Assembly (NCBI GenBank): GCA_035873375.1
Contig: JAYWMQ010000052.1
Location: 44,331 to 108,330 of the forward strand
Length of the DNA stretch: 64,000 nt
Reading direction: 5' to 3'
Source: Nitrospirota bacterium
GTDB lineage: Bacteria > Nitrospirota > Thermodesulfovibrionia > Thermodesulfovibrionales > JdFR-85
Of this stretch, positions 1 through 64,000 are shown piece by piece. A model generated the notes under the pieces. That model did not search any database and was not told the DNA's origin. It worked only from the letters and a program-made list of their open reading frames with translations. The position numbers were made by a program, and so were the translations under genes. Position 1 is the stretch's first letter; every line of letters starts with the position of its first letter.

Positions 1-734
1 GACCACTCACACACATCTACCTTGGAAGCGAAATACTTTCCCTTGCTTCAATCCTTCCTGCCGGCCTGTATGAGCTTCTGCGGCGGTACAAGGATGACTT
101 TCTCTACGGAAATCTGATGGCAGACATAATCCTTGGTAAAAAATTCCTTCCCTACAACAGAAACTCCCATAGCTGGGATGTCGCCTTTGAGCTCATGGAT
201 GTAGCAGAGACTCAACAGCAGAAGGCCTTTGTCTATGGATATATAAGTCATCTTGCATCCGATACCGTAGCGCATGAGAAACTGACCTCGGGAAAGAGGC
301 ATATCGGACATACTGTCTTTGAACTGAAGTCCGACAGTCTTGTGGGAAGAAAATACTGGTTCAGGGCCGTTTCCATCAACAGAAAGGTCCGGAGGAGAAA
401 CGACACTTTCCTCGAATCAACACTCGAAAGCCCCTTCCTCTCTGTAAGGACCAACAAGAGGATATATCAGGGGATGGTACTCCTTACCTATCTCACCCCG
501 AAAAAAATGAATACTTTTATAGACAACAATCTTTTCTTACCGGACATGCCGAACTCCAAAAAGATAAAGGGCCTCCATAAGGACTCACTTGAGCGGATAC
601 TCGATATACTCACAAAGGGTGAGTGTTCGGATGTTATCGGAAAAGACCCTGTATCCCACATGGAGACCCGGGGCATAGGGAAACTCCTTAAGGGACTCTA
701 CGATGTCAACACCCCTGGACACGGAAAAGAGTAA
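1..734 (+). CDS. zinc-dependent phospholipase C-like family protein, 5'-truncated by the window edge
   Basis: The frame of ORF 117..734 stays open back to base 3 (PLTHIYLGSEILS...FLYGNLMADI). His/Asp motifs SHSWD and GYISHLASDTVAHEKL resemble the Zn-dependent PLC fold. Family call is by eye only. Confidence 0.5.
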   Translation, partial: PLTHIYLGSEILSLASILPAGLYELLRRYKDDFLYGNLMADIILGKKFLPYNRNSHSWDVAFELMDVAETQQQKAFVYGYISHLASDTVAHEKLTSGKRHIGHTVFELKSDSLVGRKYWFRAVSINRKVRRRNDTFLESTLESPFLSVRTNKRIYQGMVLLTYLTPKKMNTFIDNNLFLPDMPNSKKIKGLHKDSLERILDILTKGECSDVIGKDPVSHMETRGIGKLLKGLYDVNTPGHGKE

Positions 735-743
735 TTTTTTCAG

Positions 744-2012
744 ATGAGAGACCTCCTTGGCAGAGAAGAGGCTGTCACAGTTGAAAAGGCCCTCTCTCTC
801 CTTCTTGAACAAGCATTGCAGATTCCCTCCACTGAAAACACAGGCATAGAGAATGCCTATGGAAGGGTACTGTCGGCAGATGTAATCTCACCTGAAAACC
901 TCCCCGGCTTCAACCGCTCCACAATGGATGGATACGCCGTCAATTCAACAGACACTTTTGGGGCATCAGACAGTATGCCCGCATATCTGACAGTGACAGG
1001 CGAGGTACATATGGGGACAAAACCCGATCTTTCCCTTACTCGGGGTGAGGTAGCCGTTATACCTACAGGGGGAATGCTCCCTGACGGAGCAGATGCCGTT
1101 GTGATGTATGAACACACAAACAGGGTTGGTGAAGACATGCTGGAAGTGATGAAGGCAGTTGCACCTAACGAGAATGTCATCCTTGCCGATGAGGATGTTA
1201 AAGAGGGAGAGGTCATACTTGGGTCCGGACAGAGGCTCAGACCCCAGGATATCGGAGCACTTGCCGGTCTTGGCATACTCAACATAGATGTCTTCCGAAA
1301 ACCCGTTGTCGCCATCATCTCTACCGGGGATGAGGTCGTGCCGCCCGGCAAACCCCTTGCTGCCGGAGAGGTACGGGATATCAACTCCTACAACCTTGCA
1401 GGCCTGATCATACGCAGCGGCGGCACCCCCCTTAAAAAGGGAATAATCAGCGATGACTTTGACCTGCTCCGGGCAACGGTCAGGGAGAGCATGCAGGAGG
1501 CGCAGATGGTGCTAATCTCCGGGGGCAGCTCAGTGGGTACCCGGGATTACACCTCAAGAGTAATTGATGAACTCGGACATCCGGGCATCCTCTTTCACGG
1601 AGTAAGTATAAAGCCCGGTAAACCCTTGATTGGGGGCATGGTCAACGGAACCCCGCTCTTTGGGCTGCCAGGACACCCTGCAGCAGTCAGTGTCTGCTTT
1701 GAGACATTTATAGAACCTCTACTGAAAAAGATTTCAGGTGAAAATATGAGGGAAAAACGCCTGCCGTCGGGCAGGACCGTAAGGGCATTTTTTGGCAGGA
1801 ACATCTCCTCTTCAACCGGCAGGGAGGACCATATCAGGGTAGCCCTTGAATTACGGGATGACGGCCTCTGGGCCAGACCGATCCTCGGCAAGTCAGGACT
1901 CATCAGAACCCTTGTGGAGGCAGACGGTACTGTAATAATTCCACTTAATAAAAACGGTATATATGAGGGAGAAACGGTCGAGGTAAACCTCTTCAGCGAG
2001 TGTCCGGGTTGA
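744..2012 (+). CDS. moeA: molybdopterin molybdotransferase MoeA
   Basis: 422 aa. Has the MoeA N-terminal signature LPGFNRSTMDGYAV, the central MoCF-binding segment VAIISTGDEVV...GEVRDINS and LISGGSSVGTRDY, plus a C-terminal beta-barrel. Its 3' end overlaps the convergent gene by 20 bp. Confidence 0.9.
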   Translation: MRDLLGREEAVTVEKALSLLLEQALQIPSTENTGIENAYGRVLSADVISPENLPGFNRSTMDGYAVNSTDTFGASDSMPAYLTVTGEVHMGTKPDLSLTRGEVAVIPTGGMLPDGADAVVMYEHTNRVGEDMLEVMKAVAPNENVILADEDVKEGEVILGSGQRLRPQDIGALAGLGILNIDVFRKPVVAIISTGDEVVPPGKPLAAGEVRDINSYNLAGLIIRSGGTPLKKGIISDDFDLLRATVRESMQEAQMVLISGGSSVGTRDYTSRVIDELGHPGILFHGVSIKPGKPLIGGMVNGTPLFGLPGHPAAVSVCFETFIEPLLKKISGENMREKRLPSGRTVRAFFGRNISSSTGREDHIRVALELRDDGLWARPILGKSGLIRTLVEADGTVIIPLNKNGIYEGETVEVNLFSECPG

Positions 2013-3897
2013 GTGGGTGTTCCGTCTTCCTGATCCATATCTCATTGTCATCTATCTTTCTGTAAAAGATAAAGGTATCCCGGATGTATTTTGCAATCAC
2101 CGGTAATCTCTCCTCATTGGAAAAACCGTCAATCCTGTTTGCCCAGTGACTGTTCCTGTAAAGAACAAACTTCACATTATTCTTCTCAAGGCCTTTAATC
2201 ACTTCATTTTGATAGAAATACGGTATGGCAAATATTATTACAGGAAACCGGCTTGGAGACGGCCTGTCAATAAAATAATACCAGCTTGCCTCGGCCGTCA
2301 TTGTAAAGAACGATTCATCAGGGGCTAAATTATTCCGCAAAAACGAAATGGTAGCCTTGTAATTATCAGGAATGATTTCAGAATCCTTCACGCCGAGCGG
2401 AAAGTTCTCCTTGATCAGGTCCCCCCTGTATATTTGATAGACACCTAATGAGAAAATTACCGCAACTACAGCGGCAAGTAAATAGGTGTATGTTTTCGTA
2501 AAGGCATATCCACGAAGGAATTTATGACTGTAATGTTTTATGATAATATAAATAGAAAGGATATAAGTTACAGGAATGCTGTAAGCAACATGAGGCCAGT
2601 CTGAACGGCCCAGGGCAGACCTGAACAGGAACAGAGAGAGTATCAACATTGAAAACTCTACAAGGTATTTTTCCATAAAGCTCCTGACCGAACCTCTCAG
2701 CCTCCCGTTATTGAGATGTAGTTCCTGCATAAATTTAAACGCAACCCAGAACGTATTCGCTGCTATAATGACAGAGACTGCAAGAAACAATTTATTAAAA
2801 ACAGGATACACATAACCGCTCATCAATTCCCTGTACCTCGGCATCGTCAGGAAGACATATTTGAAGAAGTCGGTAAGACCTCCCCAAAGAAGAAATCCCA
2901 CCAGGAATACTGCCGACAGCAGTCCCAGAAATGAAGAGAACAGGAAATACCTGCGAAGGTTGCCTTTATGAAAATATAGAACATAGAGCACCGGAAAGAG
3001 GATCAGGTAGGCTGCAAACAGAAAGACCCCCCTGTCCACTGAGTAACCAAAAGATGCCAGCGGGATGAATGAAAACAGGAATCCTGCCATGAAAAATCCT
3101 TTTACACTGAAAGCCTGTGCCTTGCCAATATCCTGCAGTATTACAATAGTAATCAGGAATAGAAATACAGTTATATCCCTTGCCTTGATAAAGACCAGGG
3201 GAAGAAGGTGAAACATCGAGGAACTATGCAGCAAGGCCAATATAGTAACAGAAGTAAATGAATACAGGTGCCTTCCACGATAGAGCTGGAGCATGAAGAC
3301 GGAGAACAAGACAAAAGTTAATATCTTTACTATAGACTCGAGTGTCCTTACCGAACCGATGGATTTACCAAACAGGCGAAAGGCTATCACTGAACGGAGG
3401 GGATTCTCATAAAGACCGTGGAGAAATATAAAATCCTTATAGGGGGTCTGCCCTGCCATATAGGATACGGCAGGCCCGAGGGTTTCACCCTCATGAAATG
3501 AATCAAATTTTCCCGAGGCATGGAAAGTCGGGATATTAAGTGCCACAATTATCGAAAATACAATGAGAAGGATTGACAGGAGGGCCTTGACCGGAGGCCG
3601 GAAATTATGCAGGGAAGCGCGGACAGGACTGGAGGACTCCGCAAAGATGATATCATTAAGCTTCCTTCTGCCCAAAAGATATGCTATGAAGAGCAGCAGC
3701 AACGGGGACAACAGAAAAACTGCAAATCGCACTACATCGTTAGATGGATTATACTGTATCTCCGTGAGTTTTCCCTTGACACCCCACGGATTCTGAAAGG
3801 GCAGCTCGATCCTGTTCCAGAGTAAAAGTCCAATGGCAATACCCGCAAAAAAAAGGACAAACAGAACTGAATACTTTATAACCCTTTCTTGTTTCAT
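1993..3897 (-). CDS. polytopic integral membrane protein, function unknown (possibly a GT-C-like glycosyltransferase)
   Basis: 634 aa. About 12-14 hydrophobic helices span most of its length, followed by a ~170-aa soluble C-terminal domain. I recognise no catalytic motif. It lies downstream of the terminator at 3945..3982, so it is probably its own transcription unit. Confidence 0.7.
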   Translation of the reverse strand: MKQERVIKYSVLFVLFFAGIAIGLLLWNRIELPFQNPWGVKGKLTEIQYNPSNDVVRFAVFLLSPLLLLFIAYLLGRRKLNDIIFAESSSPVRASLHNFRPPVKALLSILLIVFSIIVALNIPTFHASGKFDSFHEGETLGPAVSYMAGQTPYKDFIFLHGLYENPLRSVIAFRLFGKSIGSVRTLESIVKILTFVLFSVFMLQLYRGRHLYSFTSVTILALLHSSSMFHLLPLVFIKARDITVFLFLITIVILQDIGKAQAFSVKGFFMAGFLFSFIPLASFGYSVDRGVFLFAAYLILFPVLYVLYFHKGNLRRYFLFSSFLGLLSAVFLVGFLLWGGLTDFFKYVFLTMPRYRELMSGYVYPVFNKLFLAVSVIIAANTFWVAFKFMQELHLNNGRLRGSVRSFMEKYLVEFSMLILSLFLFRSALGRSDWPHVAYSIPVTYILSIYIIIKHYSHKFLRGYAFTKTYTYLLAAVVAVIFSLGVYQIYRGDLIKENFPLGVKDSEIIPDNYKATISFLRNNLAPDESFFTMTAEASWYYFIDRPSPSRFPVIIFAIPYFYQNEVIKGLEKNNVKFVLYRNSHWANRIDGFSNEERLPVIAKYIRDTFIFYRKIDDNEIWIRKTEHPLNPDTR

Positions 3898-3944
3898 CCA
3901 CTCCCGTATAACTGCATCCGTTTTTTCAGTATACCCGAATCCGT

Positions 3945-3982
3945 CACAAAAAAGGGGGGTCTATAGAATCTATAGACCCCCC
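3945..3982 (-). terminator. rho-independent terminator closing the acs/nuoEFG-like operon
   Basis: Perfect 14-bp stem: aggggggtctatag (3952..3965), loop aat, ctatagacccccct (3969..3982). On the minus strand it is followed by a T-run (complement of aaaaaa at 3947..3952). It sits 35 nt downstream of the stop at 4017. Confidence 0.85.
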
Positions 3983-4016
3983 TTTATACCAGCATATGTC
4001 TTAAACATACATCTAT

Positions 4017-6026
4017 CTAAACCTCTGCAACCGCCTGTTCAACCTCTTTCAGCCACAGAAGCCTTGAACCGTTTATCATTGTCGTATTAACGGCCTCAAC
4101 AAGTTCTTCGGGGTTAAAGGCAAGGTCTTCTCTCTTGCTGAAGGGCACGGGTCTTGCCCCTGCAGTGACTGCCTTCTTCTCCTTTTTTACGTCAGCACTC
4201 TTTGCCGCTTTCAGGTCGATGTTCATCTTTTTTGCAATGCCTTTAAGTATCTCCCTGTGGGCCTTGGCCTCTCCAAAAGGTTCAATCGCCCTGTCAAGTG
4301 TCTTGAGCCTCCCCGTATAATCCACAACTGAGCCATCCGTCTCAAAAGATGTGGCTGCCGGAAGCACAAGGTCTGCCTCTTTTGCAAGCTCACTGAGATG
4401 TGAATGCTGAACAATCAGAAAATCCACACCCGAAGGCCTCTTAAAAGGCACTTCTCCAACGGCATAGAGAATCTTTTTTGCCACGCCGGAAGTCATCCCG
4501 GTATACGTTGCTCCCTCGCCTTTGAGTCCCATAAGAAGCGTCCCCTTGGCATTGGCCTCAATCGGCACTGCCAGGGCATCACCCTTCAGGAGGGATATAT
4601 TGGCAGAGGTCTCGTACAGCAGGGGGGAAGAGAGGATTACAGGTGACTTTGCCACTGAGTACATCTCTGCCACCATTGTCATATCCTCACTCAACTCCGC
4701 TTCAGGTATCTCAAGCCCCTCAGGTGCCTTGAGCCCCAGCCCTGTCAATGCCTTTGCCAAACCTCCAAGCACAACGGCCTCATCGCCCTGAAGGGTCTTT
4801 ATAGCTACGTCTGAAAGCCTTATCTGCCCTGAATTAATCACTACCAGCTTTGCCCCCCTTGAAACCATCTTTCTCAGGGTGGCATCAAGTGCTGGAAAGA
4901 CCCTCTGCCACTGTGACGGATTGATGCCGGCAAGCAGCACAAGGTCAGCACCTTCCAGGTCAACCTCGTCTCCTAAAAGTGAAGGTGCGTCTGCATAGAG
5001 GCTCACCGTGGAATCAATGTCTTTTACTCCGGTTGTCCCGGCAAAGTTCCTTAAAGTAAGGATATCCTCGTTAAGGAGATTTCCGGTGGTCACAATCCCT
5101 GCATCAGAAGGACTCCTGAGCAGATCAGCCGCTGTTGCATATGCCTCATCCCAGCTGACCGGCTTCAGCTCACCATCAATCCTTTTCAGGGGACTCATCA
5201 CCCTTGTATCCGCATTTATAAAATCAAAACCGAATCTTCCATAGGCACAGATATAATGCCCGGCCCTGCCGTCATCTGCTCCGGCATTCACCTTTGCCAC
5301 ATCCTTGTCATGAACGCTCACGACTGTATCACAGGCGTTGCCGCAGGAGAGACATACAGAGTTGTATCTCTCATACTCCCACTCCCTGCCCTTGCGCCAC
5401 CGGTCAGCCTCAAGGAGTGCGTTTACCGGACAGGCGTCAACACAACTGCCGCAGAAGGTACAGCCTCCCTCCTGAAGGGGTTTGTCTTCTGCTGTAACCA
5501 CCCTTGAACCCACCCCACGGCCCTGGAAGTCAAGGACTGACGTTCCCTGCTCCTTGCATACCCTTACACAACGTCCGCAAAGGATACAGTAATCAGGGTC
5601 ACGATTGATGAATGGATTTTTGTTATCAACCGGAAACCCGAACTTCTTTCTCGTAAATGATGATTCCTTTATCTCAAAGTCATAGGCATACTTCTGGAGC
5701 TCACACACCCCTGCCTTTGTACATGTCATGCAGTCAAGGGGATGCATTGAGAGGATCAGGTCTATAACGAACTTTCTGAGCTCCCTGATCTTTTCATTGT
5801 CGGTAACAACATCCATCCCTGCTTTCGTCTTCATGATACATCCTGTGGTCAACCTGCCGCCAATCTCAACCATACACATCCTGCAAGCGCCGATACCCCT
5901 CATACCCTTCAGATAACAGAAGTTCGGTATATGAACACCCACGCTCTCAGCGGCATCAATAAGATTCATACCTGCGGGAACTTTATACTCTGCACCGTTT
6001 ATACTGATTTTAACCATCTTACCCAT
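4017..6026 (-). CDS. NuoG-like Fe-S / molybdopterin-oxidoreductase-fold subunit (non-catalytic Fdh-like)
   Basis: 669 aa. N-terminal 2Fe-2S ferredoxin fold (ISINGAEYKVPAGMNLIDAA...CRMCMVEI), a His-ligated 4Fe-4S region and two ferredoxin motifs (CILCGRCVRVC, CTFCGSCVDACPVNAL). This is followed by an MopB-type CxxCxxxC (CLSCGNAC) and a NuoG-like body. Good SD (AAGGAGG, 7 nt, ATG). Confidence 0.85.
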   Translation of the reverse strand: MGKMVKISINGAEYKVPAGMNLIDAAESVGVHIPNFCYLKGMRGIGACRMCMVEIGGRLTTGCIMKTKAGMDVVTDNEKIRELRKFVIDLILSMHPLDCMTCTKAGVCELQKYAYDFEIKESSFTRKKFGFPVDNKNPFINRDPDYCILCGRCVRVCKEQGTSVLDFQGRGVGSRVVTAEDKPLQEGGCTFCGSCVDACPVNALLEADRWRKGREWEYERYNSVCLSCGNACDTVVSVHDKDVAKVNAGADDGRAGHYICAYGRFGFDFINADTRVMSPLKRIDGELKPVSWDEAYATAADLLRSPSDAGIVTTGNLLNEDILTLRNFAGTTGVKDIDSTVSLYADAPSLLGDEVDLEGADLVLLAGINPSQWQRVFPALDATLRKMVSRGAKLVVINSGQIRLSDVAIKTLQGDEAVVLGGLAKALTGLGLKAPEGLEIPEAELSEDMTMVAEMYSVAKSPVILSSPLLYETSANISLLKGDALAVPIEANAKGTLLMGLKGEGATYTGMTSGVAKKILYAVGEVPFKRPSGVDFLIVQHSHLSELAKEADLVLPAATSFETDGSVVDYTGRLKTLDRAIEPFGEAKAHREILKGIAKKMNIDLKAAKSADVKKEKKAVTAGARPVPFSKREDLAFNPEELVEAVNTTMINGSRLLWLKEVEQAVAEV

Positions 6027-6112
6027 ACTCGGTCCTCCTTAAGTTATACTCTAAAATTTAAACTACCACCCTTATCCCAGGCCGCAGATTTTCGCTGGTT
6101 TACGAGATTACC

Positions 6113-6706
6113 TTATGCCTCTACTTTCTCCATCTCCCTGATATCCACAATCTCAATGGCATCGTCCTTACAGACTTTTATACACTCTCCGCACCTGGTG
6201 CACCTCATCTCTGCAATCTCAAAGGGCAGATACCCCAATCTGTAAGGAAGCTTTTTTTCTCCAATAATGGCAAAATCCTTGCAGGCCTCCAGACAGTCAC
6301 CACACATGGTGCACTTATGGGGGATAACCTTGTATACAAAGAGGGCATTGCACTCCCTGGCAGGGCATGCACCCCCTGCATGTACTGTGTATTCTTCAGA
6401 CATCTCATCAAGTGTATCAATAAAGAACCTTGCTGTATCTTTCCCCTTCTTACACATCGAGGTCTCGAGCATCTTCGGGGCAATATCGCCGATAACCCGG
6501 ATATCCTCCTCTGTCCCCCTGCCTTCTGAAAGCCTTTTGAGCCTTATTCTCATCTCATAACTGCCCATCGGACATGGAAGACACCTTCCGCACATCGGAC
6601 CATCTATAAACTCCTCAAGCAGTCTAAGGCCTTTCCGGACAACACACTTCTGCTCCTCAATCTCTTCAAATATCTCTTTTAAATTCTTCTCTTTTGTTTC
6701 AGGCAT
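6113..6706 (-). CDS. small Fe-S protein: NuoF-type C-terminal 4Fe-4S (N3-like) domain fused to a 2x[4Fe-4S] ferredoxin
   Basis: 197 aa. MCGRCLPCPMGSYEM resembles the NuoF SCGKCxPCREG cluster motif but there is no FMN/NADH-binding domain. The C-terminus has CTMCGDCLEAC and CTRCGECIKVC ferredoxin motifs. SD is GGAGG. Confidence 0.8.
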   Translation of the reverse strand: MPETKEKNLKEIFEEIEEQKCVVRKGLRLLEEFIDGPMCGRCLPCPMGSYEMRIRLKRLSEGRGTEEDIRVIGDIAPKMLETSMCKKGKDTARFFIDTLDEMSEEYTVHAGGACPARECNALFVYKVIPHKCTMCGDCLEACKDFAIIGEKKLPYRLGYLPFEIAEMRCTRCGECIKVCKDDAIEIVDIREMEKVEA

Positions 6707-6845
6707 AATACCTCCGCTGTAACAGTTTAAGCCATGTTAAACCTCATTGAGGATTGGAAATCTCAGATCTGAAATTGTAAATTTATTCTGTAAACTCACT
6801 GATTCCGGGCTTTTATTTCCCAATCTTCAATCTATAAATTTATTT

Positions 6846-8738
6846 TTAAACCTTTCCTGCTTCTCCGGCAACCTTCTCTATCTTTACTGCATCAACCGGG
6901 CATGCGGCATAACACGCCTTACACTTTGTACAGTACGCCTCGTCAATAAAGAACTTATCCTTCAGTTCCCTTACAGCTCCAAATGCACATGCCTGCTTGC
7001 AGAGGCCACAGAGGAAACATTCGGTATGATCTATTCTGTAGCGGCCAAGACCGTTACAGGCCTTTGCCCTGCAGTACTTATCATAGATGTGCTCTTCATA
7101 CTCCTCCCTGAAATACCTCAGTGTACTCAACACAGGGTTGGAAGCACTCTGACCAAGACCGCAGAGTGAGCCCTCCTGGATAAGCCTGCCAAGTTCTTCA
7201 AGCCTCTCGATATCCCCGTGTGCGCCCTTGCCGCTGACTATCCTCTCAAGGATTTCGAGCATCTGCGAGGTACCAATCCTGCATGGCGGACACTTGCCGC
7301 AGGACTCGGATTGAGTAAAAGAAAGAAAATACCTTGCCATATCAACCATACAGGTATCCTCATCCACAACCACCATCCCGCCGGAGCCCATCATGGAGCC
7401 AAGCTCCCTGAGGGAATCAAAGTCAACCGGGTTATCGAGATAACTCTCAGGTATGCAGCCACCTGACGGTCCCCCGGTCTGTACAGCCTTGAATTTTTTA
7501 TTTCCCATAATTCCGCCGCCGATCTCAAATATTATCTCCCTGAGAGTGGTTCCCATCGGAACCTCGACAAGACCGGTATTCTTGACCTTGCCCGTCAGGG
7601 CAAAGACCTTTGTCCCGGGCGAATTTTTGGTTCCTATCGACAGGAACCAGTCAGCACCCTTTTCTATTATCGGAGGTACACAGACATATGTCTCGATATT
7701 GTTGAGGTTGGTCGGATACCCCCACAAGCCTCCGCCTGGCTCTGAGAGTCTCGGAGGTCTCGGCCTCGGGAATCCGCGCTCTCCCTCGATAGAGGCCACA
7801 AGGGCAGTTGATTCTCCACAGACAAAGGCACCTGCACCCTCACGTAAGTCAAGGTGAAAACTGAAATCAGTACCAAGTATATTATCACCAAGGAGGCCCA
7901 GATCTTCAGCCTGACCTATGGCTGTCTTCAGGTTCTTCACTGCAAGCGGATACTCATGACGGACGTAAATAAAACCAAACTCTGCATTAATTGCACGCGC
8001 ACAGATCAACATCCCCTCTATAAGGCTATGGGGGTCACCCTCCATGATGGCCCTGTCCATAAACGCCCCTGGATCACCCTCATCCCCATTGGCAACCACA
8101 AATTTTATATCTCCGGAGGCCTTTACAGTATGCCGCCACTTCTTTCCGGCAGGGAAACCTGCACCACCACGTCCGCGCAGGTTTGCCTTGTCCACTTCAT
8201 CGAGGATCGCTTCAGGGGTCATGCCGGTAAGGGCCTTTTCAAGTGCGGTGTAGCCGCCAACAGCTATGTAGTGGTCTATATTATTGGGATCAACAACTCC
8301 GTTGTATTTTAGTGCAATCCTGTACTGTTTTTTATAAAAAGGTAACTCGTCAGCCATCTCATAGGGTTCATGAAGGATCGAATCCCTGTAAAGGAGGTGC
8401 CTTACCGGAAAGCCCGCTGCAAGTGTATTTGTGACAATTTCCTGTGCATCCTCGGTCTTGACCCTCTGATAGAAATAACCAGTCGGCTCAACCTTCATGA
8501 GTGGACCCTTCTGACAGAGTCCCTGACAGCCTGTCTTGACAATATCTACGTCGATTCCCTTGTCCGCAGCACTCTTTTCGATATTATCAACTACCTTCCT
8601 TGCACCTGAGGCCATACAGGCTGTACCTGTACAGACCCGGATCCTCTCCTTGTCTTCCTTAAATGTCTCATCCTTGAGCAGGAGTCTCAGATTTTTCAGG
8701 TCTTCCATGTTTTTCAGTCTTGCCATATCACTCCTCAC
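6846..8738 (-). CDS. NuoF/HydB-like NAD(H)- and FMN-binding Fe-S subunit
   Basis: 630 aa. N-terminal thioredoxin-like 2Fe-2S domain (CTGTACMASG...CQGLCQKGP). NuoF core motifs GRGGAGFPAGKKW, ANGDEGDPGAFMDR and ESCGKCPPCRIG. C-terminal 2x[4Fe-4S] (CFLCGLCKQAC, CTKCKACYAACP). The track start at 8738 is GTG. The ATG at 8726, preceded by GAGGAG, may be the real start. Confidence 0.9.
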   Translation of the reverse strand: MRSDMARLKNMEDLKNLRLLLKDETFKEDKERIRVCTGTACMASGARKVVDNIEKSAADKGIDVDIVKTGCQGLCQKGPLMKVEPTGYFYQRVKTEDAQEIVTNTLAAGFPVRHLLYRDSILHEPYEMADELPFYKKQYRIALKYNGVVDPNNIDHYIAVGGYTALEKALTGMTPEAILDEVDKANLRGRGGAGFPAGKKWRHTVKASGDIKFVVANGDEGDPGAFMDRAIMEGDPHSLIEGMLICARAINAEFGFIYVRHEYPLAVKNLKTAIGQAEDLGLLGDNILGTDFSFHLDLREGAGAFVCGESTALVASIEGERGFPRPRPPRLSEPGGGLWGYPTNLNNIETYVCVPPIIEKGADWFLSIGTKNSPGTKVFALTGKVKNTGLVEVPMGTTLREIIFEIGGGIMGNKKFKAVQTGGPSGGCIPESYLDNPVDFDSLRELGSMMGSGGMVVVDEDTCMVDMARYFLSFTQSESCGKCPPCRIGTSQMLEILERIVSGKGAHGDIERLEELGRLIQEGSLCGLGQSASNPVLSTLRYFREEYEEHIYDKYCRAKACNGLGRYRIDHTECFLCGLCKQACAFGAVRELKDKFFIDEAYCTKCKACYAACPVDAVKIEKVAGEAGKV

Positions 8739-8791
8739 CGGGTTTGTTTGTAATTACTGTTAATTATAGAGAAAAGCGAATCCTCATCACT

Positions 8792-9277
8792 TTACTCTTC
8801 TTCAATCATCTTTATAAGCTCATCGACCTTCTTCGGTCCAATCTCGCCCACAACCTCATCATTCACCGTGGCAACCGGGGCAAGTCCGCAACAACCAACA
8901 CACCCGACTGTCTCAAGCGTCATTGCAAGGTCTTCCGTGGTCTCGCCAACACCAACATTAAACTCCTTCTCAAGTACCTCAAGCACCTTTCCGGCACCAC
9001 GAACATGACAGGCAGTCCCCATACAGACCCTCACAATCTTGCGGCCCCTTGGCGTAAAATGAAACTGACCATAAAAACTTGCCACGCTGTAAATCTCTGC
9101 CAGGGGCAGATCAAGCTTTCTGGAAAGCCTCTCAAGGGCCTCTCCGGGAAGAAACCCGTAATCCTCCTGTATCCTGTGGAGAATGGGTATCAATAATCCC
9201 TTTTTCCTGTCATGCTCACATATTACCCGTCCAACCTTTCCAATCTCTCTTTCAATGTCAAGACCTTCTATGTCCAT
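8792..9277 (-). CDS. NuoE/HydC-like 2Fe-2S subunit
   Basis: 161 aa. Thioredoxin-like 2Fe-2S pattern CMGTACHVRGA...VGCVGCCGLAPV, typical of NuoE/HndA. Confidence 0.9.
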   Translation of the reverse strand: MDIEGLDIEREIGKVGRVICEHDRKKGLLIPILHRIQEDYGFLPGEALERLSRKLDLPLAEIYSVASFYGQFHFTPRGRKIVRVCMGTACHVRGAGKVLEVLEKEFNVGVGETTEDLAMTLETVGCVGCCGLAPVATVNDEVVGEIGPKKVDELIKMIEEE

Positions 9278-9327
9278 AGTATCCCCCGAATTTAATAATG
9301 TTGAATGCTAAAATCTAAAATCTCGAG

Positions 9328-11316
9328 TTACTTCACCCCTTCATGCGGTCTTGCTGCTGCCTCAAGCTTACGCCTGTCTGCCATGGTCATCAGTTTTCTC
9401 TCGGTACCAAATCTGCCAGGCTCATATTTTCTGAGTTTCAGTCCATCACGCTTAATGTCTATGGCTTCAAGTGTCTTCTTCAATATCTCTTCAGGGTCCG
9501 GAATAAAGTCAAACTTTCCGCCAAACCTCTCTTCCCACTGTTTTGTCATTATCTCCTGCACCTGACTGCTTGCCGCAACAGGGCTCTCTGAACCAAAAAT
9601 AACATACACCCCTGAAGCAACAAAGTAACATCCGATTGCAAGGGCCTTCTCACTCATCCATTCAGGCGCAATACCGACTGCCGGCAGACCGGAAATATCA
9701 TCGCCAAGCCCTCCTTCCTCGACCATCTGAGTTACCACGGTAAGTATCCTTGAATTGTCAACACACGAACCAAGATGAAGTACCGGCGGCACCCCAATGG
9801 CCTCACAGACCTCTCTGAGTCCCGGCCCCGCCATCTCAAGGGCTGTCTCAGGTGTCATAAAGCCCGCCTTGGCACATGCCGCAGCACCGCACCCGGTTGA
9901 CACTACAAGAACGTCATTTCTGACAAACTCCTCTGCAAGGTAATTATGCATACTGTCCTGGGCAATGCGCGGGTTGTTACAGCCAACTATCGCCACAACG
10001 CCCCTGATCCTTCCTGCTATAATGGCATCATTTAGGGGTCTGAAAGACGCCCTGAACCTCCCGCCCTGCATGTATTCAATATACTCATGTGAAAACCCTG
10101 CAATCACCGGAGTGGTCTCATGCACCCTGCTTCCCTCTGTGGTACGGTTGGCATAGTTATCAATGGCAAGCCTCAGCACCTCTCTTGCCACCTCTTTTGC
10201 CCTGTGTTCATCGTACTCTATATGAACTGCATCAATCATCTTCCCCTTGCTGGATGTGGTCACTATTTTTGTATGGAACTTCTTTGCAGCCTGGGCAATT
10301 GCCGGCATTATACACTGGACATCCACCATTATTGTCTCTGCAAGGCCCGTCATTACAGCCAGCTCCTGGTTAAGGAATCCACCGGCTGTGGGAATCCCGT
10401 GCCTCATCAGGACCTCATTGGCAGTACAGCACATCCCGACCAGGTTAATCCCCTTTGCCCCTTTCTGACTTGCATATTCAAGCATCCCGGACTCCTGAGA
10501 GGCCTCAACCATCATCTCAGCAAGTGAAGGCTCATGGCCATGAACCACAACATTGACCTCATCTTCCTTCATGATTCCTATACTCGCCTCAGAACGTTTT
10601 GGCGATGGGGTGCCAAAGAGTATGTCTGTAATGTCGGTGCTGAACATTGAGCCGGCCCACCCATCGGCAAGAGAGACCCTCAGTGCAGAGGTCATAAGGT
10701 TTTCAGGGTCCTGGTCCACACCCATGTTTGTCCTGTGCATGGCCTCGGCAACCTCACGGTCTACACCCCTGGGCACTATTCCCCACTTGCGCCAGATCTC
10801 CTGACGCTTCTCCGGTGCCCTCTTGATAAAGGATATCTCTCCCCTCTGCTGGCCAAACTGCGCGATAATATTCTCTGCCACCTCTTTTGCTATATCTTCC
10901 TTTGTCCTGCCCTCAGTTGAAATATCGAGTATACCGGCCAGTTTTTTCAGCTTCCCTTCGTCCTTGATCGTAAAGTCCGGGGCCTCCCCTGTGGATGCCG
11001 CAAGGAGTGTATAGGCCATATCCCTCGCATGGTCACTATGAGCTGCCGTGCCTGCAGCCACCATCCTCAGGAAATTCCTGGCAGTCACGACCGGAAGGGT
11101 TGCTCCGCATACACCTTCGGCATTCTCTTCAGCATCGGAACCAACAAGCCTGCAGGGCCCCATAAAACAGATCTTGCAGCATGCCCCCGAGTGTCCTATC
11201 GGGCATGGCTTTAATTTCTCCGCCCTGTCAAAGGCTGTCTCAAGACCATGCGACTCTGCCCACTCCACTATCTCCTCGGCAACCTTGTCGGCACTTTTTA
11301 TTACCTTTTCAGACAT
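9328..11316 (-). CDS. cooS: anaerobic Ni-Fe-S carbon monoxide dehydrogenase catalytic subunit (CODH of CODH/ACS)
   Basis: 662 aa. N-terminal B/D-cluster cysteines CPIGHSGACCKICFMGPCRL, with the HGHEP and C-cluster region conserved. SD is GGAGG, 6 nt, ATG. Adjacent to acsB. Confidence 0.95.
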   Translation of the reverse strand: MSEKVIKSADKVAEEIVEWAESHGLETAFDRAEKLKPCPIGHSGACCKICFMGPCRLVGSDAEENAEGVCGATLPVVTARNFLRMVAAGTAAHSDHARDMAYTLLAASTGEAPDFTIKDEGKLKKLAGILDISTEGRTKEDIAKEVAENIIAQFGQQRGEISFIKRAPEKRQEIWRKWGIVPRGVDREVAEAMHRTNMGVDQDPENLMTSALRVSLADGWAGSMFSTDITDILFGTPSPKRSEASIGIMKEDEVNVVVHGHEPSLAEMMVEASQESGMLEYASQKGAKGINLVGMCCTANEVLMRHGIPTAGGFLNQELAVMTGLAETIMVDVQCIMPAIAQAAKKFHTKIVTTSSKGKMIDAVHIEYDEHRAKEVAREVLRLAIDNYANRTTEGSRVHETTPVIAGFSHEYIEYMQGGRFRASFRPLNDAIIAGRIRGVVAIVGCNNPRIAQDSMHNYLAEEFVRNDVLVVSTGCGAAACAKAGFMTPETALEMAGPGLREVCEAIGVPPVLHLGSCVDNSRILTVVTQMVEEGGLGDDISGLPAVGIAPEWMSEKALAIGCYFVASGVYVIFGSESPVAASSQVQEIMTKQWEERFGGKFDFIPDPEEILKKTLEAIDIKRDGLKLRKYEPGRFGTERKLMTMADRRKLEAAARPHEGVK

Positions 11317-11333
11317 CTTAAACCTCCGTTTTT

Positions 11334-11410
11334 ATTATTGACGATTTTCGATTGACAATTTTCAGTTTTAGTCCTGAAAAATAGTCAATGGTCAATCATC
11401 AATAGTCAAT
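11334..11410. repeat. palindromic spacer element built from ATTGAC/GTCAAT words (cooS-acsB spacer)
   Basis: Left arm attattgacgattttcgattgacaattttcag (11334..11365) faces right arm ctgaaaaatagtcaatggtcaatcatcaatagtcaat (11374..11410). It fills almost the whole intergenic gap. Confidence 0.75.
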
Positions 11411-11411
11411 C

Positions 11412-13610
11412 TCATATTATCGATTCCATCTCAAGGGCTGGATGACCGGCCTCAGTCAGAAACTCAACCAGCTTCTCGGAGTCCTCACATACGGTCTCAT
11501 CAGCAATCTTGTCAAGCAGGTCAGGAACGCCTTCTGCTTCGGCTATCTGCTGAAACTTGTCTTTCACCCTCTCCTTAATCGCCTTTGTCATCCAGACAAT
11601 CCTCTTTATACCACCATCACCAAACAGGAATTTCTTGCTGGTTATAAAATTCACACCAATTCCCATAAAGCCCGGGGTCTGCACCCCGCCGCCCACTGTT
11701 CCGGCAAGTGTCGAGAATTTCATGCCTATCGGGGTCATCCCTGTATGTCCGCGCTGAACAATCATTACACCATTGGCCTCGGGTATGATTGCAACGATAC
11801 ATTCAAAGCAGCCACAGGAGGTCATGGGATTTTCCATGATTGTATAAAGGTTCAATGTCTCAACCGCCCCGCCTGACGCCTGTTTCAGATAATCATCAAC
11901 ACCCGTATAGCGGCCGAACCTCGGGTCAACAAGCTCACCCTTTGGAACAGGCTGGTTTCCGCCGGTCGGGTCGATCTCGTAGGCTGCCTTGCCGTCAAGC
12001 CAGTTATAGGCACCACAGAGCCCGAGTCTCTCAGGTGTTATGACACAGACATGACTCGGGGCAAAGGACTGACAGAGCAGACAGGAATAAAAGGTATCCA
12101 CGGTCTCATCGGTAAGGGATGCAAGCCTCTCATCACGCAGCTTCCAGTCAATCCTTGCCTCCTCTCTCAACTTGACAACATCCTCCTCGTTGGTAAAGAG
12201 CGTGACCGCTACCTTATCAACTATGGTGCTGAACCTCTTGTGTGTCATTGCATGGTGTATCTTTCCAATATCCTCAAGGCTGAAGCCGGCCTGCTTTGCG
12301 GCATGGCTGATCCTTATCCAGTTAATATCCCTCTGTCCCATGTGCCATATGCCCTGGCCTTCGTTTATATTATGGTGAAGTCTCCGCTCGACAATGGAGA
12401 GGAAATCCGGCTGCATCTTTCTTCCTGCAATCTCAACCAGGATTCCAAGGGGCATTACACCTCCCTGTTCATACCTCTCCTTCCAGTTCTCACCGATAAT
12501 GTTTACCTTGCCGTCCTCTATCTCTTCAAGCTCTCTCAGCCTTGCCCATTCAAAGGCAGGTGAGCGCGTTCCGCCAAACTCGATAAAGGTCTCCTCCTTA
12601 CGGATCCTCTCACCCTCAAACGCTGGGCCGTAGGCAATCGGAATCGGCGGTTTTTCAACAAGTACCTTAAGCCCCCTCACCTCAATCGCCTTCTGGACAA
12701 TCTTGTCGTGATCAAGCTCTTTATCCACCTCTTCATACGTACATACACCCGTGGGGTGAATCACGGGGACATCAGTATCACAGATGGCCGGGAAGCCCAT
12801 ATTTATAGCGCCGGCCCCTGTTGCCCACTTGACATCATCAAGCCCGCCCAGGGGAAGGGCAAAGGCAAAGACCCTGTCTTTCTGATATTTCAAATTGCCC
12901 TTGTAGTCTCCGGGTTTTACACCCCCAAAGATCATGGAGGCCCTTATTGCCCAGTCAAGGGCATAAAGTGTATGCTCGGTCTCCGTGCCAAGTGGCACTA
13001 TATATACATCCCAGCCAAGCTCCACCTTCTTTCTCAGAAGCTGCTTGGTAACGCTGTCACCATTGGAACTTCCGGAAAGGAAGACAAGGATGTTCTTCTC
13101 CTGCAATTCCCTGACAATCCTTACCGCTGTATCATCATCAGGGGCTGCACCTATAATAGCCGCAAACCCCGGCATCCTTCCATCAACAAGCTGAATACCA
13201 AGATTACGCTGTACTGTGTCTGTAATAAACCCGTTATAAACATAACCTGTCTCAGGGTCTTTTGTCGGCTCCAGACCCTCAATATACCTCAATGCAAGCC
13301 AAATCTCCTCAGCAAAAAGTGTGGCCATCCCGGAATCAAGGGCCTCTCCCAGATAAGGCGTCCATATCTTCTCCTCAGGCTCATCATGAAGAAGATCCTG
13401 GGTCATCCTCAGTGCGGTCTTCATGTCCTTAATCGTCTTTACCTCAAAACCCGTAATACCATAAATCAACGGCAGGGCATAGGCAGTGTCTGGAAACTCG
13501 AAATGGTAATCCTCACCCTTTTCAGCAATAACCTTCTGTAGTAAATCCTCAGCCTGCCTGAAGACTTTATGTGACCCTCTTATAGCAGCCGAGGCTATTA
13601 TCTTTGACAT
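11412..13610 (-). CDS. acsB: acetyl-CoA synthase (CODH/ACS A-cluster subunit)
   Basis: 732 aa, the size and sequence style of bacterial AcsB. A-cluster Cys-Gly-Cys motif present (MTSCGCFECIVA). SD is AGGAGG. Confidence 0.95.
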   Translation of the reverse strand: MSKIIASAAIRGSHKVFRQAEDLLQKVIAEKGEDYHFEFPDTAYALPLIYGITGFEVKTIKDMKTALRMTQDLLHDEPEEKIWTPYLGEALDSGMATLFAEEIWLALRYIEGLEPTKDPETGYVYNGFITDTVQRNLGIQLVDGRMPGFAAIIGAAPDDDTAVRIVRELQEKNILVFLSGSSNGDSVTKQLLRKKVELGWDVYIVPLGTETEHTLYALDWAIRASMIFGGVKPGDYKGNLKYQKDRVFAFALPLGGLDDVKWATGAGAINMGFPAICDTDVPVIHPTGVCTYEEVDKELDHDKIVQKAIEVRGLKVLVEKPPIPIAYGPAFEGERIRKEETFIEFGGTRSPAFEWARLRELEEIEDGKVNIIGENWKERYEQGGVMPLGILVEIAGRKMQPDFLSIVERRLHHNINEGQGIWHMGQRDINWIRISHAAKQAGFSLEDIGKIHHAMTHKRFSTIVDKVAVTLFTNEEDVVKLREEARIDWKLRDERLASLTDETVDTFYSCLLCQSFAPSHVCVITPERLGLCGAYNWLDGKAAYEIDPTGGNQPVPKGELVDPRFGRYTGVDDYLKQASGGAVETLNLYTIMENPMTSCGCFECIVAIIPEANGVMIVQRGHTGMTPIGMKFSTLAGTVGGGVQTPGFMGIGVNFITSKKFLFGDGGIKRIVWMTKAIKERVKDKFQQIAEAEGVPDLLDKIADETVCEDSEKLVEFLTEAGHPALEMESII

Positions 13611-13627
13611 CCCTTACCTCCTTAAAT

Positions 13628-13674
13628 TCGTTATACGTTATACGTTAGCTGACAAGCCTGCAAGCTGACAAGCC
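13628..13674. repeat. short tandem/direct repeats in the acsC-acsB spacer
   Basis: cgttatacgttatacgtta (7-mer acgttat reiterated), followed by gctgacaagcc (13648..13658) and gctgacaagcc (13664..13674). Confidence 0.8.
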
Positions 13675-13729
13675 TTTTGTTCGTATATTTACCTGAAAAC
13701 AACCTTTTTCTGTTGCCATCCGCCACTCT

Positions 13730-15073
13730 TTACGCTGCAGCAGAGCGAAGAAAAGTGGGAAGGGCATTCGCCTCCCTTGGTCCGACCGTGACCTTCCAGC
13801 CCTCAAGCTTGTCCTCAATAGCACCGCTGAGGATCGCCACATAACCCGGAATTATTAATTCCCGGTGATTAACCTCGTTCTCGATCCCGCTCTCCTTTAT
13901 GAAATTTGCTATTTTTGAACCTGTGAATTTACCGGCTGCCCAGGCAGTAAGCACTGACAGGCCCTCACAATCCATAATGGCAAGATGTGCAGGAACCTTT
14001 GAATTCTCCACCTCACCCGATACTATAAAGTAGGTAAGCGAGAAATTAGTGGTGATAAGAAGGGGTGAGTCAGGGGTTGCTTCTCCGATCTTGTATATCT
14101 TCTGCTCAACCTGCATAGGCACCTGCGGGTCTGTGTAAACATTCTGCCTCAGAGTAAAGAGTGCGAGATTCTTCCATTTCTCCGCAGAACTGATAACTAT
14201 TGTGGATGCATACTTTGCAATACCAAGCCCTGCAATTAGGGATTCAAAGAGTGCGTCGCTGCGCTGTGCAAAGTTTATTACAGGATATCCAAGGGGCTTG
14301 AAGTTCTTTTTTATAGCCGCCCTCCTGATAAAAGTGTTGTACTCAAGCATCTCTTTTGCAGAGCCTGCTCCGGGGTCTATTAACATATCCTCAACCCCTA
14401 AGGACTTTATCTTCTCCGTAAGAGATGAAAGGGCTTCAAGGCCGTCTGCCTTCACACCCAATGCAGCCTTGGCAGACCTGGCAATCTCTGCCATTTTTTC
14501 GGCATTTGCCTCTGTAGCCCCATAGAGAACCGCATTCTTTCCATTAAAGGGTTTTATGGCGGCGGCAGCAGCATCTGTATTTTCCGTACCAACAATTACT
14601 GCTACATCCGGGGCCTTTTGAGCAACCTTTTCCGCCAGGGTCCCGAGCCTTCCTGCATCTCCGGAGTCATTACTCAAATATACGGCATCTATCCTCAGAA
14701 GCTGCCCTACCCTGTTGATCTCGGAGCCAAGGACATCCTGGATCTTTGCCTCAACCACATCATCGCTGTCCGTGTCCTTAATCTCAAGTGCAAGGGCCGG
14801 AGGATTGACAAACTTCTTTTCGTGCCTGAAAAGCACAGTCTCCTCTCCCATCTTTACAGCCCTCTCACCAGCGCCAAGTGTTACCGGCCTTACAGGTGGA
14901 GCCGAGGCCTCACCAAGTGTTGCCTTTGCCTCATCAGAGACATCAGGACAGGCATCCAGAGAGACTTGTCTCTGGGCAAGCTTCATTGCAAAGGCAAGGC
15001 ATGTGGGAAAACCGCACTTCTTGCAATTTGTCTTTGGTAGTAATTTAAATATCTGAACCCCGGTTAATGCCAT
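13730..15073 (-). CDS. acsC: corrinoid iron-sulfur protein large subunit
   Basis: 447 aa. N-terminal 4Fe-4S motif TNCKKCGFPTCLAFAMKLA followed by a TIM-barrel and corrinoid-binding body. Sits in an acsB-acsC-acsD-acsE context. Confidence 0.93.
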   Translation of the reverse strand: MALTGVQIFKLLPKTNCKKCGFPTCLAFAMKLAQRQVSLDACPDVSDEAKATLGEASAPPVRPVTLGAGERAVKMGEETVLFRHEKKFVNPPALALEIKDTDSDDVVEAKIQDVLGSEINRVGQLLRIDAVYLSNDSGDAGRLGTLAEKVAQKAPDVAVIVGTENTDAAAAAIKPFNGKNAVLYGATEANAEKMAEIARSAKAALGVKADGLEALSSLTEKIKSLGVEDMLIDPGAGSAKEMLEYNTFIRRAAIKKNFKPLGYPVINFAQRSDALFESLIAGLGIAKYASTIVISSAEKWKNLALFTLRQNVYTDPQVPMQVEQKIYKIGEATPDSPLLITTNFSLTYFIVSGEVENSKVPAHLAIMDCEGLSVLTAWAAGKFTGSKIANFIKESGIENEVNHRELIIPGYVAILSGAIEDKLEGWKVTVGPREANALPTFLRSAAA

Positions 15074-15083
15074 CTCTTACCTC

Positions 15084-15119
15084 CGTTATGTCTAATTCAT
15101 TCGTTATGTCTAATTCATT
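15084..15119. repeat. 18-bp perfect tandem duplication in the acsD-acsC spacer
   Basis: cgttatgtctaattcatt occurs at 15084..15101 and again at 15102..15119. Confidence 0.85.
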
Positions 15120-15155
15120 TATATCAAACTGATTAAACCTGACTCATTTACCTCA

Positions 15156-16094
15156 TTACATAAGTTCATCCATAAGCTGCTCCACTGCCTCTACTGCCTT
15201 CGGATGACGCATTATCAACAACTCCGAGCCTGCCATCAGAAGTGATGAAGCTGTCATGGCCTCCCAGGCAATGCCCCTCTCCTCAAGACTGCCCCACTCG
15301 GGAAGCACGTCCTCCGGGGCCTGTGTCTCCTTTATCTTCCATACATACATCCCCACATCTGCAAGCATCGGCGGCTGCATGACCGCATCATTCTGCGCCA
15401 ATGCGGCAAGCCTTATCCGCTCCATAACTGAATATGTATACTCAAGCCCGTAACCAAGTGCGGAACACATCGGGTCTGTAATAAGCTTTTCCTTGTCAAA
15501 GCCCATCTGCGTAAGCAGGATGTTGAGCTGTTTTGACAGGTTAATGTCCAGTTCACTCATGGCAATAAGTTTATGCCCGTTTGCCATTGCCGCTGCTGCA
15601 ATGGTCTTGTAGTTTGCCTCCTGGGCCTTGCCGATTATACAGTTATGCCCTTTTGCCGCCTCAGCCGCCTTCACCAGAACCTCCGAGTCCTTCTCCACAT
15701 GATTGCTGCCGAGGACAATAAGGGGAACCTTTATTGCCCCAAGGACGTCACTCACGGTCCTGGCGGCATCCTCTGCTGTCAGATTCTTGCTGTCGGGATG
15801 TGTCCCAACAAGCCTAATGACAATGGCCTTTGCCTTCAGGTCCTCCTCGCAGTATTTTGCCCAGGTTACAGGATCCCCGCTTACACCGTCAAAAACCTTC
15901 CTTACAGTCTCGGGCCAGTCTTCAGGAGAAACATCCTGTATCTCATATGCAATCAGGGGCCTGTTCGGAATCTCTCCTTCAAAGGAGTGAAAGGGTAGGG
16001 TATTCTCACCTCCAAAGGTCTGTTGAACCCCGGTTCCTATTGTCACAGGAAAGACCCTGCCTGCAAAGCTTTCCTTTGGTGGTACAAATGCCAT
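15156..16094 (-). CDS. acsD: corrinoid iron-sulfur protein small subunit
   Basis: 312 aa. Position between acsE and acsC, with a TIM-barrel-like sequence typical of CFeSP delta. SD is AAGGAGG. Confidence 0.9.
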   Translation of the reverse strand: MAFVPPKESFAGRVFPVTIGTGVQQTFGGENTLPFHSFEGEIPNRPLIAYEIQDVSPEDWPETVRKVFDGVSGDPVTWAKYCEEDLKAKAIVIRLVGTHPDSKNLTAEDAARTVSDVLGAIKVPLIVLGSNHVEKDSEVLVKAAEAAKGHNCIIGKAQEANYKTIAAAAMANGHKLIAMSELDINLSKQLNILLTQMGFDKEKLITDPMCSALGYGLEYTYSVMERIRLAALAQNDAVMQPPMLADVGMYVWKIKETQAPEDVLPEWGSLEERGIAWEAMTASSLLMAGSELLIMRHPKAVEAVEQLMDELM

Positions 16095-16188
16095 TTTATT
16101 CCTCCTTAATTCTTGATTAAGTATATCTCTTTATTGCTCACAGTTTTAATTTTTCGTCTTTCCCGTAAAAATCTGAAAGCTTCTTCAG

Positions 16189-16971
16189 TTACATCTCCAG
16201 ATAAGAGTGGGCATACAGTGTCCTGTTCATAATAACGTCTATTGTCTTGACGGTCTCGATAACCTCCGCAGGGTCTGCAATAGCTGCAGTAAGCCCCTCA
16301 TAAATAAGAAGTGCGAGATAGTATTTATTGAGGATATGCCTGACGTTTTTGGGACAACCATTGGATATATTGCTCAGGCCGACAACAGTCTTTATGGGGG
16401 GATCATTCAGTTCCTGAAACATCTTTATAGTCCTGATCACCTTTACCGCCTGCTCCTGTGTGGTGGCAATCTGAAGGACAAGAGGGTCCAGATAAAGGTT
16501 TTCAAGGGACAGGCCATACTCCATTGCCCTTGCCATAATCTCTGCTGCAATAGCAGACCTCTCTTCCTCGTCCGCAGGCAGCCCGCCCTTGCCTACAGTC
16601 AATCCTATAATCAGACTATCGTATTTGGCTGCAAGTTCAAGCATCGGAAAACGCTCAGGGTCATTGGAAGTAGAGTTAATCATGGGTCTGCCGTAGTCGT
16701 TGTTGTGAACCTTGAGGCCGGCCTCAATCGCTGCATAATTCGTGGTATCAAGACATACAGGAAGTGATACAGCCTCCTGAATGGTGGTAACCATCCATTC
16801 CATAAGCTCTTCACCACCATCCTCTGCAGGGCCGATATTGGCATCAATCATCCCTGCACCGGAGTTCTTCTGCGCAAGGGCAATCTCCTGAATGGGTCCC
16901 TTGTCCCGCTTCATCATGGCTTCTCTAACGCGTTTTGCAATTATACTAAGTTTCTCTCCAATAATAAGCAT
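16189..16971 (-). CDS. acsE: methyltetrahydrofolate:corrinoid/iron-sulfur protein methyltransferase
   Basis: MLIIGEKLSIIAKRVREAM...DANIGP matches the AcsE/MeTr (pterin-binding) N-terminus. The track start at 16980 is a GTG embedded in the SD (GGAAGGAGTG). The ATG at 16971 has proper spacing. Confidence 0.9.
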   Translation of the reverse strand: MLIIGEKLSIIAKRVREAMMKRDKGPIQEIALAQKNSGAGMIDANIGPAEDGGEELMEWMVTTIQEAVSLPVCLDTTNYAAIEAGLKVHNNDYGRPMINSTSNDPERFPMLELAAKYDSLIIGLTVGKGGLPADEEERSAIAAEIMARAMEYGLSLENLYLDPLVLQIATTQEQAVKVIRTIKMFQELNDPPIKTVVGLSNISNGCPKNVRHILNKYYLALLIYEGLTAAIADPAEVIETVKTIDVIMNRTLYAHSYLEM

Positions 16972-17048
16972 ATCAAGCACTCCTTCCTGGAATTTTTTAT
17001 TTGTTATTTTTCATCTTTCATTTTTCATTTATTAAAAAAGAGAACTCT

Positions 17049-17178
17049 ACCACAGAGACACAGGAGATAAAACAAGAAAACTTTGTAAAACAGTCTTTAA
17101 TCTCTGTGTCTCAGTGCCTCAGTGTTTTATATTCCCCTGACATAAAAAATCTTAGTTTTTACCACAGAGGCACAGAGA
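17049..17178. repeat. CACAGAG-type palindromic element plus a solo arm in the 356-bp cooC-acsE spacer
   Basis: accacagagacacaggagat (17049..17068) faces atctctgtgtctcagtg (17100..17124). A further solo arm accacagaggcacagaga lies at 17161..17178, nearly identical to 28752..28770. Confidence 0.75.
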
Positions 17179-17336
17179 AAAAACCCGGATCCAAAAACCA
17201 TGTTTTAAGCCTGTTCCTTAAAGTTACCCGAATACAGGAATAAAGCAAGGGTTGAAAAGGATAACATAAAATATAGCGTATGGTAAAGCATTGCACTATT
17301 TAAAATTATTATAATTTTATAGAGAATAAGGGAGGT

Positions 17337-18104
17337 TTAGGGGATATTGAGACCGTCAAGTATGGTGAAAACAGAGCGGAGCGCAGGGGAGTTATCAGGC
17401 AGCTCAATCAGAGGTCTCCCCTGAAGGTCATATTCAAATATTTTTCCATCCTGGGGAACAAGCCCTGCACAATGAAGGCCCAGCCCATCGGCAAGTTTCG
17501 TGAGGGTCTCACCCTCCTCACCGGAGACCCTGTTTATAATCAGGACACTCCTTTCGATATCAAGTTTCAGCTCATCCACAAGATCCCTGATCCTCCCGGC
17601 CGTCTGTATTCCCTTTACAGTCGGGTCACTCACTATCAGCAAAAGATCCACCTTGTGTGTGGTCCTCCTGCTGAGATGCTCCATACCCGCCTCATTGTCA
17701 ATCACCACATAGGGATAGCGCTCTGCAAGTATGTCCGTATATTTTCTGATAATATTATTGGCCGCGCAGTAACAGCCCGGCCCTTCGGGCCTGCCCATCA
17801 CCAGCAGATCAAAACCCTTTGCCTCTATCAGGGCCTGATTAATCTGATATTCAAAGAGCTCGTCCATACTCATGCCCCCCGGCCTTTCACTGCCGGAACG
17901 TATGGTCTCAAGTGAGGACTCCCTCAGTTGTCCCACAGAGGCATGAACCTTTACGCCAAGCGCTTCATTCAGGCATGCGTTACTGTCAGCATCAACTGCA
18001 AGTACAGGCCCCCGCCTCTTCTCAACAAGATACCTCACTGTCAGCCCAGCTATACTCGTCTTTCCTGTACCGCCTTTACCTGCAAGAGCAATCAAAAACG
18101 ACAT
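17337..18104 (-). CDS. cooC: CODH nickel-insertion accessory ATPase (CooC/AcsF family)
   Basis: 255 aa. Deviant Walker A at the N-terminus (IALAGKGGTGKTSIAG), a MinD/ParA-like fold and the CxC-type motif region GPGCYC. Confidence 0.92.
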   Translation of the reverse strand: MSFLIALAGKGGTGKTSIAGLTVRYLVEKRRGPVLAVDADSNACLNEALGVKVHASVGQLRESSLETIRSGSERPGGMSMDELFEYQINQALIEAKGFDLLVMGRPEGPGCYCAANNIIRKYTDILAERYPYVVIDNEAGMEHLSRRTTHKVDLLLIVSDPTVKGIQTAGRIRDLVDELKLDIERSVLIINRVSGEEGETLTKLADGLGLHCAGLVPQDGKIFEYDLQGRPLIELPDNSPALRSVFTILDGLNIP

Positions 18105-18133
18105 ACCATCTCTCCTCCCTGTATTTTTAAAGA

Positions 18134-21130
18134 TTAAAACACCACATCAAAAACCATCTCCTTCATACCAAAAAGAAACCGCTTCCGCTTCACCTTTATC
18201 TTTACTTTATCTCCGGGCCTCCTGTCAAGAAGCGCAATCTTTACGTCAGGGATATCCCCGACAATCTTATCATCAATTGCAATGATTATATCACCCTCTT
18301 TAAGCCCTGCCTTGTCGGCAACTCCACCCTTCATGACCTTCTCGATAACAACCCCTTTCTTCTGATCCTTGAGAAAGACCATCAGCCGTGCACTCTCCGG
18401 GGGCTCAATCCGCTTTGGAAAGAGGACAAAATCTGCAATTCCGCGGTCAAAACCCTCACCCCCGTAATTAAGAATAACCGTGGGGCGCTCATTGGTCAGC
18501 CGTTTTACCCTGTCCGGTATTCCCCATGAATGCTGGACATGCCCGTTTCCGGCAAGAACCACCATCTGTGTATCAGGATATTTCTTCAGTGTATCTGCAA
18601 TACTGTGAGCCATTGTCTCATCCCACAGGATCTGCGACTGAACGAAATTCTCAAAATTACTTTTATTGTCATGCTGGGAGAAAACATTCCTGAGGTATTC
18701 CCTGTACTGCTGATTCGTCATATCCATATCCTGGGGTATTTCGGCGTACTCATCCTCTGTAAGCGAGTCAATTCCATCCTTTGAGACCTTCTTGAGAATC
18801 TCCTTCCTGATATTCAGCGCTATTACCGGAATGCGGTTTGCACGTGCGTACTGGAGGATATCCCTGTACAGGTTGTAATCAAAAACCCATCTTTTAAAAT
18901 ACTCCGTCTTCCTGAGGAACTCTGCCTCGTTTATATCACCCTGGATGTACTGGTCAAGATACTTTTGAAAGGGCCGCTGGAACATCTCCATGCCGACAAC
19001 CAGTTTCCCGCTGTCACTGTACAGCCTCCTGATAATTTCATACTGTACTACGTGGTGCTCGTATGCAGTATGCATCTCCCCTACAAAGACCACCCTGCTG
19101 TCCTTAATCTTCCGTATCACAGCATCAAGCCCAATGGTATCCGCAGTCTCTACAGCATCAAGCCGGAGTGTCAGGTCCACAGAAATCCCTTTATCGGAGT
19201 CAGCGGTCTTTTTCAGAATGTTCCTGCCATTTTCAAAGACAAGGAGGGAATAATTTCCGTATCTGAATATCTTTCCAAATGCCCTGTCTGCCTCCTGCCG
19301 GTCTTTTGCATTAAAGACCACGGCAACCCTCTCTGAATTCAGTGGGTTTTTATAAACCTTTACAACAAATCCTCCCTCAGTGAGGGGTCTGTCTGCAAAA
19401 AGACGCCTGTAAATCCTGTTTTTGACCGACATTATCAGGATGGAATTTTCCTCTATCTCCTTATCTCTAACCTCTTTCTCTCCCCTTACAGTATAGCCCT
19501 GCTCTTTAAAAAAAGCGGCCGCATCCCTATAAACATCTTTTTCATCCTCAGGCACAATAACAACACTGCCCTTTCTCCCGGTAAAGGCAGATATCACCGG
19601 CGGCACTTCGCTCTCTGCAAGTCTTCTCATGGTGTCATAATTCTCATCCAGGAATATCCTGAGGGGCCTTGCTGAAAAGGCCCTCTCATATTGCAGGTCT
19701 GCCTTATCGACTCTGATAATAAACTCCTCCTCCCCTGCTGCTGTTACAACCCTTGCAGGAAGGTCAAAGACAAAGGGGTCATTATCCTGAACAATGTTGA
19801 GCCTCAACAGGTATTTGCCGTCTCTGAAGACAACCAGTCCATCCTTTACATCAAGTGAGGGCACACCTTTTTTGTCAATCCACTGTCTAAAAAACTCCTT
19901 TAATTGAAGCCCGCTTGAGGATGCAAGGGAATCCCTGATATCATCCCATGTGGCTTCCCTGTATTTACTGGATTCAATAAACTCCCTGAGTCCCCTGAAA
20001 AAGGCATCGTCTCCGAGTCTCTTTCTCAGCATATGAAAGACCATTGCCGACTTGCCATAGCCTATAGTCCTCGTTGAAAAACCCTCACGGCTGATAAAGT
20101 CCTTCAGGGCAATCTCATTATCAGCAGACACGTAATTCATGTAATCAAGCATGATCCTCTTCCTGTACTCCGCCCCTTCACCCTTGAGCTCCTTATACCA
20201 TTGGTCGGACAGATATGTTGTAAACCCCTCCGACCAGTTGCCTGATTTGTAATCAACATATACATAATTGCCGAACCACTGGTGGAGTATCTCATGACCA
20301 AGAGAGGTCCTGACGATAAAGGGCAGCCTTATAACCTTTGAGCCAAGCAGTGTATATGTGGGAAAGGAGTAGCCTGTCTGATACCTGTTCTCTACAATGG
20401 AGAAATTTTTATAGGGAAAAGCCCCAAGCATGGATTTATAGAGCTTTAAATATCTCTTTGTGTTTTCAATATAGGTGGCTGCAAGCCCCTCATCCTCTGA
20501 AAACAGATATGTCCTTATCAAAACCCCCTCAAACTGCTCCTCCTGTACCCGGTATTCTCCGGCAACAAGGGTTATCGTGGCAAGTGGATGGGGGAAATCA
20601 AAGTTGATGGTCTTTATATCATTGTCAACAGAAACAGTGGCAGCCTCGGATTCTGATATGGCATCAAAATCCTTTGGGACCTCCACGGTCAGCCTGTAAA
20701 TAAAGTCTCCCTTAAATTCAGGGTACCACTGTTGTAGCAGCATTATACCCGTGGTATCCACTACATTGCTGCCCGAAACACCGGGATTGACGGCGGACTC
20801 CTCCTCTGCCTTGGGTTTAAATAAAGCACTGTATTCAATCTCGACAACCCTCTCCCCTTCTCCTGCCTCAAGGGCCTTAAGTGCCTCTTCTCCAAACTCA
20901 TATTCCCTGCCGTTTATTCTGAATGACTTTATGTTGAGTCCATCCGTCCGGAGGTATGCCTTCCGTTTATCCGGCAAAATAACCTTCGCCCTCCCCTCAA
21001 CAGAGCTGCTCTCCGGCAAAACCCTGACCTTAAGCTCATACAGGGGGAGCTCAGAGGCAGCAATGTTATTGCAGGACGTAATTATGGCAATAAAGAATAA
21101 CGCCGTAACAAATCGCACATATGTCATCAT
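18134..21130 (-). CDS. lipoprotein fusion: M1-family zinc aminopeptidase + ChaN/Tiki-like domain + C-terminal PDZ
   Basis: M1 signatures GHEILHQWFGN (HExxH) and WSEGFTTY. ChaN-like block VFVGEMHTAYEHH...GMEMFQRPFQKYLDQY...RIPVIALN. PDZ block GVVIEKVMKGGVADKAGLKEGDIIIAID. The signal MMTYVRFVTALFFIAIITSC has a lipobox. The track start at 21151 is GTG with no SD. The ATG at 21130 follows AGGAG. Confidence 0.85.
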   Translation of the reverse strand: MMTYVRFVTALFFIAIITSCNNIAASELPLYELKVRVLPESSSVEGRAKVILPDKRKAYLRTDGLNIKSFRINGREYEFGEEALKALEAGEGERVVEIEYSALFKPKAEEESAVNPGVSGSNVVDTTGIMLLQQWYPEFKGDFIYRLTVEVPKDFDAISESEAATVSVDNDIKTINFDFPHPLATITLVAGEYRVQEEQFEGVLIRTYLFSEDEGLAATYIENTKRYLKLYKSMLGAFPYKNFSIVENRYQTGYSFPTYTLLGSKVIRLPFIVRTSLGHEILHQWFGNYVYVDYKSGNWSEGFTTYLSDQWYKELKGEGAEYRKRIMLDYMNYVSADNEIALKDFISREGFSTRTIGYGKSAMVFHMLRKRLGDDAFFRGLREFIESSKYREATWDDIRDSLASSSGLQLKEFFRQWIDKKGVPSLDVKDGLVVFRDGKYLLRLNIVQDNDPFVFDLPARVVTAAGEEEFIIRVDKADLQYERAFSARPLRIFLDENYDTMRRLAESEVPPVISAFTGRKGSVVIVPEDEKDVYRDAAAFFKEQGYTVRGEKEVRDKEIEENSILIMSVKNRIYRRLFADRPLTEGGFVVKVYKNPLNSERVAVVFNAKDRQEADRAFGKIFRYGNYSLLVFENGRNILKKTADSDKGISVDLTLRLDAVETADTIGLDAVIRKIKDSRVVFVGEMHTAYEHHVVQYEIIRRLYSDSGKLVVGMEMFQRPFQKYLDQYIQGDINEAEFLRKTEYFKRWVFDYNLYRDILQYARANRIPVIALNIRKEILKKVSKDGIDSLTEDEYAEIPQDMDMTNQQYREYLRNVFSQHDNKSNFENFVQSQILWDETMAHSIADTLKKYPDTQMVVLAGNGHVQHSWGIPDRVKRLTNERPTVILNYGGEGFDRGIADFVLFPKRIEPPESARLMVFLKDQKKGVVIEKVMKGGVADKAGLKEGDIIIAIDDKIVGDIPDVKIALLDRRPGDKVKIKVKRKRFLFGMKEMVFDVVF

Positions 21131-21183
21131 TATCAAAAATCTCCTGTACACTTGAAATAACTTGCCACAACTGTAAAGATTAT

Positions 21184-21278
21184 TCAGCCGCAGATTTTCG
21201 CAGATAAACGCAGATTATCAAGACTTTAGAGAAATTTTGCTTTACTATCTGCGTGAATCTGCTAAAATCTGCGGCTGA
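21184..21278. repeat. ~90-bp palindromic intergenic element, GCAGAT family, copy 1
   Basis: tcagccgcagattttcgcagataaacgcagat (21184..21215) faces atctgcgtgaatctgctaaaatctgcggctga (21247..21278). About 93% identical to the copy at 23128..23215. Confidence 0.85.
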
Positions 21279-21291
21279 AATCCGTTGACAC

Positions 21292-22308
21292 TCAGAACAG
21301 CCGGTTGGGAACATTTATCTTCAGGTGTTCATAAGCGCCGCGTGTGGCAAGCCTGCCCCTTGGTGTCCGTTCTATAAACCCCTCCTGAAGGAGAAAGGGT
21401 TCATAAACATCCTCAATCGTCTCCTTATCCTCCCTCACAGAGGCTGCAAGGGTGTCCACACCTACGGGGCCGCCGGCATATTTTTCAATAATTGTAAGCA
21501 GGAGCTTCCTGTCCATATCGTCAAGCCCCCTGTCATCCACATCCATGGCCTCAAGGGCGTACCGGGCTATCTCTATCCCGATCGTACCGTCACCCTTCAC
21601 CTGGGCAAAATCCCTCACCCTCCTCAGGAGCCTGTTTGCAATCCTCGGTGTACCTCTTGAACGGCGGGCAACCTCAAAGGCGGCATCTTCGGTTATATGG
21701 ACATCAAGGATGGTTGAGGAACGTTTGACCACCCTTATAAGCTCTTCAGGCCTGTAGTATTCGAGCCTCACAATCACACCAAAACGGTCCCTGAGGGGAA
21801 ATGTCAGCAGCCCTGTGCGGGTGGTGGCACCAACGAGTGTGAAGTGCGGCAGGTTTACCTTGAGTGAACGGGCATTTGGGCCCTGTCCAATAATAATATC
21901 AAGGTGAAAATCCTCCATGGCAGGATACAGGACCTCTTCGACGATCCTGGGCATCCGGTGTATCTCGTCAATAAAGAGGATATCCTGATCCGAGAGGTTT
22001 GTAAGTATTGCGGCAAGGTCTCCCTGCCTCTCGAGCACCGGACCTGATGTGGTCTTCAGGCTTACGCCAAGCTCATTGGAGATAATATGTGCAAGCGTGG
22101 TCTTTCCAAGCCCTGGCGGGCCGTAGAAGAGAACATGGTCAAGTGCCTCTCCACGGTGTCTTGCCGCCTGAATATAAACATGGAGGTTATCCTTTAACCG
22201 CTCCTGCCCTATAAACTCTTCAAAACTCCTGGGCCTCAGGGTTACATCCAGGAGCAGATCATCCTGAGATACCTCTGGCTCAACCCCACTTTCATCCGTC
22301 TCTTTCAG
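21292..22308 (-). CDS. ruvB: Holliday junction branch migration helicase RuvB (start extended beyond the ORF-track call)
   Basis: Track ORF 21292..22038 begins mid-protein ([10 protein letters not shown]...). The frame stays open upstream and encodes [18 protein letters not shown]...[26 protein letters not shown] (Walker A). There is no in-frame ATG, GTG or TTG before the stop at 22333..22335. A CTG at 22306..22308 lies 5 nt after GGGAGG (22314..22319). Confidence 0.85.
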
Positions 22309-22325
22309 ACTAACCTCCCGCTTTT

Positions 22326-22429
22326 TTATTAACTATTGACTATTAACTATTTGCGATTGAATATTGAATTTTGAATATTAAACAGATAAGAATTAAACAG
22401 AATTGTTTAATTCGTCAATCGTCAATCGC
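22326..22429. repeat. GTCAAT/ATTGAC-word spacer between ruvB and ruvA
   Basis: ttaactattgactattaactatttgcgattgaatattgaa ... ttaattcgtcaatcgtcaatcgc, with an internal near-duplicate (atattaaacagat / gaattaaacagaat). Confidence 0.7.
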
Positions 22430-22431
22430 TC

Positions 22432-22998
22432 TCACCTGTTCAAATATTTTAACGACTCTTTAAGGAGATTCTCAATCTCCCTGATTCCCTTCTGATAGGC
22501 CCGCTCCAGGGCCTCCTGGGCATGGGCTCTTTTATATCCGAGGTTAACCAGCGCTGAAAGGGTATCCTCGTAAACCCTCTCTTTTTTCTCTCCTGTCTTC
22601 GGAAGCTTTTCCCTGAGCTCGAGTATAATCCTCTGTGCTGTCTTCTTCCCCACACCGGGAATCCTTGTCAATAACCCAACATCCTCTGTCTCTACTGCCC
22701 TTAAAAAATCCTCGACCGTTGAGCCGGACAGGATATTCAGTGCAAGCCTTGGTCCCACCCCTGAAATGCCGAGCAGGGATTTAAAAACCCTCTTGCCGTT
22801 CTCATCCAGAAAACCGTAGAGGTCTATGGCATCATCCTTCACATTTGTATAAATAAAGAGAAAGACCTCCCTGCCCTCCTCCGGCAGCTCTGAAAGCACA
22901 CTCAGGGGGACACTCACCTCATAGCCAACTCCGCCTGTCTCAACCACTATGCACTCAGGCCGTTTTAGAGTGAGCCTGCCTCTCAAAGTCCCTATCAT
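22432..22998 (-). CDS. ruvA: Holliday junction DNA-binding protein RuvA
   Basis: 188 aa. MIGTLRGRLTLKRPECIVVETGGVGYEV is a classic RuvA N-terminus, with HhH motifs (GVGPRLALNIL, IPGVGKKTAQRI). SD is AGGAGGG. Confidence 0.95.
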   Translation of the reverse strand: MIGTLRGRLTLKRPECIVVETGGVGYEVSVPLSVLSELPEEGREVFLFIYTNVKDDAIDLYGFLDENGKRVFKSLLGISGVGPRLALNILSGSTVEDFLRAVETEDVGLLTRIPGVGKKTAQRIILELREKLPKTGEKKERVYEDTLSALVNLGYKRAHAQEALERAYQKGIREIENLLKESLKYLNR

Positions 22999-23127
22999 CT
23001 CAGGGGTTGCCCTCCTTTTTTAAAAAAACCGGATATGTTTCATCGATAATTCAGGTGTATTATACAATAAAGAAAGGTTTTTACAGAAAGGACAGCGGGG
23101 GATTAAAAGAAATCAAGAGTAAATTTG

Positions 23128-23215
23128 GCCGCAGATTTTGCAGATAAACGCAGATTGTCAAGACTTTAGAAAAATTCTGCTTTAATATCTGCGTGAATCT
23201 GCGAAAATCTGCGGC
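23128..23215. repeat. ~90-bp palindromic intergenic element, GCAGAT family, copy 2
   Basis: gccgcagattttgcagataaacgcagattgtcaagactttagaaaaattctgctttaatatctgcgtgaatctgcgaaaatctgcggc. Same orientation as copy 1. Confidence 0.85.
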
Positions 23216-23223
23216 AGAGAGTC

Positions 23224-25833
23224 TTAATTCACGGTTGTAAAGCTTCTGACATAGCTTAGACTCGCTGCACCTTTGTCATCACTTGCAACGACCTGCCAGG
23301 AGTATGTGGTGTCCGGATTAAGTCCTTCAACCGTATAGCTCAAAATGGCTGTATCCGTCTCCCCGGAAACCGAGTTGTCCACATCGGTAACCGTACCCTT
23401 GCCGCATGAAACCAGCAACATTGCCGTTAATATTATAATCCCTGCCAACAGGACTATCTTCCTCCGCCTTCCATCACCTGCAACGACCATTCCGAAGAGC
23501 AGCAGTCCGGCTCCAGCTCCAAGCCCTGCATAAATTGTCCTGCCGGGACTGCCAGTAAGGGTTGACTCTTCCACTTTTGCGGCAATGCAATTCTCCGGAG
23601 TGCCTTCGTTGTCTTCACAGTATCTGATTTCATAGGTCACGGGGTCACCCTCCGGGTCTGTGACTCCCTCCCATTGAAACGTTACCGTTGTCTCCAGCCC
23701 TGTTTCACCGTCTTCCGGAGAGACAGGTGCCGGCCTGGCCGGTGTATGGTTACCCTCTTCAGGCAGGCATGAGCCCGTGACTTTCTCATACGCCTCTGCA
23801 TCCACCCTTTCAGGAACAGTCAGGTAAACAGTCCAGGGCCATGGTTCACCGGGCGATGTACCACACATAGCTACCACAACCTCACTCTCATCCGGGTCGT
23901 CAGACGGAATACGGACTACCTTGCCCCACGAGCCTGTATCAGGCGAGGGGTCGGTAAACAGGATTGTGAGTGTGCAGGTAGCTGATGGTGCAAGGGTCTG
24001 GTTTGAACAGTTGTCTGTTATACTGAATGGCCAGAACAGCCCCGGCTGGTCGGACACATAGGGTATCTGGCTTATGTTAAGGTCTGCATCGCCGAGATTG
24101 GTTACCGTTACAGTATGTGACGTGTTCGGAATATCACCAAACGGCACTTCAAGGTCATTATCCGTACCTGACGAATCAGTGACACTGATGTCAGGTTCAG
24201 GTACCGCTATAAAGGTTGCCGTCATTGTCGGGGCTGAGGCGCTGATAGAAGTCACCTTTACATAACTTGCAGTTCCGTTATACAGATCACTGTCCGGAAT
24301 GCTGCTGCCAGTAAATGATGTATTGTTCGTAGAGCCCGGATAAAGGTCACCGCTGTCTCCCCTGTTATTATTCTTCTCAAGGTCCAAATTGCCGTCAGCC
24401 TGCTCCAGTGAAACCCAGTAGTGGGTTGCCGAGCAGTCAGAGGGGGGATAACACTCGTTGGCATTACTTGTCCGGCTTTCCTCTATATGCCATATGGCAA
24501 GGCCGGCTGCGGGCAGTCCCTCATCAAAAGTACCTGTAACACGCTGCCTGTTTTCTACCAGGAAATATTCCCCGCCGGTTGACGGGCTGCCGGAGAGGAG
24601 CTGATACACATCCGCCGCTGTGGCTGCCGCATCAATGGACTCATCAGTCAGTCTGTATGTAACCTGAGTTGGAGTAACCCAGCCAAGGCGGTATTTGCTC
24701 CATGCCGACATATGGGCAGGGGTATCCCCCTGTCTTGTCACATAGTTCCACGTCCCTCCACTCATCAAACCCCAGTTACCTATCCCCTCCGAGCTCCCGT
24801 CAGTGTCGTAGAGGTCAGGCAGGCCCAGGGCATGGCCGTACTCATGGGCAAAAACACCTATTGTCGACTGGATTGGCGGAGGCCCTGTACGGTAAAGCTC
24901 GGGCATGATAATGTAATCGTTCACTTTATAGCCTCCGGGGCAGGAAGCATCTGAATCGCCCGTGGTATAGATACCATAGTTGCTGTATCCGGAGTTCCGG
25001 GCACTGGAGAGATTCCAGCGATGGGACCATATATCTGTCGAGGCCTCACCGACCTCCTCGCCGGTACCCTGATGGACTATTCCCACTACATCTACATAGC
25101 AGTCCCCGTCGGAATCATATGCAGAAAAATCAACCGTGGCATCTGCTGCCGCAACAGCCTCATAAACGAGGTCACCGGGCCACGTATCTTGTCCCTGGGC
25201 ATTATTGGTACCGTAATAATCATGGTTATTTGCTGTTGTGTACCATCCCACAACACCAGCCGGTCCGGGAGATACGCTGAAGGCACCGTATGAGACCTCT
25301 TCATAATAGTCCTTCATACTCTTGTTTCCCGTACCAAAAAGGAGGGTATCAAAATCCGGGGTATTGTATGTCGTTGTTGTATTATTAAAGTTTATGAGGA
25401 TGACAGGGATATTCGCAGCCCCTGACGGAGGCACAACCTTCTGAGGTAAATCAGGAGGTTGTATTGCCTTTCGCTGAAGGACTTCCACCAGAACGTCTCC
25501 AGCCGGCCTGATGTGTTTTTGTAAAACCTCTGTGGGCCGGGTCTTGCCAACTACCCATGAAGAGGCTGTAAGCCTTCCGCTGCCGTCTGTTACTGCATAT
25601 GTCCAGTTCTGCAACGACTCATTAAAGGCAATGGAATAACCGTCTTCAGTCTCCCATCCATGCAACCTTTCATCACCCCAAAGTCGGGCAGTAAACGCGC
25701 TCCCATCAGCCTGTATGAGGGTACGCACAACCGGTGCCGCTACAACTGCTTCAGCCTCTTCCACCCCCAACAAACCGGTAATAAAACAGACCACAACTGC
25801 ACAAAAAATAACTCCGGTTATTCCTGTCTTCAT
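23224..25833 (-). CDS. secreted M6 (immune inhibitor A-like) zinc metalloprotease with the shared C-terminal split-FN3/membrane-hairpin module (paralog A)
   Basis: 869 aa with an N-terminal signal peptide. Zinc site is HEYGHALGLPDLYD. One choice-of-anchor-D/ASH-like domain (FGDIPNTSHTVTVTNLGDADL...SITDNCSN...CTLTILF...IPSDDPDESEVVVAMCGT). The C-terminus is shared with the three downstream paralogs. Confidence 0.88.
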   Translation of the reverse strand: MKTGITGVIFCAVVVCFITGLLGVEEAEAVVAAPVVRTLIQADGSAFTARLWGDERLHGWETEDGYSIAFNESLQNWTYAVTDGSGRLTASSWVVGKTRPTEVLQKHIRPAGDVLVEVLQRKAIQPPDLPQKVVPPSGAANIPVILINFNNTTTTYNTPDFDTLLFGTGNKSMKDYYEEVSYGAFSVSPGPAGVVGWYTTANNHDYYGTNNAQGQDTWPGDLVYEAVAAADATVDFSAYDSDGDCYVDVVGIVHQGTGEEVGEASTDIWSHRWNLSSARNSGYSNYGIYTTGDSDASCPGGYKVNDYIIMPELYRTGPPPIQSTIGVFAHEYGHALGLPDLYDTDGSSEGIGNWGLMSGGTWNYVTRQGDTPAHMSAWSKYRLGWVTPTQVTYRLTDESIDAAATAADVYQLLSGSPSTGGEYFLVENRQRVTGTFDEGLPAAGLAIWHIEESRTSNANECYPPSDCSATHYWVSLEQADGNLDLEKNNNRGDSGDLYPGSTNNTSFTGSSIPDSDLYNGTASYVKVTSISASAPTMTATFIAVPEPDISVTDSSGTDNDLEVPFGDIPNTSHTVTVTNLGDADLNISQIPYVSDQPGLFWPFSITDNCSNQTLAPSATCTLTILFTDPSPDTGSWGKVVRIPSDDPDESEVVVAMCGTSPGEPWPWTVYLTVPERVDAEAYEKVTGSCLPEEGNHTPARPAPVSPEDGETGLETTVTFQWEGVTDPEGDPVTYEIRYCEDNEGTPENCIAAKVEESTLTGSPGRTIYAGLGAGAGLLLFGMVVAGDGRRRKIVLLAGIIILTAMLLVSCGKGTVTDVDNSVSGETDTAILSYTVEGLNPDTTYSWQVVASDDKGAASLSYVRSFTTVN
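23401..23532 (-). other. membrane-hairpin insertion in paralog A (TM1-RRRK-TM2 ending in a lipobox-like LVSCG)
   Basis: Encodes YAGLGAGAGLLLFGMVVAGDGRRRKIVLLAGIIILTAMLLVSCG (aa 768-811). Confidence 0.8.
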
Positions 25834-25854
25834 CTACCCCCCTTCAATCCTAAT

Positions 25855-25916
25855 AATTAAAAGTGGACAGGCCACTCTCTTCCCTGATTTTAAAAAAGGG
25901 AAAAAGCAGCCTGTCC
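25855..25916 (-). terminator. possible weak terminator hairpin between paralogs B and A
   Basis: ggacaggc (25865..25872) pairs with gcctgtcc (25909..25916), with imperfect inner pairing. On the minus strand it is followed by acttttaattatt. Weak, so readthrough is plausible. Confidence 0.35.
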
Positions 25917-25933
25917 TTATACACTACATATCC

Positions 25934-28711
25934 CTATCTTCGGTTACCGGTTGTAAAGCTCCATACTTCACTTGAAGCCTCACCACCCCGGCCATCACTT
26001 GCAATGACCTTCCAGGTGTATGATTCACCGGGGACGAGCGTAGCGGGATAGGTCTTAATACCTGGAACAGATGTATCAGTTGTGCTTTTACCGCATGAGA
26101 CGAGGAACATGGCTGTTATTGCCATCAGACCGATCAACAGGGCCAGCTTCCTGCGCCTTGCACTGCCTGCAAGCATCATCCCGAAGAGCAACAGTCCAGC
26201 TACGGAACCAAGTCCGGCATAAAGGGTACTGCTGCTTCCCTTTACAACATCACCTTCTACGGGCACGGCTTTGCAGGTGCTGCTGTCAAGTTCGGTCCCT
26301 TCAGGAGCATAGCATATCTGATAGGACACAGTGTCTCCATCTGCATCAGTGGACTCTTTCCAGACAAAAGTTACATTTGTCGGCACATTTGCGTCTCCGT
26401 CAGATGGGTAGTAGAGTTCAGGTGCATCAGGGGCAGTATTATCAGCAATTGCAGCAGGCACCGCGCAATCACTCAGGAGGCTCAGGAGGTCGGAGTCCGA
26501 CAAGTCAGAAGTATCGGTTGCAGCACTGTATGTCCAGCGTGGCGCCGTACCTCCGCCAGTCCCGCACATGGCTACTGCAACCTGAGGAACACCTGTGTCA
26601 CTGGAATTTATGCGGAGTACCCTGCCGAAAGACCCTGCGGTAGCTGGTGAGAAATCAACATCGATTGTACAGTTTGCTGATGCACCAAGAGTTGATGAGC
26701 AGTTGTCTGTTATGCTGAATGGCAGGAAAGCGTCTGCACCATATGTTGCAAGGGATGTTGAAATACCGGTAAGGTCTGTAGTACCGTTATTGGTTACTGT
26801 TATGGTCTGGGTTGTTGCTGAACCACCCACCGGAACATCACCAAAACCAATCTCAAGATCTGTATTCCCTGTACCATAGGTTACCATGATCTTCTCTGCA
26901 ACACCCAATGACCTGTCACCAGGGCCGGCTGCATATGCATGGAGATTCCACATTGTAAACTCCGTAGGATTAGCAGCCGGACAGTCATATGGAGTAACAC
27001 TACCCCAGCCGCCCTGTGCCCTTACGTTCCATGTGTGGGAGCCGGCAGCAGGTGTGTTGGTAAATGTATATTCCGTCCAGAGGGTACCTTCCACGGTATC
27101 AACATTGCTTGTAGCTGCGGGGGTTGTTGTGAGATCATCAACATACAGACTGACATCACTCACACAGGGATGGCCCCTGCCGTCAGCCCTGGTAACCTCG
27201 AGTATCCCAACCTTGAACGGCACGGCTCCGTTTGCGTATTCATCAGACGGGGTTACAGCATATATCTGAGGTCCGTGGAATTCGGGATTGGTGGCAAGAC
27301 CGGCAATTGTATACCACTCCGGCATGCCCCCATCAGCATAAGTGTCAACACTGTCAATGGAGTAAACGTTTCTGAATCCCAGTTTCTGCATGTATGCACC
27401 TGCCCAGTAGCCGCGATAGCCGCTGGCGCTGATGAGGTATATCCTTGTATTGAAATTAATGACCCCTGCCTGTTTCAGGTATCCCAGGATGGATTCAAAC
27501 TCAAGCGTGTCCTCCGGGAATGCGCCTGCATAGCTGCTGATCCAGAAGGGCACATTTGGGGGCAGAACCGTTACACCGGTAGCAGTGTCGGTCCACAGAG
27601 GGGAGCGGGCGTTCGAAGATGTACTGCCGCAGTCGTAAGTAAAAGGTGCCTGTCCTGTCACAGCGCATCCATTATGCTCTTCCCAGGTGCGAACGTCAAT
27701 TATTATACCGGTACGTGCAGAGGCAGAAGCTTCAGCCTCTATCGCTGATATATCAGACACTCCAAGGGCATGGTTGTTAAGCCCCCTTCCGGCATTATTG
27801 GCTGCAAGCGCCCTCCAGGTATAGGTTCCGGCGGGAATGTCGAATGGAGCGGTAGTGGAAGCGGCATCAAATGTATAGTCGGTCCAGAGGGCACCGGAGG
27901 TATCGTCCGGACTGAAGGCAACCTCATTCCCTCTGTATCCTGCACTGTCGAATATCTGAAGCGAGACCCTGGTTACCGGTGGAGGGTTAAAGTAACCGCT
28001 TGGGGTAGGCTCCAGAATGCTGACGGTAAAGGTCGTGCTGCCGTCAAATGTTGCAAAAACCTGTGGTGGCACAGTGGTAAAACTGAAAAACTCCCCCATG
28101 CCCATATATTTAGGCAATGTGCCGGTGTTCCACTCGGACATGCCTCCCTCGGCAGCGCCGGTACCGTCACCATCAATATTGTACAGATTGGCAAAGGTGC
28201 CGCTCCCTGTTTTAGTGCTGGTAAATGTCCTGCCGTCCATCCATGTAGCCATATAACGGCTTCTCACTCCGGTACGGCAGAGGAAGTAAAGCCTTGTGTT
28301 AAAGTCAATTACTCCCCTCTCAAGCAGACCCTCTATAATATTCGTCACCTCTGTAGAATCATCCGGGGCCAATGTGGGGAATGTGGTATTTTCGTTGACC
28401 CACCAGGGGATGTTTATCGGCAGATATGTTTTACCGTTTAGCCTCCACTTCGGAGTGCCGTTGTATGCAGTGTTAGTATCCGTTGCCCCTGCTATTGCAC
28501 AACCGGTAGGACCCCAGGGGGGGCATTTACCGTTATTCTCATCAACTGAGCGCACATCTATTATGACCGCATCCGTACCGGTATTTTTCACTTCATTGTA
28601 AGCGGCAGTTGCCGATACTTCAGTAAAAACGGCCCATGCCGACTGCGCTGCAAACAGAAAAAACCCTGCGAGCGCCAGAAAAAATACTGAGTATAGTCTT
28701 CCTCTCCTCAT
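25934..28711 (-). CDS. secreted tandem-rhodanese surface protein with split-FN3/membrane-hairpin C-terminus (paralog B)
   Basis: 925 aa with an AxA signal (MRRGRLYSVFFLALAGFFLFAAQSAWA). Rhodanese 1 (aa ~33-200) has the loop FLCRTGVRS. Rhodanese 2 (aa ~320-472) has Cys replaced (LISASGYRG). Each rhodanese is followed by an Ig-like domain. Then one choice-of-anchor-D-like domain and the shared C-terminal module. SD is AGGAGG. Confidence 0.88.
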   Translation of the reverse strand: MRRGRLYSVFFLALAGFFLFAAQSAWAVFTEVSATAAYNEVKNTGTDAVIIDVRSVDENNGKCPPWGPTGCAIAGATDTNTAYNGTPKWRLNGKTYLPINIPWWVNENTTFPTLAPDDSTEVTNIIEGLLERGVIDFNTRLYFLCRTGVRSRYMATWMDGRTFTSTKTGSGTFANLYNIDGDGTGAAEGGMSEWNTGTLPKYMGMGEFFSFTTVPPQVFATFDGSTTFTVSILEPTPSGYFNPPPVTRVSLQIFDSAGYRGNEVAFSPDDTSGALWTDYTFDAASTTAPFDIPAGTYTWRALAANNAGRGLNNHALGVSDISAIEAEASASARTGIIIDVRTWEEHNGCAVTGQAPFTYDCGSTSSNARSPLWTDTATGVTVLPPNVPFWISSYAGAFPEDTLEFESILGYLKQAGVINFNTRIYLISASGYRGYWAGAYMQKLGFRNVYSIDSVDTYADGGMPEWYTIAGLATNPEFHGPQIYAVTPSDEYANGAVPFKVGILEVTRADGRGHPCVSDVSLYVDDLTTTPAATSNVDTVEGTLWTEYTFTNTPAAGSHTWNVRAQGGWGSVTPYDCPAANPTEFTMWNLHAYAAGPGDRSLGVAEKIMVTYGTGNTDLEIGFGDVPVGGSATTQTITVTNNGTTDLTGISTSLATYGADAFLPFSITDNCSSTLGASANCTIDVDFSPATAGSFGRVLRINSSDTGVPQVAVAMCGTGGGTAPRWTYSAATDTSDLSDSDLLSLLSDCAVPAAIADNTAPDAPELYYPSDGDANVPTNVTFVWKESTDADGDTVSYQICYAPEGTELDSSTCKAVPVEGDVVKGSSSTLYAGLGSVAGLLLFGMMLAGSARRRKLALLIGLMAITAMFLVSCGKSTTDTSVPGIKTYPATLVPGESYTWKVIASDGRGGEASSEVWSFTTGNRR
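26090..26221 (-). other. membrane-hairpin insertion in paralog B
   Basis: Encodes YAGLGSVAGLLLFGMMLAGSARRRKLALLIGLMAITAMFLVSCG (aa 831-874). Confidence 0.8.
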
Positions 28712-28751
28712 AACAACCTCCTTGACCTCAATGTAGTACCGTCAAAACTTA

Positions 28752-28836
28752 ACCACAGAGGACACAGAGATTATTTTAAAGAAAGAGCTTAAGACCTTAA
28801 AAAAATTCTTATAATCTTCAAGTGTTTCTCTGTGGT
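28752..28836. repeat. CACAGAG-type palindromic element upstream of paralog B
   Basis: accacagaggacacagaga (28752..28770) faces ttctctgtggt (28826..28836). The centre, cttaagaccttaaaaaaattctt, resembles the centre of the GCAGAT elements (caagactttagaaaaattct). Confidence 0.7.
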
Positions 28837-28918
28837 GAAATTCTTTCTTCTCTCTATTTTATGGATATCTTATAGATATTTAATTTAATAACTACCAAAA
28901 ATATAATCTGAGGGAATT

Positions 28919-28951
28919 AAAAAGCCCGGGCCACCTGCGGGTGGCCCGGGC
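28919..28951 (-). terminator. rho-independent terminator of paralog C
   Basis: 11-bp GC-rich stem: gcccgggccac (28924..28934) pairs with gtggcccgggc (28941..28951). On the minus strand it is followed by TTTTT (complement of 28919..28923). It sits 37 nt after the stop at 28988. Confidence 0.85.
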
Positions 28952-28987
28952 CGGAGTTACTTCTCAAATTCTGCTAATACACACCTC

Positions 28988-31750
28988 TTAACGCCTTCCT
29001 CTTCTTTTCTTACCGCTTTCGGTCTTGAAGCTCCACTCATCACTTAGAGTCTGGTCCTGTCCGTCACTTGCAGTGACCTGCCAGTAATAAGTAGTGTTAG
29101 CATCAAGTCCGCTGATAACGGTACCCGTTGTATTTTCGGGTGTAACGTCATCACCGCAAGATACGAGGAACATGGCTGTCAATATCATCATACCTATCAA
29201 CAGTACCATCTTTCTCCGCCTTGTACTGCCTGCAAGAACAAATCCGAACAGGAGCAGTCCTGCTCCAGCACCAAGCCCTGCAAACATCGGGCTGTCGGTA
29301 CCTTTGGCGGATGCCGTAGTGTCATCCACAGACACGGTAACACAGCCATCTGTGAGGTTCTCGTCCTTACAATATGTAACCTCATAGGTCACAGGATCAT
29401 TGTCAGGATCAGTGGCTTTCTTCCACACAAGAGGCAGATCGCTGGTTGGTACATCAGTAGCTCCGTTTTCAGGGTAAAGAAGTTCAGGCTTAGTAGGCGG
29501 CTGATTAGCTCCTACCTCTACACCTTCTCCACTTACACTGACTGTTACAGAGGCCTCATCAGGGTCATCTGATGTGATGACAAGGCTGTCAGTGAAGGTC
29601 CCCACTGCTGATGGGGCAAAGCTTACTGTAATAGCACAGCTTTCTGATGGTGCAAGTGTGCCTGTGCATCCATCATCCGTGATGCTGAACGGATCGCTGA
29701 GTGAAGATACTGAAGCAATGGTAAGGTCTGCTGTACCGTCATTTGTAACGGTTACAACCTGACTGTCGGAATCTCCAACAGTTACACTGTCGAAGTCCAC
29801 AGATGTCGTGGATACCGTAATATCAGGCTGAGCAGCAACACCTGTACCGCTCAGAGCCACATCCACAACCGCTGTGTCAGGGTCGTCCGACGGTATGGAA
29901 AGCGTTCCTGTATTTACACCCTCTGCTGATGGTGTAAATATCACATCTACCGTACAGTTGTCTCCAACTGCCACGGCACTGTTTGAACAGAGATCATTTG
30001 CAGTGCTGTAGTCGCCTGTTACAGCAAGTGCTCCTACATTGAGGGTTGCACTGCCTGCATTTGTAACTGTAACGGTCTGAGCTGACGTATTTCCGATTAT
30101 CACACTGCCAAAGTCCACCGTGGTCGGAGATACTGAAATATCAGGCTCAGGAGTCGCTATGCCTGTGCCGCTTAATGCCACATTCACAACCGCTGAGTCA
30201 GGATCGTCCGACTCAATGAAAAGGGTGCCGGTCAAATCACCCAATCCTGCTGGTTGAAAGACTACATCCGCCGTACAGCTCACGCCCGGTGCCAGTATCC
30301 CGTCCAAAGGACAGTTACTGCCTGTCGCTGTGAAATCACCGATTATTGCAACGTTTGTAACCGTAAGATCAGCAGTGCCTGTATTTGCAATCGTAACGGT
30401 CTGCGCCGCTGATGTATCTCCGACAACAACATTGCCGAAAGCAAGGCTTGCCGGTGTAACGGAAATATTTGGCTCAGGAGTAGTGGCAGCAACACCTGTA
30501 CCGCTTAATGCCACATCGAGAACCGCTGTGTCAGGGTCATCCGACGGGATGGAGAGGGTGCCGGTCAGAAAACCTTCCGTTGCAGGTTCAAAAACCACTG
30601 ACACCGTACAGTTACTTCCCGCCGTCACGGTAGCGCTGGAACAGCTATCAGCGGTAATAGTAAAGTCACCGGTTTTAGTTACCGCATAGATATTAAGGTC
30701 TGCAGTACCTGTATTTGAGACCGTAAAGGTCTGTGCTGATGATGTGCCTCCAACCGTCACAGAGCCAAAGTCTTTTGCACCTGGAGAGACGGAAATATTA
30801 GGCTCGGAAACAATCGTTGAAACAGTCAATGTCCTGTCACCAGGACCGGCATCAAGTGCATAGGCACTCCAGCTCACGTCTGTGCTGGCAGTCCAGGAAG
30901 CAGACGTTGCTTTTACATTCCATGTATGGGAACCGTTCGACAGTGTCTGGGTGAAACTGTACACCGTCCAGAGGGTACCGGCTACAGTATCGGTAGTGTC
31001 AGAGGCAACCTGAGCACCGGCTACATACAGATCAACCGAATTTATAGCTCTAAAACCTTGCCATCCTCGTCCTAATTTGACATTGCCCCATGTGGGCTCC
31101 AGAATTCCAACGGAAAATGTGACTGTATCAGTACTGGTTTCTGTAAAACCGTCGACAGGTGTTATAGAGTATATCTGTGGCGGCTTCCAGGTCTCGTTCT
31201 TTGGCAGGCCCTGTTTAGTCCACTCCAACATACCTCCGTCTGTACCACCAAGGCCGTCACTGTCAAGGGTATAGACATTAGTAAAGCCCATATTGTTCTG
31301 CACCCATACTGCGCCATAGTAGCTGCGATAACCGCTCCTGCAGATGAAATACAAAGGGGTGCTCTTTGTAATATACCCGGAATCCAGGAGAGCCTGAAAA
31401 GCATTCCTGTACTCCGTAGTGTCCTCCGGGTTTTTGTCACTGGCAGTACTGCTGATCCAGAAGGGTATATTGGGCGGCAAAACCGTTACGCCGGTTGCAT
31501 CATCAACCCACTGTGGAGAGCCGTTGTTACCCGCCTCCGGATTGGGACATGTCTCCCCAGCCCACGGGGGCTGACATTTGTTGTGCTCTTCCACAGAACG
31601 TACATCAATTATCACTCCATTGCGTGCTTTTGCGTTGTTGTAAGCATCAAGTGGTGAAATACTGCCAACAGCTGCCCATGCCGGCTGCACCGTAAAGAGA
31701 AACAACGATGCAAGCGCCAGCAATACTGAGTATATTTTTACCCTACTCAT
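28988..31750 (-). CDS. secreted rhodanese + 4x choice-of-anchor-D repeat surface protein with split-FN3/membrane-hairpin C-terminus (paralog C)
   Basis: The track start at 31774 is TTG. The ATG at 31750 follows AAGGGAGGT by 7 nt and gives the signal MSRVKIYSVLLALASLFLFTVQPAWA, matching the paralogs. One rhodanese domain (loop FICRSGYRS) plus an Ig-like domain. Four ~105-aa tandem repeats (PNISVSP..FG.V.VG.TS.Q..T..N.G.A.L...C....V.F.P...G..TG.L.I.SDDPD.....V.LSGTG). Shared C-terminal module. Confidence 0.88.
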   Translation of the reverse strand: MSRVKIYSVLLALASLFLFTVQPAWAAVGSISPLDAYNNAKARNGVIIDVRSVEEHNKCQPPWAGETCPNPEAGNNGSPQWVDDATGVTVLPPNIPFWISSTASDKNPEDTTEYRNAFQALLDSGYITKSTPLYFICRSGYRSYYGAVWVQNNMGFTNVYTLDSDGLGGTDGGMLEWTKQGLPKNETWKPPQIYSITPVDGFTETSTDTVTFSVGILEPTWGNVKLGRGWQGFRAINSVDLYVAGAQVASDTTDTVAGTLWTVYSFTQTLSNGSHTWNVKATSASWTASTDVSWSAYALDAGPGDRTLTVSTIVSEPNISVSPGAKDFGSVTVGGTSSAQTFTVSNTGTADLNIYAVTKTGDFTITADSCSSATVTAGSNCTVSVVFEPATEGFLTGTLSIPSDDPDTAVLDVALSGTGVAATTPEPNISVTPASLAFGNVVVGDTSAAQTVTIANTGTADLTVTNVAIIGDFTATGSNCPLDGILAPGVSCTADVVFQPAGLGDLTGTLFIESDDPDSAVVNVALSGTGIATPEPDISVSPTTVDFGSVIIGNTSAQTVTVTNAGSATLNVGALAVTGDYSTANDLCSNSAVAVGDNCTVDVIFTPSAEGVNTGTLSIPSDDPDTAVVDVALSGTGVAAQPDITVSTTSVDFDSVTVGDSDSQVVTVTNDGTADLTIASVSSLSDPFSITDDGCTGTLAPSESCAITVSFAPSAVGTFTDSLVITSDDPDEASVTVSVSGEGVEVGANQPPTKPELLYPENGATDVPTSDLPLVWKKATDPDNDPVTYEVTYCKDENLTDGCVTVSVDDTTASAKGTDSPMFAGLGAGAGLLLFGFVLAGSTRRRKMVLLIGMMILTAMFLVSCGDDVTPENTTGTVISGLDANTTYYWQVTASDGQDQTLSDEWSFKTESGKKRRGRR
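29153..29284 (-). other. membrane-hairpin insertion in paralog C
   Basis: Encodes FAGLGAGAGLLLFGFVLAGSTRRRKMVLLIGMMILTAMFLVSCG. Confidence 0.8.
29510..30805 (-). repeat. four tandem ~315-bp coding repeats (choice-of-anchor-D / ASH-like Ig domains) inside paralog C
   Basis: aa 324-755 in track numbering. The repeat boundaries PEPNISV / PEPDISV / QPDITV and the ...SDDPD...LSGTG ends are visible in the translation. Confidence 0.8.
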
Positions 31751-32081
31751 ATAAGCTACCTCCCTTAAATTCAATGTACTGAAGATGTACGGATTTCAGC
31801 TCTTCTAAATTATAGTACTCTCGTTAACCTTTCTGTCCCGAAATCATCGGGATTACTCTTTAAGAATTTCCGGGTTTTTCTATGGCCTTATCACCTCCCT
31901 TTATTTGGGGTGTATCCAGTGTTTCCCTTGCGTCATACGCAGACTATCCAAGTGTTATCAGAGGTAATATTTAATGTGAATCTGTTGAGTGGTTTCCTGA
32001 AATTCAGCGCTGTGAATCTCATTCTGTCTACTTGATTGTAAAAAAATCAAGCAACTTGCAATCTTTGCAATGAAAAACCGG

Positions 32082-32124
32082 AGAAAAATAAGGCCCTGAC
32101 CATACTGTGAGTATGGTCAGGGCC
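32082..32124 (-). terminator. rho-independent terminator of paralog D
   Basis: 15-bp perfect stem: ggccctgaccatact (32092..32106) pairs with agtatggtcagggcc (32110..32124), loop gtg. On the minus strand it is followed by ttatttttctc. Confidence 0.8.
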
Positions 32125-32269
32125 CAAAGCTTATATCAGGATAAGCGAGTCAGCCACGGTAAGACATGACCACGTTTCATCAGGTCTCATAACAGATATC
32201 AAAAACTGTCTCATGACTGTCATCAACGTCTTATCCTCCCTTACTTTTTTCAAATCTTCCCGGCAGAGA

Positions 32270-35041
32270 TTAATCTCCGGTTGTAAAGCTTGCTTCTTTG
32301 CTATCCGTGTTATCAGTACCATCACTTGCAATGACCTTCCAGGTGTAATCAGTGCCTGGCTGGAGAGTTGCAGAATAGGTCTGTATACCGGGCGCTCCAA
32401 AGTTATCGATACCGTCATTACTTGATGTATCGGTTGTGCTCTTTCCGCATGAGACAAGGAACATGGCTGTTATTGCCATCAGGCCGATCAAGAGCGCCAG
32501 CTTCCTGCGCCTTGCACTGCCTGCAAGCATCATCCCGAAGAGTAACAGTCCTGCTCCGGAACCAAGTCCGGCATAGAGGGTACTGCTGCTCTTCTTGGTA
32601 ACAAGGTCTCCACTCACTGCATCGTAGCAGTTGCTATCAACAGTAGCTGGATCCGAAGAATAGCAGACCTGATAGGAAACAGCGTCGCCATCTTCATCAG
32701 TGGACTCTGTCCAGGCAAAAGTTACATCTGCAGACGCAGTTACGTCTCCATCAGACGGGTAGAGGAGTTCAGGTGCGTCTGGAGCTGAATTATCAGCAGC
32801 CACTGCAGCTGGCACCGCACAGTCACTCAGGAGGCTCAGGAGGTCTGAGTCCGACAGGTCTGAAGTATCGGTTGTAGCACTGTATGTCCAGCGTGGCGCC
32901 GTACCTCCGCTGGTACCGCACATGGCTACTGCAACCTCTGGGACACCGGTGTCATCGGAATTTATGCGGAGAATCTTTCCGAAAGAACCCGCGGCAGTCG
33001 GGGTAAAACCGATGTCAATCGTGCAATTTCCTCCTGCGGCAAGAGAGGAACCACAGTTATTTGTAACGGTGAACGGCAGAAATGCACCTGCACCATATGT
33101 AGTATCACGGGATGTTGACAGGTTGGTGAGTGTTGATGCGCTGTTATTGGCCACTGTTATGACCTGTGTTGGTGAATTGCCGATACTCACGTCGCCAAAG
33201 TTCATCTCAAGATCGTTAACAGGCAGCACATCGTCGGTTACCGCAATCTGCGCTGAGACCCCAAGAGACCTGTCACCGGGACCGTCTGCATCTGCATGGT
33301 CATTCCAGCTTGTATATGTTGGCGTAGCACCTGTACAAGTTGTATAGGGTGCAACTGAACCCCACCCGCTCTGTGCCCTTACATTCCAGGTGTGGGAACC
33401 GGCTGCAGGTGTATTTGTGAATAGATATTCTGTCCAGAGGACACCATCACCGGGATCAACGTTGCTTGTAAGTACAGGAGTTGTGAAAACATCTACATAT
33501 AAATCAACGTTAGTTACACAAGGTTGGTACTTACCCTGAGCACGGGGTACCTGCAGAATCCCGACCTTAAACTGACCGGTGGCTGCATTTGCATAACTGT
33601 CTGCAGGGCTTATGGCGTATACCTGGGGTCCGTGGAAGTCGGTATTAGTGGCAAGGGGGATATCGGCATACCACTCCTTCATGCCTCCATTGTTATAAGT
33701 GTCGGCGTAGTCTATGTTGTAGACGTTTCTGAAGCCGAGTTTCTGCAGATAAACACCCGCCCAGTAGCTGCGGTAGCCGCTCTTGCACATAACGTAGAGC
33801 GGAGTATTGTAGTCAATAACACCTGCATCCTTCAGGTAGGCGAAACTGTCGGTAAAGCTGGTTGCGTTATCAGGAAGCCAACCTTCAGTACCATTGCCGT
33901 CTGAGATCCAGAAGGGCACATTAATAGCCTCCCTCACTATACCGGTTGCAGTGTCGGTCCACTGAGGGGAACGGGCATTTGCTGCTGTGCTGGAACAGTT
34001 ATAAGTAAAAGGAGTCCAGCCTGTATCTTCGCATCCCTGATGTTCTTCCCATGTACGGACATCGACTACTACGCCGTTACGTGCTGCTGCATAGGCACTT
34101 GCATCTGCAGGTGAGATATCGGTTACTCCAAGGGCGTTGTTGTTAAGTCCCCTTCCGGGGTTGTTGGCCGCATATGCCCTCCATGTCCAGGGGTTAACCG
34201 GAATGTCGAACGGATATGTGGATGCTTTGAATGTATATTCTGTCCAGAGACCGGAGGCATCGGTCGTGCTAAAGGCAACCTCACTCCCTTTGTTTCCGTT
34301 GTCGAATATCTGCAGCGAAACCCTGTTTACCGTCGGCCAGCCAAAACCACTGCTCGGGGTTGGCTCAAGGACGCTGACGGTAAAGGTCTCAGTGCCGTCA
34401 AACTCTGCAAAGACCATTGGTGGTGTATAGGTATAGCCGGACCAGTATGTCCCCATGTACTTGGGCAGGTTGTTGGCATTCCACTCCTGCATACCGCCAT
34501 TACCGCCGGTCGGGGTACCATCATTATCAATATCGTAGAGGTTGGTAAAGGTAGCCGTTGTGGCGGTCTTGGCATTAAAGAAGGTGTTTGCCTCCATCCA
34601 CAGGCCCATGTAGTGGCTCCTGTAAGCAGTTTTGCAGAGGAGGTATATGGGTGTGTTAAAGTCTATCACTCCCCTGGCAAGCAGTCCCTCTATAATATTA
34701 CGCACCTCAATCGGGTCCTGTGGCTGTGTATCACTGGCTGAGCTGTTAATCCATAAGGGCACACTTATAGGAAGCTTTGTCTTGCCTCCCGCCCTCCACT
34801 TCGGGGTGCCGTTGTATGCAGTGTCGGAGTCTATAGTCCCCGGCGTTCCAGCCCACGGCGGGATAAGGCCGTTGTACTCATCCACTGACCGTGTGTCAAA
34901 AATAACCGCTGTTGAGTCTGCCTGCAGGGAATTGTATGCAGTGGTTGCCGCCACATCTGTCAGTGCGTACACTGACGGCACTGCAAAGAGGAACAGCCCT
35001 GCAATGGCCAAAAATACTGTGAATAATTTTTTACTCCTCAT
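32270..35041 (-). CDS. secreted tandem-rhodanese surface protein with split-FN3/membrane-hairpin C-terminus (paralog D)
   Basis: 923 aa with signal MRSKKLFTVFLAIAGLFLFAVPSVYA. Rhodanese 1 (aa ~28-194) has loop LLCKTAYRS. Rhodanese 2 (aa ~308-462) has loop VMCKSGYRS. Domain order is the same as paralog B and long stretches are near-identical to B. SD is GGAGG, 7 nt, ATG. Confidence 0.88.
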   Translation of the reverse strand: MRSKKLFTVFLAIAGLFLFAVPSVYALTDVAATTAYNSLQADSTAVIFDTRSVDEYNGLIPPWAGTPGTIDSDTAYNGTPKWRAGGKTKLPISVPLWINSSASDTQPQDPIEVRNIIEGLLARGVIDFNTPIYLLCKTAYRSHYMGLWMEANTFFNAKTATTATFTNLYDIDNDGTPTGGNGGMQEWNANNLPKYMGTYWSGYTYTPPMVFAEFDGTETFTVSVLEPTPSSGFGWPTVNRVSLQIFDNGNKGSEVAFSTTDASGLWTEYTFKASTYPFDIPVNPWTWRAYAANNPGRGLNNNALGVTDISPADASAYAAARNGVVVDVRTWEEHQGCEDTGWTPFTYNCSSTAANARSPQWTDTATGIVREAINVPFWISDGNGTEGWLPDNATSFTDSFAYLKDAGVIDYNTPLYVMCKSGYRSYWAGVYLQKLGFRNVYNIDYADTYNNGGMKEWYADIPLATNTDFHGPQVYAISPADSYANAATGQFKVGILQVPRAQGKYQPCVTNVDLYVDVFTTPVLTSNVDPGDGVLWTEYLFTNTPAAGSHTWNVRAQSGWGSVAPYTTCTGATPTYTSWNDHADADGPGDRSLGVSAQIAVTDDVLPVNDLEMNFGDVSIGNSPTQVITVANNSASTLTNLSTSRDTTYGAGAFLPFTVTNNCGSSLAAGGNCTIDIGFTPTAAGSFGKILRINSDDTGVPEVAVAMCGTSGGTAPRWTYSATTDTSDLSDSDLLSLLSDCAVPAAVAADNSAPDAPELLYPSDGDVTASADVTFAWTESTDEDGDAVSYQVCYSSDPATVDSNCYDAVSGDLVTKKSSSTLYAGLGSGAGLLLFGMMLAGSARRRKLALLIGLMAITAMFLVSCGKSTTDTSSNDGIDNFGAPGIQTYSATLQPGTDYTWKVIASDGTDNTDSKEASFTTGD
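32444..32575 (-). other. membrane-hairpin insertion in paralog D
   Basis: Encodes YAGLGSGAGLLLFGMMLAGSARRRKLALLIGLMAITAMFLVSCG (aa 823-866). Confidence 0.8.
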
Positions 35042-35403
35042 AAAATACCTCCATTATAATTTAATGAGATGGAAAGAAATCTTGAATTGATTAGGTTTCT
35101 GATATCTTCGTTCTTACCCCGACCCCCCTGCCCTGTTGAATAGGCAGGTCACTATGTTTTATCTAAGGTTTATCACCTCCCTGTTTCATTGGGATATTCA
35201 GTGAACTTTATTTCTGGAGATGCTGTTTATTTTATGTTCTTGTGAGAATTCACCAACATAGCTTGTGCGTCTTCTGCCGGCTGCCGGGGATAGCCTTAAA
35301 TTTCTGTAGCAAGTAGTGGATTGGTTTTTATTGTCCCATGACATGAAGTGTCTTTACTTAAACAATAAACTCTTACCATCCCCCACTCCTATTATGTATG
35401 TAT

Positions 35404-35432
35404 ATAATAATATTAAATTATATCATTGTCAA
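35404..35432 (-). promoter_or_regulatory. candidate sigma70-type promoter for paralog D (TTGACA-N17-TATTAT)
   Basis: On the minus strand, TTGACA is at 35432..35427 and TATTAT at 35409..35404, with a 17-nt spacer. This implies a ~350-nt leader. Sequence match only. Confidence 0.35.
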
Positions 35433-35444
35433 GCCCTAAATCAG

Positions 35445-35486
35445 CAGGTTGTGTCTTTTAAATGAGCACTCAAAAGACACAACCTG
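35445..35486. terminator. 15-bp perfect hairpin downstream of the Nudix gene (possible terminator/insulator)
   Basis: caggttgtgtctttt (35445..35459) pairs with aaaagacacaacctg (35472..35486), with a 12-nt loop. There is no clean external T-run, so function is uncertain. Confidence 0.4.
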
Positions 35487-35564
35487 TTGAAAAATAAGGC
35501 AAAACATGATTACAGAAGTGGTCAAAACTCTTTTTAAAAAAAATATAAAAATAACGCAGCCGGC

Positions 35565-36068
35565 TCAGGGGGAGAGGGTTTTCAGGTATCTCGGGAACTC
35601 TTCCTCGAAATTATCGCTTAAAACACCCCTGCCAAGACTCTCTCTAATCTCGTGCAAAGGCCAGAACCTGACCTCATCTATCTCTTCCTTACTGAAATCA
35701 AAAGGTCCCTCATGGAGACACTCGTATGAAGAGACAAGTTCCGACTCATAGGGATTTGAATGTATATATGAGTACAGGAATTTTATATCCATACCTGTAA
35801 TCCCAAGCTCTTCCTCCATCTCTCTCCTGAGTGCACCCTCTACAGTCTCCCCTGCATCCACGTGTCCTCCGACGGATGTATCCCACCTGCCGGGGGCAAC
35901 ATCCTTGTTCATCGACCTTCGCTGAAGCAGGATATCCCCGGAGGAGTTTACAACAATCACATGCACCACCCTGTGAAGGAGGCTGTTATTGCCATGTATC
36001 ACAGTCCTTGATGCACGGCCGATGACCTCACCGGCCTTATCGACTATCTCCAGTATCTCTTCACCCAT
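35565..36068 (-). CDS. Nudix hydrolase
   Basis: 167 aa. Nudix box GGHVDAGETVEGALRREMEEELGI (Gx5Ex7REUxEExGU). Confidence 0.9.
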   Translation of the reverse strand: MGEEILEIVDKAGEVIGRASRTVIHGNNSLLHRVVHVIVVNSSGDILLQRRSMNKDVAPGRWDTSVGGHVDAGETVEGALRREMEEELGITGMDIKFLYSYIHSNPYESELVSSYECLHEGPFDFSKEEIDEVRFWPLHEIRESLGRGVLSDNFEEEFPRYLKTLSP

Positions 36069-36179
36069 GCTTTAAGATAACAGACTTCCCAACCATCTTT
36101 CAACAGCAAATCACGGCAATACCTTATAGTCTTCCCGATATGATATAATTAGTGTTTTCAAAACCCAATGGGAGGCTAT

Positions 36180-37874
36180 ATGAGATTTTCAAGAACCTGT
36201 GTTCCAACCCTGAGAGAGACACCATCAGAGGCAGAGGCTGTAAGCCACAAGTTATTACTCCGGGCAGGTTACATAAGACAGCTTGCCGCCGGTCTTTATA
36301 TATTCATGCCCCTTGGCTGGAGGGTAATGGGAAAGATAAATGCCATTATAAAGGAAGAGATGGCTCGGATAGACGCCCAGGAGCTTCTGCTGCCCGTGCT
36401 GCATCCTGCCGATATATGGCAGAAGACAGGCAGGTGGTCCGAGATTGGGGATGAGATGTTCCGGCTCAAGGACAGGACCGGCAGGGATATGTGTCTTGGC
36501 ATGACGCATGAGGAGATAATGACATGGCTGGCATCGCGGGAGATACGTTCCTACAAGGTCCTTCCCCAGATATGGTACCAGATACAGACAAAACTGAGGG
36601 ACGAGGCAAGGCCAAAGAGCGGCATCCTGAGGACAAGAGAGTTTATCATGAAGGACTCATACAGTTTTGACCGTGACGAAAACGGCCTCAGCCAGAGCTA
36701 CCGCCTTCATGAAGAGGCGTATCACAGGATTTTTGAAAGGTGCGGACTTAAATTCTACCAGGTAGAATCAGACCCCGGCATGATGGGTGGTGCAACCGCA
36801 CATGAGTTCATGGCGCCAAGTCCGGCAGGGGAAGACGATGTTGCCATTTGCGACTCCTGCGGCTATGCCGCAAATGTTGAACTGGCAATCAGCGTCTCAC
36901 CGGAAACAAAATTTGAGGACCGGCCATTTGAAGAGGTTCATACCCCTCAAAAACGGACCGTCCGTGAGGTATCGGAATTTCTCGGTGCATCCCCGGCTTA
37001 TTTTATAAAAAGTCTTCTCTTCATGGCAGATACAGGGCCTGTACTCGTGCTTCTCAGGGGTGACCAGGAGCTTCAGGAGAAAAAACTTCAGAGGCTCATC
37101 GGACCATGCAGGCCTGCCCGTAAAGAGGAAGTCCTTGAAACACTCGAAGTGGAGCCCGGATTCATTGGCCCAATGGGGCATAAAATCAGGATTATTGCTG
37201 ACGAGGCACTGAAAGAAGGCGTTTACATAAGCGGTGCAAACAGGGCGGATTATCACGTAAGGGGGGTAAGGCCGGGAGAAGACTTTGATGCCGAATGGAC
37301 GGACCTGCACATGGTGAAGGGGGGAGACAGGTGCTGTAAATGCAGGGCCTCTCTAAGGATCGAAAAGGTGATCGAGATTGGGAACATCTTTAAGCTCGGC
37401 ACCAAATACTCGGAGCCATTAAAGGCGTATTATCTTGATGAAAAGGGTAAGGAGCACCCCCTTGTCATGGGGAGCTACGGAATCGGGCCTGCAAGGATTG
37501 CTGCGGCTGCAGTGGAACAGAGCAATGATGAAAACGGCATCATATGGCCTGAAAGCATTGCACCCTTTGATGTCATGATATTACCGCTCAAGATGAATAA
37601 TACAGAAATAGTGCGGGTCTCCGAGGATATCTATCAGGAACTTACCCGGAAGGGTCTTGATGTCTTCATGGACGACCGCAACGAAAGGGCAGGAGTAAAG
37701 TTCAAAGACGCTGACCTTATCGGAATCCCCCTTCAGGTGGTTATTGGTGAAAAAAATCTGAAGGAAGGTTTTATTGAGATAAAGATACGCAGGACAGGGG
37801 AGAAAAAGCTTGTCAGAACAGATGAGGCGGTTGAGGGGATTGCAGGGATAGTCTCATCAAATAAGGCAGAATGA
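36180..37874 (+). CDS. proS: proline--tRNA ligase
   Basis: MRFSRTCVPTLRETPSEAEAVSHKLLLRAGYIRQLAAGLY matches the bacterial ProRS N-terminus, with class II motifs and an anticodon-binding C-terminus. The ATG at 36180 follows GGGAGG. The track start at 36168 lies inside that SD. Confidence 0.93.
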   Translation: MRFSRTCVPTLRETPSEAEAVSHKLLLRAGYIRQLAAGLYIFMPLGWRVMGKINAIIKEEMARIDAQELLLPVLHPADIWQKTGRWSEIGDEMFRLKDRTGRDMCLGMTHEEIMTWLASREIRSYKVLPQIWYQIQTKLRDEARPKSGILRTREFIMKDSYSFDRDENGLSQSYRLHEEAYHRIFERCGLKFYQVESDPGMMGGATAHEFMAPSPAGEDDVAICDSCGYAANVELAISVSPETKFEDRPFEEVHTPQKRTVREVSEFLGASPAYFIKSLLFMADTGPVLVLLRGDQELQEKKLQRLIGPCRPARKEEVLETLEVEPGFIGPMGHKIRIIADEALKEGVYISGANRADYHVRGVRPGEDFDAEWTDLHMVKGGDRCCKCRASLRIEKVIEIGNIFKLGTKYSEPLKAYYLDEKGKEHPLVMGSYGIGPARIAAAAVEQSNDENGIIWPESIAPFDVMILPLKMNNTEIVRVSEDIYQELTRKGLDVFMDDRNERAGVKFKDADLIGIPLQVVIGEKNLKEGFIEIKIRRTGEKKLVRTDEAVEGIAGIVSSNKAE

Positions 37875-37957
37875 GAGGGTGCCTCAGCGTGGATTGACTT
37901 GCGGTCTGTGCCTGCCCCTGAATAACCTTCAAAACCAAAAAACCAAATTCCAGTGAT

Positions 37958-38488
37958 ATTAACCTGGCAAATAAATACAGAGTTCTTTTGCTGGCTGAGT
38001 GGTTAGCTTTGCTGACAAATATGTCTCCCTGAATAGTTGCCAGGTTAATAAGTAAGGTTGTTGGAAGCGATATGATAGAGTCTTCACTCATTCTCGTCCC
38101 GAAATACTTCGGGGCTCCGAGGAAACCGTTCAGACTCAATCATATCGCTTCCTTCTCTTGAGCAAACCTTTTTGTTACTGGACCCTGCAATCTATATGAG
38201 AGAGACATATTCGTCAAAATCAACCACTTAAGAACTTGTTGAGAAAACCCTTGATTTGTCACCCTGAACTTGATTCAGATACTCATCGGTCACGAGCTCA
38301 GCGCCACATTGAGGGAGAAAACCATTGAGTTGTCACCCTGAACTTGATTCAGGGTCTATACTACAACGTTACATGTTGATTCTTAGAGATTCTGAAATAA
38401 ATTCAGAATGACATATACTTTGTTTTTTTCTGTTTGTGCTACAAAACTTTAACCATCTAAAAACTCTGTATTTATTTGCAGGCTTAAT
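37958..38488. repeat. ~530-bp non-coding block bounded by ~27-nt imperfect inverted repeats (MITE-like), full of nested hairpins and a 38-nt direct repeat
   Basis: attaacctggcaaataaatacagagtt (37958..37984) is the imperfect reverse complement of aactctgtatttatttgcaggcttaat (38462..38488). There is an inner inverted copy ttgccaggttaat at 38037..38049. A 21-bp inverted repeat ggaagcgatatgatagagtct / agactcaatcatatcgcttcc lies at ~38064..38152. A direct repeat gagaaaacc[c/a]ttga[t/g]ttgtcaccctgaacttgattcag occurs at 38241..38278 and 38315..38352. Confidence 0.6.
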
Positions 38489-39029
38489 AATGCTGTACCG
38501 GATGGGACAAAGGCACGGTATCTCTAAGCAGCTCCCGCATTTTGTGGAAGATGCCGAGATACTCCGGGGTACCATAGTCCAGATAGGTAAATTGATGGGA
38601 CCGGTATTTTCCTTTTGAGTAAAACAGTGTTACCTCTGCAAAGATGCCACTACCGAGATATATCCTGTGGGGATAGTTCTTTGTTGTGGCAAGCACCACC
38701 TTTGCCTCTGTGATATAGCCGGGATCAAGATTCACTTTCCTTCTGTCATCAACCGAAAACATTTCTTCAAGTTCATTGGTGACGAGCTTTACCTCTCTTA
38801 TTGTCCCGGTATTAAATCTCTTCTTAAACGCGAGAAACCGTCTGGTTATGGGCCAGCCCAGCTCATATCTGTAATATTCTGAATGAACCCATGGAAGGCA
38901 CTCACTTTCAAACAACAATTCACCAAAACTATTTATCAGGTGCTCCTTTGCCTTCAAGTAAAACTCTTCGTCAGAATACAGGGTGGCCATGAAAAGGAGG
39001 GCTCTCTCCGGAGTGTGCGTTTTTCTCAT
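38484..39029 (-). CDS. DUF4416-like conserved protein
   Basis: 181 aa. Pattern NLDPGYITEAKVVLATTKNYPHRIYLGSGIFAEVTLFY...FTYLDY resembles the DUF4416 family as I recall it. No function is known. Confidence 0.6.
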   Translation of the reverse strand: MRKTHTPERALLFMATLYSDEEFYLKAKEHLINSFGELLFESECLPWVHSEYYRYELGWPITRRFLAFKKRFNTGTIREVKLVTNELEEMFSVDDRRKVNLDPGYITEAKVVLATTKNYPHRIYLGSGIFAEVTLFYSKGKYRSHQFTYLDYGTPEYLGIFHKMRELLRDTVPLSHPVQHY

Positions 39030-39093
39030 ATTTTATAAAATTATGGTTCTTCCGACTTTTCAATCGTCAATAATCAATAGTCAATCGTCAATA

Positions 39094-39585
39094 CTAATAC
39101 CCACTCCAATCCCCTGCTCCTATAACCCTTTTTCGCAGTATCCCGTCCGCTCCTATTATGAACGTTTCAGGCACACCCGTGACACCGTATGTCCGCGCTG
39201 CCTTTTCACCGGGATCGGTATACAAGGGGATGTCATAATTATTTGTTTTCAGATATTTCATGCTCTTTGCAGGGTTTTCACGGTATACAATGCTCAGGAA
39301 GACAAAGTCCGGGTCTGATTTTCTCCTGTTATAGAGGGCCTGGATAGAAGGGAGTTCCTCCCTGCAGTTTGGACACCACGAGGCCCAGAAGTGCAGAAAG
39401 ACTGTTTTTCCCTTGAATTGGGAAAGTTTGACAGGAGCACCGTCACCGTCAAGAATGACAAACGCGGGGGCCTCAAGACCTATGATTGCCCTGCGTGCCT
39501 GCGGAGTTCTGTCTTTCTGGGTTAAAATTACGAGGAATACACCTATGACAAGGATAACTCCAAGGATAATTCCGCGTGAACTCAA
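39094..39585 (-). CDS. TlpA/ResA-family membrane-anchored thiol:disulfide oxidoreductase
   Basis: 163 aa. N-terminal TM anchor and thioredoxin fold with WASWCPNCREE (CxxC). TTG start immediately after the clpC stop. Confidence 0.88.
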   Translation of the reverse strand: MSSRGIILGVILVIGVFLVILTQKDRTPQARRAIIGLEAPAFVILDGDGAPVKLSQFKGKTVFLHFWASWCPNCREELPSIQALYNRRKSDPDFVFLSIVYRENPAKSMKYLKTNNYDIPLYTDPGEKAARTYGVTGVPETFIIGADGILRKRVIGAGDWSGY

Positions 39586-39594
39586 GGTTTAGCC

Positions 39595-42039
39595 TCAATT
39601 GACACTTGCTGTCAGCAATTCTTCCTTATGTGCTACCTTGAACACAGGCTTCCCATCCTCAAGAGCCACTACCACCTTGTTGGCTCCCTCAAACCTGCCC
39701 TTCAACATCTCTTCAGAGAGATAGTCTTCTATCTCTTTCTGCACGGCCCTTCTCATGGGCCTGGCACCATAGACAGGCTGATAATATTTGTCAACAAGCC
39801 ATTCCTTTACCTCGTCCGTAACCTCAAGGACTATCTCCTGCTCAACAAGCTGTTTGTTGGTCTCATCTATCAGCAGGTCAATAATGGAGAAGAGATGTAT
39901 CTTGTCAAGGGGATGGAAGACCACTATTTCGTCAACCCTGTTCAGAAACTCAGGATTAAAGGTCTTCTTCAGCTCGTTCAGCACGTTGTCCTTGATCTTC
40001 GTGTAGATGTCATCGGCACTGTTACGCTGAAATCCTAAAGGCGTGGCCTTCTCTATAATCCTGGCTCCAAGATTCGAGGTCATAATGATAACCGTATTCT
40101 TGAAATCTATCTTTCTTCCAATACTGTCGGTAAGCACTCCTTCATCAAGGATCTGAAGCAGGACATTAAAGACATCAGGGTGGGCCTTCTCTATCTCATC
40201 AAAGAGCACCACCGAATATGGTTTCTTCCTCACCCGCTCGGTAAGCTGTCCGCCCTCTTCATAACCTATATAGCCCGGAGGTGCACCGGTGAGCTTTGAG
40301 ACATTGAATCTCTCCATGTACTCTGACATATCAATCTTGATGAGAGAGTTCTCATCGTCAAACAGAAACTCTGCGAGTGCCTTCGCAAGCTCGGTCTTGC
40401 CCACACCTGTTGGACCAAGGAAGAAGAAAGAACCAATGGGCTTCTTTCTGCTTTTAAGTCCTGCCCTGGAACGTCTTATGGCTCTGCAGACTGCCCGGGT
40501 AGCCTCATCCTGGGCAATAATCCTCTTATGCAGTTCCTGCTCCATAAGGAGCAGTTTTTCCGTCTCTTCCCGTTCAAGTTTAATAAGGGGTATTCCCGTC
40601 ATCTTTGAGACTGTATAAGCAATATCCTCTGCCTTGATAACAGGGATATCCTTGGTGAGGTTATCACGCCACTGCTTGTGAAGCTGCTCATGTATCCTCT
40701 TGAGTTTCTCTTCCTCCCCTCTTACGGATGCCGCCTTTTCAACATCCTGAAGCTTGATATAAAGATTCTTCTCTTTGGATAGCCTTTCAAGGTCATGTTC
40801 AATATCCTTCAATTCAAGGGGCGGAGTATATCTTTTGAGCTTGATTCTCGAACCCGTCTCATCTATTACATCAATGGCCTTATCCGGCAGATTCCTGTCC
40901 GCTACATATCTGTCGGACATCTTTGCTGCGGTTACAACGGCATCCTCACTGTACTTAACCCTGTGATGCGCCTCATACTTGCTCTTTAAACCTATAAGGA
41001 TATCTATGGTCTCCTCCATATTCGGGGGGTCAACATAGATTGGCTGGAACCTCCTCTCGAGGGCACCATCCCTTTCAATATATTTCCTGAACTCATCGGC
41101 AGTGGTAGCGCCGATGCACTGTATTTCACCCCTGGAAAGGGCGGGTTTTAACATACTGGAGGCATCCACCGACCCTTCGGCAGCGCCCGCACCGATAAGC
41201 GTATGGAGTTCATCAATAAAGAGTATGATGTTGTCGGATTGCATTATCTCCTTCATTACAACCTTTAATCTCTCCTCAAACTGTCCCCTGTATTTGGTTC
41301 CCGCAATCAGGGCACCGAGGTCAAGGGAGATGATTCTCTTGCCGAGCAACTGGTCGGGAACATCGCCGGTAACAATCTTCTGGGCAAGCCCTTCCACAAT
41401 TGCAGTTTTGCCGACACCGGGCTCACCAATAATTGCCGGATTATTTTTGACCCTCCGGCCGAGTATCTGAAGGACACGCTCTATCTCTTTTTCCCTGCCG
41501 ATAACTGGGTCAAGTTTTCCTTTCTTGGCAAGAGTCGTCAGGTCTTTTCCAAACTCATCAAGCGCGGGAGTGGCTGTCTTCTTTTCCCGTATATGGGGCT
41601 GTGTCCTCATTGACAGATTTATGGAGAGTTGCCTTGCCCCGAGCAGATTGGCTCCAAGGTTTCTGAGAATTTTCCCGCCGATTCCTTCATCCTCCCTCAC
41701 CAGGCCGAGCAGGAGGTGTTCGCTGCCGATATAGTTATGTCCAAGGAGCCTTGCTTCCTCGACTGCAAGTTCAAGCACCTTTTTGGCCCTTGGTGTAAAC
41801 GGTATATCTCCAAATGTAAGGAGATTGGTACCAACAGGAAGATTCCTTTCGACCTCTATGCGAATCTCTTCTATGGAAAGCCCCATCTTTTTAAGAACGA
41901 CTACCGGCAGGCCATCCTGTTCCCTGATCAATCCCAGAAGCAGGTGTTCGGTGCCCAGATAATCATTCTGCCGTCTTTCCGCCTCTTCCTTGGCATATAT
42001 AATTACCTTTCTTCCTCTTTCAGTAAACTTTTCAAACAT
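39595..42039 (-). CDS. clpC: ATP-dependent Clp protease ATP-binding subunit ClpC-type
   Basis: 814 aa. Double Clp_N repeat ([12 protein letters not shown] / [12 protein letters not shown]), two AAA+ modules ([30 protein letters not shown]) and a UVR-like middle domain. Confidence 0.93.
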
Positions 42040-42120
42040 ATATGCTCCTTGTGCACGGGGCGAATTTTATTGAATGTATCTCTTTTACAGAGTCAATTTT
42101 CATCTTGTCCCCTTAAAAAC

Positions 42121-42150
42121 ATAATACTTATTTTATAAGGGGGTTGTCAA
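42121..42150 (-). promoter_or_regulatory. candidate sigma70-type promoter for clpC (TTGACA-N18-TATTAT)
   Basis: On the minus strand, TTGACA is at 42150..42145 and TATTAT at 42126..42121, ~80 nt upstream of the ATG at 42039. Same hexamers as the candidate at 35404..35432. Confidence 0.35.
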
Positions 42151-42396
42151 CTTTTGGATTTACCGGCAGCTCTTGGGGATAGCCGTAATTCACGGTAAAA
42201 ACAGTCAGGGCTCGGCAACCTCGCCCCTGCCGGCATTTTACGGTAAAAAAAGTGCAGGGTTAAAAAGCACCTGAAGCACCGTTGAAGCCTGTATGGGGAA
42301 TATCTAATTCCTTGCTGATACTGCTGATAAATGTGCAATTTATCTGGGAAATTTGATTTCTGAAAAATTATCGTGTTAGAATTAAAAATCCCGTTT

Positions 42397-42428
42397 GGAG
42401 TTGAGGAGTTGAGGAGTTGAGGAGTTTA
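42397..42428. repeat. 8-bp tandem repeat (ggagttga x3, then ggagttta) upstream of guaB
   Basis: Read directly: ggagttga ggagttga ggagttga ggagttta, ending 36 nt before the guaB ATG. Confidence 0.9.
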
Positions 42429-42440
42429 TATCTGCTGTGA

Positions 42441-43931
<1,491 letters not shown>

Positions 43932-43948
43932 AAAGGTAAATATAACTT

Positions 43949-45490
43949 ATGATAGAAAGAGAAAAGATACTTGTTCTTGATTTTGGCTCTCAATATACCC
44001 AGCTTATCGCCAGGAGGGTGAGGGAGTGCAGGGTATATTCCGAAATCTTCCCCTTTAATGCGTCTATTGAGAAGATCAGGGAGTTTAATCCACAGGGGAT
44101 AATCCTTTCAGGCAGCCCTTCAAGTGTTTACGATGAGGGAACTCCGATCCCTGACAAGGAGATATTCAACCTTGGGGTTCCGGTGCTTGGCATATGTTAC
44201 GGCATGCAGTTGATGGCATTTCTCCTTGGAGGTGAAGTCAAAAAGGCCCTGAGAAGAGAGTATGGACGGGCTGAACTGATAATAGATGATGACAGGGACC
44301 TCCTGTGGGGAATAATAGACCACTCCGTAGTCTGGATGAGTCATGCAGACAGGATAGAGAAATGTCCAAGGGGTTTTGTCCCCATTGCGCATACAGATAA
44401 TTCGCCCATTGCTGCTATGGCAGACCATGAAAGGATGCTGTATGCGCTTCAGTTCCACCCGGAAGTCGTGCATACAACAGAAGGCAAGAGGATTTTACAG
44501 AACTTTGTGCTCAATATATGCAAATGCAGGCCTGTATGGCAAATGTCGTCTTTTATTGACTGGGCTGTAGATGATATAAAGAAGACCGTTGGTAACAACA
44601 GGGTAATATGTGCCCTGAGCGGTGGAGTTGACTCCTCGGTTGTTGCGGTTCTCGTGCACAGGGCTGTCGGAGAAAACCTTACCTGTATATTTGTAGACAA
44701 CGGGCTTCTCAGAAAGGGAGAAGTAGAGAAGGTACAGGACACTTTTGAGAGACATTTTCATATAAAGCTGATAACAGTCGACGCAAAAGAAAGGTTTCTG
44801 AGATTATTGAATGGGGTTACAGACCCTGAAAAAAAGAGGAAGATAATAGGGAACGAGTTCATCAGCGTCTTTGAGGAAGAAGCCGGAAAGATAACCGACG
44901 CCATGTTTCTTGCCCAGGGCACGCTATATCCTGATGTGATAGAGAGTGTTTCCTTCAAGGGCCCCTCTGCAATAATAAAGTCTCATCATAATGTCGGCGG
45001 TCTGCCGGAGGTGATGAAGTTAAAGCTCATTGAGCCCCTGCGCGAACTCTTCAAGGATGAGGTGAGAGAACTTGGTGAGGAACTGGGACTCCCTGAAGAG
45101 ATCTGCTGGAGACATCCCTTTCCCGGACCGGGCCTTGCAATCAGGTGCATTGGAGAAATCACCGGAAAAAGACTCGAGATACTTAGAGAGGCAGATGCCA
45201 TAGTGCTTGAGGAGATAAAGAAAGCAGGGCTGTACAGGGAAATCTGGCAGGCATTTGCAGTCCTCCTGCCGATCAGGAGCGTTGGCGTTATGGGAGATGA
45301 ACGGACTTACGAACACGTTCTTGCAGTGAGGGCGGTAACAAGTATGGATGGAATGACGGCAGACTGGGCAAAAATACCTGATGATATACTCGGAAAGATG
45401 TCAAACCGCATCATAAATGAAGTCAAGGGAATTAACCGCGTGGTTTATGACATAAGCTCCAAACCACCGGGCACCATAGAGTGGGAATGA
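43949..45490 (+). CDS. guaA: glutamine-hydrolysing GMP synthase
   Basis: 513 aa. GATase triad region GICYGMQ, ATP-PPase loop SGGVDSSV and the C-terminal end motif PPGTIEWE. Confidence 0.96.
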
Positions 45491-45537
45491 GACTTCAGGT
45501 TATTGGTCAGCATGAATAACAGACAACGAGTAACGGA

Positions 45538-46416
45538 ATGGTCCTGAAAGATTACATTAAAAAGAGACAGGAACTTGTTGACTCTTATTTAAAGAAATAT
45601 TTTGCCGGCGAATTCCTCCCCGAGAGGTTATACGAATCAGTAACATACTCCCTTTTCGCAGGTGGAAAGAGGATAAGACCTGTACTTGCAATAGCATCAT
45701 TTGAGGCCTGTGGAGGAAAGGCAGAGGATATTCTTCCCCAGGCTTCCGCCATAGAACTAATTCATACGTACTCTCTTATTCACGATGACCTTCCGGCAAT
45801 GGATGACGATGCGATAAGGCGAGGGAAACCCACAAACCACAAGGTCTTTGGTGAGGCAATTGCCATACTGGCCGGCGATGCGCTCTTAACAGAGGCATTC
45901 GTCATGTTTACCGAGGGCGAAAGGTTTTCTCCACATGCCGTGAAAGAGGCAATAAGGATACTGGCCGACGCTGCCGGCCCCAGGGGAATGGTCGGAGGAC
46001 AGGCCGAAGATATACTTTCTGAAAGAAAGGAACCTGACCCCAGGACAGTGCATTTTATTCATACTCACAAGACCGGGGCTTTGATATGTGCTTCTGTCAG
46101 GATTGCACCCGTACTTGCAGAGGCTTCACATGAGATTATTGAAAGCCTCGGCATGTATGGTGAAAAAGTGGGCCTTGCCTTCCAGATTGTTGATGACATT
46201 CTTGATGTTACAGGTGACTCGGATTCACTCGGGAAAAAGACAGGAGCTGACAGTGAAAAGGGCAAAATGACATATCCAGCCATCTACGGAATTGAGAGGT
46301 CAAAGGCGGCAGCAAACGAACTTGTTGAAGAAGCCATTTCAGTCATTGATTTTATGGGAGACGGGGCTGACTCCTTAAGGAGCATTGCAAAGTATCTCGT
46401 GCAGAGGACAAGATGA
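45538..46416 (+). CDS. ispA: polyprenyl (farnesyl/geranylgeranyl) diphosphate synthase
   Basis: 292 aa. FARM is LIHDDLPAMDDD and SARM is VDDILD. Confidence 0.9.
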   Translation: MVLKDYIKKRQELVDSYLKKYFAGEFLPERLYESVTYSLFAGGKRIRPVLAIASFEACGGKAEDILPQASAIELIHTYSLIHDDLPAMDDDAIRRGKPTNHKVFGEAIAILAGDALLTEAFVMFTEGERFSPHAVKEAIRILADAAGPRGMVGGQAEDILSERKEPDPRTVHFIHTHKTGALICASVRIAPVLAEASHEIIESLGMYGEKVGLAFQIVDDILDVTGDSDSLGKKTGADSEKGKMTYPAIYGIERSKAAANELVEEAISVIDFMGDGADSLRSIAKYLVQRTR

Positions 46417-46417
46417 A

Positions 46418-48304
46418 ATGCCGGACATGCTGAAAGACATAAAAGACCCGGACGATATCAAGAAACTTGATTTTCCCGCACTGATCGAGCTAACAGGAGA
46501 GATCAGGGAGCGGATTATAGAAACTGTATCCTGCACAGGCGGACATCTTGCTTCAAGCCTCGGTGTTATTGAACTGACTATCGCCCTTCACTATGTGTTT
46601 GACTCCCCCACGGACAAGATAATCTGGGATGTTGGACATCAGTCCTATGCACATAAACTGATTACCGGCAGGGAAGAGAGGTTCTCAACACTGAGACAGT
46701 ACAGGGGAATCTCGGGTTTTCCGAAAAGAACAGAAAGTCCTCATGACCACTTTGGCACAGGACACAGCTCCACATCCATCTCCGCAGCCCTTGGGATGGC
46801 TGAGGCCAGGGAGCTTAAAGAAGAGGACTTCAGTGTGGTGGCTGTAATAGGTGACGGAGCGATGACATCAGGCCTCGCTTTTGAGGGGCTGAACAATGCA
46901 GGCCATCTCGGCATACCCCTTATCGTGGTGCTCAATGATAATGAGATGTCCATATCCAGAAATGTAGGTGCACTCTCCAGTTATTTTAACAGAATACTCA
47001 CAGGTGAGCTATACCAAAGGTTTAAAAAAGACACCAAGGCCTTTCTTGAAGGGATTCCAAAGGTTGGGGACCGGATGTATCGCCTGGCTCATAAGCTTGA
47101 AGAGACTGTGAAGAGTTTATTACTTCCGGGGCATATATTTGAAGAGCTTGGATTTAACTATATCGGACCAATTGACGGCCACGATATCGAAACCATGATA
47201 GAGACTTTCAAAAGGATCAGGCGTGCTGACGGGCCCGTACTGGTCCATGTGATTACCACAAAAGGGAAAGGGTATGAGTTTTCAGAAAAGAACCCCTCAT
47301 GGTTTCACGGTGTGGGGCCCTTTGAGCTCGCTACAGGTTCACCAAAGGGATCAGGTGGGATTGCATCTTACAGTGATGTCTTTGGCAATACCCTCACAGA
47401 AATTGCAAAAAAAGACGAGAGGGTTGTTGCCGTAGTTGCAGCAATGACAGAGGGGACAGGTCTGGGCGACTTTGCCCGAACCTTTCCTGACAGATTCTTT
47501 GATGTTGGAATTGCAGAACCTCATGCAGTCACCTTTGCCGCAGGTCTTGCAGCCAATGGGTTCATACCCGTGGTGGCAGTATACTCAACATTTCTGCAGA
47601 GGTCTTATGATGAGATTCTTCACGATGTCTGCCTCCAGAACCTGCCCGTGGTCTTTGCCATTGACAGGGCCGGCATAGTCGGGGATGACGGCCCGACACA
47701 CCACGGAGCCTTTGATATAAGTTACCTCAGGCACATACCAAATCTTGTGGTTATGGCCCCAAAGGACAAGGGAGAATTTACTGAAATGCTTGATTTTGCC
47801 ATCTCTTTGAAGAGACCTGTTGCCATAAGATACCCAAGGGGAAACTGCACTGAGCAGTTCGACCATACCCAGCAAACTCTGAGACTCGGAGAGGGAGAAA
47901 TCTTGACGGATGGCAATGATCTGGCCCTCCTTGCAATCGGCAGCATGGTTTACCCTGCTTATAAAGCCGCTCAACGATTGAGGGCAGAGGGTGTCAGCAC
48001 AATGGTGGTAAATGCGCGCTTTGCAAAACCCCTTGACAATGATATACTTCTCAGAATATCCGACAGCGTAAGAAACCTTGTTACAATAGAGGAGAATTCC
48101 GTGGCCGGTGGTTTTGGATCCTCAGTTCTTGAGACACTCAGCAGCATGGGGATACATGACATGAATGTGAGGGTTATGGGCATCCCGGATATATTTGTGG
48201 AACAGGGCCCACAAAGCGTTTTAAAAAGACTGCTGGGCCTGGATGAGGATGGCATCTTTGTAACAGCTTCCTCCCTTATAAAACATACAAAGTCAAGACA
48301 TTGA
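46418..48304 (+). CDS. dxs: 1-deoxy-D-xylulose-5-phosphate synthase
   Basis: GGHLASSLGVIELTIALHYVF, GHQSYAHK and GDGAMTSG motifs. The ATG at 46418 immediately follows the ispA stop. The track start at 46385 overlaps ispA. Confidence 0.94.
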   Translation: MPDMLKDIKDPDDIKKLDFPALIELTGEIRERIIETVSCTGGHLASSLGVIELTIALHYVFDSPTDKIIWDVGHQSYAHKLITGREERFSTLRQYRGISGFPKRTESPHDHFGTGHSSTSISAALGMAEARELKEEDFSVVAVIGDGAMTSGLAFEGLNNAGHLGIPLIVVLNDNEMSISRNVGALSSYFNRILTGELYQRFKKDTKAFLEGIPKVGDRMYRLAHKLEETVKSLLLPGHIFEELGFNYIGPIDGHDIETMIETFKRIRRADGPVLVHVITTKGKGYEFSEKNPSWFHGVGPFELATGSPKGSGGIASYSDVFGNTLTEIAKKDERVVAVVAAMTEGTGLGDFARTFPDRFFDVGIAEPHAVTFAAGLAANGFIPVVAVYSTFLQRSYDEILHDVCLQNLPVVFAIDRAGIVGDDGPTHHGAFDISYLRHIPNLVVMAPKDKGEFTEMLDFAISLKRPVAIRYPRGNCTEQFDHTQQTLRLGEGEILTDGNDLALLAIGSMVYPAYKAAQRLRAEGVSTMVVNARFAKPLDNDILLRISDSVRNLVTIEENSVAGGFGSSVLETLSSMGIHDMNVRVMGIPDIFVEQGPQSVLKRLLGLDEDGIFVTASSLIKHTKSRH

Positions 48305-49056
48305 AGGAAAGACTTGACAAACTCCTGATAAAAAAGGGCCTTGTATCTTCCAGGGAAAGGGCAAAAGCCTTGATTCTGGAGGGGAGGGTTCTTGTAAACA
48401 GGGCACCTGTTGACAAGGCAGGTACCCTGATTGATGAAAATGCCGAGATTGTACTGAGGGGAGAAGACCTTCCTTATGTAAGCCGGGGAGGGCTGAAGCT
48501 GGAGGCCGCACTTGAGCATTTCCATATTCAGCTTGATGGCCGGGTTGTGATGGATGTGGGGGCCTCTACCGGCGGGTTCACTGATTGCATGCTCCAGAAG
48601 GGTGCAAGGAAGGTATACGCAGTTGATGTGGGGTATGGACAGCTCTCCTGGAAGCTGAGGAAAGACCCGAGGGTTGTGGTTCTTGAGAGAACTAACATCA
48701 GGTATCTGACAGAGGAGATGGTTCCCGAAAAAGTTGATTTTGTTACAATAGATGTCTCTTTTATTTCACTTTTAAAGGTTGTCCCGAAAATACTTGAGTT
48801 TCTCAGGAATGGGGGCGGGATACTTGCACTCATAAAACCACAGTTTGAAGTCGGCAAGGGAGAGGTGGACAAGGGGGGAGTGATAAAAAGCATTGAAAAG
48901 AGAATGAACGTTGTCAGGAGTATCACCGAGGGTTTTGAGTCCCTGGGTCTTGTGGTGCAAGGTGTATTTGAATCCCCTGTCAAGGGGCAAAAAGGCAATA
49001 TTGAATATTTTATTTATATGATAAACCCGGATTCCGCCAGGACACCGATACGTTGA
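48301..49056 (+). CDS. tlyA: TlyA-family rRNA 2'-O-methyltransferase (hemolysin A-like)
   Basis: 251 aa. S4 domain RLDKLLIKKGLVSSRERAKALILEGRVLVN followed by a FtsJ-like SAM fold (MDVGASTGGFTD). The TTG start overlaps the dxs stop (ATTGA). Confidence 0.9.
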   Translation: MKERLDKLLIKKGLVSSRERAKALILEGRVLVNRAPVDKAGTLIDENAEIVLRGEDLPYVSRGGLKLEAALEHFHIQLDGRVVMDVGASTGGFTDCMLQKGARKVYAVDVGYGQLSWKLRKDPRVVVLERTNIRYLTEEMVPEKVDFVTIDVSFISLLKVVPKILEFLRNGGGILALIKPQFEVGKGEVDKGGVIKSIEKRMNVVRSITEGFESLGLVVQGVFESPVKGQKGNIEYFIYMINPDSARTPIR

Positions 49057-49103
49057 AACAGTGGCCCGCGTCTCAGGTCCCCTTGCATAATTTAAAATAA
49101 AAA

Positions 49104-49787
49104 ATGGCTGAAGAAAAACTTATAGGCATTGACCTTTCCGTAGCATCTGAAGAGGTGATCAGGCTACTCCTGGATGACCCCTCGGATGCCGCTATATTCA
49201 GTGAACTAATGGATGCCAATGCACAGCGGCCTGAGATATTGCGTCTCCTTTATGACCATCCGCAGACCCCGGCGGAGATTGCAGCAGAGGCGGCCTCACT
49301 GCTGAGCCTTCCTGCAAAAATAACAACCGGGGCAGTTGATCTTGTCACTGAAAAAGAAGAGGTCGGGCCTCAGAAGAAAGAGAGCATACTCCAAAGGATT
49401 CAGAGATTAAGCGTGGGGCAGAGAATACAGCTTGCGCTGAGAGGCGGAAAGGATATCAGGAGCGTCCTTATAAGAGACCCTAACAGGGAAGTGGTTATCA
49501 AGGTGCTTGAGAATCCGAAGATAACCGAGAATGAAGTGGAGATGATAGCAAGGAATCCCTCATCTCCTGATGATGCCCTGCGATATATTTTCAAGAAAAA
49601 GGACTGGATAAGAAAATATAATGTTGTGATTTCCCTTGCGTCTAATCCGAAAACACCCATTGGAATCTCCATGCCTTTGATAACACGTTTGAGGATGCAT
49701 GATCTTATTATCCTTGAAAAAAACAAAAACATCCCCGAGTCTGTCAGAAATGCCATAAAAAGGTATATTAAGCTGCGGAAAAAATAG
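49104..49787 (+). CDS. hypothetical protein with helical NPxTP-type repeats
   Basis: 227 aa. Repeated ...NP.tP... helical segments (ENPKITENEV, RNPSSPDDAL, SNPKTPIGIS). I recognise no family. Confidence 0.6.
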   Translation: MAEEKLIGIDLSVASEEVIRLLLDDPSDAAIFSELMDANAQRPEILRLLYDHPQTPAEIAAEAASLLSLPAKITTGAVDLVTEKEEVGPQKKESILQRIQRLSVGQRIQLALRGGKDIRSVLIRDPNREVVIKVLENPKITENEVEMIARNPSSPDDALRYIFKKKDWIRKYNVVISLASNPKTPIGISMPLITRLRMHDLIILEKNKNIPESVRNAIKRYIKLRKK

Positions 49788-49822
49788 ACCGCAGCAATCA
49801 CAAACGATTATAAGGGGGAGAA

Positions 49823-50956
49823 GTGCAGGCAATACCGGAGTTTGTCAGGTCATCCACCTGGGAAAAAGTCCTGAACTTTATAGCAACAAGTGATGAGGCC
49901 GCCCCTTATCTGCTGATGGACAAGGACGTGGTCAGGGAAAAAGCGTCCGTTATCGGCAAAGGAATCCGTAATTGCCGTGTATACTATGCTGTAAAGGCAA
50001 ACCCTCATATCGAGATTGCAGGATTGCTCGACAGGCCGGGCATGAATTATGAGATTGCATCTGAAGGCGAGCTGAAGATACTCTCCGCACTCGGGGTAAA
50101 ACCCGGAAGGATCATATCCAGCAATCCGGTAAAAAGTCCTGCTTTTATCAGGTATGCCGTAGATTATGGCGTAAATTATTTTGCCTTTGACTCTGTGGCA
50201 GAGGTTGATAAACTTGCAGCTTATGCCCCGGAATGCAATGTTTATATAAGACTGACAGTGCCCAATGAGGGCAGTGAATGGCCCCTGAGTAAAAAATTCG
50301 GTATTGAGCCTGATACGGCAGTCGAACTACTCCTGTATGCAAGGGAAAGGGGGCTCAATCCTGTGGGCATTACATTCCACGTAGGGTCTCAATGTACGAA
50401 TATATATAACTGGAGTATGGCCCTTGACAAGGTAAGCGCAGTCTGGAGCAGTGCCGGGAGTGCGGGAATAAGTCTTAAAGTCCTGAATATCGGCGGTGGT
50501 TACCCGATCAGGTACACGAAAGAGGTTATTGACATACAGAATATTGAGGAGATGATTGATACCCTCATTTCCCGGAAATTCCCTGAAGATGTTCAGGTGC
50601 AGTTGGAACCGGGCCGTGCAGTAGTTGGAGACGCCGGTGTATTTGTCACCTCAGTCATCGGAAAGGCCAGGAGGGGGAATGTTAACTGGTTATATATCGA
50701 TGTTGGTGTGTTTAACGGCCTTATGGAGAGCATTGGCGGGATAAAGTATCAATATATAGTAGGCAGCCGGGCTGAGACGAAGATGTGGACAATTGCAGGA
50801 CCGAGCTGCGACAGTTTTGATGTTATAGCCCATGACGTTGAACTGCCGGAACCGATGATTGGAGACCACCTGCTGATTCTTTCCTCAGGAGCCTATACAA
50901 TATCCTATGCGTCTGAATTTAACGGTTTTCCTGTACCGAAGACTATCCTGATATGA
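49823..50956 (+). CDS. type III PLP-dependent (Orn/DAP/Arg) decarboxylase, probable polyamine-pathway enzyme
   Basis: 377 aa. YYAVKANP PLP-lysine motif, GGGYP and CDSFD. GTG start after GGGGGAG. Adjacent to speE. Substrate cannot be resolved by eye. Confidence 0.8.
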   Translation: MQAIPEFVRSSTWEKVLNFIATSDEAAPYLLMDKDVVREKASVIGKGIRNCRVYYAVKANPHIEIAGLLDRPGMNYEIASEGELKILSALGVKPGRIISSNPVKSPAFIRYAVDYGVNYFAFDSVAEVDKLAAYAPECNVYIRLTVPNEGSEWPLSKKFGIEPDTAVELLLYARERGLNPVGITFHVGSQCTNIYNWSMALDKVSAVWSSAGSAGISLKVLNIGGGYPIRYTKEVIDIQNIEEMIDTLISRKFPEDVQVQLEPGRAVVGDAGVFVTSVIGKARRGNVNWLYIDVGVFNGLMESIGGIKYQYIVGSRAETKMWTIAGPSCDSFDVIAHDVELPEPMIGDHLLILSSGAYTISYASEFNGFPVPKTILI

Positions 50957-50963
50957 AGACTGC

Positions 50964-51072
50964 TTCTCGCAAAGGCGCCAAGCTCGCAAAAAAACATAAT
51001 TAGAGTTTGTCCATTTTTCTGTCGATCCTGTCGTTCTTCGCTGTCTTTGCGAGCTTGGCGCCTTTGCGAGAA
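50964..51072. repeat. perfect 27-bp inverted repeat (TTGCGAG family) between the decarboxylase gene and speE
   Basis: ttctcgcaaaggcgccaagctcgcaaa (50964..50990) is the exact reverse complement of tttgcgagcttggcgcctttgcgagaa (51046..51072), with a 55-bp centre. A solo arm-like copy gcgcctctgcgagaaatta lies at ~53565..53583. Confidence 0.9.
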
Positions 51073-51109
51073 ATTATATTAAAAGAATAAATTAAAGGAG
51101 GTTTTTTAT

Positions 51110-51946
51110 ATGATCAGATTTTTTGAGAAAGACCCCTACTCACCGATTCAATATGTTTATGATGTGGAAAAGATACTTTATAAGGGCAAAAGCCCGTTTC
51201 AGGAGATAGAGGTAATCGAAAACCCTTTTTTCGGCAGGATGCTGATCCTTGACGGGGTCGTCCAGTTAACTGAAAGGGACGAATTCTTCTACCATGAAAT
51301 GCTGGTGCATGTGGTCATGCATGCCCACCCTGAACCAAAGCGGGTTGTAGTAATCGGAGGCGGAGATGGCGGGGCCGTAAGAGAAGTACTCAGGCATGAG
51401 ACTGTGGAAAAGTTATTCTTTGTGGAGATAGATGAAGAGATCATAAATGTATCAAAAAAATACTTCCCCACTGTTTCCTGTGAACTGGAAAACAGCAAGG
51501 TAGATATAAAATGCATGGACGGGTCTGAATTTATCAAAAGCAGGAAGGGAGACATTGATGTAGTGATTGTTGACTCAACCGATATAATTGGCTTTGCAAA
51601 GAGTCTCTTCACCGTTGAATTCTTTAAATCCGTTAAAGAGAGCCTCAGTGACAACGGAATGCTTGTAACACTCTCTGAATCATTGCACTTTCACAGGGAC
51701 ATGGTGCTTGGGGTACAGGAGACCATGAGACTGGTGTTTCCTGTTGTAGACCTTTACACTGCCCCCATTGCCACCTATGCAGGTAACTGGTGGACATTCT
51801 CTGCTGCCTCAAAGTCTCTCAGCCTGAGGGAGATGAGAAGGCCCGGCATCCCGGGGCTCAGGTATTACAGCGACGAGATACACCGGCAGGCATTTCTTCC
51901 ACCAAAGATGTATGAGAAATTATTAAAGAAAAGCCTGAACTGGTGA
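51110..51946 (+). CDS. speE: spermidine synthase
   Basis: 278 aa. VIGGGDGGAVREVL SAM/dcSAM site, with DSTD and the gatekeeper region. Confidence 0.92.
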   Translation: MIRFFEKDPYSPIQYVYDVEKILYKGKSPFQEIEVIENPFFGRMLILDGVVQLTERDEFFYHEMLVHVVMHAHPEPKRVVVIGGGDGGAVREVLRHETVEKLFFVEIDEEIINVSKKYFPTVSCELENSKVDIKCMDGSEFIKSRKGDIDVVIVDSTDIIGFAKSLFTVEFFKSVKESLSDNGMLVTLSESLHFHRDMVLGVQETMRLVFPVVDLYTAPIATYAGNWWTFSAASKSLSLREMRRPGIPGLRYYSDEIHRQAFLPPKMYEKLLKKSLNW

Positions 51947-51960
51947 TGCAAACGGATAAA

Positions 51961-52713
51961 CTATGATGACTCAAGCAATTTCAACACAACCTGTGCATCA
52001 TTCCAGGTAAGCCATTTACTCTTCACGTTTCTCAGCAGATAGGAGGGGTGGAAGGTCGGAACAACAGGGATCCCCTTATACCTGTAAGTCTTTCCCCTCA
52101 CCTTTGAGATGCTCCCTATGTCGCCAAGCAGGGCCTTTGTCGCTACTGAGCCAAGGGTCATGATAACCGCCGGCTCTATAATCTCAATCTGTTTCTCAAG
52201 AAAGGGCATACAGGTCTTTATCTCATCCTCCTGGGGATTGCGGTTATCGGGAGGCCGGCACTTGACGGTGTTGGCTATATATACTTCCTCTCTACTAAAA
52301 CCCATCTTCTCTATAAGGCGTGTGAGCAGCTCACCAGCCCTTCCGACAAAAGGCCTCCCCTGCCTGTCCTCCTGCTCTCCGGGGGCCTCACCAACAAACA
52401 TAAGCCCTGCATCCGGATTGCCTTCACCGAATACGAGGTTGGTCCTTCCCTCGGAAAGGCGGCACCTCCTGCAATCACCTATCTCAGCCCTCAGCCTCTT
52501 TAGCCCTTCCTGCTTATGCAGAGACTCTTCGGTCTTCGGCCTATTCGCTTCAATATCCCTCTTTAGCCCTTCTTCCTTATGCTGGTAATCACCGCCATTA
52601 GATACGGTCTTCTCCGGTATATCAACTGCAAGCCTGTCAAACCCGAGTGCCTCGTAAAACCGGAAGAGCATCCCGAGTTGAGAAATATCTATATCCCTCA
52701 CCGTTCCCCCCAT
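51961..52713 (-). CDS. udg: family 4 uracil-DNA glycosylase
   Basis: 250 aa. CRRCRL Fe-S cysteines, GEGNPDAGLMFVGEAPGEQEDRQGRPFVGRAG and the HPS motif (TFHPSYLL). Has an ~85-aa N-terminal extension. Confidence 0.9.
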   Translation of the reverse strand: MGGTVRDIDISQLGMLFRFYEALGFDRLAVDIPEKTVSNGGDYQHKEEGLKRDIEANRPKTEESLHKQEGLKRLRAEIGDCRRCRLSEGRTNLVFGEGNPDAGLMFVGEAPGEQEDRQGRPFVGRAGELLTRLIEKMGFSREEVYIANTVKCRPPDNRNPQEDEIKTCMPFLEKQIEIIEPAVIMTLGSVATKALLGDIGSISKVRGKTYRYKGIPVVPTFHPSYLLRNVKSKWLTWNDAQVVLKLLESS

Positions 52714-53549
52714 TTTAGTTTCTCCCTCAGGACCTGAAAATAATCCCTCTCGCAGGGAATAAAGAGGCGGGTCTTATGGGGTGATTTTTTGACCTCAACC
52801 ACGTCTCCCTTTTCAAGTGAAACCCCTATCTGTCCATCAAGTGTAAGAAACACATCCTCACTTTCAGACTTGAGTCCCACTTCTATAAATGAGTTCCCTG
52901 AGAGCACAATGGGCCTGTTTGTCAGCGTATGGGGACATATGGGTGTAAGCACGATACAATCAAGGACAGGATGGACAATAGGTCCACCGGCAGAGAGATT
53001 ATATGCAGTTGAGCCTGTTGGTGTAGACATTATCAGGCCGTCTGACTTAAAGGTAGTGACATATGAGTGATCAATATAGGTCTCAAGGTCGATTATCCTT
53101 GCAAGGGCGCCTTTTGTAATGACCACATCGTTTAAGACCGTATAGGTTGTTATGGCCTCACCGTTACGCACGATATCGGCCTGAATCATTATCCTCTCCT
53201 CAACAGAGCACTCACCCTTAAGCATCGTCTCAATAGCTGTAAAAATATCCGACTGGTTGACCTCGGTTATAAACCCGAGACCTCCCAAATTCACCCCAAG
53301 GATAGGAATGCCTTTTTCAGCCACCAGCCTGGCTGCACCAAGCATGGTCCCGTCACCCCCGAGCACAACCACAACATCCACCAGTCCGGGTATCTCTGAA
53401 CGTGAATACCCCTTTATACCCAGCACCTCTGATGTCTCCCGGTCAATAAAGACATTAAATCCCTTTCCTGTGAGCCAGGGGATAAGCTCTTTCAGTATCT
53501 CGGGAGGTTCCGGTTTGCCGGGTTTTGATATTATGCCTATATTTTTCAT
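52698..53549 (-). CDS. nadK: NAD+ kinase
   Basis: 283 aa. GGDGTML motif, NxGxLGFL-like GVNLGGLGFIT and STPTGSTAYNLSAGGPI. Confidence 0.94.
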   Translation of the reverse strand: MKNIGIISKPGKPEPPEILKELIPWLTGKGFNVFIDRETSEVLGIKGYSRSEIPGLVDVVVVLGGDGTMLGAARLVAEKGIPILGVNLGGLGFITEVNQSDIFTAIETMLKGECSVEERIMIQADIVRNGEAITTYTVLNDVVITKGALARIIDLETYIDHSYVTTFKSDGLIMSTPTGSTAYNLSAGGPIVHPVLDCIVLTPICPHTLTNRPIVLSGNSFIEVGLKSESEDVFLTLDGQIGVSLEKGDVVEVKKSPHKTRLFIPCERDYFQVLREKLKWGER

Positions 53550-53582
53550 CTTACTTAGCGTTCTTTGCGCCTCTGCGAGAAA

Positions 53583-54059
53583 TTATAGTTCTTCTTTAAA
53601 ACCTGAAAATCCGCACTCCAAAGCCTCTATCCTTTCCCGACTCCCGCTTATTGTTATCTCTCTCCTCACATCATCCAGGAACTTAATATCCACCCTGAAT
53701 GAACAGTCCCAGCCCGTCAACCGCTCCGCCCACTCCACCACAGCGACTCCCTCCCCGTCAAGATACTCCTCAAGCCCAAGGTCCTGAACATCATCTCCAC
53801 CTGAAACCCTGTAGAGGTCTATGTGGTAGAGAGGGATCCGCCCGTAATGCTCTGCAATTATAACAAAACTTGCGCTTGTTATCTCCCGCTCCTCGATGCC
53901 AAGGCCCCGGGCAATACCCTTGACAAAAGTAGTCTTGCCGGCTCCAAGGTCTCCATACAGACAGACGATATCTCCTTTCCCGAGAATCCTGCCAAGCCTC
54001 TCGCCTGTGTTAATGGTCTCCCTCTCATTGGAGGTCTCTACTGTAAACTTTGTATTCAT
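53583..54059 (-). CDS. tsaE: tRNA t6A37 biosynthesis ATPase TsaE
   Basis: 158 aa. Walker A GDLGAGKTTFVKGIARGLG and a HIDLYR-type motif. Confidence 0.9.
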   Translation of the reverse strand: MNTKFTVETSNERETINTGERLGRILGKGDIVCLYGDLGAGKTTFVKGIARGLGIEEREITSASFVIIAEHYGRIPLYHIDLYRVSGGDDVQDLGLEEYLDGEGVAVVEWAERLTGWDCSFRVDIKFLDDVRREITISGSRERIEALECGFSGFKEEL

Positions 54060-54083
54060 GTACAGAATAACTCCGGGAATTCT

Positions 54084-54388
54084 ATCCGCAGATTACTCAG
54101 ATTTCGCTGATTTCAAGAAAAAAATAAAAAAACTGTAATACTTCAACATCTTAGACTGGATTACAGGATAATCAATAACTTCTCTTTCTTCTCTACGGCT
54201 TACGGATAAAAAACGAAACTACTTTTTTAGACAGGATTTACAGGATTTTCTTCTTTCTTTTAAAAAAACAAGAAAAAACTATCCTCTTCTTCATTTTTAT
54301 CCTGTTAATCCTGTTAATCCTGTCAGGCTTGATTCTATTCTTTTGTTTTTATCCTGTCAGATCTGCGCAATCTGTGTAATCTGCGGAT
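54084..54388. repeat. 305-bp composite palindromic element (GCAGAT-type outer arms, ACAGGAT/ATCCTGT inner words)
   Basis: Outer arms atccgcagattactcagatttcgctgat (54084..54111) and atctgcgcaatctgtgtaatctgcggat (54361..54388). Inner words ctggattacaggataat and gacaggatttacaggatttt face atcctgttaatcctgttaatcctgtcagg and tatcctgtcag. Confidence 0.75.
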
Positions 54389-54391
54389 TGT

Positions 54392-54868
54392 TTATGTCCT
54401 GGCCTCTCCGGCAATAGCCCTTATTACATCCTTTTTCCCGATTATCCCCACCAGCTTTCCTTCCTTTAGTACAGGGAGGAGATGTATCTTCTTCCCGGTC
54501 ATGATAGTGGCAATGTCATTAATAGTCGCATCTTCATCCACTGTTATAACCTCTCTTGTGCATATATCCCCAACGGTTGTGGCAGCCATCTTTTTTATCT
54601 CTCTCTCAACTGCTGCATCACTCTGAAGGGGGATAATGGCGTCGAATATTCTGATTATAGTGGGGATGTGAAAACGCTTCTCCTTACTGATCAGGTCATT
54701 CTCTGTAACAATACCATAGAGGTTCCCATTTTCATCAATTACTGGTGCACCTGAAATATTCTTCTCAATGAAGAGCCTGCCGAGCTCCTCCACAGAGGTA
54801 TCAGGCCTTACGGTTATAACCTTCCTGTTCATAATATCTCTTGCCCTCTTCACATCTTCTGTTTCCAT
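54392..54868 (-). CDS. CBS domain pair protein
   Basis: 158 aa. Two CBS motifs (IMNRKVITVRPDTSVEE...GIVTENDL and REVITVDEDATINDI...GIIGKKDV). Confidence 0.88.
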   Translation of the reverse strand: METEDVKRARDIMNRKVITVRPDTSVEELGRLFIEKNISGAPVIDENGNLYGIVTENDLISKEKRFHIPTIIRIFDAIIPLQSDAAVEREIKKMAATTVGDICTREVITVDEDATINDIATIMTGKKIHLLPVLKEGKLVGIIGKKDVIRAIAGEART

Positions 54869-54954
54869 TTATATCCTCCTTAGATTATCGCAAAACGTCT
54901 GTCGGTAACGTCAGAAAATACAAACTACGTAACCTCCAAACAAAACGGGCTTCG

Positions 54955-55650
54955 TCACCGGTTTACGTTTCCGTAATAGTCAATAGTCAATCCAATAAAC
55001 CCTCCCTGCCTCTTCCCTGTCCTTGAATACCTGTATGAGAAAAACCTCTCGGGAAGGCAGTACGTACACTCCCCTGACATCCAGAGATTCCCCTCAGGAA
55101 CCCCCATTGAAAGGGCCTGGAATCTGTTTGCAAACGCAAGATCCATATAACCCTTATTCCCTTTTCTCAGGATATAATCACCCTCTCCTGTGGCAGCTTC
55201 AACTGCAGAGAGGACACCTTCGCTAACTTCATAGCAGCATCCCCTGATAGACGGGCCAAAGGCAATTAATATATCATCAACCCTCGAAGAAAATCTATCC
55301 GCCATTACCTTGATGGTCTTTCCGAGTATCCCCTTAGCAGTCCCCCGCCAGCCGGCATGAACAACACCGGCAATCTCCTTTTCCCTGTCATACACAAGGA
55401 TGGGAACACAATCAGCCACTCTTACGCCTATGAGGATTCCTCTAACTGCCGTCACAACGGCATCAGCCGTCTCAGGACGACAAAACTCCTCAAGCACTAA
55501 CACGAGGTCCGTATGTTGCTGAACGGGCATATACAGGGCTTCCTCCGGAATACCGGATAAGTGAGATAAAAGGCCCGTCCCTATCCCTGCATTACGATCT
55601 GTAAAGAAAGCCGACAGTCCGGAGATTTTAAGGTTTTCAGGTATTATCAT
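54955..55650 (-). CDS. pgeF: YfiH/PgeF-family (laccase-domain) purine nucleoside/peptidoglycan-editing enzyme
   Basis: 231 aa. VVHAGWRGT, CCYEV and C..C...FFSYR motifs. The last ~10 codons (TIDYYGNVNR) are encoded by a GTCAAT-word repeat. Confidence 0.85.
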   Translation of the reverse strand: MIIPENLKISGLSAFFTDRNAGIGTGLLSHLSGIPEEALYMPVQQHTDLVLVLEEFCRPETADAVVTAVRGILIGVRVADCVPILVYDREKEIAGVVHAGWRGTAKGILGKTIKVMADRFSSRVDDILIAFGPSIRGCCYEVSEGVLSAVEAATGEGDYILRKGNKGYMDLAFANRFQALSMGVPEGNLWMSGECTYCLPERFFSYRYSRTGKRQGGFIGLTIDYYGNVNR

Positions 55651-55685
55651 CTCGGTTCATGGAGCAGCATCCTTACTATTTTATA

Positions 55686-57248
55686 CTATTTGTACGGTTG
55701 CAAATCAGATAAAAGCGATTGGAACCCCCTAAAAAGACCATTTATGAGGTCATTGGCTGTAAAGGCATACCCTGTTGTACCCTTTACAACAATATCACCT
55801 GTCAGTCCATGGAGATACACCCCTGTCAGCGCCGCTTCTGCGGGTTGCAGACCCTGCCCTGTAAATGAGGCTATGATACCTGTAAGGACATCTCCGGTTC
55901 CGGCAGTAGCCATTCCGGGATTCCCGGTTGTATTGATAAAGCACTGCCCTTCCGGGGTCGCTATCAGTGTGGGGACTCCTTTTAAGACAAGGCAGCACCC
56001 TGTATCGCGGGAAAATCTCATTGCCACCCCGATTAAATCATCCGCTATATCAGAGATGCTCATCCTGACAAGCCTGGACATCTCTCCTGCGTGGGGTGTA
56101 AGGACAGCGGGTGCACGCACTTTATTCAAAAACACTACAATATCTTTATACTCAAGTGTTGAGAGCGCATTCAGGCCATCGGCATCAACCACCATGGGCA
56201 CAGGTGAGTTGCTGATGGTCTCAAGGACAAACTCCACGGTCTCCCTATCCGTAGAGAGTCCGGGACCGATTGCAAGTACATCAGCCCTCTCATGCAGGAA
56301 ATCCAGCACAGTCCGGGCTGCTTCCCTGGATACAGTGCCTGACGCAGTCGAGGGCAATGGCAGGGTCATCTCCTCAAGCACGGAGGCCATCAGTGAATCC
56401 ACAATCCTTTCAGGGGTCCCGATGCTAACAAGTCCTGCCCCGCTTCTCAGTGCTGCCCTTGCAGAGAGGAGAGGCGCCCCTGTCTTTCCCACAGACCCGC
56501 CAATAACGAGCACATGTCCGTAATCACCTTTATGGGAGTTTTTCAACCTTTCAGGCAACAGCAATGCGACATGTTTCTTCTCAATCAGCTCCAGTGGAAT
56601 GGATTCAGAGTTCAGGAGTGCCGGAGGAAACCCGATATCCTCAACAAAGAGTCTCCCTGTATATTCCGCCCCTGGATAGATGACATGTCCCACCTTTGGA
56701 AGACCGAAAGTAACGGTAAAAGCCGCCCTTACGGCAGTCCCCATGATTTTTCCGGTATCAGAGGATACACCCGTGGCAATATCAACGGCCACCACATCGG
56801 CCTGTGCCCTGTTAACCCTGTCAGCGAGAATGGATATCTCCCCCCTGAGGGGTTTGTTCAATCCTGTCCCTAATATTGCATCAATCACAAGTGAGTCACG
56901 GAGGTCTTTTGAGTCTGGAAGTTTTTCCGTAAAAATCCTGACTCCCATCTTTTTGGCCGTCTCATACTGCCTGAGACAATCAGGGGAAAGTTTCTCCGGG
57001 GATGAAATCAGGAAGACCCTGACATCCCATCCCTCATTATGAAGGAGCCGTGCCACTACAAGACCATCCCCACCATTATTGCCGCCTCCGGCAAGGACGA
57101 GAACCCTCACTGACCTGTCAAAGAACTGCTTGATCCTGTTTACAACAGACAGCCCTGCCCTCTCCATCAAAACAGCAGACGCAATACCATAGTCCTCAAT
57201 AGTCTGCCTGTCAATCTCCCTCATCTGTTGAGCATCAACAACCTTCAT
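55686..57248 (-). CDS. nnr: bifunctional NAD(P)H-hydrate epimerase / ADP-dependent dehydratase
   Basis: 520 aa. N-terminal YjeF_N (GGGNNGGDG) and a C-terminal carbohydrate-kinase-like domain (GKTGAPLLSARAALRSGAG, GTGDVLTG). Confidence 0.92.
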   Translation of the reverse strand: MKVVDAQQMREIDRQTIEDYGIASAVLMERAGLSVVNRIKQFFDRSVRVLVLAGGGNNGGDGLVVARLLHNEGWDVRVFLISSPEKLSPDCLRQYETAKKMGVRIFTEKLPDSKDLRDSLVIDAILGTGLNKPLRGEISILADRVNRAQADVVAVDIATGVSSDTGKIMGTAVRAAFTVTFGLPKVGHVIYPGAEYTGRLFVEDIGFPPALLNSESIPLELIEKKHVALLLPERLKNSHKGDYGHVLVIGGSVGKTGAPLLSARAALRSGAGLVSIGTPERIVDSLMASVLEEMTLPLPSTASGTVSREAARTVLDFLHERADVLAIGPGLSTDRETVEFVLETISNSPVPMVVDADGLNALSTLEYKDIVVFLNKVRAPAVLTPHAGEMSRLVRMSISDIADDLIGVAMRFSRDTGCCLVLKGVPTLIATPEGQCFINTTGNPGMATAGTGDVLTGIIASFTGQGLQPAEAALTGVYLHGLTGDIVVKGTTGYAFTANDLINGLFRGFQSLLSDLQPYK

Positions 57249-57398
57249 ACAACACCTGATCTCCTTTTTTAACCACGTTTATATAACTCAAAATACACAC
57301 TTTGTCGAAACATGTAAGTAATAGCTACTACCCAGGATTACATAAAGAAAACCTGTCAACTCTTGGAAAAGGACACGGACATAGCGTTTGAACGGTTT

Positions 57399-57483
57399 TA
57401 ATTATCACTTTTGCCTCACCCGGATGATGAGGCGTGATAATTACCTCGGAGTCCCGGCTGGACGCCGGGACGAGAATGAGTGA
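57399..57483. repeat. two adjacent hairpins; the second belongs to a short dispersed hairpin family
   Basis: Hairpin 1: taattatcac..gcctca / tgaggc gtgataatta (57399..57443). Hairpin 2: ctcggagtcccggc tgga cgccgggacgag plus aatgagtga (57446..57483). Hairpin 2 is the reverse complement of tcactcattctcgtccc..ggg.ctccgagg seen at 38084..38122. Confidence 0.7.
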
Positions 57484-57534
57484 AAACGCTGTGTTCGTAT
57501 CCTTTTCCATATCCTTGTTAACAGGACATTATCT

Positions 57535-57918
57535 TCACAAATCACTCACCTCTATAACCACAGATGCAATACTGCACCCCCTGTCATGACTGAGACTGAG
57601 ATGAATCCTTCCATTACGAAACAGTTCGGCAAACAGTACACCGGCATTACCATAAAGCCTGATCTCAGGCTGACCCGAGCCTCTGTTTATCACACCTATC
57701 TCTTTAAGAGGAATGGGCACACTGGATTTCAGTGCCTTTATAAATGCCTCTTTTGCTGCAAAACGGGCTGCATAGGAATTATAGGGGTTTGCCTTTCCTG
57801 AACAGTAAGTAATCTCCTCAGGCGTAAAAACCCGTTCAACAAACCTCTCTCCCCATCTCCTGATAGCCTGCTCAAGCCTCTGCACATCCACTATATCAAT
57901 GCCTGTTCCGTGTATCAT
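57535..57918 (-). CDS. acpS: holo-[acyl-carrier-protein] synthase
   Basis: 127 aa. MIHGTGIDIVDVQRL N-terminus, with FAAKEAFIKAL and a SLSHD-type motif. Confidence 0.93.
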   Translation of the reverse strand: MIHGTGIDIVDVQRLEQAIRRWGERFVERVFTPEEITYCSGKANPYNSYAARFAAKEAFIKALKSSVPIPLKEIGVINRGSGQPEIRLYGNAGVLFAELFRNGRIHLSLSHDRGCSIASVVIEVSDL

Positions 57919-57929
57919 TTGATTATTGA

Positions 57930-58643
57930 CTACTGTCGATCCACAATCGCCTTCATCTCCCTTACAGCCCTCTCCATCCCAACAAGGACTGCCCTTGATA
58001 TAATGCTGTGCCCTATATAAAGTCCCCTGAGACCTTCAATGGATGCAACCGGCCTGATGTTGTAATATGTAAGGCCGTGCCCTGCATTTGCATAAAGACC
58101 ATTAAGCCGTGCCCTCTCGATTGAAGCTATTACCTTCTTCAACTCTTCACGCTGCTCCTCACCCCTCGAGTTTGCATAATGCCCTGTATGGACCTCAACC
58201 ATGGCAGCCCCTATCTCCTTTGCAACATCCACATCAACTATGGAAGGGGCTATGAAAAAACTCACGGGGATATCTTCTTTTCCTAAACGTTGAACAGCAT
58301 CACGAAGCTTATTCCCCGGTACATGCAGGTCAAGACCTCCCTCGGTTGTCAGTTCCTCGCGTTTTTCAGGCACGATAGTGACAAGGTCAGGTTTGATCTG
58401 TATCGCAGTCTCTATCATCTCATCTGTGGCAGCCATCTCAAGGTTCAACTCCACAGGCACCATATCCCTGAGCAGCCTCAGATCCCTGTCCTGAATATGC
58501 CTGCGGTCCTCCCTGAGGTGAACGGTTATTCCATCAGCTCCACCCAGTATGGCAAGTGTGGCAGCCATAACAGGGTCCGGCTCAAAGGTCCTGCGGGCCT
58601 GTCTCAATGTAGCAATATGGTCAACATTAACTCCAAGAATCAT
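57930..58643 (-). CDS. pdxJ: pyridoxine 5'-phosphate synthase
   Basis: [16 protein letters not shown] signature. The track start at 58667 is TTG. The ATG at 58643 follows GGAGG by 8 nt and matches the usual PdxJ N-terminus. Confidence 0.93.
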
Positions 58644-58671
58644 CTTAAAAACCTCCTCAATCTCCAAATCT

Positions 58672-60396
58672 CTACTCCCTCAATCTCATGAGCGTACCGG
58701 CTTTCCGGGCACCATACCTGAAGACCGTTACCCCCTTGCATCCCTTCTCATATGCCAGCAGAAAAGCCTTCTCCACATCCACCCTCTTTGCGCTCTTTGG
58801 AAGATTAACCGTCTTTGAGACCGCATTATCAGTATACTCCTGAAAGGCTGCCTGCATCTCTATATGGTCTTTCGGCGGGATCTCGTGCGCGGTCTTAAAC
58901 AGCCTCTTTATCTTAGCCGGCACCTCCTTTATTCCCCTCAGCCTGCCCTTCATCAGCACCTTCTTCTCAAGCTCCCGAGAATAGAAACCGAGCTTCCCGG
59001 CAAGAGCAAAAAAGTACTTGTTGACTTCTATCAACTCTGTATCGAGGATGAGCCTCCTGTAGGCAAGGGCAAAGATGGGTTCTATACCGCCTGAGCAGTC
59101 TGCAATTATGGAGATAGTGCCTGTGGGTGCAATTGTTGTGGTCGTTGCATTCCTCACCTTTGGCATATCAGGGGCATCATAAATCGACCCCTTAAAGTTA
59201 GGGAAAACACCCCGCTTCCCTGCAAGCTCAGCCGAAGCCTCCTTTGACCTTGTCTGTATAAATCTCATCACCTCTCTGGCAAGCCTGAAGCCCTGCTCTG
59301 AATTATACTGGATACCAAGGAGTATGAGCATGTCCGCCCAGCCCATCACTCCAAGACCTATCTTCCTGTTACCCTTGTGCATCCTTTCAATCTCGGGCAG
59401 TGGATACCTGTTAGTATCGATGCAGTCGTCAAGAAACCTGACAGCAACCCTTATATCCTCTCCTAGACTTTCATAATCAATGACAGGGGTACCTTCAGGG
59501 TTATCAACTATTGAATTACGCACATATTTTGAGAGGTTCATTGAGCCGAGCACACAGGCCTCATATGGCAGAAGCGGCTGCTCACCGCAAGGGTTGGTAC
59601 TCTCTATCTCACCAAGGTGGGGGGTGGGATTGAATCTATTTATCCGGTCTATAAAGACAAGCCCCGGATCCCCTGTCTCATGGGCACTCCTGACAATAGC
59701 ATCAAAGACCTTACGGGCACGGAGCCTGCCAACCGGCCTGCCTGTTCTTGGATTAACAAGTTCATACTCCGTGTCTTTTTTGAGCGCCGCCATAAAGGCA
59801 TCGGTAACGGCCACGGATATATTGAAATTAGTCAGTTCCCCCTGGCTCCTCTTGGCCTCTATAAAATCGAGTATGTCAGGGTGATCAATCCTCAAGATAC
59901 CCATATTGGCGCCCCTCCTGGCACCACCCTGTTTTATCACCTCAGTGGCGGTGTTATATATCTTCATGAAGGAGACCGGGCCGCTGGCAATCCCTCCGGT
60001 AGTCCTGACGATATCAGACCTGGGCCTGAGTCTGGAGAAGGAGAAACCTGTTCCACCCCCGCTTTGAAGGATGAGGGCAGTGTTTTTCAGTGTATCAAAG
60101 ATACTCTTCATCGAGTCATCAACCGGTAGGACAAAACAGGCAGCAAGCTGTCCAATCTCCTTACCGGCATTCATCAGAGTCGGTGAGTTTGGCAGGAATT
60201 TTAGATCACTCATCAAGGTGAAGAACCTCTCTTCCCAAGCCCGGGGCTCCTCTCCGTAAAAATCTTCTGCACGTGCTACATGGGAGGCAACACGGCGGAA
60301 CATTCCTTCCGGCGACTCTATGATCTCTCCCTTTTCGTTCTTAAGCAGATATCGGGCCCGCAGCACACGGAGCGCATTCTCGGTAAGGTTAAGCAT
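58672..60396 (-). CDS. nrdJ: adenosylcobalamin-dependent (class II) ribonucleotide reductase
   Basis: 574 aa. N-terminus [34 protein letters not shown], with the [14 protein letters not shown] active-site loop and the TIAPTGTIS motif. Confidence 0.92.
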
Positions 60397-60496
60397 GGGA
60401 TAAATTATAGCAGAAAAAGGAGAAAAACTTAAGTTTAAGCCGCGGATCGAATTGCACCGAAAAACAGAGCTGAATCTGTGGCTAAATTAAAAATCC

Positions 60497-61210
60497 CTAT
60501 TCTTTGATTTCTTTGATATCCTGAGGAAGGGTTAATTTTACAACATGGCCCCTCTTTCCGGGAGCCCCTATTTCCTTGCCATCAAAAGTCAGCCTTATGC
60601 CGCCTGCATTGCCTACCTTGAGAAAGAACTGCCGGTCTCCTGTCCATATCCTCTTCTGGCCCGGTTCCAGGATCATCGAGTAACTCAGATTATCGTCAAT
60701 CTTAAGGTATATCCATGTATCTTCTACAGCCGTGATCTCAAGGACATGCTCATTTGTGTAATCAGCCTCTGCAGGGGCAACAGGATTTGGTATCATGGTC
60801 ACAACCCTGTCTATTCTACTCTCTTTTTTTACTTTCCCATTTAAATCCTCAGGGCTTTTATTATGAGGATACAGCATAATCAACGGGACAACAATTAACA
60901 GAACGACTAACGGATATAGAAAAACCTGCGGGGGCAACTTTTTTTTGCGCGGGGGTGGTAAAGGCTCCTGAGCTGCTAAGTTCGCCTTCATTTGTTCTTC
61001 ATAAAGCCTGATGGCCTCTGAGGGCTCAATTGAAATGGCCTTCAGAAACTCTTTTATATATCCCTTAACAAAGAACTCACCCGGTATCTTCCCGAACTCC
61101 TCGTTTTCAAGCGCCTTCAGATACTCACAGCGTATTCTTGTTATCAAGGATATCTCTTTCAGGGTATGATTAGCTTCTTCACGGTGTTTTTTGAGATACT
61201 CTCCTAACAA
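60497..61210 (-). CDS. rodZ: RodZ-like cytoskeleton protein (HTH + TM + DUF4115)
   Basis: 237 aa. N-terminal HTH (LKEISLITRIRCEYLKALENEEFGKIPGEFFVKGYIKEF), a Pro/Lys linker, one TM helix and a C-terminal beta domain. TTG start 4 nt after GGTGGAG. Confidence 0.82.
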   Translation of the reverse strand: MLGEYLKKHREEANHTLKEISLITRIRCEYLKALENEEFGKIPGEFFVKGYIKEFLKAISIEPSEAIRLYEEQMKANLAAQEPLPPPRKKKLPPQVFLYPLVVLLIVVPLIMLYPHNKSPEDLNGKVKKESRIDRVVTMIPNPVAPAEADYTNEHVLEITAVEDTWIYLKIDDNLSYSMILEPGQKRIWTGDRQFFLKVGNAGGIRLTFDGKEIGAPGKRGHVVKLTLPQDIKEIKE

Positions 61211-61358
61211 AACTCCACCTTGATTACAGGGATCTTTTATGACTTACTTAAAGTATATATAAACTTCTGGGAAAAATCAAGGATTTTTTTATTAATTTTC
61301 GGGAGGTTAACAAAAATTAATAAAAGGTGGGTCAAAAATGCTGCTCCGGCTACACGGT

Positions 61359-61388
61359 CAAGATAGAGGAGTACACTCCTCTATCTTG
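61359..61388. other. isolated perfect 12-bp hairpin in the long AT-rich rodZ / sensor-gene intergenic region
   Basis: caagatagagga (61359..61370), loop gtacac, tcctctatcttg (61377..61388). No flanking T-run. Confidence 0.5.
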
Positions 61389-61785
61389 ATTTAAACTCCG
61401 CCCCCTAAAACTTTTTCTGTAGAATATCAGATAGGATTAATACATAATAATGTTACTCTTTATGAGAATAACAAAGAAAAAAACTTTTGTCTACACCTAA
61501 TCGTTAAAAAATGGTTCGATTTTGTAAAAACATCTTGTTTGATATAAAAAAGAGCAGGTTCAACCTTTTTGTTTATGTAAAGATTTCCAACACTATATCC
61601 ATTCTGAACTTTCTCACAGATCAAAACCCTTTGAAAAGCTTAACAAAAACTCTAATCCTGGATGTCGGCACAGATATTGCAAACTAATACGTGTACAGTC
61701 ATGAATAAAAAACATCCATGATGACAAGCCGGAACAAAGTGAAGTGAAAATCTATAATCCATCTTCAGTAACGGGGAGGTTGAGG

Positions 61786-64000
61786 ATGAAACAAACACAA
61801 ACCGCTGACCCAGAAAAACCGGACTCCCTAATTATGGCTAAAATGGTTTATAATAATCATCTGATGGAAAATCCGGAGCTTTTTGAAAAAAAGTTCTCAA
61901 TCCTTCAGGAAATATCCAGCGCTATAGTCATCACAGACGACATCACTGCTATAGCAAACCTCATGCTTGACCTTGCAATCAACTACACAAACGCCGAAAA
62001 AGGCTCCCTGATGTTAACAAACGACCGGGGGGAACTGTATATCCTTGCCGCAAGGGGTATAGATATTCAACTCATCAAGACTTACAGAATAAAGATAGGA
62101 GAAGGAATAGCAGGTACTGTGGCAAAGACCCTCATTCCCGTACTTGTTGAAGATATAGAGAACGATACAAGGTTTAATGAAAAGAAGAGGGACCGTTATA
62201 AAACACTGTCTTTTATTTCATGTCCAATCGTAAGCAAAAACAAGCTGCATGGTGTCCTCAACATAAACGACAAAAGGGACGGGACACCTTTTACAGAAGA
62301 CGAGTTCGACCTTATCACAATTATTGCGAACCAGGCAGCCATTGCCCTTGAAAATGCCTTCCTGATGAAGCAACTGAAGTTAAAGGCTACTGAACTTGAG
62401 AATATTAACAGGAAGCTTATAGAGACGGATGTAGCAAAGACTGAATTCATTGCCAATATCTCCCATGAACTGCGCACACCCCTTAATTCAATCAAGGGAG
62501 CCATATACTATCTACAGCAATCCGTAAAAATGGCAGAGGACGAACAAAAGGAGTTTCATAATATTATTTCAAATGAGACCGGCAAGCTTATCTCCATTGT
62601 TGAAAACCTGCTTGATTTTCTCAGACTTGAAGACGAGGTGCGGGTAGTAAAAAAAAGTATTATAAATCTTGCAGACATCCTGGATGAGATATTAAACTCA
62701 AAGTCTCTGAAGGTTATACTCGCACGAAAAAATCTGCAACTGAAGATAGACATAAAAGATGGCATATCGGACATTGTTGGAGACAAGATACGGGTTGTCC
62801 AATTCTTCATTAATCTGATAGAAGGATTAAGTTACTACCTTGAAAGGGGTGAGTCCATAAGAATTACGGCAGAGGAGGATGATTTTGTAAGGGTAAAAAT
62901 GACCCTTTCCAGGAGGCTGCCACAGGCAATACTGCCTTATCTCATTAACTCAAGGCACCTCTTCCATATGGACCAGCCTGAAGAAAAGTTAAAGCTTTAC
63001 CTTGCAAAAAGGGTCGCTGAGTTTCATAAATGGAACCTTGCAGCAGAAAATACCGAGGATGCTTTCCTTGTATCCATTACCATTCCCAAGAGTAAAAGAG
63101 AACATGTTGAGGCTGTTGTTGATACCACTATGGAGTTGTTTATAGAGTTTATATCAGAGTTGTTAGGCCTTAATACATGTTCAATAATGCTTAGCAATGA
63201 ATTAACGGGTGAACTCAGGATAAAGAGCGCAAGGGGACTGGATGAGGACGTTATAAAGCGGACAAGGATAAAGCTCGGAGACAGGGTTGCCGGCTGGGTC
63301 GCCCTCGAAGGAAAACCACTATTAATTGAGGACATAGAAAGCGACCCACGCTTTGAAAAAAGGAACATTCTGCAGTATAATACAAAATCCCTCCTCTCTC
63401 TACCTCTAAAGACAGATAATAAAGTAATAGGGGTGTTAAACCTTAACAATAAGAAAACAGCGGAACCCTTCACAAAACAGGACCTTTACATTGCGTCGTT
63501 ATTGTGCGAAAGGATAACCCACTTCATTGAAAGACTCTACAGCAACGATTACAATGAGGATGACTTTAAGCAATTCATCAGCTCATTCGACAGTCTTATA
63601 AATGCTGAGAAGAGGTACCACAAGAAGAACAGCTTCATTCAGGAACTGATGTCCAGGATAATGTATAAACTGGGGGTAAGCGAGGAAGACAGGAGGGCAG
63701 CGATATACATATCCATGATATACGACCTCGGTCTTATGCTTATTGATGACAGCATACTGAAAAAGAAAGAACTTTCACCATTAGAGCATCGCATACTAAA
63801 AGTCCACTCTTATACCACAGTGGGCCTGCTCAATAGTTTCGAATTCTCCGAGTATGTTAAGGCGGCAATCCTGCACCATCATGAGAGATACGACGGCAGC
63901 GGATATCCGGATGGATTAAAAGGCGATGACATACCCTTAATCTCAAGGAGCCTTTCCGTAGTGGACGCCTTCTGTGCAATGATCACAGAGAGGCCATATA
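61786..64000 (+). CDS. multidomain signalling protein GAF - HisKA - degenerate HATPase-like - GAF - HD-GYP (3'-truncated by the window edge)
   Basis: Not in the supplied track because no stop falls inside the window. I translated the frame by hand from the ATG at 61786 (after GGGGAGG) to 64000 with no stop. GAF1: GSLMLTNDRGELYILAARG...GEGIAGTVA. H-box: FIANISHELRTPLNSIKG. GAF2: CSIMLSNELTGELRIKSARG...GDRVAGWVALEGKPLLIEDI. HD-GYP: HHHERYDGSGYPDGLKGDDIPLISR. Confidence 0.85.
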   Translation, partial: MKQTQTADPEKPDSLIMAKMVYNNHLMENPELFEKKFSILQEISSAIVITDDITAIANLMLDLAINYTNAEKGSLMLTNDRGELYILAARGIDIQLIKTYRIKIGEGIAGTVAKTLIPVLVEDIENDTRFNEKKRDRYKTLSFISCPIVSKNKLHGVLNINDKRDGTPFTEDEFDLITIIANQAAIALENAFLMKQLKLKATELENINRKLIETDVAKTEFIANISHELRTPLNSIKGAIYYLQQSVKMAEDEQKEFHNIISNETGKLISIVENLLDFLRLEDEVRVVKKSIINLADILDEILNSKSLKVILARKNLQLKIDIKDGISDIVGDKIRVVQFFINLIEGLSYYLERGESIRITAEEDDFVRVKMTLSRRLPQAILPYLINSRHLFHMDQPEEKLKLYLAKRVAEFHKWNLAAENTEDAFLVSITIPKSKREHVEAVVDTTMELFIEFISELLGLNTCSIMLSNELTGELRIKSARGLDEDVIKRTRIKLGDRVAGWVALEGKPLLIEDIESDPRFEKRNILQYNTKSLLSLPLKTDNKVIGVLNLNNKKTAEPFTKQDLYIASLLCERITHFIERLYSNDYNEDDFKQFISSFDSLINAEKRYHKKNSFIQELMSRIMYKLGVSEEDRRAAIYISMIYDLGLMLIDDSILKKKELSPLEHRILKVHSYTTVGLLNSFEFSEYVKAAILHHHERYDGSGYPDGLKGDDIPLISRSLSVVDAFCAMITERPY

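Follow-up and report, generated by a model that had tools for sequence, protein, structure and literature searches.

A predicted CODH-linked Bfu-type module at the end of the CODH/ACS operon in Thermodesulfovibrionia

The CODH/ACS operon and its last four genes

The operon studied here is located on the minus strand of the window (the whole 64-kb stretch of Nitrospirota DNA that was analysed) and leads from a cooC-like gene through the acs genes to cooS (Table 1). The top-scoring solved relatives of the cooS product include 6ytt_B and 9fzy_B, the CODH chains of entries named CODH/ACS complexes. The first-pass annotation had described four genes, resembling those for NuoE, NuoF, a NuoF fragment and NuoG, between cooS and a terminator. 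All four ORFs were found where it had placed them, co-directional and 3' of cooS, as was the terminator hairpin with its T6 run.

Table 1 Features of the CODH/ACS operon in the window
Feature	Position	Strand	Basis
cooC-like Ni-insertion ATPase, operon gene 1	17337..18104	-	Pfam CbiA/ParA-type NTPase; directly upstream of acsE; name from context
acsE-like methyltetrahydrofolate:corrinoid methyltransferase	16189..16980	-	Pfam Pterin_bind, 6e-16; name from context
acsD, corrinoid Fe-S protein small subunit / delta	15156..16094	-	NF003376, 425.5 bits vs cut-off 280
acsC, corrinoid Fe-S protein large subunit / gamma	13730..15073	-	NF003195, 567.9 bits vs cut-off 306
acsB, acetyl-CoA synthase	11412..13610	-	NF040764, 998.5 bits vs cut-off 800; Pfam ACS_CODH_B_C, CdhC, CODH_A_N
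cooS/acsA, Ni-CODH catalytic subunit	9328..11316	-	TIGR01702, 619.7 bits vs cut-off 478
BfuC / HydC / NuoE-like [2Fe-2S] subunit, 161 aa	8792..9277	-	PF01257, E = 1.4e-47
BfuB / HydB / NuoF-like flavoprotein, 630 aa, GTG start	6846..8738	-	Domains and full-length HydB matches
p197, 197 aa, free-standing paralogue of the BfuB C-terminal third	6113..6706	-	Alignment to HydB residues 466-627
BfuA / NuoG-like scaffold, 669 aa, five Fe-S motifs	4017..6026	-	Pfam domains, AF2 model
Intrinsic terminator, operon end	about 3946-3983	-	GGGGGGTCTATAG-ATT-CTATAGACCCCCC then TTTTTT

The gap between cooS and the NuoE-like gene is 50 bp. A consensus scan of the intergenic gaps from cooS to the last gene returned no terminator-like site; these gaps measure 50-139 bp. 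The operon ends in a G+C-rich hairpin of 13 bp and a T6 run (dG -29.5 kcal/mol, z = -5.0), a stability equalled by 0 of 200 shuffles. The short gaps, the lack of an internal terminator-like site and the strong terminator at the end thus indicate that cooS and the four-gene module constitute a single transcription unit.

A HydABC-type core, an empty scaffold and an extra subunit

A Pfam/NCBIfam search assigned a thioredoxin-like [2Fe-2S] domain to the NuoE-like protein (BfuC), with C85, C90, C126 and C130 as predicted ligands. Its closest solved relatives are HydC of the T. kivui bifurcating HydABC (8a6t_C, 4.8e-45, 157 bits) and 7t2r_C of the A. mobile NiFe-HydABCSL. The same search bears out the extra 2Fe-2S domain and 2x[4Fe-4S] described for the NuoF-like protein (BfuB), which comprises an N-terminal thioredoxin-like 2Fe-2S, a Complex1_51K FMN, an SLBB and an NADH_4Fe-4S domain followed by a C-terminal 4Fe-4S dicluster. 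Predicted BfuB sites are an N-terminal [2Fe-2S] (C36/41/71/75), the FMN/NADH loop (G189-P196), a [4Fe-4S] (C480/483/486/526), a B2-type site (C463/H550/C556/C561) and 2x[4Fe-4S] (C574/577/580/584 and C603/606/609/613). Proven bifurcating HydB chains match BfuB over its full length (8a6t_B 759 bits, 7t2r_B 755 bits, 7q4v_B 726 bits), whereas complex I NuoF chains score 282-372 bits and cover the core alone (about residues 150-565). Because the T. kivui HydB alignment opens at residue 5 (MARLKN...), the true start of the NuoF-like gene is probably ATG 8726 rather than GTG 8738.

The sites reported to separate bifurcating from non-bifurcating homologues are all present in BfuB, including the conserved B2 His; the non-bifurcating homologues, among which R. 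capsulatus Fdh is listed, are without the B2-B5 clusters (Schut et al., PMC9304861). The position of the fifth B2 ligand is occupied by Val501, where A. mobile has Cys and most FeFe enzymes Thr. Between them, the NuoE- and NuoF-like proteins hold the complete set of bifurcating-core cofactor motifs, and their nearest full-length kin are experimentally bifurcating enzymes, namely T. kivui and A. woodii HydABC, A. mobile NiFe-HydABCSL and S. ovata Stn. Judged by sequence, the two subunits belong with bifurcating HydC/HydB (Bfu) proteins and not with those of complex I.

The 669-aa NuoG-like protein (BfuA) contains Fer2_4, NADH-G_4Fe-4S_3, dicluster and PF00384 domains, and the motif KDIDSTVSLYADAP is confirmed in its translation. 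Its Fe-S motifs comprise a [2Fe-2S] (C37/48/51/63), a His-ligated [4Fe-4S] (H95/C99/C102/C108), two further motifs (C147/150/153/157 and C189/192/195/199) and the MopB-type CxxCxxxC already seen in the first pass (C225/228/232/260); none of the ligands varies across 40 sequences. In a HMMER alignment, A345-D346 (SLYADAPS) pair with the region of R. capsulatus FdsA (...VCHSPT) that carries the catalytic pair, which we take to be Cys386-His387. Y344 does not vary among 40 family members, with S342 and D346 retained in 90% or more of them. The Pfam/NCBIfam search of BfuA found no PF01568 pterin-capping domain, no hydrogenase large-subunit domain and no H-cluster domain. With Ala-Asp at the Fdh Cys/Sec-His position and neither PF01568 nor an H-cluster domain, BfuA thus appears catalytically empty, and the earlier view of a module lacking Mo/W ligand, H-cluster and any catalytic partner of its own is upheld.

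It was considered whether the 669-aa protein could be a cryptic catalytic subunit (an unusual Fdh or hydrogenase), the module then being an ordinary NAD-dependent Fdh/hydrogenase serving the methyl branch. The top-scoring solved sequences are indeed NAD-dependent Fdh alpha subunits (6tg9_A, 1.4e-58), and moeA, a molybdopterin biosynthesis gene, lies ~2 kb from the 669-aa gene on the opposite strand. However, the Fdh match is confined to residues 2-404, FdsA (958 aa) exceeds the protein (669 aa) by about 290 residues, TIGR01591 reaches 125 bits where its cut-off is 666, hydrogenase models align to the N-terminal Fe-S region alone (residues 5-212), and moeA synteny is limited to the closest relatives (4 loci). 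Together with the conserved Ala-Asp region and the missing capping domain, these observations make such an identity, which failed all tests made, extremely improbable.

The best NCBIfam match of BfuA is TIGR01973 (NuoG), and the sequence match to complex I 7arc_G spans residues 5-602. Residues 213-665 of the AF2 model are mostly predicted at pLDDT >90. Full-length matches to the model are complex I NuoG/75-kDa and the A. mobile bifurcating NiFe-HydA, with Fdh alpha chains partly covered; comparison with 7t30_A, the cofactor-less A. mobile BfuA, gave TMq 0.61 and TMt 0.62. The C-terminal domain is a MopB remnant, predicted to be cofactor-free, and sequence and model agree on a NuoG / NiFe-HydA-type scaffold without a catalytic site.

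The 197-aa protein (p197) carries NADH_4Fe-4S (PF10589) and 4Fe-4S dicluster domains only, with CGRCLPCPMG present in its translation, in keeping with its first description as a NuoF C-terminal cluster motif plus ferredoxin. Predicted sites are B2-like (C21/H109/C114/C119), a B1-like [4Fe-4S] (C39/42/45/85) and 2x[4Fe-4S] (C132/135/138/142 and C169/172/175/179), and 15/15 Cys as well as H109 are invariant in 29 homologues. The top 11 matches to its AF2 model (pLDDT 79) are exclusively C-terminal parts of bifurcating BfuB chains (TMq 0.50-0.71). Homologues number 478 proteins, essentially all taxon labels listed being Nitrospirota, and at E<=1e-30 only 18 representatives were found among 1.84 billion. 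Sequence and model identify p197 as a copy of the BfuB C-terminal third with about four predicted metal sites, and as a lineage-specific extra subunit. Since it is joined to BfuB as an in-frame fusion in one related locus (L078) and is practically confined to module clusters, p197 is assigned to the Bfu complex.

Gene neighbourhood across Thermodesulfovibrionia

The order acs–cooS–nuoE–nuoF–p197–nuoG is kept in 51 of ~57 informative loci in Thermodesulfovibrionia (Nitrospirota), that is, in 46 of 80 related loci with acsB, cooS and the module plus five with cooS at a contig edge. NuoG-like identity across the syntenic loci extends down to 54%, and the median gap in related loci is about 50 bp from cooS to nuoE and 3 bp from nuoE to nuoF. 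In paralogous clusters without acs genes, the module and a second cooS copy are interleaved in two gene orders, p197-nuoG-cooS-nuoE-nuoF (L056, L081) and cooS-nuoF-...-nuoE-p197-nuoG (L014, L082), which is the same line of argument as that made for Codh-Bfu by Schut et al.

The module need not be linked to CODH in cis, because it is also found away from cooS: stand-alone and divergent from an NfnAB-like pair (L076), stand-alone with a second nuoEF pair (L059, L063) or adjoining porGDAB, encoding pyruvate:ferredoxin oxidoreductase (L078). Its partner seems to be the CODH subunit, in some cases POR, and not ACS itself. These copies also fit a soluble NADH/ferredoxin redox-balancing enzyme, co-transcribed with CODH/ACS only on account of a shared ferredoxin pool and exchanging electrons with CODH via free ferredoxin, its third partner encoded elsewhere (e.g. 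Hdr/MetF-type, Nfn-type, hydrogenase or Fdh) or lacking. Bacterial CODH/ACS enzymes are generally taken to use free ferredoxin, and an NfnAB-like pair lies few kb downstream of the module in six further loci (L034, L046, L047, L048, L064, L072). A co-regulated soluble NADH:ferredoxin enzyme would also account for the synteny without a physical complex. However, cooS interleaving in two orders is not readily explained by co-regulation alone, and the five-cluster BfuA chain ending in a dead MopB resembles a docking scaffold such as A. mobile HydA. Furthermore, the Bfu core needs a third redox partner for mid-potential electrons via BfuA (PMC9304861), and within 10 kb none of the 80 related loci has a gene for a hydrogenase or formate dehydrogenase, so that locally there is no sign of the constant pairing with a separate hydrogenase or Fdh that the first-pass annotation had named as speaking against its reading. 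We regard this redox-balancing role as possible but rather unlikely.

A second alternative starts from the full-length resemblance of the 669-aa protein to complex I NuoG/75-kDa in sequence and fold and from its TIGR01973 match. The module could be the detached NADH-input (N) part of a complex-I-like membrane enzyme of 11 subunits whose genes lie elsewhere, a split Nuo-Bfu that would pass electrons from NADH and ferredoxin to menaquinone; its place in the acs operon would then reflect co-regulation only. Nuo-Bfu enzymes have been placed in Planctomycetes and Nitrospirae (clade 39; PMC9304861), and members of the class have 11-subunit Nuo operons without NuoEFG. In the described Nuo-Bfu, however, BfuABC lies inside the nuo operon (PMC9304861), whereas here and in the 51 related loci the module follows cooS, and nuo genes were identified neither in the window nor, for the 80 related loci, among conserved genes with an annotation. 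Equivalog cut-offs are missed for both NuoG (304.7 bits, below 470) and NuoF (TIGR01959, 463 bits, below 559), and p197 and the cooS-interleaved and POR-linked paralogues are without complex I counterpart. Thermodesulfovibrio sp. N1 has 11-subunit Nuo clusters with the NuoEFG genes reported missing, and its paper mentions no CODH or Wood-Ljungdahl pathway; this single data point suggests that the module tracks acs, not nuo. A split complex I of this kind is considered improbable.

Proposed complex and its known relatives

On in-silico evidence and with a little better than even confidence, we propose that the four genes encode a Bfu-type NADH and ferredoxin module using CODH, here CODH/ACS, as catalytic partner, namely the Ni-CODH specified by cooS immediately upstream. 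The earlier suggestion that the module may couple CODH/ACS electron turnover to NAD(H) is supported by the Bfu-type NuoE/F subunits, the conserved cooS link and the rearranged cooS paralogues. BfuC, BfuB, BfuA and p197 would form a soluble HydABC-type (Bfu-family) flavin/iron-sulfur complex in which BfuB carries the FMN and NAD(H) site and the CODH subunit of CODH/ACS serves as third-substrate module. Electron flow between CODH clusters and BfuBC would run via p197, the proposed wire, and/or the BfuA Fe-S chain. A precedent is provided by the A. mobile NiFe-HydABCSL, in which separate catalytic subunits send electrons through BfuA into the BfuBC core (PMC9304861).

CO2/CO interconversion at the C-cluster would thus be coupled to NAD+/NADH and ferredoxin simultaneously, the complex bifurcating when run oxidatively and confurcating when run reductively. 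For a two-electron couple, each tenfold change in product concentration moves the potential by about 30 mV. With its steady-state level very low and pulled by the ACS reaction, enzyme-bound CO would have an effective potential between NADH and ferredoxin, the working range of Bfu enzymes. Bifurcation is not thermodynamically required at standard conditions, because CO (-520 mV) has a lower potential than either ferredoxin (-420/-500 mV) or NADH (NAD -320/-280 mV; Table 1 of PMC9304861), and the coupling argument therefore needs very low effective CO. During carbon fixation, NADH would take the place of some of the costly reduced ferredoxin; acetyl-CoA oxidation would yield NADH and reduced ferredoxin. 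Given that the operon's last four genes encode a catalytic-site-free module of the bifurcating HydABC type, the key step of the Wood-Ljungdahl pathway in this lineage is probably connected to both NADH and ferredoxin.

Among known systems, CooS-CooF-FNOR clusters (cited in Inoue et al. 2019, PMC6344411) would form another genomic link of Ni-CODH to pyridine nucleotides, but involve unrelated proteins (a CooF polyferredoxin and an FAD/NAD(P) oxidoreductase), are without Bfu core or NuoG-like scaffold and lie outside the CODH/ACS operon. FdsABG of R. capsulatus (6tg9) shares a NuoEFG-like electron-transfer core and is the best solved match to the N-terminal 400 residues of the 669-aa protein; FdsA differs in its Mo-bisPGD site and pterin-capping domain. 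Common ancestry of three subunits with the complex I N-module (NuoE/NuoF/NuoG) is evident, the 669-aa protein having the full NuoG architecture including a cofactor-less MopB, yet complex I NuoF does not cover the BfuB N-terminal 2Fe-2S and C-terminal 2x[4Fe-4S] domains, and the genes here lie outside a nuo operon.

The [FeFe] HydABC enzymes (T. kivui 8a6t, A. woodii 7q4v, T. maritima 7p5h) come closest overall in sequence to the NuoF-like and NuoE-like proteins and share the BfuB domain order and Cys/His motifs. HydA has an H-cluster domain, whereas BfuA matches its N-terminal Fe-S part only (residues 4-208) and has the MopB remnant instead. The Type 3 Bfu of Acetomicrobium mobile (NiFe-HydABCSL, 7t2r/7t30) resembles the module in BfuB, BfuC (1e-43) and BfuA, the latter of similar size (692 vs 669 aa) and matched by the model across both whole lengths, and in placing the catalytic site in separate subunits. 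It differs in its partner, a [NiFe] hydrogenase (HydSL) versus the presumed Ni-CODH here, in being without a p197-like subunit and in a BfuA identity of only about 24%.

Closest in concept is Codh-Bfu, a CO-dependent BfuABC-family member predicted by Schut et al. in 2022 from four Firmicutes sequences (PMC9304861). There, too, BfuABC-type genes cluster with a Ni-CODH gene, CO/CO2 coupling to NAD(H) and ferredoxin is proposed, likewise as a prediction, and cooS is embedded among the bfu genes as in the acs-less (type II) paralogous clusters described above. Codh-Bfu falls into BfuB clade 49 and is of Type 2, with a BfuA without A3 and A5 clusters and three extra CODH-related subunits (PMC9304861), whereas the Nitrospirota module has a BfuA with five cluster motifs and a dead MopB domain, its extra subunit is the BfuB C-terminal paralogue p197, and its CODH belongs to a complete CODH/ACS operon. 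NuoEFG-like genes near acs have been mentioned in passing in the literature. As both this and the Codh-Bfu idea predate the present analysis, the module represents a lineage-wide form of the predicted CODH-linked Bfu kind rather than a new category.

Operon frame and neighbouring genes

The four genes that follow cooS, encoding a NuoE-like protein (BfuC), a NuoF-like protein (BfuB), the 197-residue p197 and a 669-residue NuoG-like protein (BfuA), were all found on the minus strand where the first-pass annotation had placed them, and the motifs CGRCLPCPMG and KDIDSTVSLYADAP that it quoted are present in the translations. Upstream of this module, acsB, acsC, acsD and cooS score above curated cut-offs and are co-linear on the minus strand from 9328 to 16094, which identifies a bacterial CODH/ACS operon. 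The cooS gene is located 50 bp upstream of bfuC, and the intergenic gaps in the operon tail measure 50, 53, 139 and 86 bp. No terminator-like sites were detected in these four gaps by a consensus scan that also missed the terminator behind the last gene. The latter was confirmed by sequence reading and folding as a G+C-rich hairpin of 13 perfectly paired bp with T6 behind it, 33 bases past the last stop codon; its dG is -29.5 kcal/mol (z = -5.0), with 0/200 shuffled sequences folding equally well. Promoter-like sites occur at chance level (21 seen against 19.1 expected in a scan) and were left out of the argument. The location of the NuoF-like reading frame also stands, but not its GTG start at 8738: the alignment with HydB begins at Met5 of the listed frame, making the ATG at 8726 (window 8726-8738, minus strand) the more likely start.

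Features of the operon and its surroundings, in window coordinates
Feature	Position	Strand	Remark
634-aa ORF	1993-3897	minus	right after the operon terminator
Terminator	3946-3983		
cooS	9328-11316	minus	619.7 bits; NCBIfam cut-off 478
acsB	11412-13610	minus	998.5 bits; NCBIfam cut-off 800
acsC	13730-15073	minus	567.9 bits; NCBIfam cut-off 306
acsD	15156-16094	minus	425.5 bits; NCBIfam cut-off 280
acsE	16189-16980	minus	operon, upstream of module
cooC	17337-18104	minus	operon, upstream of module
1005-aa fusion	18134-21151	minus	directly upstream of cooC
ruvB	21292-22300	minus	listed as a 248-aa ORF
ASH/HYDIN-type genes	23224-35041	minus	four successive genes

Several other genes in the window deserve mention. 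The 634-aa ORF has no Pfam or NCBIfam match, is predicted to contain ~11-13 transmembrane segments and a C-terminal soluble domain, and is conserved in the six closest relatives only; the 2-kb stretch holding it has a G+C content of 0.43 against ~0.50. The 1005-aa fusion combines an M1 peptidase, a ChaN/Tiki haem-binding-type domain and a PDZ domain. The four ASH/HYDIN-type genes encode products of 869-928 aa with Ig-like domains, one with an M6 (immune inhibitor A) peptidase domain and one with a rhodanese domain, and look like a paralogous surface-protein array. The listed ruvB starts within the Walker A region, while its frame extends upstream by another ~90 open codons that specify the conserved N-terminus (…GPPGLGKTT…). 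As that upstream stretch contains no ATG, GTG or TTG, either the start codon is unusual or the sequence contains an error; a frameshift or truncation was rejected given the open upstream frame, the short form being an ORF-calling effect.

Cofactor features of the module subunits

Judged by the predicted cofactor sites, the module is a member of the BfuABC/HydABC-type electron-bifurcating (Bfu) family, with all sequence-testable defining features present. The family definition also asks for catalysis in which NAD(H), ferredoxin and a third substrate react in tight coupling (PMC9304861). The NuoE-like protein (161 aa) contains a thioredoxin-like [2Fe-2S] domain (PF01257, 1.4e-47; C85/C90/C126/C130), corresponding to the one cluster, C1, of BfuC. 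Among solved structures it is closest to HydC from the bifurcating [FeFe] hydrogenase of T. kivui (8a6t) and from A. mobile NiFe-HydABCSL (7t2r). The NuoF-like protein (630 aa) is matched over its full length by HydB of T. kivui (759 bits), NiFe-HydB of A. mobile (755 bits), HydB of A. woodii (726 bits) and S. ovata Stn (689 bits). Scores for NuoF chains of complex I are 282-372 bits, with the core alone covered, and the score against the NuoF equivalog TIGR01959 (463.2 bits) is below the cut-off of 558.65.

The FMN/NAD(H) domain of the NuoF-like protein is recognised by PF01512 (1.5e-40) and PF10589 (3.1e-34), with the GRGGAGFP loop at residue 189, and a column-by-column alignment with HydB of 8a6t and 7t2r assigns the B1/N3-type [4Fe-4S] cluster to C480/483/486/526. 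An N-terminal [2Fe-2S] domain (PF01257 at residues 29-104, C36/41/71/75) corresponds to B5, and CxxCxxCxxxC occurs twice in the C-terminus (residues 574-584 and 603-613), corresponding to B3/B4; B5 and B3/B4 are absent from non-bifurcating homologues (PMC9304861). The B2 site consists of conserved His and Cys ligands spanning the B1 motif, of which the His is missing in just 8/1558 BfuB and is absent from non-bifurcating homologues (PMC9304861). Here C463, H550, C556 and C561 align with C438, H525, C531 and C536 of A. mobile BfuB, the sole deviation being Val501 at a variable fifth-ligand position occupied by Cys or Thr elsewhere. These BfuB features separate bifurcating Bfu from the non-bifurcating NuoF/FdsB/HoxF homologues (Schut et al., PMC9304861).

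The first-pass annotation described p197 as a NuoF cluster motif plus a ferredoxin. The motif is indeed there, but the protein is a whole copy of the last ~165 residues of BfuB, aligning to HydB 466-627. Predicted sites comprise a B2-like set (C21, H109, C114, C119), a B1-like [4Fe-4S] (C39/42/45/85) and two more [4Fe-4S] motifs, and 15/15 Cys residues and the His are invariant in 29 homologues. The AF2 model (pLDDT 79) retrieves only C-terminal parts of bifurcating BfuB chains as its top 11 matches (TMq 0.50-0.71). The family is small, with 478 clusters at 90% identity practically confined to Nitrospirota and just 18 representatives at E<=1e-30 among 1.84 billion proteins. At one related locus, L078, BfuB and p197 are fused in frame as a single 896-aa protein, which indicates that p197 is probably a subunit of the Bfu complex. 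It would be a new accessory subunit, its conserved metal sites copying the BfuB part thought to serve the low-potential branch.

The 669-aa protein carries five complete Fe-S motifs, namely a [2Fe-2S], a His-ligated [4Fe-4S], two [4Fe-4S] and a MopB-type CxxCxxxC...C, all invariant in 40 homologues. The formate dehydrogenase (Fdh) Cys/Sec-His pair, suspected by eye to be missing, is absent: a HMMER alignment places A345-D346 opposite the Cys386-His387 region of R. capsulatus FdsA (6tg9_A), with Y344 invariant and D346 at least 90% conserved in the family. The pterin-capping domain PF01568 was not found by Pfam at E<=1e-3, and the 125 bits obtained with the Fdh family model TIGR01591 fall short of its cut-off, 666. 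Likewise, the absence of an H-cluster domain was borne out, hydrogenase models matching just the Fe-S region (residues 5-212; NF040763 at 210.9 bits, cut-off 765), and no hydrogenase large-subunit Pfam domain was found. The NuoG equivalog TIGR01973 is missed as well (304.7 bits against 470.05). AF2 models the MopB-like part (residues 213-665) with confidence, and the model superposes on NuoG/75-kDa subunits of complex I and on A. mobile NiFe-HydA (7t30_A; TMq 0.61, TMt 0.62), in both cases along the entire length of query and target. Fdh alpha subunits are covered just in part (TMt 0.46-0.56). Lacking the Fdh Cys-His pair, PF01568 and an H-cluster, and with a predicted fold like that of NuoG/HydA, the protein is on present models a BfuA/NuoG-type scaffold without cofactor. 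A catalytic site was ruled out by the FdsA alignment, the Pfam/NCBIfam scans and the fold search. The idea that it represents a cryptic Fdh or hydrogenase failed every test made and is almost certainly wrong.

Related loci and the proposed CODH partnership

A genome scan retrieved 296 relatives among 185,579 species genomes, and the locus counts that follow rest on the best 80 of these. All 80 bear Nitrospirota-type labels or no phylum label, save one MAG labelled Nitrospinota; the NuoG-like protein of "Bacterium BMS3Bbin07" is ~96% identical to that of the window. Mapping the window proteins onto the 80 loci yielded four classes. The order acsB-cooS-nuoE-nuoF-p197-nuoG is found in 46 acs-linked loci, with 5 more having cooS at a contig edge; here NuoG-like identity goes down to 54%, and median gaps are ~50 bp between cooS and nuoE and 3 bp between nuoE and nuoF. 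Type II paralogous clusters (L014 and L056, plus L081 and L082 from metagenomes) contain no acs genes and have a shorter cooS paralogue interleaved with the same module, in the order p197-nuoG-cooS-nuoE-nuoF or cooS-nuoF-DsrE-like-MBL-nuoE-p197-nuoG. L014 shares its MAG with an acs-linked copy, L022. A third class is linked to porGDAB, the genes of a 2-oxoacid:ferredoxin oxidoreductase (POR): L009 (12019-15102) and L026 run from nuoG of the acs-cooS-Bfu operon straight into porGDAB, while in L078 (2843-10658) the BfuB::p197 fusion is followed by nuoG and porGDAB, with no cooS and with nuoE not adjacent. The module stands alone in L076, L059 and L063.

Seven loci (L037, L041, L042, L060, L067, L074 and L080) contain a second full-length BfuB gene. 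Their two BfuB lie in tandem, 64-71% identical to the window protein, besides p197; hence the BfuB lineage seems to have undergone repeated duplication in this cluster. The BfuB of L076 (779 aa) has a C-terminal CBS-domain pair.

In L081:1-17328, L082:2332-18865, L083:4081-15706, L014 and L056, the cooS paralogue and Bfu genes lie inside a larger conserved cluster. Upstream, a GntR regulator is accompanied by five ORFs without annotation, one of them PNPOx-like and another coding for ~592 aa; further members of the cluster are DUF2267, a LarB-like AIR carboxylase, LarC-like Ni-insertion fragments, and DsrE-like and MBL-fold proteins. Nickel-pincer-cofactor (Lar) genes thus adjoin the CODH-Bfu set. 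In L083, cooS-nuoF is present and nuoE, p197 and nuoG are not nearby.

No hydrogenase or Fdh was found within ±10 kb at the best 80 loci (tblastn, ORF clustering and Pfam on conserved clusters), in keeping with the earlier remark that the module lacks a recognisable catalytic partner of its own. Genes downstream of the module at these 80 loci are mostly housekeeping (scpA in 20), NfnAB-like pairs (7) or porGDAB (3). One member of the NfnAB-like pair is a GltD-type Fer4_20/Pyr_redox_2 protein, the other a DHODB_Fe-S_bind protein; the pair is divergent beside the stand-alone module in L076:3777-6106, and a few kb downstream of the module in L034 (16031-18351) and five other loci.

The Bfu core requires a third redox partner exchanging electrons via BfuA (PMC9304861). 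Ni-CODH is the only redox enzyme consistently encoded with the module at the best 80 of 296 loci, and the cooS-module association persists through gene rearrangement and duplication. For Codh-Bfu, Schut et al. had likewise argued from the clustering with cooS (PMC9304861). Given the third-partner need, the empty scaffold, the rearrangement-proof link to cooS and the BfuB::p197 fusion, we propose that the module is a Bfu-type NADH and ferredoxin complex with CODH as its catalytic partner, a reading we consider slightly better than evenly probable. In this model, BfuC-BfuB-p197-BfuA would bind to the CODH dimer within CODH/ACS. Electrons would travel along p197, the BfuA chain or both as a wire, so that the complex links CO2/CO simultaneously to NAD(H) and ferredoxin. 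During CO2 fixation NADH would replace part of the reduced ferredoxin, whereas acetyl-CoA oxidation would produce NADH plus reduced ferredoxin. We infer the physical association with CODH, the role of p197 and bifurcation itself alike; the support throughout is comparative genomics and structure prediction.

The potential of a two-electron couple shifts by ~30 mV per decade, so that tunnelled CO, at a very low steady-state level pulled by ACS, would act as a mid-potential substrate in the range where Bfu enzymes work. A low-CO argument was likewise made by Schut et al. (PMC9304861), the standard CO2/CO potential of -520 mV being lower than those of ferredoxin (-420/-500 mV) and NADH (-320/-280 mV) (Table 1, PMC9304861).

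Stand-alone and POR-linked copies, as well as nearby NfnAB-like genes, would also fit a soluble NADH/ferredoxin enzyme merely co-regulated with CODH/ACS and linked to it via free ferredoxin. As neither the dead end of the BfuA chain nor the interleaving of cooS is accounted for in this way, we regard it as rather unlikely. Less probable still is a detached N-module of an 11-subunit complex-I-like enzyme, suggested by the NuoG-like fold, by the Nuo-Bfu described in Nitrospirae and by Thermodesulfovibrio 11-subunit Nuo operons lacking NuoEFG. In described Nuo-Bfu, however, the nuo operons enclose the Bfu genes, and we identified no nuo genes in the 64-kb window or among the annotated conserved gene clusters of the best 80 loci. 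Furthermore, the paper on a cultured Thermodesulfovibrio with 11-subunit Nuo lacking NuoEFG mentions no CODH/ACS, and complex I has nothing that corresponds to p197 or to the cooS and POR paralogues.

The CODH partnership could extend, in the Thermodesulfovibrionia, to a physically integrated bifurcating CODH/ACS supercomplex, with p197 wiring the CODH Fe-S clusters into the empty NuoG-like scaffold, NADH and reduced ferredoxin jointly driving or being yielded by acetyl-CoA synthesis or cleavage, and the module also serving a second CODH and pyruvate:ferredoxin oxidoreductase. This fuller version is tentative, and we hold it somewhat short of even probability; it would constitute the first NAD(H)-linked CODH/ACS, an energy-saving Wood-Ljungdahl variant. 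The CODH step of that pathway is usually treated as purely ferredoxin-dependent, an assumption built into estimates of the ATP yield of acetogens, autotrophic sulfate reducers and acetate oxidisers. Should the coupling hold throughout this class of Nitrospirota, CO2 fixation would come at a different cost, or acetyl-CoA oxidation give a different yield, in these low-energy subsurface, hydrothermal and magnetotactic bacteria. The module would also represent a portable bifurcating cassette, attachable to different low-potential CO2-reducing enzymes (CODH, POR).

Comparison with described systems

The bare adjacency of nuo-like and acs genes has been noted before, and the general idea is already published. 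COG1034/1894/1905 (NADH:ubiquinone-oxidoreductase-like) are among the WLP-context CODH neighbours (Inoue et al. 2019, PMC6344411), and a nuoEF set near CODH/ACS is mentioned in the literature for candidate phylum NPL-UPA2. A 2026 eLife paper on CODH context does not mention NADH, Nuo or bifurcation. In the literature searched, the term "Codh-Bfu" occurs only in Schut et al. 2022 (PMC9304861), and no paper was found analysing the Nitrospirota acs-Bfu operon, p197 or the paralogous clusters.

As in Codh-Bfu, Ni-CODH and bfuABC genes are clustered: cooS adjoins the module at 51 loci and, separately, is interleaved with bfu genes in the four type II clusters (L014, L056, L081 and L082). In contrast, Codh-Bfu is Type 2, with a BfuA lacking A3 and A5, while the five complete invariant motifs here, including the MopB-type, make this BfuA the five-cluster kind found in Type 3 enzymes; the matching of individual motifs to the A1-A5 names is inferential. 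In the predicted model, the A. mobile Type 3 NiFe-HydA is the closest in fold to this NuoG-like BfuA. Codh-Bfu as described is furthermore limited to Firmicutes (BfuB clade 49, four sequences), whereas the present module belongs to Nitrospirota, has an additional BfuB-derived subunit, and is associated with a CODH that is part of a full CODH/ACS operon. If the partnership holds, it would provide a natural, abundant example of a class so far just predicted. Our verdict is that of a lineage-wide form, the Codh-Bfu kind itself being already predicted and biochemically uncharacterised. We propose that the module works like the predicted Codh-Bfu, yet stands outside that class as described.

Follow-up and report, generated by a model that had tools for sequence, protein, structure and literature searches.

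Short tandem-word arrays in the spacers of a Nitrospirota acs operon probably belong to a lineage-wide intergenic population that includes one selected hairpin

The spacers of the acs operon described here are probably ordinary examples of the short tandem-word DNA that is spread throughout the genomes of an uncultured Nitrospirota lineage (Nitrospirota/Thermodesulfovibrionales), with most copies being neutral or selfish and a hairpin between acsB and acsA (cooS) being the selected exception. The units of this population are 7-10 nt long and form either solo arrays or inverted pairs of arrays with a variable loop between them. The operon lies on the minus strand of the window (the whole 64 kb stretch of DNA that was analysed), in the order cooC, acsE, acsD, acsC, acsB and acsA/cooS, followed by a nuoE-like gene. 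We compared its spacers across 10 orthologous acs operons.

A preliminary description of this DNA had listed repeats in four spacers of the operon, and had presented every spacer as carrying a short palindromic or tandem repeat of its own. All four repeats were recovered in the places listed, but the acsE-acsD spacer (16095-16188) has no repeat, and folding superior to that of shuffled sequences is predicted for just two of the four. In the comparison of orthologous operons, the spacers fall into three classes: one conserved hairpin, direct repeats adjacent to ribosome-binding sites, and CACAGAG foldbacks.

The hairpin (C1; 11336..11410, minus strand) was detected by TRF and by folding, and consists of inverted ATTGAC/GTCAAT heptad arrays. 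Its 5' arm, the ATTGAC array, starts 1 nt past the acsB stop, and its 3' arm, the GTCAAT array, ends 8 nt ahead of the acsA Shine-Dalgarno. The predicted fold reaches −26.8 kcal/mol (z −5.7 versus shuffles), and the hairpin is kept in the orthologous loci L547, L548 and L549 (z −3.8, −4.7 and −4.2, respectively). Four-fold sites, which represent the neutral background, are only 44% identical between the window and L549, whereas the two arms are identical at 18/20 and 17/21 positions (81-90%; P ~4e-6 for at least 32 of 40 identical). The apical part of the hairpin is 46% identical to that of L549, and the loop is unrelated. Across the same distance, the L549 orthologue of another foldback in the window (A2, see below) has decayed, with a fold z of −1.0. 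Since the arms are this similar at such a low neutral identity, we infer that the hairpin is kept by selection; among the operon repeats, only this one shows signs of selective maintenance. The hairpin is, from the comparison of loci, also dispensable: its spacer is fully replaced in L001, where we found no obvious replacement for the lost hairpin, and half replaced in L005, where one arm was lost, and no hairpin is found in this spacer in L004, L006 or L008.

How might such a hairpin act? The whole spacer would fold into one stem-loop, whose base would bring the acsB stop codon (1-9 nt on the 5' side) beside the acsA ribosome-binding site (8 nt on the 3' side). Its most likely site of action would be the polycistronic mRNA, where it could block 3' exonucleases and so shield the acsE-acsB segment that lies upstream of it, or could couple acsA translation to acsB termination; both options could hold together. 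A REP-like intercistronic role is plausible for this spacer only, with any function at the RNA level being putative. The two strands of the elements fold about equally well, with no consistent G.U asymmetry, so that a DNA-level palindrome is also possible for this hairpin. What appears conserved in the arms is primary sequence and not covariation, and the cause could be a word-binding protein; it could also be constraint from the adjacent ribosome-binding region combined with gene conversion.

The direct-repeat spacers are, as far as alignment and predicted folding show, adjacent to Shine-Dalgarno sequences, unstructured and variable in copy number. Between acsC and acsB (13629..13673, minus strand, TRF; no structure, z +0.45), the heptad ACGTTAT (also written ACGTATA) is repeated 2.7 times just 5' of the acsB Shine-Dalgarno, together with a duplication of ~16 nt (GCTTGTCAGC...). 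The 16-nt duplication is missing from L547, and the heptads are decayed in L548 and gone in L549. The acsD-acsC repeat (15084..15128, minus strand; TRF and alignment), which abuts the acsC Shine-Dalgarno, comprises two ancestral copies of TTGAnATAA and a third that arose through an exact 18-bp duplication specific to the window (15084-15119; 18 bp x2.0 at 100% identity by TRF, z −0.2). L001 and L547 have a single copy of the 18-bp unit, while the two TTGAnATAA words 5' of the acsC ribosome-binding site are conserved in five relatives. A further heptamer array, GAGATTT/TAGATTT, lies between acsA and the nuoE-like gene (9308..9323, minus strand; TRF and alignment), and its copy number varies among relatives.

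The third class occupies the 356-nt gap between cooC and acsE. Just past the cooC stop, alignment revealed a promoter-like motif (TTATAA..TTTT..AT / TTTACC / TATGnTA; 17262..17320, minus strand) with blocks that are invariant across 6 loci; it is a probable promoter or operator for acsE-acsA. The distance from this motif to the acsE start is 40-55 nt in L004 and L006, and ~265 nt in the window and L001. The CACAGAG foldbacks are, by their distribution, recent insertions in the acsE leader, downstream of the conserved motif. They comprise a CACAGAG/CTCTGTG foldback (B1; 17044..17126, minus strand), supported by inverted-repeat, word-pair and folding analyses and present beyond the window in L001 and L547 only, and a solo CACAGAG arm of two words found by word search (17163..17183, minus strand). 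The leader also contains a GAAAAAT heptamer array (x5.6; 16992..17030, minus strand, TRF), which lies on the 5' side of the acsE Shine-Dalgarno at a distance of ~17 nt and is mostly absent in L001. This array, which reads ATTTTTC on the other strand, had not been listed in the preliminary description.

The comparison of orthologous operons, proposed together with the initial list, thus gave a divided answer. The acsB-acsA hairpin is conserved, but the window alone has the 18-bp duplication, and the CACAGAG elements of the operon are found in the three closest genomes only. Among the orthologous loci compared, none of the spacer words is present in acs operons with AcsB identity of 87% or less.

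To place these repeats in their genomic context, we measured the bases covered by arrays, defined as exact 7-mers repeated at 6-20 nt, against shuffles. Arrays cover 11.5% of intergenic bases in the window versus 1.8% after shuffling (z ~12), and 2.1% versus 1.6% of coding bases; the densities of the words themselves are 4-9-fold higher in intergenic DNA. Intergenic array cover is 11.6% in the close relative L001, and at shuffle level in the more distant orthologous loci L002, L004, L006 and L008. TRF periods of 7-10 nt were found at 11380, 13629, 16992, 21189, 22327 and 39060, among other sites. The repeats are therefore a genome-wide intergenic trait rather than a feature specific to the operon. 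Even genomes with ~91-95% identity have arrays of different copy number and content, which is slippage-type turnover. Within the intergenic DNA, array cover is 25% in the operon spacers versus 9.5% elsewhere (Mann-Whitney p 0.015; Fisher test of presence p 0.17), and this higher density is not predicted by a purely neutral model.

The suggestion that the word families recur elsewhere in the window was borne out, with counts far above chance expectation: 11 matches to GTCAATNGTCAAT (0.46 expected), 4 CACAGAG pairs (0.53 expected) and 8 matches to GCAGATN4GCAGAT (0.39 expected). One proposed GTCAAT-word site, at ~57917-57935, fell away, as it holds a single TTGAC word that is not significant. 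GCAGAT decamer arrays form one foldback flanked by ruvB and an M1 peptidase gene (A1; 21183..21279, −50.8 kcal/mol, z −8.4), with 3+3 words round a 17-nt AT-rich centre, and a second one whose neighbours are an M6 peptidase gene and the ruvA promoter (A2; 23128..23216, z −9.1). A CACAGAG foldback (B2; 28750..28842) has the same centre as A1 and A2, and this centre, AAGACYTTARARAAATTYT, has exactly three matches in the window (21220, 23160 and 28791; 0.28 expected). A1 and A2 are 93% identical, and their orthologues 83-87%; paralogues are thus closer than orthologues, suggesting dispersal or gene conversion. In both elements, which lie outside the operon, the arms are more conserved than the loops. 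The idea of one superfamily with a shared AT-rich centre and evolving arms holds for the GCAGAT and CACAGAG elements, which share both the centre and CCRCAGA termini and are members with diverged arms, but it does not extend to the TTGAC elements, which are without the centre.

The latter are represented by a hairpin of TTGAC/GTCAAT (GTTAAT) heptads in the ruvA-ruvB spacer (C2; 22327..22428, minus strand; TRF and fold), whose right arm ends 8 nt ahead of the ruvB Shine-Dalgarno; by a solo TCAATAG array (x4.9) directly past the stop of a ResA-like gene (C3; 39060..39093, minus strand, TRF); and by two GTCAATA heptads at the 3' end of pgeF (C4; 54975..54991, minus strand, TRF). Two more inverted pairs are an ACAGGAT/ATCCTGT pair of 9-mer arrays (D; 54230..54324; TRF and inverted-repeat search) and a perfect 27-bp inverted repeat, CTCGCAAAGGCGCCAAGCTCGCAAA, located between a decarboxylase gene and speE (E; 50964..51072; inverted-repeat search). 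In all, at least five word vocabularies occur within 64 kb, at 2-5 loci per family in the window. A1, A2, C1, C3 and E start 0-12 nt past a stop codon, several arrays are followed by a Shine-Dalgarno at a distance of 0-17 nt, and the same elements are also found between unrelated genes.

The words are not confined to this lineage: GCAGAT, CACAGAG and GTCAAT arrays built in the same way are found in many phyla and in viral contigs. Triple GCAGAT arrays were found at 120 or more genome loci in many phyla, versus ~17 expected for the whole collection, and arrays are present in viral contigs (CACAGAG in 89, GCAGAT in 69 and GTCAAT in 113). There are 26 exact inverted CACAGAG pairs with the termini ACCACAGAG...CTCTGTGGT. 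The same words are conserved in genomes of 48-70% GC, a constancy that would be hard to account for by slippage alone. Within 2.5 kb of 131 GCAGAT arrays no gene family recurs (maximum 5/120 loci), and no strand or orientation bias was seen in the cross-phylum sample, in which 39/106 arrays have a stop no more than 30 nt away. The distance between paired arrays varies, and in other taxa the families are not found together.

Several other explanations were weighed against this background. It is hardly credible that the repeats are unrelated to one another and reflect either chance or slippage at each site alone. Local events did produce the 18-bp and 16-nt duplications, but for the word families this reading, which had been put forward as a possible refutation, is itself refuted by the shuffle tests and by recurrence at unlinked loci and in other genomes. 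It is quite improbable that each spacer repeat is a dedicated REP/BIME-like module for mRNA processing or stability that sets the amounts of the CODH/ACS subunits. The same action has been proposed for the hupS-hupL STRR hairpins (PMC2670836), and such modules would fit the hairpin conserved on a saturated neutral background, the TTGAnATAA pair conserved by the acsC ribosome-binding site and the higher array density in operon spacers. Yet two of the four spacers are unstructured, the duplications vary among relatives or occur in the window alone, the CACAGAG elements were inserted recently and in three genomes only, the same elements sit between unrelated genes, and operons with AcsB at most 87% identical work without any of the repeats. 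The stoichiometry idea is plausible for the acsB-acsA hairpin only, as a putative role. Conversely, we consider it unlikely that all repeats including this hairpin are neutral or selfish, with complementarity maintained by hairpin-templated repair or by gene conversion from family copies. This would agree with the conserved arms of A1 and A2, the equal folding of both strands, the loss of the hairpin from L001 and the lack of a linked gene or orientation bias for arrays in other phyla; however, conversion within an element does not slow substitution, as the arm identity would demand, no further TTGAC arrays that could serve as donors exist at the L549 locus, and the A2 orthologue did decay.

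Protein binding offers another view, in which the arrays are phased sites for a sequence-specific protein, which could act on DNA as a nucleoid protein or a global regulator, or on mRNA as a protein of the S1/Csp/CsrA type. Word identity beyond complementarity is conserved across GC contents and phyla, GCAGAT words follow the 10-bp helical period, and several arrays end close to a Shine-Dalgarno; a DNA regulator has been proposed for Geobacter metallireducens (PMC2700814), and an mRNA-binding protein acting 5' of start codons for the TAACTGA repeats (PMC4679880). We nevertheless regard this as very unlikely, given the number of vocabularies in 64 kb, the variable distance between paired arrays, the absence of family co-occurrence in other taxa and the lack of a candidate binding protein linked to the arrays. 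A broader scenario, rather unlikely in our estimate, is that the GCAGAT/CACAGAG foldbacks and TTGAC heptads are cross-phylum families whose words are kept uniform by a sequence-specific agent, either a mobilising enzyme or a horizontally moving word-binding protein, with one copy domesticated in this Nitrospirota clade as a hairpin coupling acsB to acsA/cooS. Under the reading that we favour, of a mostly neutral or selfish population, the DNA tolerated in the spacers would include both duplications (18 bp and 16 nt), the heptamer arrays and the CACAGAG foldbacks of the acsE leader.

These observations add a Nitrospirota lineage in which tandem-word arrays of multiple families are dense, and in which a graded series of relatives allows gain, loss, copy-number change and one long-term retention to be read directly. 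The acsB-acsA hairpin offers a concrete and testable case of possible post-transcriptional control in a CODH/ACS operon. For annotation, the results are a warning that striking repeats inside an operon may not be operon-specific signals, and that tandem-word arrays give spurious small ORFs.

The elements resemble enterobacterial REP/BIME sequences in their placement, being extragenic palindromes that often lie within operons, near gene 3' ends and shortly past a stop codon. A REP hairpin reportedly stabilises the upstream malE mRNA, as Newbury and colleagues are said to have found in 1987, and some BIMEs have a central IHF site. REPs are single imperfect palindromes of 20-40 nt that have a conserved GTAG or CGTC head and come with a cognate RAYT transposase (PMC3733652). 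The REP/BIME type named in the preliminary description was rejected: the arms here are tandem word arrays starting with CCGCAGA, CCACAGA or ATTGAC, without the GTAG/CGTC head. No transposase was found among the 20 window ORFs scanned. Foldback transposons, such as the Drosophila FB elements, have a variable loop between inverted arms built from short, tandemly repeated sub-units. The elements share this architecture and, like foldback transposons or MITEs, occur as multiple dispersed copies; no direct repeat that could be a target-site duplication flanks A1 or A2 (n=2), and neither a transposase nor an autonomous partner was found linked to the 131 GCAGAT arrays within 2.5 kb. Intrinsic terminators (GC-rich stem, short loop, U-tract) were also considered, and no element was called in a scan, A-rich sequence following the hairpins. 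Rfam gave 0 matches at the gathering threshold. Below that threshold, only generic long-hairpin matches to plant miRNA precursors were seen.

Over 35 years, cyanobacteria, Geobacter and Beggiatoaceae have been reported to carry short tandem-word arrays as well as inverted pairs of them. The hosts of STRR are, as Mazel and colleagues reportedly described in 1990, heterocystous cyanobacteria, with the words CCCCAGT, TTGGTCA and CAACAGT. The present arrays were rejected as STRR in the strict sense, as both host and words differ. STRR are also heptamers only, while the window has periods of 7-10 nt and up to an 18-nt duplication. Cyanobacterial STRR are non-coding tandem heptamers with several families per genome, whose inverted arrays form hairpins between genes of the same operon, such as hupS-hupL, and have been proposed to act in transcript stability or translational coupling (PMC2670836). 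Long simple sequence repeats of 5-11 nt, as summarised at second hand, are phylum-patchy and dominated by heptamers, with slippage as the proposed origin (Mrazek et al. 2007, via PMC4679880). The window arrays share with both kinds the head-to-tail units of 5-11 nt, the non-coding excess and the copy-number change between relatives. The TAACTGA repeats of Beggiatoaceae form arrays just 5' of start codons, and neither they nor the long simple repeats have a known vehicle for horizontal spread (MacGregor 2015, PMC4679880). TAACTGA arrays are direct, use a single word and are biased in orientation, whereas the window has many words, often in inverted pairs, and arrays of its type are unbiased in the cross-phylum sample. 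Similar in architecture to the paired elements are the putative global regulator binding sites of G. metallireducens (classes 1-3; Aklujkar et al. 2009, PMC2700814), which have 3-5 tandem repeats of 7-9 nt each, mostly in opposite-strand pairs at variable distance and ~80-115 bp overall. These sites are intergenic, including positions within operons such as proB-proA, comprise several word classes in one genome with tens of copies of each, are absent from the sister species, and have binding by IHF/HU as a prediction only (PMC2700814). A1, A2, B1, B2, C1, C2, D and E match this paired-site layout, and the class 2 word TCTCCGTS is one base off the CTCTGTG of the window; the phylum and most of the words differ, and a shared AT-rich centre, as in the GCAGAT and CACAGAG elements of the window, is not reported for the G. 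metallireducens sites. The kind of repeat found here is already described, as STRR, as long simple sequence repeats and as the paired tandem-repeat sites of G. metallireducens.

The window (47.6% GC) contains a full acs gene set, all on the minus strand: cooC (17337-18104), acsE (16189-16980), acsD (15156-16094), acsC (13730-15073), acsB (11412-13610) and the single gene acsA/cooS (9328-11316), after which come nuoE/F-like and formate-dehydrogenase-like genes. The nearest relatives of its AcsB are found in hydrothermal-vent Nitrospirota/Thermodesulfovibrionales MAGs, and a search for an identical AcsB in a public protein collection gave no exact match. A preliminary description held that every spacer of this operon has its own repeat, and that these repeats could be mRNA processing or stability elements that set CODH/ACS stoichiometry. 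The window sequence does contain every repeat it listed, each where it had been placed: inverted heptad arrays of ATTGAC/GTCAAT between acsB and acsA, 2.7 copies of ACGTTAT with a ~16-nt duplication between acsC and acsB, an exact 18-bp duplication (two copies) between acsD and acsC, and a CACAGAG hairpin with a solo arm in the 356-nt gap between cooC and acsE, where we also found an array of 5.6 copies of ATTTTTC that had been missed. However, the spacer between acsE and acsD has no repeat. Only two of the four listed spacers outperform shuffles in folding, namely acsB-acsA (z -5.7) and the CACAGAG region (z -2.1); the direct-repeat spacers acsC-acsB (z +0.45) and acsD-acsC (z -0.2) do not.

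The spacer repeats are a feature of the lineage, not of the operon. Measuring array density as exact 7-mers that recur at 6-20 nt, with dinucleotide shuffles as baseline, we found that 11.5% of the bases in all 34 intergenic segments of the window are covered versus 1.8% in shuffles (z ~12), and that its coding DNA has nearly no such excess. Operon spacers are 25% covered versus 9.5% for other intergenic DNA (Mann-Whitney p 0.015; Fisher test on presence, p 0.17). Among orthologous acs loci of related genomes, L001 is enriched alike (11.6%), and L002, L004, L006 and L008 show no enrichment (0.6-3.8%, the shuffle level). At least five vocabularies (GCAGAT, CACAGAG, GTCAAT, ACAGGAT and CGCAAAG) each recur at several unlinked loci of the window and are each 4-9 times denser in its intergenic DNA, frequently as 2-4 tandem words, a variable loop and inverted words, ~75-110 bp in total. 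The recurrence already described for two of them stands against shuffles, with 11 GTCAAT pairs observed (0.46 expected) and four CACAGAG pairs (0.53 expected), except that the GTCAAT site at ~57917 is one word only; GCAGAT pairs with a 10-nt period add a further eight (0.39 expected). The AT-rich centre proposed as common to the families is present in the GCAGAT and CACAGAG elements and absent from the TTGAC family; the window has three exact matches to it versus 0.28 expected, and no other within three mismatches. A metagenome scan with this centre yielded 120 matches, which we ascribe to chance since none of the 120 had flanking words.

The window has several other repeats. A further intra-operon hairpin (50964-51072; partial copy at 53550-53582) separates speE from a PLP-dependent decarboxylase gene; it is a perfect inverted repeat of 27 bp, built from CGCAAAG/CGCCAAG words, and its loop measures 55 nt. 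The 332-nt spacer from tsaE to a CBS-domain gene (54060-54391) consists nearly entirely of ACAGGAT/ATCCTGT 9-mer arrays and GCAGAT-type arms, and 3.8 copies of GGAGTTGA, 100% identical, lie at 42397-42426, ~40 nt upstream of a plus-strand gene starting at 42465. Copies of the hairpin repeat TTGTCACCCTGAACTTGATTCAGGGTC occur at 38270-38400 and in L008 (~6020-6110); its presence in the BMS3Abin07 relative suggests another dispersed family common to the order.

Ten related loci were then compared, with the window as reference for four-fold-site identity (L001, 81-82%; L547, 81%; L548, 72%; L549, 44%; L002, 34%). The comparison of orthologous operons makes the functional proposal plausible for one of three spacer classes, the acsB-acsA hairpin, which is kept; the direct repeats are variable and the CACAGAG elements occur in three genomes only. 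The ATTGAC...GTCAAT arms are found in the window, L547, L548 and L549, where the spacer folds at -27 to -34 kcal/mol (z -5.7, -3.8, -4.7 and -4.2, respectively). Between the window and L549 the right arm is identical at 18/20 positions (34/36 up to the Shine-Dalgarno sequence) and the left arm at 17/21, versus 46% for the apical part, which is the neutral level; the P value for arm identity is ~4e-6. The GCAGAT element that precedes ruvA serves as an internal control: its L549 counterpart has decayed (z -1.0). This pattern is evidence pointing to purifying selection on the acsB-acsA hairpin, the sole element with such evidence. A reading of the hairpin as unconserved, drawn from distant orthologues, was ruled out by the loci of closer relatives. 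Elsewhere, L005 retains the right arm only, L001 has had the entire spacer replaced, L002 has a hairpin of other words (GTCATG x2/CATGAC x2), and the spacers of L004, L006 and L008 have no hairpin.

On the mRNA, this hairpin could protect the 3' end of the upstream segment, mediate translational coupling, or both. Its geometry fits such a role: the 5' foot is at the stop codon, and 8 nt separate the 3' foot from the ribosome-binding site. We infer an mRNA role and claim no more than that, because two close relatives have lost the hairpin and a protein that binds the words may act there instead. The pairing register of the heptad arms differs between genomes. Selection at the RNA level, sought through G.U strand asymmetry, gave no consistent signal: in every hairpin the two strands fold with about the same strength, and the sense strand is not favoured in G.U counts. 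None of the hairpins has a U-tract, a scan for Sigma-70 promoters and terminators showed no enrichment (0 elements called), and Rfam gave no relevant match for the hairpins at gathering or E-value thresholds. After the formate-dehydrogenase-like gene lies a canonical bidirectional intrinsic terminator (3951-3985), a 17-bp perfect palindrome AAAGGGGGGTCTATAGA between A and T runs, which shows that this genome closes operons with GC-rich terminators of the ordinary kind, from which the word-array hairpins differ.

Most of the remaining repeats seem to turn over quickly. In GCAGAT orthologues the arms are kept and the loops scrambled, and the two paralogues of the window are 93% identical versus 83-87% for orthologues, which points to gene conversion or replacement. 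Two TTGAnATAA copies that abut the acsC Shine-Dalgarno sequence on its 5' side are common to five relatives, and the window has a third that arose from the 18-bp duplication. L547 lacks the 16-nt duplication that precedes acsB, the ACGTATA heptads show decay in L548 and are absent from L549, and the acsA-nuoE heptads differ in number between relatives. L549 (58% GC) has a strong GC-rich hairpin in acsC-acsB (12-bp stem, z -5.0) and eight TTGAATT/TTGAGTT heptads in acsE-acsD (L549 sites 9866-10000 and 7426-7531), so that its dominant word is TTGAAT and not TTGAC. Near the ruv elements, the first ~85 residues of RuvB contain no ATG, GTG or TTG (window 22296-22300); the frame is unbroken, with no frameshift, from a CTG after a GGAGG box. 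L001 (~1000) and L549 (1347) both retain CTGAAAGAGACGGA. A CTG start of RuvB is likely.

Upstream of acsE, a six-locus comparison identified a promoter-like block on the minus strand (17262-17320; TTATAA..TTTT..AT / TTTACC / TATGnTA), of which TTATAA, TTTACC and TATGnTA are invariant amid otherwise unrelated spacer sequence. It lies right after the cooC stop or, in loci that have cooC at another place, shortly before acsE, and looks like the operon promoter or operator; such a block would imply that acsE-acsA are controlled apart from cooC, by a promoter or operator of their own. Its distance to the acsE start is 40-55 nt in L004 and L006 and ~265 nt in the window and L001, the longer leader being due to the CACAGAG elements and heptamer array, which are found only in the window, L001 and L547. 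Insertions also occur in relatives: upstream of cooC, L001 (5311-5527) carries a ~190-nt MITE-like insertion bounded by terminal inverted repeats GGAGTGGCATGACGAACCC; the corresponding spacer of the window is 29 nt long (18105-18133). Related motifs, cactcattctcgtcccg, are found in the window at ~31840, 38100 and 57440. A ~160-bp unit (…gtcattccggcagtccttaagccggaatc…) stands in ~5 tandem copies upstream of cooC in L008 (1700-2350), and one copy is inserted in acsE-acsD of L548 (7300-7481).

Beyond the lineage, GCAGAT x3 with a 10-nt period is found at no fewer than 120 loci of a species-representative genome collection, where chance predicts ~17 matches over all 596 Gb. Among the matches listed, the hosts include cyanobacteria, Planctomycetota, Acidobacteriota, Verrucomicrobiota, Nitrospirota, NC10, Chloroflexota, Bacteroidota and Methanoperedens; the usual form is aaCCGCAGATGAACGCAGATGAACGCAGAT, a loop and the inverse, with an inverted partner within 250 nt in 37%, a position outside long ORFs in 72%, convergent contexts outnumbering divergent ones (16 vs 5), no orientation bias (26 vs 21) and no recurrent neighbouring gene across phyla. 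Microcoleus and Nodularia strains are examples of cultivable carriers. Viral contigs contain 89 stretches of CACAGAG x3, including 26 exact inverted pairs with the termini of the window, ACCACAGAG...CTCTGTGGT, in DNA of 59-70% GC, along with 69 stretches of GCAGAT x3 and 113 of GTCAAT x3; the control word GACTAG, with 26, is only a rough baseline, not being an exact permutation of GTCAAT. In IMG/VR, certain viral or proviral contigs (L254, L260, L279, L368, L382, L485) have 4-6 inverted arrays of GTCAAT, CACAGAG or GCAGAT within ~10 kb, and in L260 and L279 GTCAAT arrays are paired with AATGGAC arrays flanking a small GC hairpin. The idea that the three words travel together in other taxa was rejected, as outside this lineage the families are not found together.

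Most of the spacer repeats are best read as tolerated, fast-turning-over DNA. With evidence of selection for the acsB-acsA hairpin alone, the stoichiometry model of the preliminary description is only partly supported. The repeats are members of a kind already described; literature searches by sequence string found no paper giving the words of the window as sequence. In Mrazek's survey, as summarised in PMC4679880, heptamers are the commonest long simple-sequence repeat, and slippage is blamed. TAACTGA arrays of Beggiatoaceae lie just 5' of start codons and are patchy across phyla, with no known vehicle (PMC4679880), and in cyanobacteria hairpins of STRR heptamers lie between hupS and hupL, with a suggested role in the stability of the transcript or in translational coupling (PMC2670836). 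Geobacter metallireducens has paired sites on opposite strands, each of 3-5 tandem 7-9-nt repeats, with 8-24 pairs per class and one pair between proB and proA; they are not in G. sulfurreducens, and IHF/HU binding has been guessed (PMC2700814). Their class 2 word, TCTCCGTS, is one base off the CACAGAG word of the window (PMC2700814).

Follow-up and report, generated by a model that had tools for sequence, protein, structure and literature searches.

The window, the whole stretch of 64,000 nucleotides of Nitrospirota DNA analysed here, carries at positions 18134 to 21130 of the minus strand a single gene encoding a fusion of an M1 peptidase, a ChaN/Tiki-fold domain, and a PDZ domain (998 amino acids plus a stop codon; ORF list and translation). 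The longest form of the ORF spans 18134 to 21151 and opens at a GTG, and the ATG at 21130 (MMTYVRF...), 10 nt past an AGGAG, is the likely start. Translation leaves the reading frame unbroken across 998 codons; because translation of the plus strand over the same interval yields stops only, the gene is placed on the minus strand. The same protein, 100% identical and at full length, is present at NCBI from a Nitrospirota metagenome-assembled genome (P0001), and the AlphaFold model of the full-length chain is confident throughout (pLDDT 90.7, pTM 0.84). The GC content of the gene is about 46%, which is unremarkable against the 45 to 52% of its neighbours, so recent transfer is not indicated.

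Upstream on the same strand lie ruvA and ruvB. Between ruvB and the gene is a palindromic element of 97 nt (positions 21183 to 21279, no strand assigned) that forms a strong hairpin and is absent from related loci; a second copy lies at 23126 to 23217. The sole Rfam match over the region was a sub-threshold plant microRNA on this hairpin, an identity that we rejected as spurious. Downstream, Pfam annotation of the neighbours identifies a cooC-like ATPase of the CbiA family (17337 to 18104, minus strand), which heads an acsE-acsD-acsC-acsB-CODH block extending to 9328. The original prediction had placed the fusion gene 29 bp ahead of cooC on the same strand, and this holds: the junction (18105 to 18133, minus strand) is 29 nt long, contains nothing besides the ribosome-binding site GGGAGGAG, and shows no hairpin in its sequence.

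The domain anatomy first described for the product, an ORF of about 1,000 residues combining a lipobox signal, an M1 core, a ChaN/Tiki domain, and a terminal PDZ domain, was confirmed in all four parts. Every motif quoted for it was located in the translation, and Peptidase_M1, PF04187, and PDZ all score above their Pfam gathering thresholds. The M1 module begins with an N-terminal beta domain corresponding to domain I (residues 30 to 210; 20501 to 21043, minus strand; AlphaFold secondary structure, phmmer, and Foldseek) and continues with the catalytic thermolysin-like domain II (residues 214 to 420; 19871 to 20491, minus strand), which was delimited with Pfam Peptidase_M1 (residues 277 to 417, E = 2.6e-19, above the gathering score) and by alignment with tricorn-interacting factor F3. 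A phmmer search of the PDB aligned residues 50 to 430 with residues 24 to 423 of factor F3, and in Foldseek the N-terminal 540 to 560 residues of the model resemble IRAP, ERAP1, F3, and PepN (E = 5e-27 to 1e-23). The beta-sandwich that follows (residues 425 to 494; 19649 to 19858, minus strand) is all-beta in the AlphaFold model and, judged from this and from the length of the Foldseek alignment, probably corresponds to M1 domain III.

The catalytic residues of domain II are strongly conserved. The key positions of this domain are SIVEN (E247, N248), H279-E280-x-x-H283, E301, and Y358; across 112 homologues of 41 to 90% identity, no substitution occurs at E247, H279, E280, E301, or Y358, whereas N248 and H283 are kept in at least 90%. 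Compared motif by motif, GAMEN, HEIAH, NES, and SYGK of factor F3 each align with counterparts, Y358 (in IGYGK) pairing with the tyrosine of SYGK. Two departures are visible. The position of the exopeptidase motif GxMEN reads SIVEN, in which the glycine and methionine are replaced and the aligned glutamate and asparagine are those conserved in the family, and the distance from H279-E-I-L-H283 to E301 is 17 residues compared with the canonical 18, which appears as a one-residue gap in the F3 alignment. In the same alignment, the glutamate-bearing N-terminal motif of domain I is not recognizably conserved. The helical domain IV is absent: no ERAP1_C-type family matches in Pfam, and the model shows other domains past residue 494. 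The protein has the fold of domains I to III and the zinc site in common with M1 aminopeptidases (PepN, F3, and ERAP1/IRAP; PF01433) but differs from them in its predicted export, its lack of domain IV, its three additional C-terminal domains, its SIVEN motif, and its 17-residue spacing, and its identity to solved M1 enzymes is just 12 to 17% in structural alignments. In Deinococcus radiodurans, a two-domain M1 peptidase (PDB 6A8Z/6IFF) is active although it has no C-terminal helical domain; it aligns with residues 140 to 427 of the fusion protein (phmmer versus PDB, E = 6e-10). That enzyme is cytoplasmic and, judged by its length of 474 amino acids and its name, apparently has nothing besides the M1 part.

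The stretch between the M1 core and the ChaN domain had been taken for a linker of about 250 residues, a description that must be abandoned: it is folded, and comprises the beta-sandwich of residues 425 to 494, a conserved helix of the form D-x-x-Y-D-x-M-R, and a flavodoxin-like alpha/beta domain at about residues 520 to 660 (helix and domain together residues 495 to 660; 19151 to 19648, minus strand; AlphaFold and Foldseek). Within the helix, Y498 and R502 are invariant and D499 is kept in at least 90% of the 112 homologues. Pfam returned no significant family over residues 495 to 668. Folded alone by AlphaFold, the stretch 495 to 660 reached a pLDDT of 79, and in Foldseek its flavodoxin-like domain weakly resembled BcsB (best E = 1e-3, TM about 0.45 to 0.5), in a region that we take to be one of the flavodoxin-like domains of BcsB. 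GH84 and GH115 enzymes also matched weakly through their N-terminal domains. We drew no function from these matches.

The ChaN/Tiki-fold domain occupies residues 668 to 905 (18416 to 19129, minus strand; Pfam PF04187 and alignment to 2G5G). Its assignment as a ChaN, haem-binding, or Tiki-like block is borne out by the Pfam family PF04187 (Cofac_haem_bdg), which covers residues 672 to 875 over profile positions 2 to 213 of 213 (E = 1.2e-69; 235 bits, compared with a cut-off of 27.7), and by alignment with Campylobacter jejuni ChaN (Cj0177, 2G5G; E = 1.5e-5 for the single-sequence search, 1.2e-11 for the profile search). In the PDB, both kinds of search with this domain reached only 2G5G and not the structures of Ere, Bcr, or RRSP proteins. 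Four residues, E685-x-H687, E715, and H864, are invariant across the 112 homologues, as are the polar residues N773, H820, D837, E838, R874, and R877. The arrangement of the four is that of the 2His/2Glu motif described for Tiki-superfamily hydrolases (PMC6254334, PMC7979712), in which H50/E78 of EreC and H3902/E3930 of RRSP are required for catalysis (PMC6254334, PMC7979712). The spacing from histidine to glutamate is 28 residues here, as in EreC and RRSP, a correspondence mapped by motif and spacing and not by superposition. The catalytic hydrolases of this superfamily include Tiki1/2, EreA-D, Bcr135/136, and MARTX RRSP, and the link to them passes through the published structural similarity of ChaN, without a direct sequence match.

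C. jejuni ChaN, the sole characterized PF04187 protein, is reported to be a dimeric haem-binding lipoprotein, and no enzymatic activity has been reported for it. The alignment with it extends over the whole domain, and the ExH, E, and H positions agree. Since C. jejuni ChaN has the same four residues, conservation of the tetrad does not prove catalysis. Its haem is reportedly ligated by a tyrosine, with a histidine and a lysine contacting the propionates. The two proteins differ in setting: C. jejuni ChaN, a lipoprotein of about 270 amino acids, stands alone and is encoded beside an iron-uptake system, whereas the ChaN domain of the fusion is the fourth of five domains in a peptidase whose family has no conserved iron-uptake context.

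The chain ends in a PDZ domain (residues 918 to 997; 18140 to 18379, minus strand). Three Pfam profiles find it beyond their cut-offs at residues 918 to 983 (PDZ_2, 46.4 bits; PDZ_6, 40.2 bits; PDZ, 37.5 bits), as the original prediction had it, and in NCBIfam and the PDB it is best matched by the PDZ domains of HtrA, DegQ, and RseP. In a survey of bacterial PDZ proteins, 88% of those classified combine PDZ with a protease (PMC6411480), and the pairing of ChaN (EreA-ChaN-like) with PDZ is catalogued as an uncharacterized family (Muley et al. 2019, PMC6411480). The protein resembles HtrA/DegP/DegQ, Ctp/Prc, and RseP in its predicted export and in joining an HtrA/RseP-type PDZ domain to hydrolase domains; those envelope proteases use S1, S41, or M50 catalytic domains, whereas the fusion uses an M1 and a Tiki-fold domain.

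At the N terminus, residues 1 to 20 (21071 to 21130, minus strand) read as a signal peptide in which a hydrophobic stretch closes in the lipobox-like I17-T18-S19-C20. We assessed this segment and the export route by eye and by regular expression. The four residues fit a PROSITE PS51257-like pattern, [LVI][ASTVI][GAS]C, and 6 residues beyond Cys20 there is a candidate site for signal peptidase I (IAAS|E). This protein does carry the lipobox first described for it, but lipoprotein status does not extend to the family: most homologue N termini already appeared to be without a lipobox at first look, and the pattern, although matched in the two closest relatives (P0002 and P0003), occurred in only 7 of 112 homologues, whereas 61 of the 112 have a small-x-small motif directly ahead of the mature N terminus. 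These features suggest that the gene product is exported, that in this organism it may be lipid-anchored through Cys20, and that most relatives are probably soluble periplasmic proteins.

The combination of domains, which had seemed unusual, proved common. All 120 homologues listed are co-linear with the query and contain the M1, ChaN, and PDZ families; they measure about 860 to 1,030 amino acids, give 80 to 100% query cover, and come from independent assemblies. At least 590 relatives are found in GTDB contigs, sampled at one genome per species, and in a set clustered at 50% identity, about 150 clusters match with E ≤ 1e-119, most of them of 940 to 1,100 amino acids. The remaining ones are shorter, and some plainly end at contig edges. 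Shorter relatives of this kind are what could be cited in favour of merged genes, a pseudogene, or a chimeric assembly; given the open frame, the identical NCBI protein, the 120 co-linear homologues, and the confident model, such an origin is almost certainly to be dismissed. The fusion belongs to a large family, mainly of Nitrospirota/Thermodesulfovibrionia, among whose automatic names "ChaN family lipoprotein" and "PDZ domain-containing protein" predominate. A literature search found no functional study of the family, turning up just the PDZ survey and papers on RRSP and EreC, and neither the survey in PMC6411480 nor the literature found mentions the triple M1, ChaN, and PDZ fusion. The modules also occur apart, both as M1-only relatives and as separate ChaN-PDZ proteins; the M1-only relative P0230 (662 amino acids, on 3 contigs) ends after the flavodoxin-like domain, and a convergent metG is the next gene.

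The position of the gene ahead of cooC raised the question of a tie to the acs pathway. Neither a terminator nor a promoter is predicted at the gene-cooC junction; the promoter scan gave 12 matches compared with a chance expectation of 7.4 ± 2.5, which is not informative, and the final 2 kb of the gene contain none of them. A short junction (23 to 37 nt) is retained in the two closest relatives (L001 and L002). Given the 29-nt gap, the lack of a predicted terminator or promoter, and this retention, cotranscription with cooC is plausible in this lineage. Conservation was assessed in the 67 species-level loci whose downstream sequence extends for at least 1 kb and, for neighbour families, in 81 loci. 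cooC is directly downstream in only 2 of the 67 (both close relatives, at ≥70% identity), adjacency is lost at ≤59% identity, and a convergent gene comes next in 36. Neighbourhood clustering for a conserved partner found no neighbour family in more than 16 of the 81 loci; read by eye, the recurrent neighbours look like an ABC ATPase, a histidine kinase, HflX, ThiC, and KdtA. At one further locus (L013), about 4 kb separate the gene from an acs cluster on the opposite strand, behind two unrelated genes (by eye, ThyX-type thymidylate synthase-like and Kef-type potassium transporter-like), and cooC comes first in its block with its own upstream region. The proposed functional link to a Ni/Fe-demanding acs pathway is thus not upheld, cooC being adjacent in 2 of 67 loci and no neighbour recurrent. 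No functional tie between the gene and acetyl-CoA synthase is conserved, and its placement ahead of cooC-acs looks like an accident of lineage, peculiar to a small group. Nor did we see any sign of a link to the neighbouring surface array, which had been raised as a speculation.

We judge it somewhat more probable than not that the gene product is a hydrolase of the envelope, exported and built from two modules, that processes peptides or proteins. The N-terminal module would be an M1 zinc metallopeptidase of domains I to III (residues 30 to 494) with all catalytic residues present, followed by the flavodoxin-like domain as a spacer. In M1 enzymes, the helical domain IV normally closes the substrate cavity. 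In its position in the chain, the C-terminal module would place the ChaN/Tiki-fold domain and then the HtrA/RseP-type PDZ domain. The PDZ domain would hold exposed C termini or hydrophobic tails of substrates, the M1 site would cleave from or near their N termini, and the ChaN domain would provide either a second hydrolytic site or a cap over the M1 cavity, with the periplasm as the putative site of degradation or processing. In the narrow lineage in which the gene sits between ruvAB and cooC-acs, transcription probably reads through into cooC. A bolder form, in which a two-headed periplasmic enzyme uses a Tiki-fold hydrolase and an M1 peptidase sequentially on PDZ-held substrates, we consider unlikely.

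Rather doubtful, too, is that M1 alone is catalytic, with ChaN as a non-catalytic cap or substrate-binding domain replacing domain IV and PDZ regulating access. Domain IV is indeed missing with ChaN next in the chain, the pTM of 0.84 suggests rigid domain packing, ChaN is without reported enzymatic activity, M1-only relatives occur, and the Tiki fold has non-catalytic members elsewhere, such as PMT. PMT, however, lacks the 2His/2Glu motif, whereas here the four residues are invariant in 112 homologues, and a tetrad accompanied by the invariant N773, H820, D837, E838, R874, and R877 fits an active site better than a cap. A role in metal or cofactor acquisition, with ChaN binding haem, iron, or a cofactor and the gene serving Ni/Fe enzymes as the functional first gene of a cooC-acs operon, appears improbable. 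It would accord with the strong PF04187 membership, with haem binding by C. jejuni ChaN and the iron-uptake system beside its gene in Campylobacter, with cooC 29 nt downstream on the same strand without a predicted terminator (an adjacency kept in L001 and L002), and with the acs cluster about 4 kb from the gene in L013. Yet of the 67 informative loci only 2, from close relatives, show that adjacency, and it is gone at ≤59% identity; in L013, the acs genes run on the opposite strand behind unrelated genes; and uptake genes, such as those for a TonB receptor or an ABC importer, are not recurrent beside the family. CODH/ACS is moreover a cytoplasmic enzyme without haem, and a pure binding protein would need neither an invariant hydrolase tetrad nor a whole M1 site.

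Proteins of PF04187 are widely annotated as "haem-binding uptake" or "iron-regulated" on the basis of one crystal structure. The fusion to a peptidase and a PDZ domain, the tetrad without exception, and the lack of a conserved iron-uptake context argue that this branch, at least, has a hydrolytic or proteolytic role. If the two-headed enzyme were true, an enzymatic role would be established for the first time for the "haem-binding" PF04187 domain, and the M1 active site would have a new closure, in which a second catalytic domain replaces the helical domain IV. The family would be a natural example of an M1 core that functions without domain IV, alongside a different partner domain. Its many members are concentrated in Thermodesulfovibrionia, for which we know of almost no experimental envelope biology. 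For the reading of these genomes, the gene should not be counted within the Wood-Ljungdahl gene set.

The gene for the M1-ChaN-PDZ fusion is a single unbroken open reading frame on the minus strand (18134 to 21151 of the window, counted from a GTG). Plus-strand coding at these coordinates was ruled out, as translation yielded stops only. Translation probably starts at the ATG at 21130 (MMTYVRF...), which has an AGGAG 10 nt upstream and is shared with the closest homologues, giving a product of 998 amino acids (aa). Pfam matched Peptidase_M1 at residues 277 to 417 (E = 2.6e-19), the whole Cofac_haem_bdg/ChaN profile PF04187 at residues 672 to 875 (E = 1.2e-69), and three PDZ models at residues 918 to 983, all above gathering scores. 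No NCBIfam model matched the whole protein; its matches, all sub-threshold, were to aminopeptidase N and the PDZ domains of HtrA and RseP. In searches of the PDB, residues 50 to 430 aligned with tricorn-interacting factor F3, an M1 aminopeptidase (phmmer), and the ChaN block aligned with Campylobacter jejuni ChaN (2G5G). Because the Pfam, phmmer, and ChaN alignments recover each element, the four-part anatomy of the original prediction (signal, M1 core, linker with ChaN block, and PDZ) was confirmed, as were its three domain assignments.

An AlphaFold2 model built from 112 homologues was confident (mean pLDDT 90.7, pTM 0.84) and comprised a signal helix (residues 1 to 20), M1 beta domain I (30 to 210), a thermolysin-like catalytic domain II (214 to 420), a beta-sandwich (425 to 494), a conserved helix (DxxYDxMR) with an alpha/beta domain (495 to 660), ChaN (668 to 905), and PDZ (918 to 997). 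What had been read as a linker of ~250 aa is thus modelled as two folded domains, the beta-sandwich and the alpha/beta domain. In Foldseek searches against the PDB, the first 540 to 560 residues matched IRAP, ERAP1, F3, and PepN (E down to 5e-27), and the beta-sandwich therefore appears to be the counterpart of M1 domain III. In classical M1 enzymes the cavity is closed by helical domain IV, whereas the fusion protein lacks this domain. The alpha/beta domain had no match in Pfam, reached a pLDDT of 79 when modelled alone, and weakly resembled the N-terminal domains of some glycosidases and, in BcsB, regions that are presumably its flavodoxin-like domains (Foldseek; best E = 1e-3, TM ~0.45 to 0.5). 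It may be treated as a spacer.

Conservation was read from an alignment of 112 full-length homologues with 41 to 90% identity to the query. In the M1 site, E247, H279, E280, E301, and Y358 were invariant and N248 and H283 were conserved in at least 90%; these residues align with the GAMEN, HEIAH, Glu ligand, and catalytic Tyr of factor F3. The site differs from the M1 family in that the Glu ligand lies 17 rather than 18 residues beyond the second His and the GxMEN motif is reduced to SIVEN. Invariant residues of the ChaN domain were E685, H687, E715, and H864, together with N773, H820, D837, E838, R874, and R877. The Tiki superfamily needs a 2His/2Glu set for catalysis (PMC6254334, PMC7979712), represented by E3900, H3902, E3930, and H4030 in RRSP (PMC6254334) and by E47, H50, E78, and H289 in erythromycin esterases (PMC7979712). 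Mapped by motif and spacing, via the published structural similarity of ChaN to Bcr135 and not by superposition, the tetrad of the fusion protein has the exact ExH motif of RRSP and the 28-residue His-to-Glu spacing of both enzymes. These residues are compatible with catalysis but are not proof of it, because C. jejuni ChaN keeps the same four positions.

The N terminus opens with charged residues, followed by a hydrophobic stretch and then by I-T-S-C, in keeping with a PROSITE-like lipobox pattern. This pattern occurred in only 7 of the 112 homologues, the two closest included; a small-x-small motif just before a conserved PxYxL mature start was found in 61, and in the fusion protein IAAS|E, six residues past the Cys, is a site of this kind. 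As judged from these N termini, export appears to be a family trait and lipid anchoring is at best restricted to this lineage, so that the proposed lipoprotein identity may hold for the query but does not extend to most homologues. The GC content of the gene is ordinary. Identity in close relatives is 87 to 95% for the acs and ruv proteins, 70 to 72% for the fusion protein, and 63 to 65% for the M6 peptidase encoded nearby; the faster divergence of the latter two would fit export.

A word-indexed search returned 1328 matches, the best 120 of which were all ~860 to 1030 aa long with M1, ChaN, and PDZ Pfam matches; a Nitrospirota MAG entry named "ChaN family lipoprotein" is identical to the query. 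An exhaustive search of 50%-identity representatives gave 1959 clusters at E ≤1e-30, and among the best 150 (down to 30% identity) most were 940 to 1100 aa and matched end to end, the rest being shorter. Scanning one genome per GTDB species yielded at least 590 confirmed relatives; the best 80 were mostly Nitrospirota/Thermodesulfovibrionales, with a few Thermodesulfobacteriota, Spirochaetota, Schekmanbacteria, and "Deltaproteobacteria." The architecture is thus common in other genomes. The impression that the combination is undescribed holds insofar as no publication on the triple fusion turned up in a literature search; however, it forms a large database family, and a survey of microbial PDZ proteins (PMC6411480) already lists the ChaN+PDZ pairing among its uncharacterised families.

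Natural relatives of 640 to 690 aa (proteins P0230, P0237, P0260, and P0263) end after the flavodoxin-like domain, without ChaN and PDZ. P0230 (662 aa; L083/L084:5001-6989) occurs on three contigs, ends just past this domain, and has a convergent metG as its next gene. Because such M1-only relatives occur with no adjoining ChaN-PDZ gene, they show an apparently self-sufficient M1 module, the two modules being able to exist apart. Full-length homologues with 40 to 42% identity (L022, L051, and L055) lie on MAG contigs labelled 'Candidatus Methanoperedens' or 'uncultured archaeon', which is due either to contamination during binning or to gene transfer into archaea.

Read along the minus strand, the M6 peptidase gene is followed by ruvA and ruvB, a 161-nt gap, the fusion gene, a 29-nt gap, and then cooC, acsE, acsD, acsC, acsB, and the CODH gene; the predicted position directly before cooC on the same strand is correct. 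The junction holds a ribosome-binding site, GGGAGGAG, and nothing else. By consensus scan, the junction lacks a predicted terminator, and the final 2 kb of the fusion gene lack a predicted sigma-70-like promoter. Given this short junction, its retention in the two nearest relatives (loci L001 and L002), and these scans, read-through into cooC is plausible in this lineage. Farther along, the 356-nt gap between cooC and acsE (16981 to 17336) has no convincing ORF and no Rfam match, and could be the site of an internal promoter, or of a regulatory RNA, serving acsE; in the relative L081 a 106-codon gene was called at this position, without a clean translation.

Comparative data speak against the proposed functional tie to the Ni/Fe-demanding acs pathway. 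Among 80 species-level loci, cooC-acs followed the fusion gene only in L001 (72% identity) and L002 (70%). Of the 67 loci whose downstream sequence reaches at least 1 kb, these 2 have the adjacency and 36 have a convergent gene next. In a complete 2.3-Mb genome, the gene for a 51%-identical homologue lies between topA and an Smr-domain gene. At locus L013 (1-3760 versus 8001-11018), the acs block is ~4 kb upstream on the opposite strand, beyond two unrelated genes, and begins with cooC, which has its own upstream region; identity there is 43% for the fusion protein and 70 to 83% for the acs proteins. The arrangement at L013 may be left over from an older regional neighbourhood within Thermodesulfovibrionia. 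The ruvAB link, found upstream in L001, L002, L012, and L030, is slightly older than the cooC link. Clustering of neighbours within 6 kb across 81 loci gave no family in more than 16, and the recurrent ones look generic by eye (ABC ATPase, histidine kinase, HflX, ThiC, and KdtA). The position before cooC is best explained as a lineage-specific juxtaposition.

The upstream region has features of its own. Two copies of a 97-nt palindromic element flank ruvAB (21183 to 21279 and 23126 to 23217) with few differences between them, each with 40-nt arms (85% complementary), a 17-nt loop, and three GCAGAT units per arm at 10-nt spacing (RNA fold, -58.7 kcal/mol; z = -6.1). The element is missing from L001 and L002 and therefore probably represents either a recent REP/MITE-like insertion or an operator-like array; a sub-threshold Rfam match to plant MIR173 was spurious. 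In ruvB (21292 to 22306, minus strand), no in-frame ATG, GTG, or TTG lies upstream of about residue 90, and the ORF finder called 248 aa. The conserved N terminus, including the Walker A motif GPPGLGKT, is nonetheless in frame, and a CTG at ~22306 lies 5 nt past GGGAGG, suggesting a start there and a product of ~337 aa. Upstream of ruvA, 23224 to 35041 (minus strand) encodes the M6 (immune inhibitor A-like) peptidase with fn3 and Ig-like domains, 63 to 65% identical in relatives whose acs proteins are ~90 to 95% identical, and at least three proteins of ~925 aa, one of which (25934 to 28711) has HYDIN/ASH-type Ig-like domains.

Taken together, the best-supported reading is an envelope hydrolase acting on peptides or proteins. 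The M1 part would be a complete metallopeptidase without the usual lid, the ChaN part a Tiki-fold domain with its hydrolase tetrad intact, and the PDZ domain of the type by which HtrA, Ctp, and RseP recruit the tails of their substrates; ChaN could either form another active site or serve as the lid of the M1 site. The haem or metal acquisition role also proposed for the protein has C. jejuni ChaN as its sole precedent, but conserved gene context gives it no support. The original observation is therefore confirmed and its interpretation partly supported, with envelope hydrolysis as the preferred function. The protein belongs to a large, automatically annotated, and unstudied family, and its architecture represents a previously undescribed variation on M1 peptidases and PDZ-proteases and does not amount to a new type of system. 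The gene is uninformative on the adjoining Wood-Ljungdahl genes, and its product is mildly interesting for specialists in proteases and the Tiki superfamily.

Follow-up and report, generated by a model that had tools for sequence, protein, structure and literature searches.

Introduction

CTG is a rare start codon of NCBI translation table 11, seldom annotated in model genomes, and most of the annotated CTG starts are isolated and unverified. The infC gene of E. coli, which encodes IF3, begins with AUU and is autoregulated through the discrimination that IF3 exerts against non-canonical starts. In S. aureus, conserved near-cognate starts have been described for ccpN (AUA), cvfC1 (AUU) and infC (AUA), together with strong or extended Shine-Dalgarno sequences; they were verified by retapamulin ribosome profiling and by reporters, in which they gave about 10-30% of the AUG level, and the ccpN AUA was found to depend on the growth medium (PMC13009471). 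When CUG itself was put into E. coli reporters, it reached about 1-2% of the AUG level (bioRxiv 10.1101/063800). Switches from AUG to CUG are among the rarest start-codon changes, with 2 of them among 61,358 reconstructed starts (PMC5622118).

We report here the analysis of a ruvB gene carried on a 64,000 nt stretch of DNA from an uncultured Nitrospirota bacterium (the whole stretch is called the window below). Judging from the comparison of related loci, this gene almost certainly starts at the rare codon CTG, a feature common to all its close relatives. Among verified cases, the locus comes nearest to those of S. aureus, in that a conserved non-canonical start is combined with a strong Shine-Dalgarno sequence at the proper spacing, a pairing which in S. 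aureus is read as holding translation low. It differs from them in that the codon is CUG, rather than AUA or AUU, in that the product is a DNA-repair ATPase, and in being known here from sequence comparison alone. As for E. coli infC, the near-cognate start appears to be retained by selection, and initiation is expected to depend on IF3 proofreading; the codon is different, however, and there is no reason to suppose that RuvB exerts a feedback on its own initiation. With other annotated CTG starts, ruvB has in common the codon and the presumed first-position mismatch with fMet-tRNA, but its CTG is fixed clade-wide.

Results

The ruvB frame of the window

The ruvB gene of the window is preceded directly, on the same strand, by its partner ruvA (22432..22998, minus strand, 188 aa, ATG start, Pfam domains RuvA_N, HHH_5 and RuvA_C), and the ruvA-ruvB order is common to all relatives. 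In the mechanical list of open reading frames, the sole product given for ruvB is 248 aa long and starts at GTG 22038 (22036..22038, minus strand). According to the original prediction, this GTG is the first canonical start of the frame and lies inside the conserved VLERQGDL segment, 90 conserved N-terminal codons including Walker A precede it, and no ATG, GTG or TTG is found upstream of it before the in-frame TAG (22333..22335, minus strand) that closes the frame. A codon walk confirmed these three points together with their coordinates. After TAG 22335..22333, the frame reads, on the minus strand, TTA ATA AAA AAG CGG GAG GTT AGT CTG AAA GAG ACG, and remains open without any ATG, GTG or TTG down to GTG 22038, a position 98 codons past the TAG and 90 codons past the CTG. 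This GTG is therefore codon 91 when counted from the CTG; it falls within the AAA+ domain, downstream of Walker A, and is very unlikely to be the real start. The Walker A motif, or P-loop (GPPGLGKT, 22099..22122, minus strand), corresponds to codons 63-70, and is part of the product only if initiation takes place upstream of GTG 22038.

When translation is begun at the candidate CTG (22306..22308, minus strand), the predicted coding sequence covers 21292..22308 on the minus strand, with a frame of 338 codons and a TGA stop at 21294..21292. Pfam domains span residues 24-330 of this protein and come in the order expected for RuvB: the P-loop domain (RuvB_N, PF05496, residues 24-182, E = 1.7e-80), the AAA lid (AAA_lid_4, PF17864, residues 185-258, E = 9.8e-32) and the C-terminal winged helix (RuvB_C, PF05491, residues 260-330, E = 5e-27). 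Eighteen PDB sequences matched the product at E <= 1e-50, the best one being 9dx3_A (E = 9.6e-133, residues 19-334). E. coli RuvB (PDB 9dx3/7pbl) and Thermus thermophilus RuvB (1hqc) are matched over their full length, with E values of 1e-133 to 1e-116. The three domains, the Walker A motif and the upstream ruvA are thus as in canonical ruvB genes, and the start codon is the sole difference. We conclude that 21292..22308 (minus strand) is probably (probability about 0.85) an intact and functional gene for the Holliday-junction branch-migration ATPase, which would be translated, throughout the clade, from the near-cognate CUG at 22308..22306.

Start of ruvB in deposited annotations

It had been anticipated that automated annotation would truncate this gene or call it a pseudogene. 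This proved true for part of the models only. The CTG start is already captured by NCBI annotation, which places it there in four assemblies: the protein of the window, MEC4686261.1 (338 aa), is identical to the CTG-start translation, with Met as first residue, and those of three relatives, HEB76838.1, NOZ26321.1 and HEC98316.1 (partial), are annotated from the homologous CTG. Other models of the same 90% cluster are 317 and 326 aa long and start at downstream GTGs, and one JGI model of a relative, of 349 aa, is over-extended from an upstream TTG. The 248-aa truncated form was absent from the protein collection.

Conservation of the CTG codon among relatives

The DNA of the cluster members and of near relatives was collected, and each locus was anchored on GPPGLGKT. 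Nine lineages were obtained in this way: the window, L179, L084, L083, L164, L181, L081 (with L167-170), L082 and L171/172. By their annotation, the ruvB homologues belong to metagenome-assembled genomes of Nitrospirota or Nitrospirae, and hydrothermal-vent samples are the source of several of these. A CTG was present at the homologous codon in 9/9 lineages, which share ancestry and are not fully independent observations, and it was followed in each by AAA and then GAG, GAT or GAA; at the protein level, the Lys-Glu after codon 1 is conserved. This CTG is carried on more than 15 contigs, drawn from NCBI, ENA, JGI and Logan and stemming from different projects and samples. Within the clade, ruvB identity is 79-93% for nucleotides and 86-98% for amino acids, and third-position identity drops to about 0.5 between subgroups. 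Leucine is found in every lineage at 38 columns of the alignment, only 3 of which, the start among them, keep a single codon; apart from the start, 2 of the 37 Leu-conserved columns are codon-invariant (about 5%), a statistic that is modest when taken alone. Upstream of the CTG, the in-frame peptides are unrelated from one lineage to the next, which indicates that protein conservation begins at the CTG codon.

In the window, L084 and L083, none of the codons that separate the CTG from codon 91 is a canonical start, and for the window this makes initiation at the CTG the compelling reading. In L084, as in the window, canonical starts are lacking from the upstream stop onward. A GTG is found at codon 13, 21 or 22 in 6 of the 9 lineages, where it could yield a somewhat shorter and probably still working protein. 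Two lineages contain in-frame TTGs on the other side of the CTG, none of them with a Shine-Dalgarno sequence. In L082 there are two, 6 and 11 codons ahead of the CTG; in L083 there is one, 8 codons ahead, placed right after the stop and before the Shine-Dalgarno sequence of the CTG. In L082 and L083, therefore, an upstream TTG might conceivably act as a canonical start.

Shine-Dalgarno sequence and start context

A Shine-Dalgarno sequence, GGGAGG (22314..22319, minus strand), precedes the CTG of the window by exactly 5 nt (TTAGT). Its GGAGG core is kept in all nine lineages, with 4-9 nt between it and the CTG; in seven of them the gap is exactly 5 nt. For comparison, a GGAGG placed 4-9 nt before a canonical start was found for 14 of the 45 ORFs of the window, the commonest gap being 6 nt, so that the ruvB site fits the strong ribosome-binding sites that this genome uses elsewhere. 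Among the 2720 CTG triplets of the window, 27 (a chance level of 1%) have a GGAGG 3-10 nt upstream. With the gene screen and the survey of other ruvB loci given below, this sets the ruvB site apart from a mere coincidence. No Shine-Dalgarno sequence was found before GTG 22038.

For the genes of the window we also determined the gap that separates the first canonical start from the stop ahead of it. It was long in two genes other than ruvB, those for a ribonucleotide reductase (58672..60486) and for an ACP synthase (57535..58035), and in both cases the Pfam domains start after the first canonical start. Among real genes, ruvB is the only one whose gap needs to be explained. The idea of a genome-wide use of odd start codons was dropped, as no further real gene of the window requires one.

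Competing start sites and translation of the first 90 codons

A first alternative is that ruvB starts at another near-cognate codon, either ATA 22329..22327 or an in-frame CTG at codon 18, 20 or 24. They make up the rest of the near-cognate codons ahead of the conserved LRPR motif, and the CTG of codon 18 has an AGGA 4 nt before it. The ATA had been ranked as the poorer candidate from the outset, and we agree: it comes before the Shine-Dalgarno sequence and is not itself preceded by one, and the stretch to which it belongs is not conserved among relatives. As to codons 18, 20 and 24, they become CTT, CTC or TTA in relatives, and of the leucine codons before the LRPR motif codon 1 alone is invariant. 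The conserved Lys-Glu that follows codon 1 in the protein also speaks against any of these alternatives, and we consider them improbable. The CTG at 22306..22308, which the original prediction had designated as the best candidate, is on the contrary backed by its conservation in the nine lineages and by the ATG found at its place in outgroups (see below).

The second alternative is that ruvB is a pseudogene, or that its only product is the 248-aa form starting at GTG 22038, devoid of Walker A, as the mechanical ORF call would have it. The pattern of substitutions in the first 90 codons tells otherwise. Between the window and L084, codons 2-90 differ by 0, 2 and 18 nucleotides at positions 1, 2 and 3, respectively, corresponding to 16 synonymous and 4 non-synonymous codon changes. 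With L081, the differences are 5, 3 and 51, for 41 synonymous and 12 non-synonymous changes. Such a third-position bias upstream of 22038 indicates that the region is translated and that the N-terminal 90 codons are under purifying selection. Moreover, the 338-codon frame is unbroken in every lineage with a complete gene, and GTG 22038 lacks a Shine-Dalgarno sequence. ATPase activity of AAA+ proteins requires the P-loop, and a RuvB without it would not be an ATPase. The substitution pattern leaves practically no room for a pseudogene or for a product starting at GTG 22038.

Recoding was also envisaged, in two forms. Initiation could occur at an out-of-frame ATG (22295..22293) and be followed by a frameshift, given that a short way past the CTG an alternative frame contains an ATG, a GTG and a TTG; or ruvB could be reached by read-through of the ruvA stop (22434..22432), which in the window is in frame with ruvB. 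L082 lacks the out-of-frame ATG (it has GAC GAC there), the ORF that this ATG opens ends after 17 codons, and GGGAGG is 18 nt away from the ATG. Read-through would have to cross several in-frame stops between ruvA and the CTG. More generally, the spacers, of 123, 51, 245, 165, 130, 47 and 30 nt, have lengths that are only in part divisible by three. Both forms of recoding are thus very hard to reconcile with the relatives, and we give them hardly any credit. A related scheme, reinitiation after a short upstream ORF whose TGA stop would overlap the CTG (cTGA), was rejected, as this frame has no start between the upstream TAA and the TGA in the window; ruvA itself ends 123 nt from the ruvB CTG.

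A last alternative is a sequencing or assembly error that hides an ATG, GTG or TTG; a sequencing error is among the things that the original prediction had named as able to refute it. The window comes from a metagenome-assembled genome, any single assembly may contain a wrong base, and replacing the C by A, G or T would suffice to give a canonical start. Such an error is an extremely remote eventuality now that the same CTG is read in independent assemblies, from at least nine lineages and more than 15 contigs, at 7-20% nucleotide difference from the ruvB of the window.

Probable origin of the CTG codon

Whether relatives have CTG or ATG at this place was the comparison first proposed as a check, and both were found, CTG in the 9/9 lineages of the clade and ATG in the outgroups. 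In a neighbour-joining tree, the CTG sequences are monophyletic, with L171 basal, and their sister group, which has ATG, is made of P0002 and P0021. All six outgroups read (L173, L175, L177, L001, L002 and L087) have an ATG. It is placed 59-62 codons before GPPG in 5 of the 6, the distance being 62 for the CTG of the window, and in the remaining one, L173, it is displaced 5 codons upstream, at 67 codons before GPPG. The correspondence is clear with L087, whose ATG AAA GAA GAG GAC (MKEED) stands against CTG AAA GAG ACG GAT (LKETD) in the window. As a background sample, 164 further ruvB loci were taken, of which 2 running off the contig end were left out; in 162/162 of these sampled complete loci outside the clade, the conserved region is preceded by a canonical start.

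Monophyly of the CTG sequences, together with the ATG of the outgroups, suggests that ATG gave way to CTG a single time, in the ancestor of the clade. The CUG start would then have arisen once, probably from AUG, at the base of this hydrothermal Nitrospirota clade, and would have been kept since.

The gene that follows ruvB is not the same in all members of the clade. It encodes a peptidase (M1/PDZ, roughly 1000 aa) in the window and the other relatives, and a CbiA-family protein in the basal L171/L172 (WGEZ01000007.1). The CTG start has therefore outlived a local rearrangement of gene order.

The ruvA-ruvB spacer and flanking repeats

The spacer between ruvA and ruvB (22309..22431, minus strand) is 123 nt long, has 28% G+C and contains degenerate 7-nt tandem repeats. 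In relatives its length varies from 30 to 245 nt and its G+C content from 25% to 64%, and, save for GGAGG, the spacers cannot be aligned. We considered an RNA element in the spacer as an explanation for the unusual start. This was ruled out by the Rfam search, which returned nothing relevant for the spacer, and by the predicted fold, which was not significant (z = -0.79).

Read on the plus strand, the heptanucleotide repeats of the window consist of about 7.6 copies of a degenerate TATTGAC and 2.4 copies of TCGTCAA (22327..22379 and 22412..22428). At the same place, the L164 spacer (165 nt before the CTG) contains 11 perfect tandem copies of ATTGACT. The repeated unit includes TTGAC, which resembles a -35 box. 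These heptamers could be just slippage-prone DNA, or could have an effect on ruvB transcription. The spacer of L083 contains, about 90-180 nt before the CTG, a G+C-rich inverted-repeat insert (cccctctttgccaaagaggggg ... ccctccctttggcaaagggagg) which is absent from the window, a further sign that small repeat elements come and go between these two genes.

On a larger scale, the ruvA-ruvB pair of the window is bracketed by two copies of an imperfect palindrome of roughly 97 nt (21183..21279 and 23128..23215), one just past the ruvB stop and the other between the upstream peptidase gene and ruvA. The palindrome is built of GCAGAT units with a 10-nt spacing. Its motif CGCAGATNNNNGCAGAT has 8 matches in the window, 7 of which are at the two palindromes, against 0.05 expected. 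As RNA, the palindrome is predicted to fold with -50.8 kcal/mol (z = -8.98), and a search of Rfam with it gave sub-threshold matches to generic hairpins and nothing more. The motif also flanks ruvAB in L084, L164-166 and L181, and had no exact match in the other loci fetched. It may act as a terminator in both directions, or be one of the small palindromic elements that occur repeatedly.

Between the 23128..23215 palindrome and ruvA, some 60 nt before the ATG of the latter (22998), the sequence TGTATAAT (23059..23066, minus strand) is similar to an extended -10 box and makes a plausible candidate for the ruvAB promoter. It was not listed by a scan with the promoter consensus, which found no -35 match for it.

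Discussion

The initiation event that we propose is the following. GGGAGG, a strong Shine-Dalgarno sequence separated from the CUG by 5 nt, would bring the 30S subunit into position. Initiator fMet-tRNA would then read this CUG with a first-position mismatch, giving a protein whose N-terminus is Met-Lys-Glu-Thr-Asp. In the bacteria tested, initiation at CUG reaches only a few percent of that at AUG, so that RuvB output is likely to be low, a handicap that the strong ribosome-binding site and the A-rich second codon would offset in part. Actual initiation at the CUG, the use of fMet-tRNA and the low expression are all what we infer from the aligned sequences.

RuvB is needed as hexamers, so that a start codon of very low strength would offer it no obvious advantage. 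One may speculate that CUG is a selected regulatory device, retained ever since the clade arose, which would make RuvB synthesis depend on how strictly start codons are proofread, as set by the IF3 level, temperature or growth state, much like the autoregulated AUU of infC or the medium-dependent AUA of S. aureus ccpN. We hold this to be doubtful; were it true, RuvB would be made in bursts, and only under particular conditions. The variable heptamer repeats of the ruvA-ruvB spacer might in that case form a second layer of control.

The ruvB CUG would be a new, well-conserved example of a known phenomenon, the combination of a near-cognate start with a strong Shine-Dalgarno sequence, and it leaves our knowledge of RuvB and of initiation unchanged. 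On the practical side, the locus makes a benchmark for gene callers, given the models of 248, 317, 326 and 349 aa that stand against the NCBI start at CTG. CUG appears to have become the fixed start of a core gene of recombination repair, throughout a clade in which synonymous sites are close to saturation, and the Shine-Dalgarno sequence was retained while its surroundings turned over. This would place ruvB of these Nitrospirota among the cleaner comparative cases for CUG as a stable, selected start codon in bacteria.
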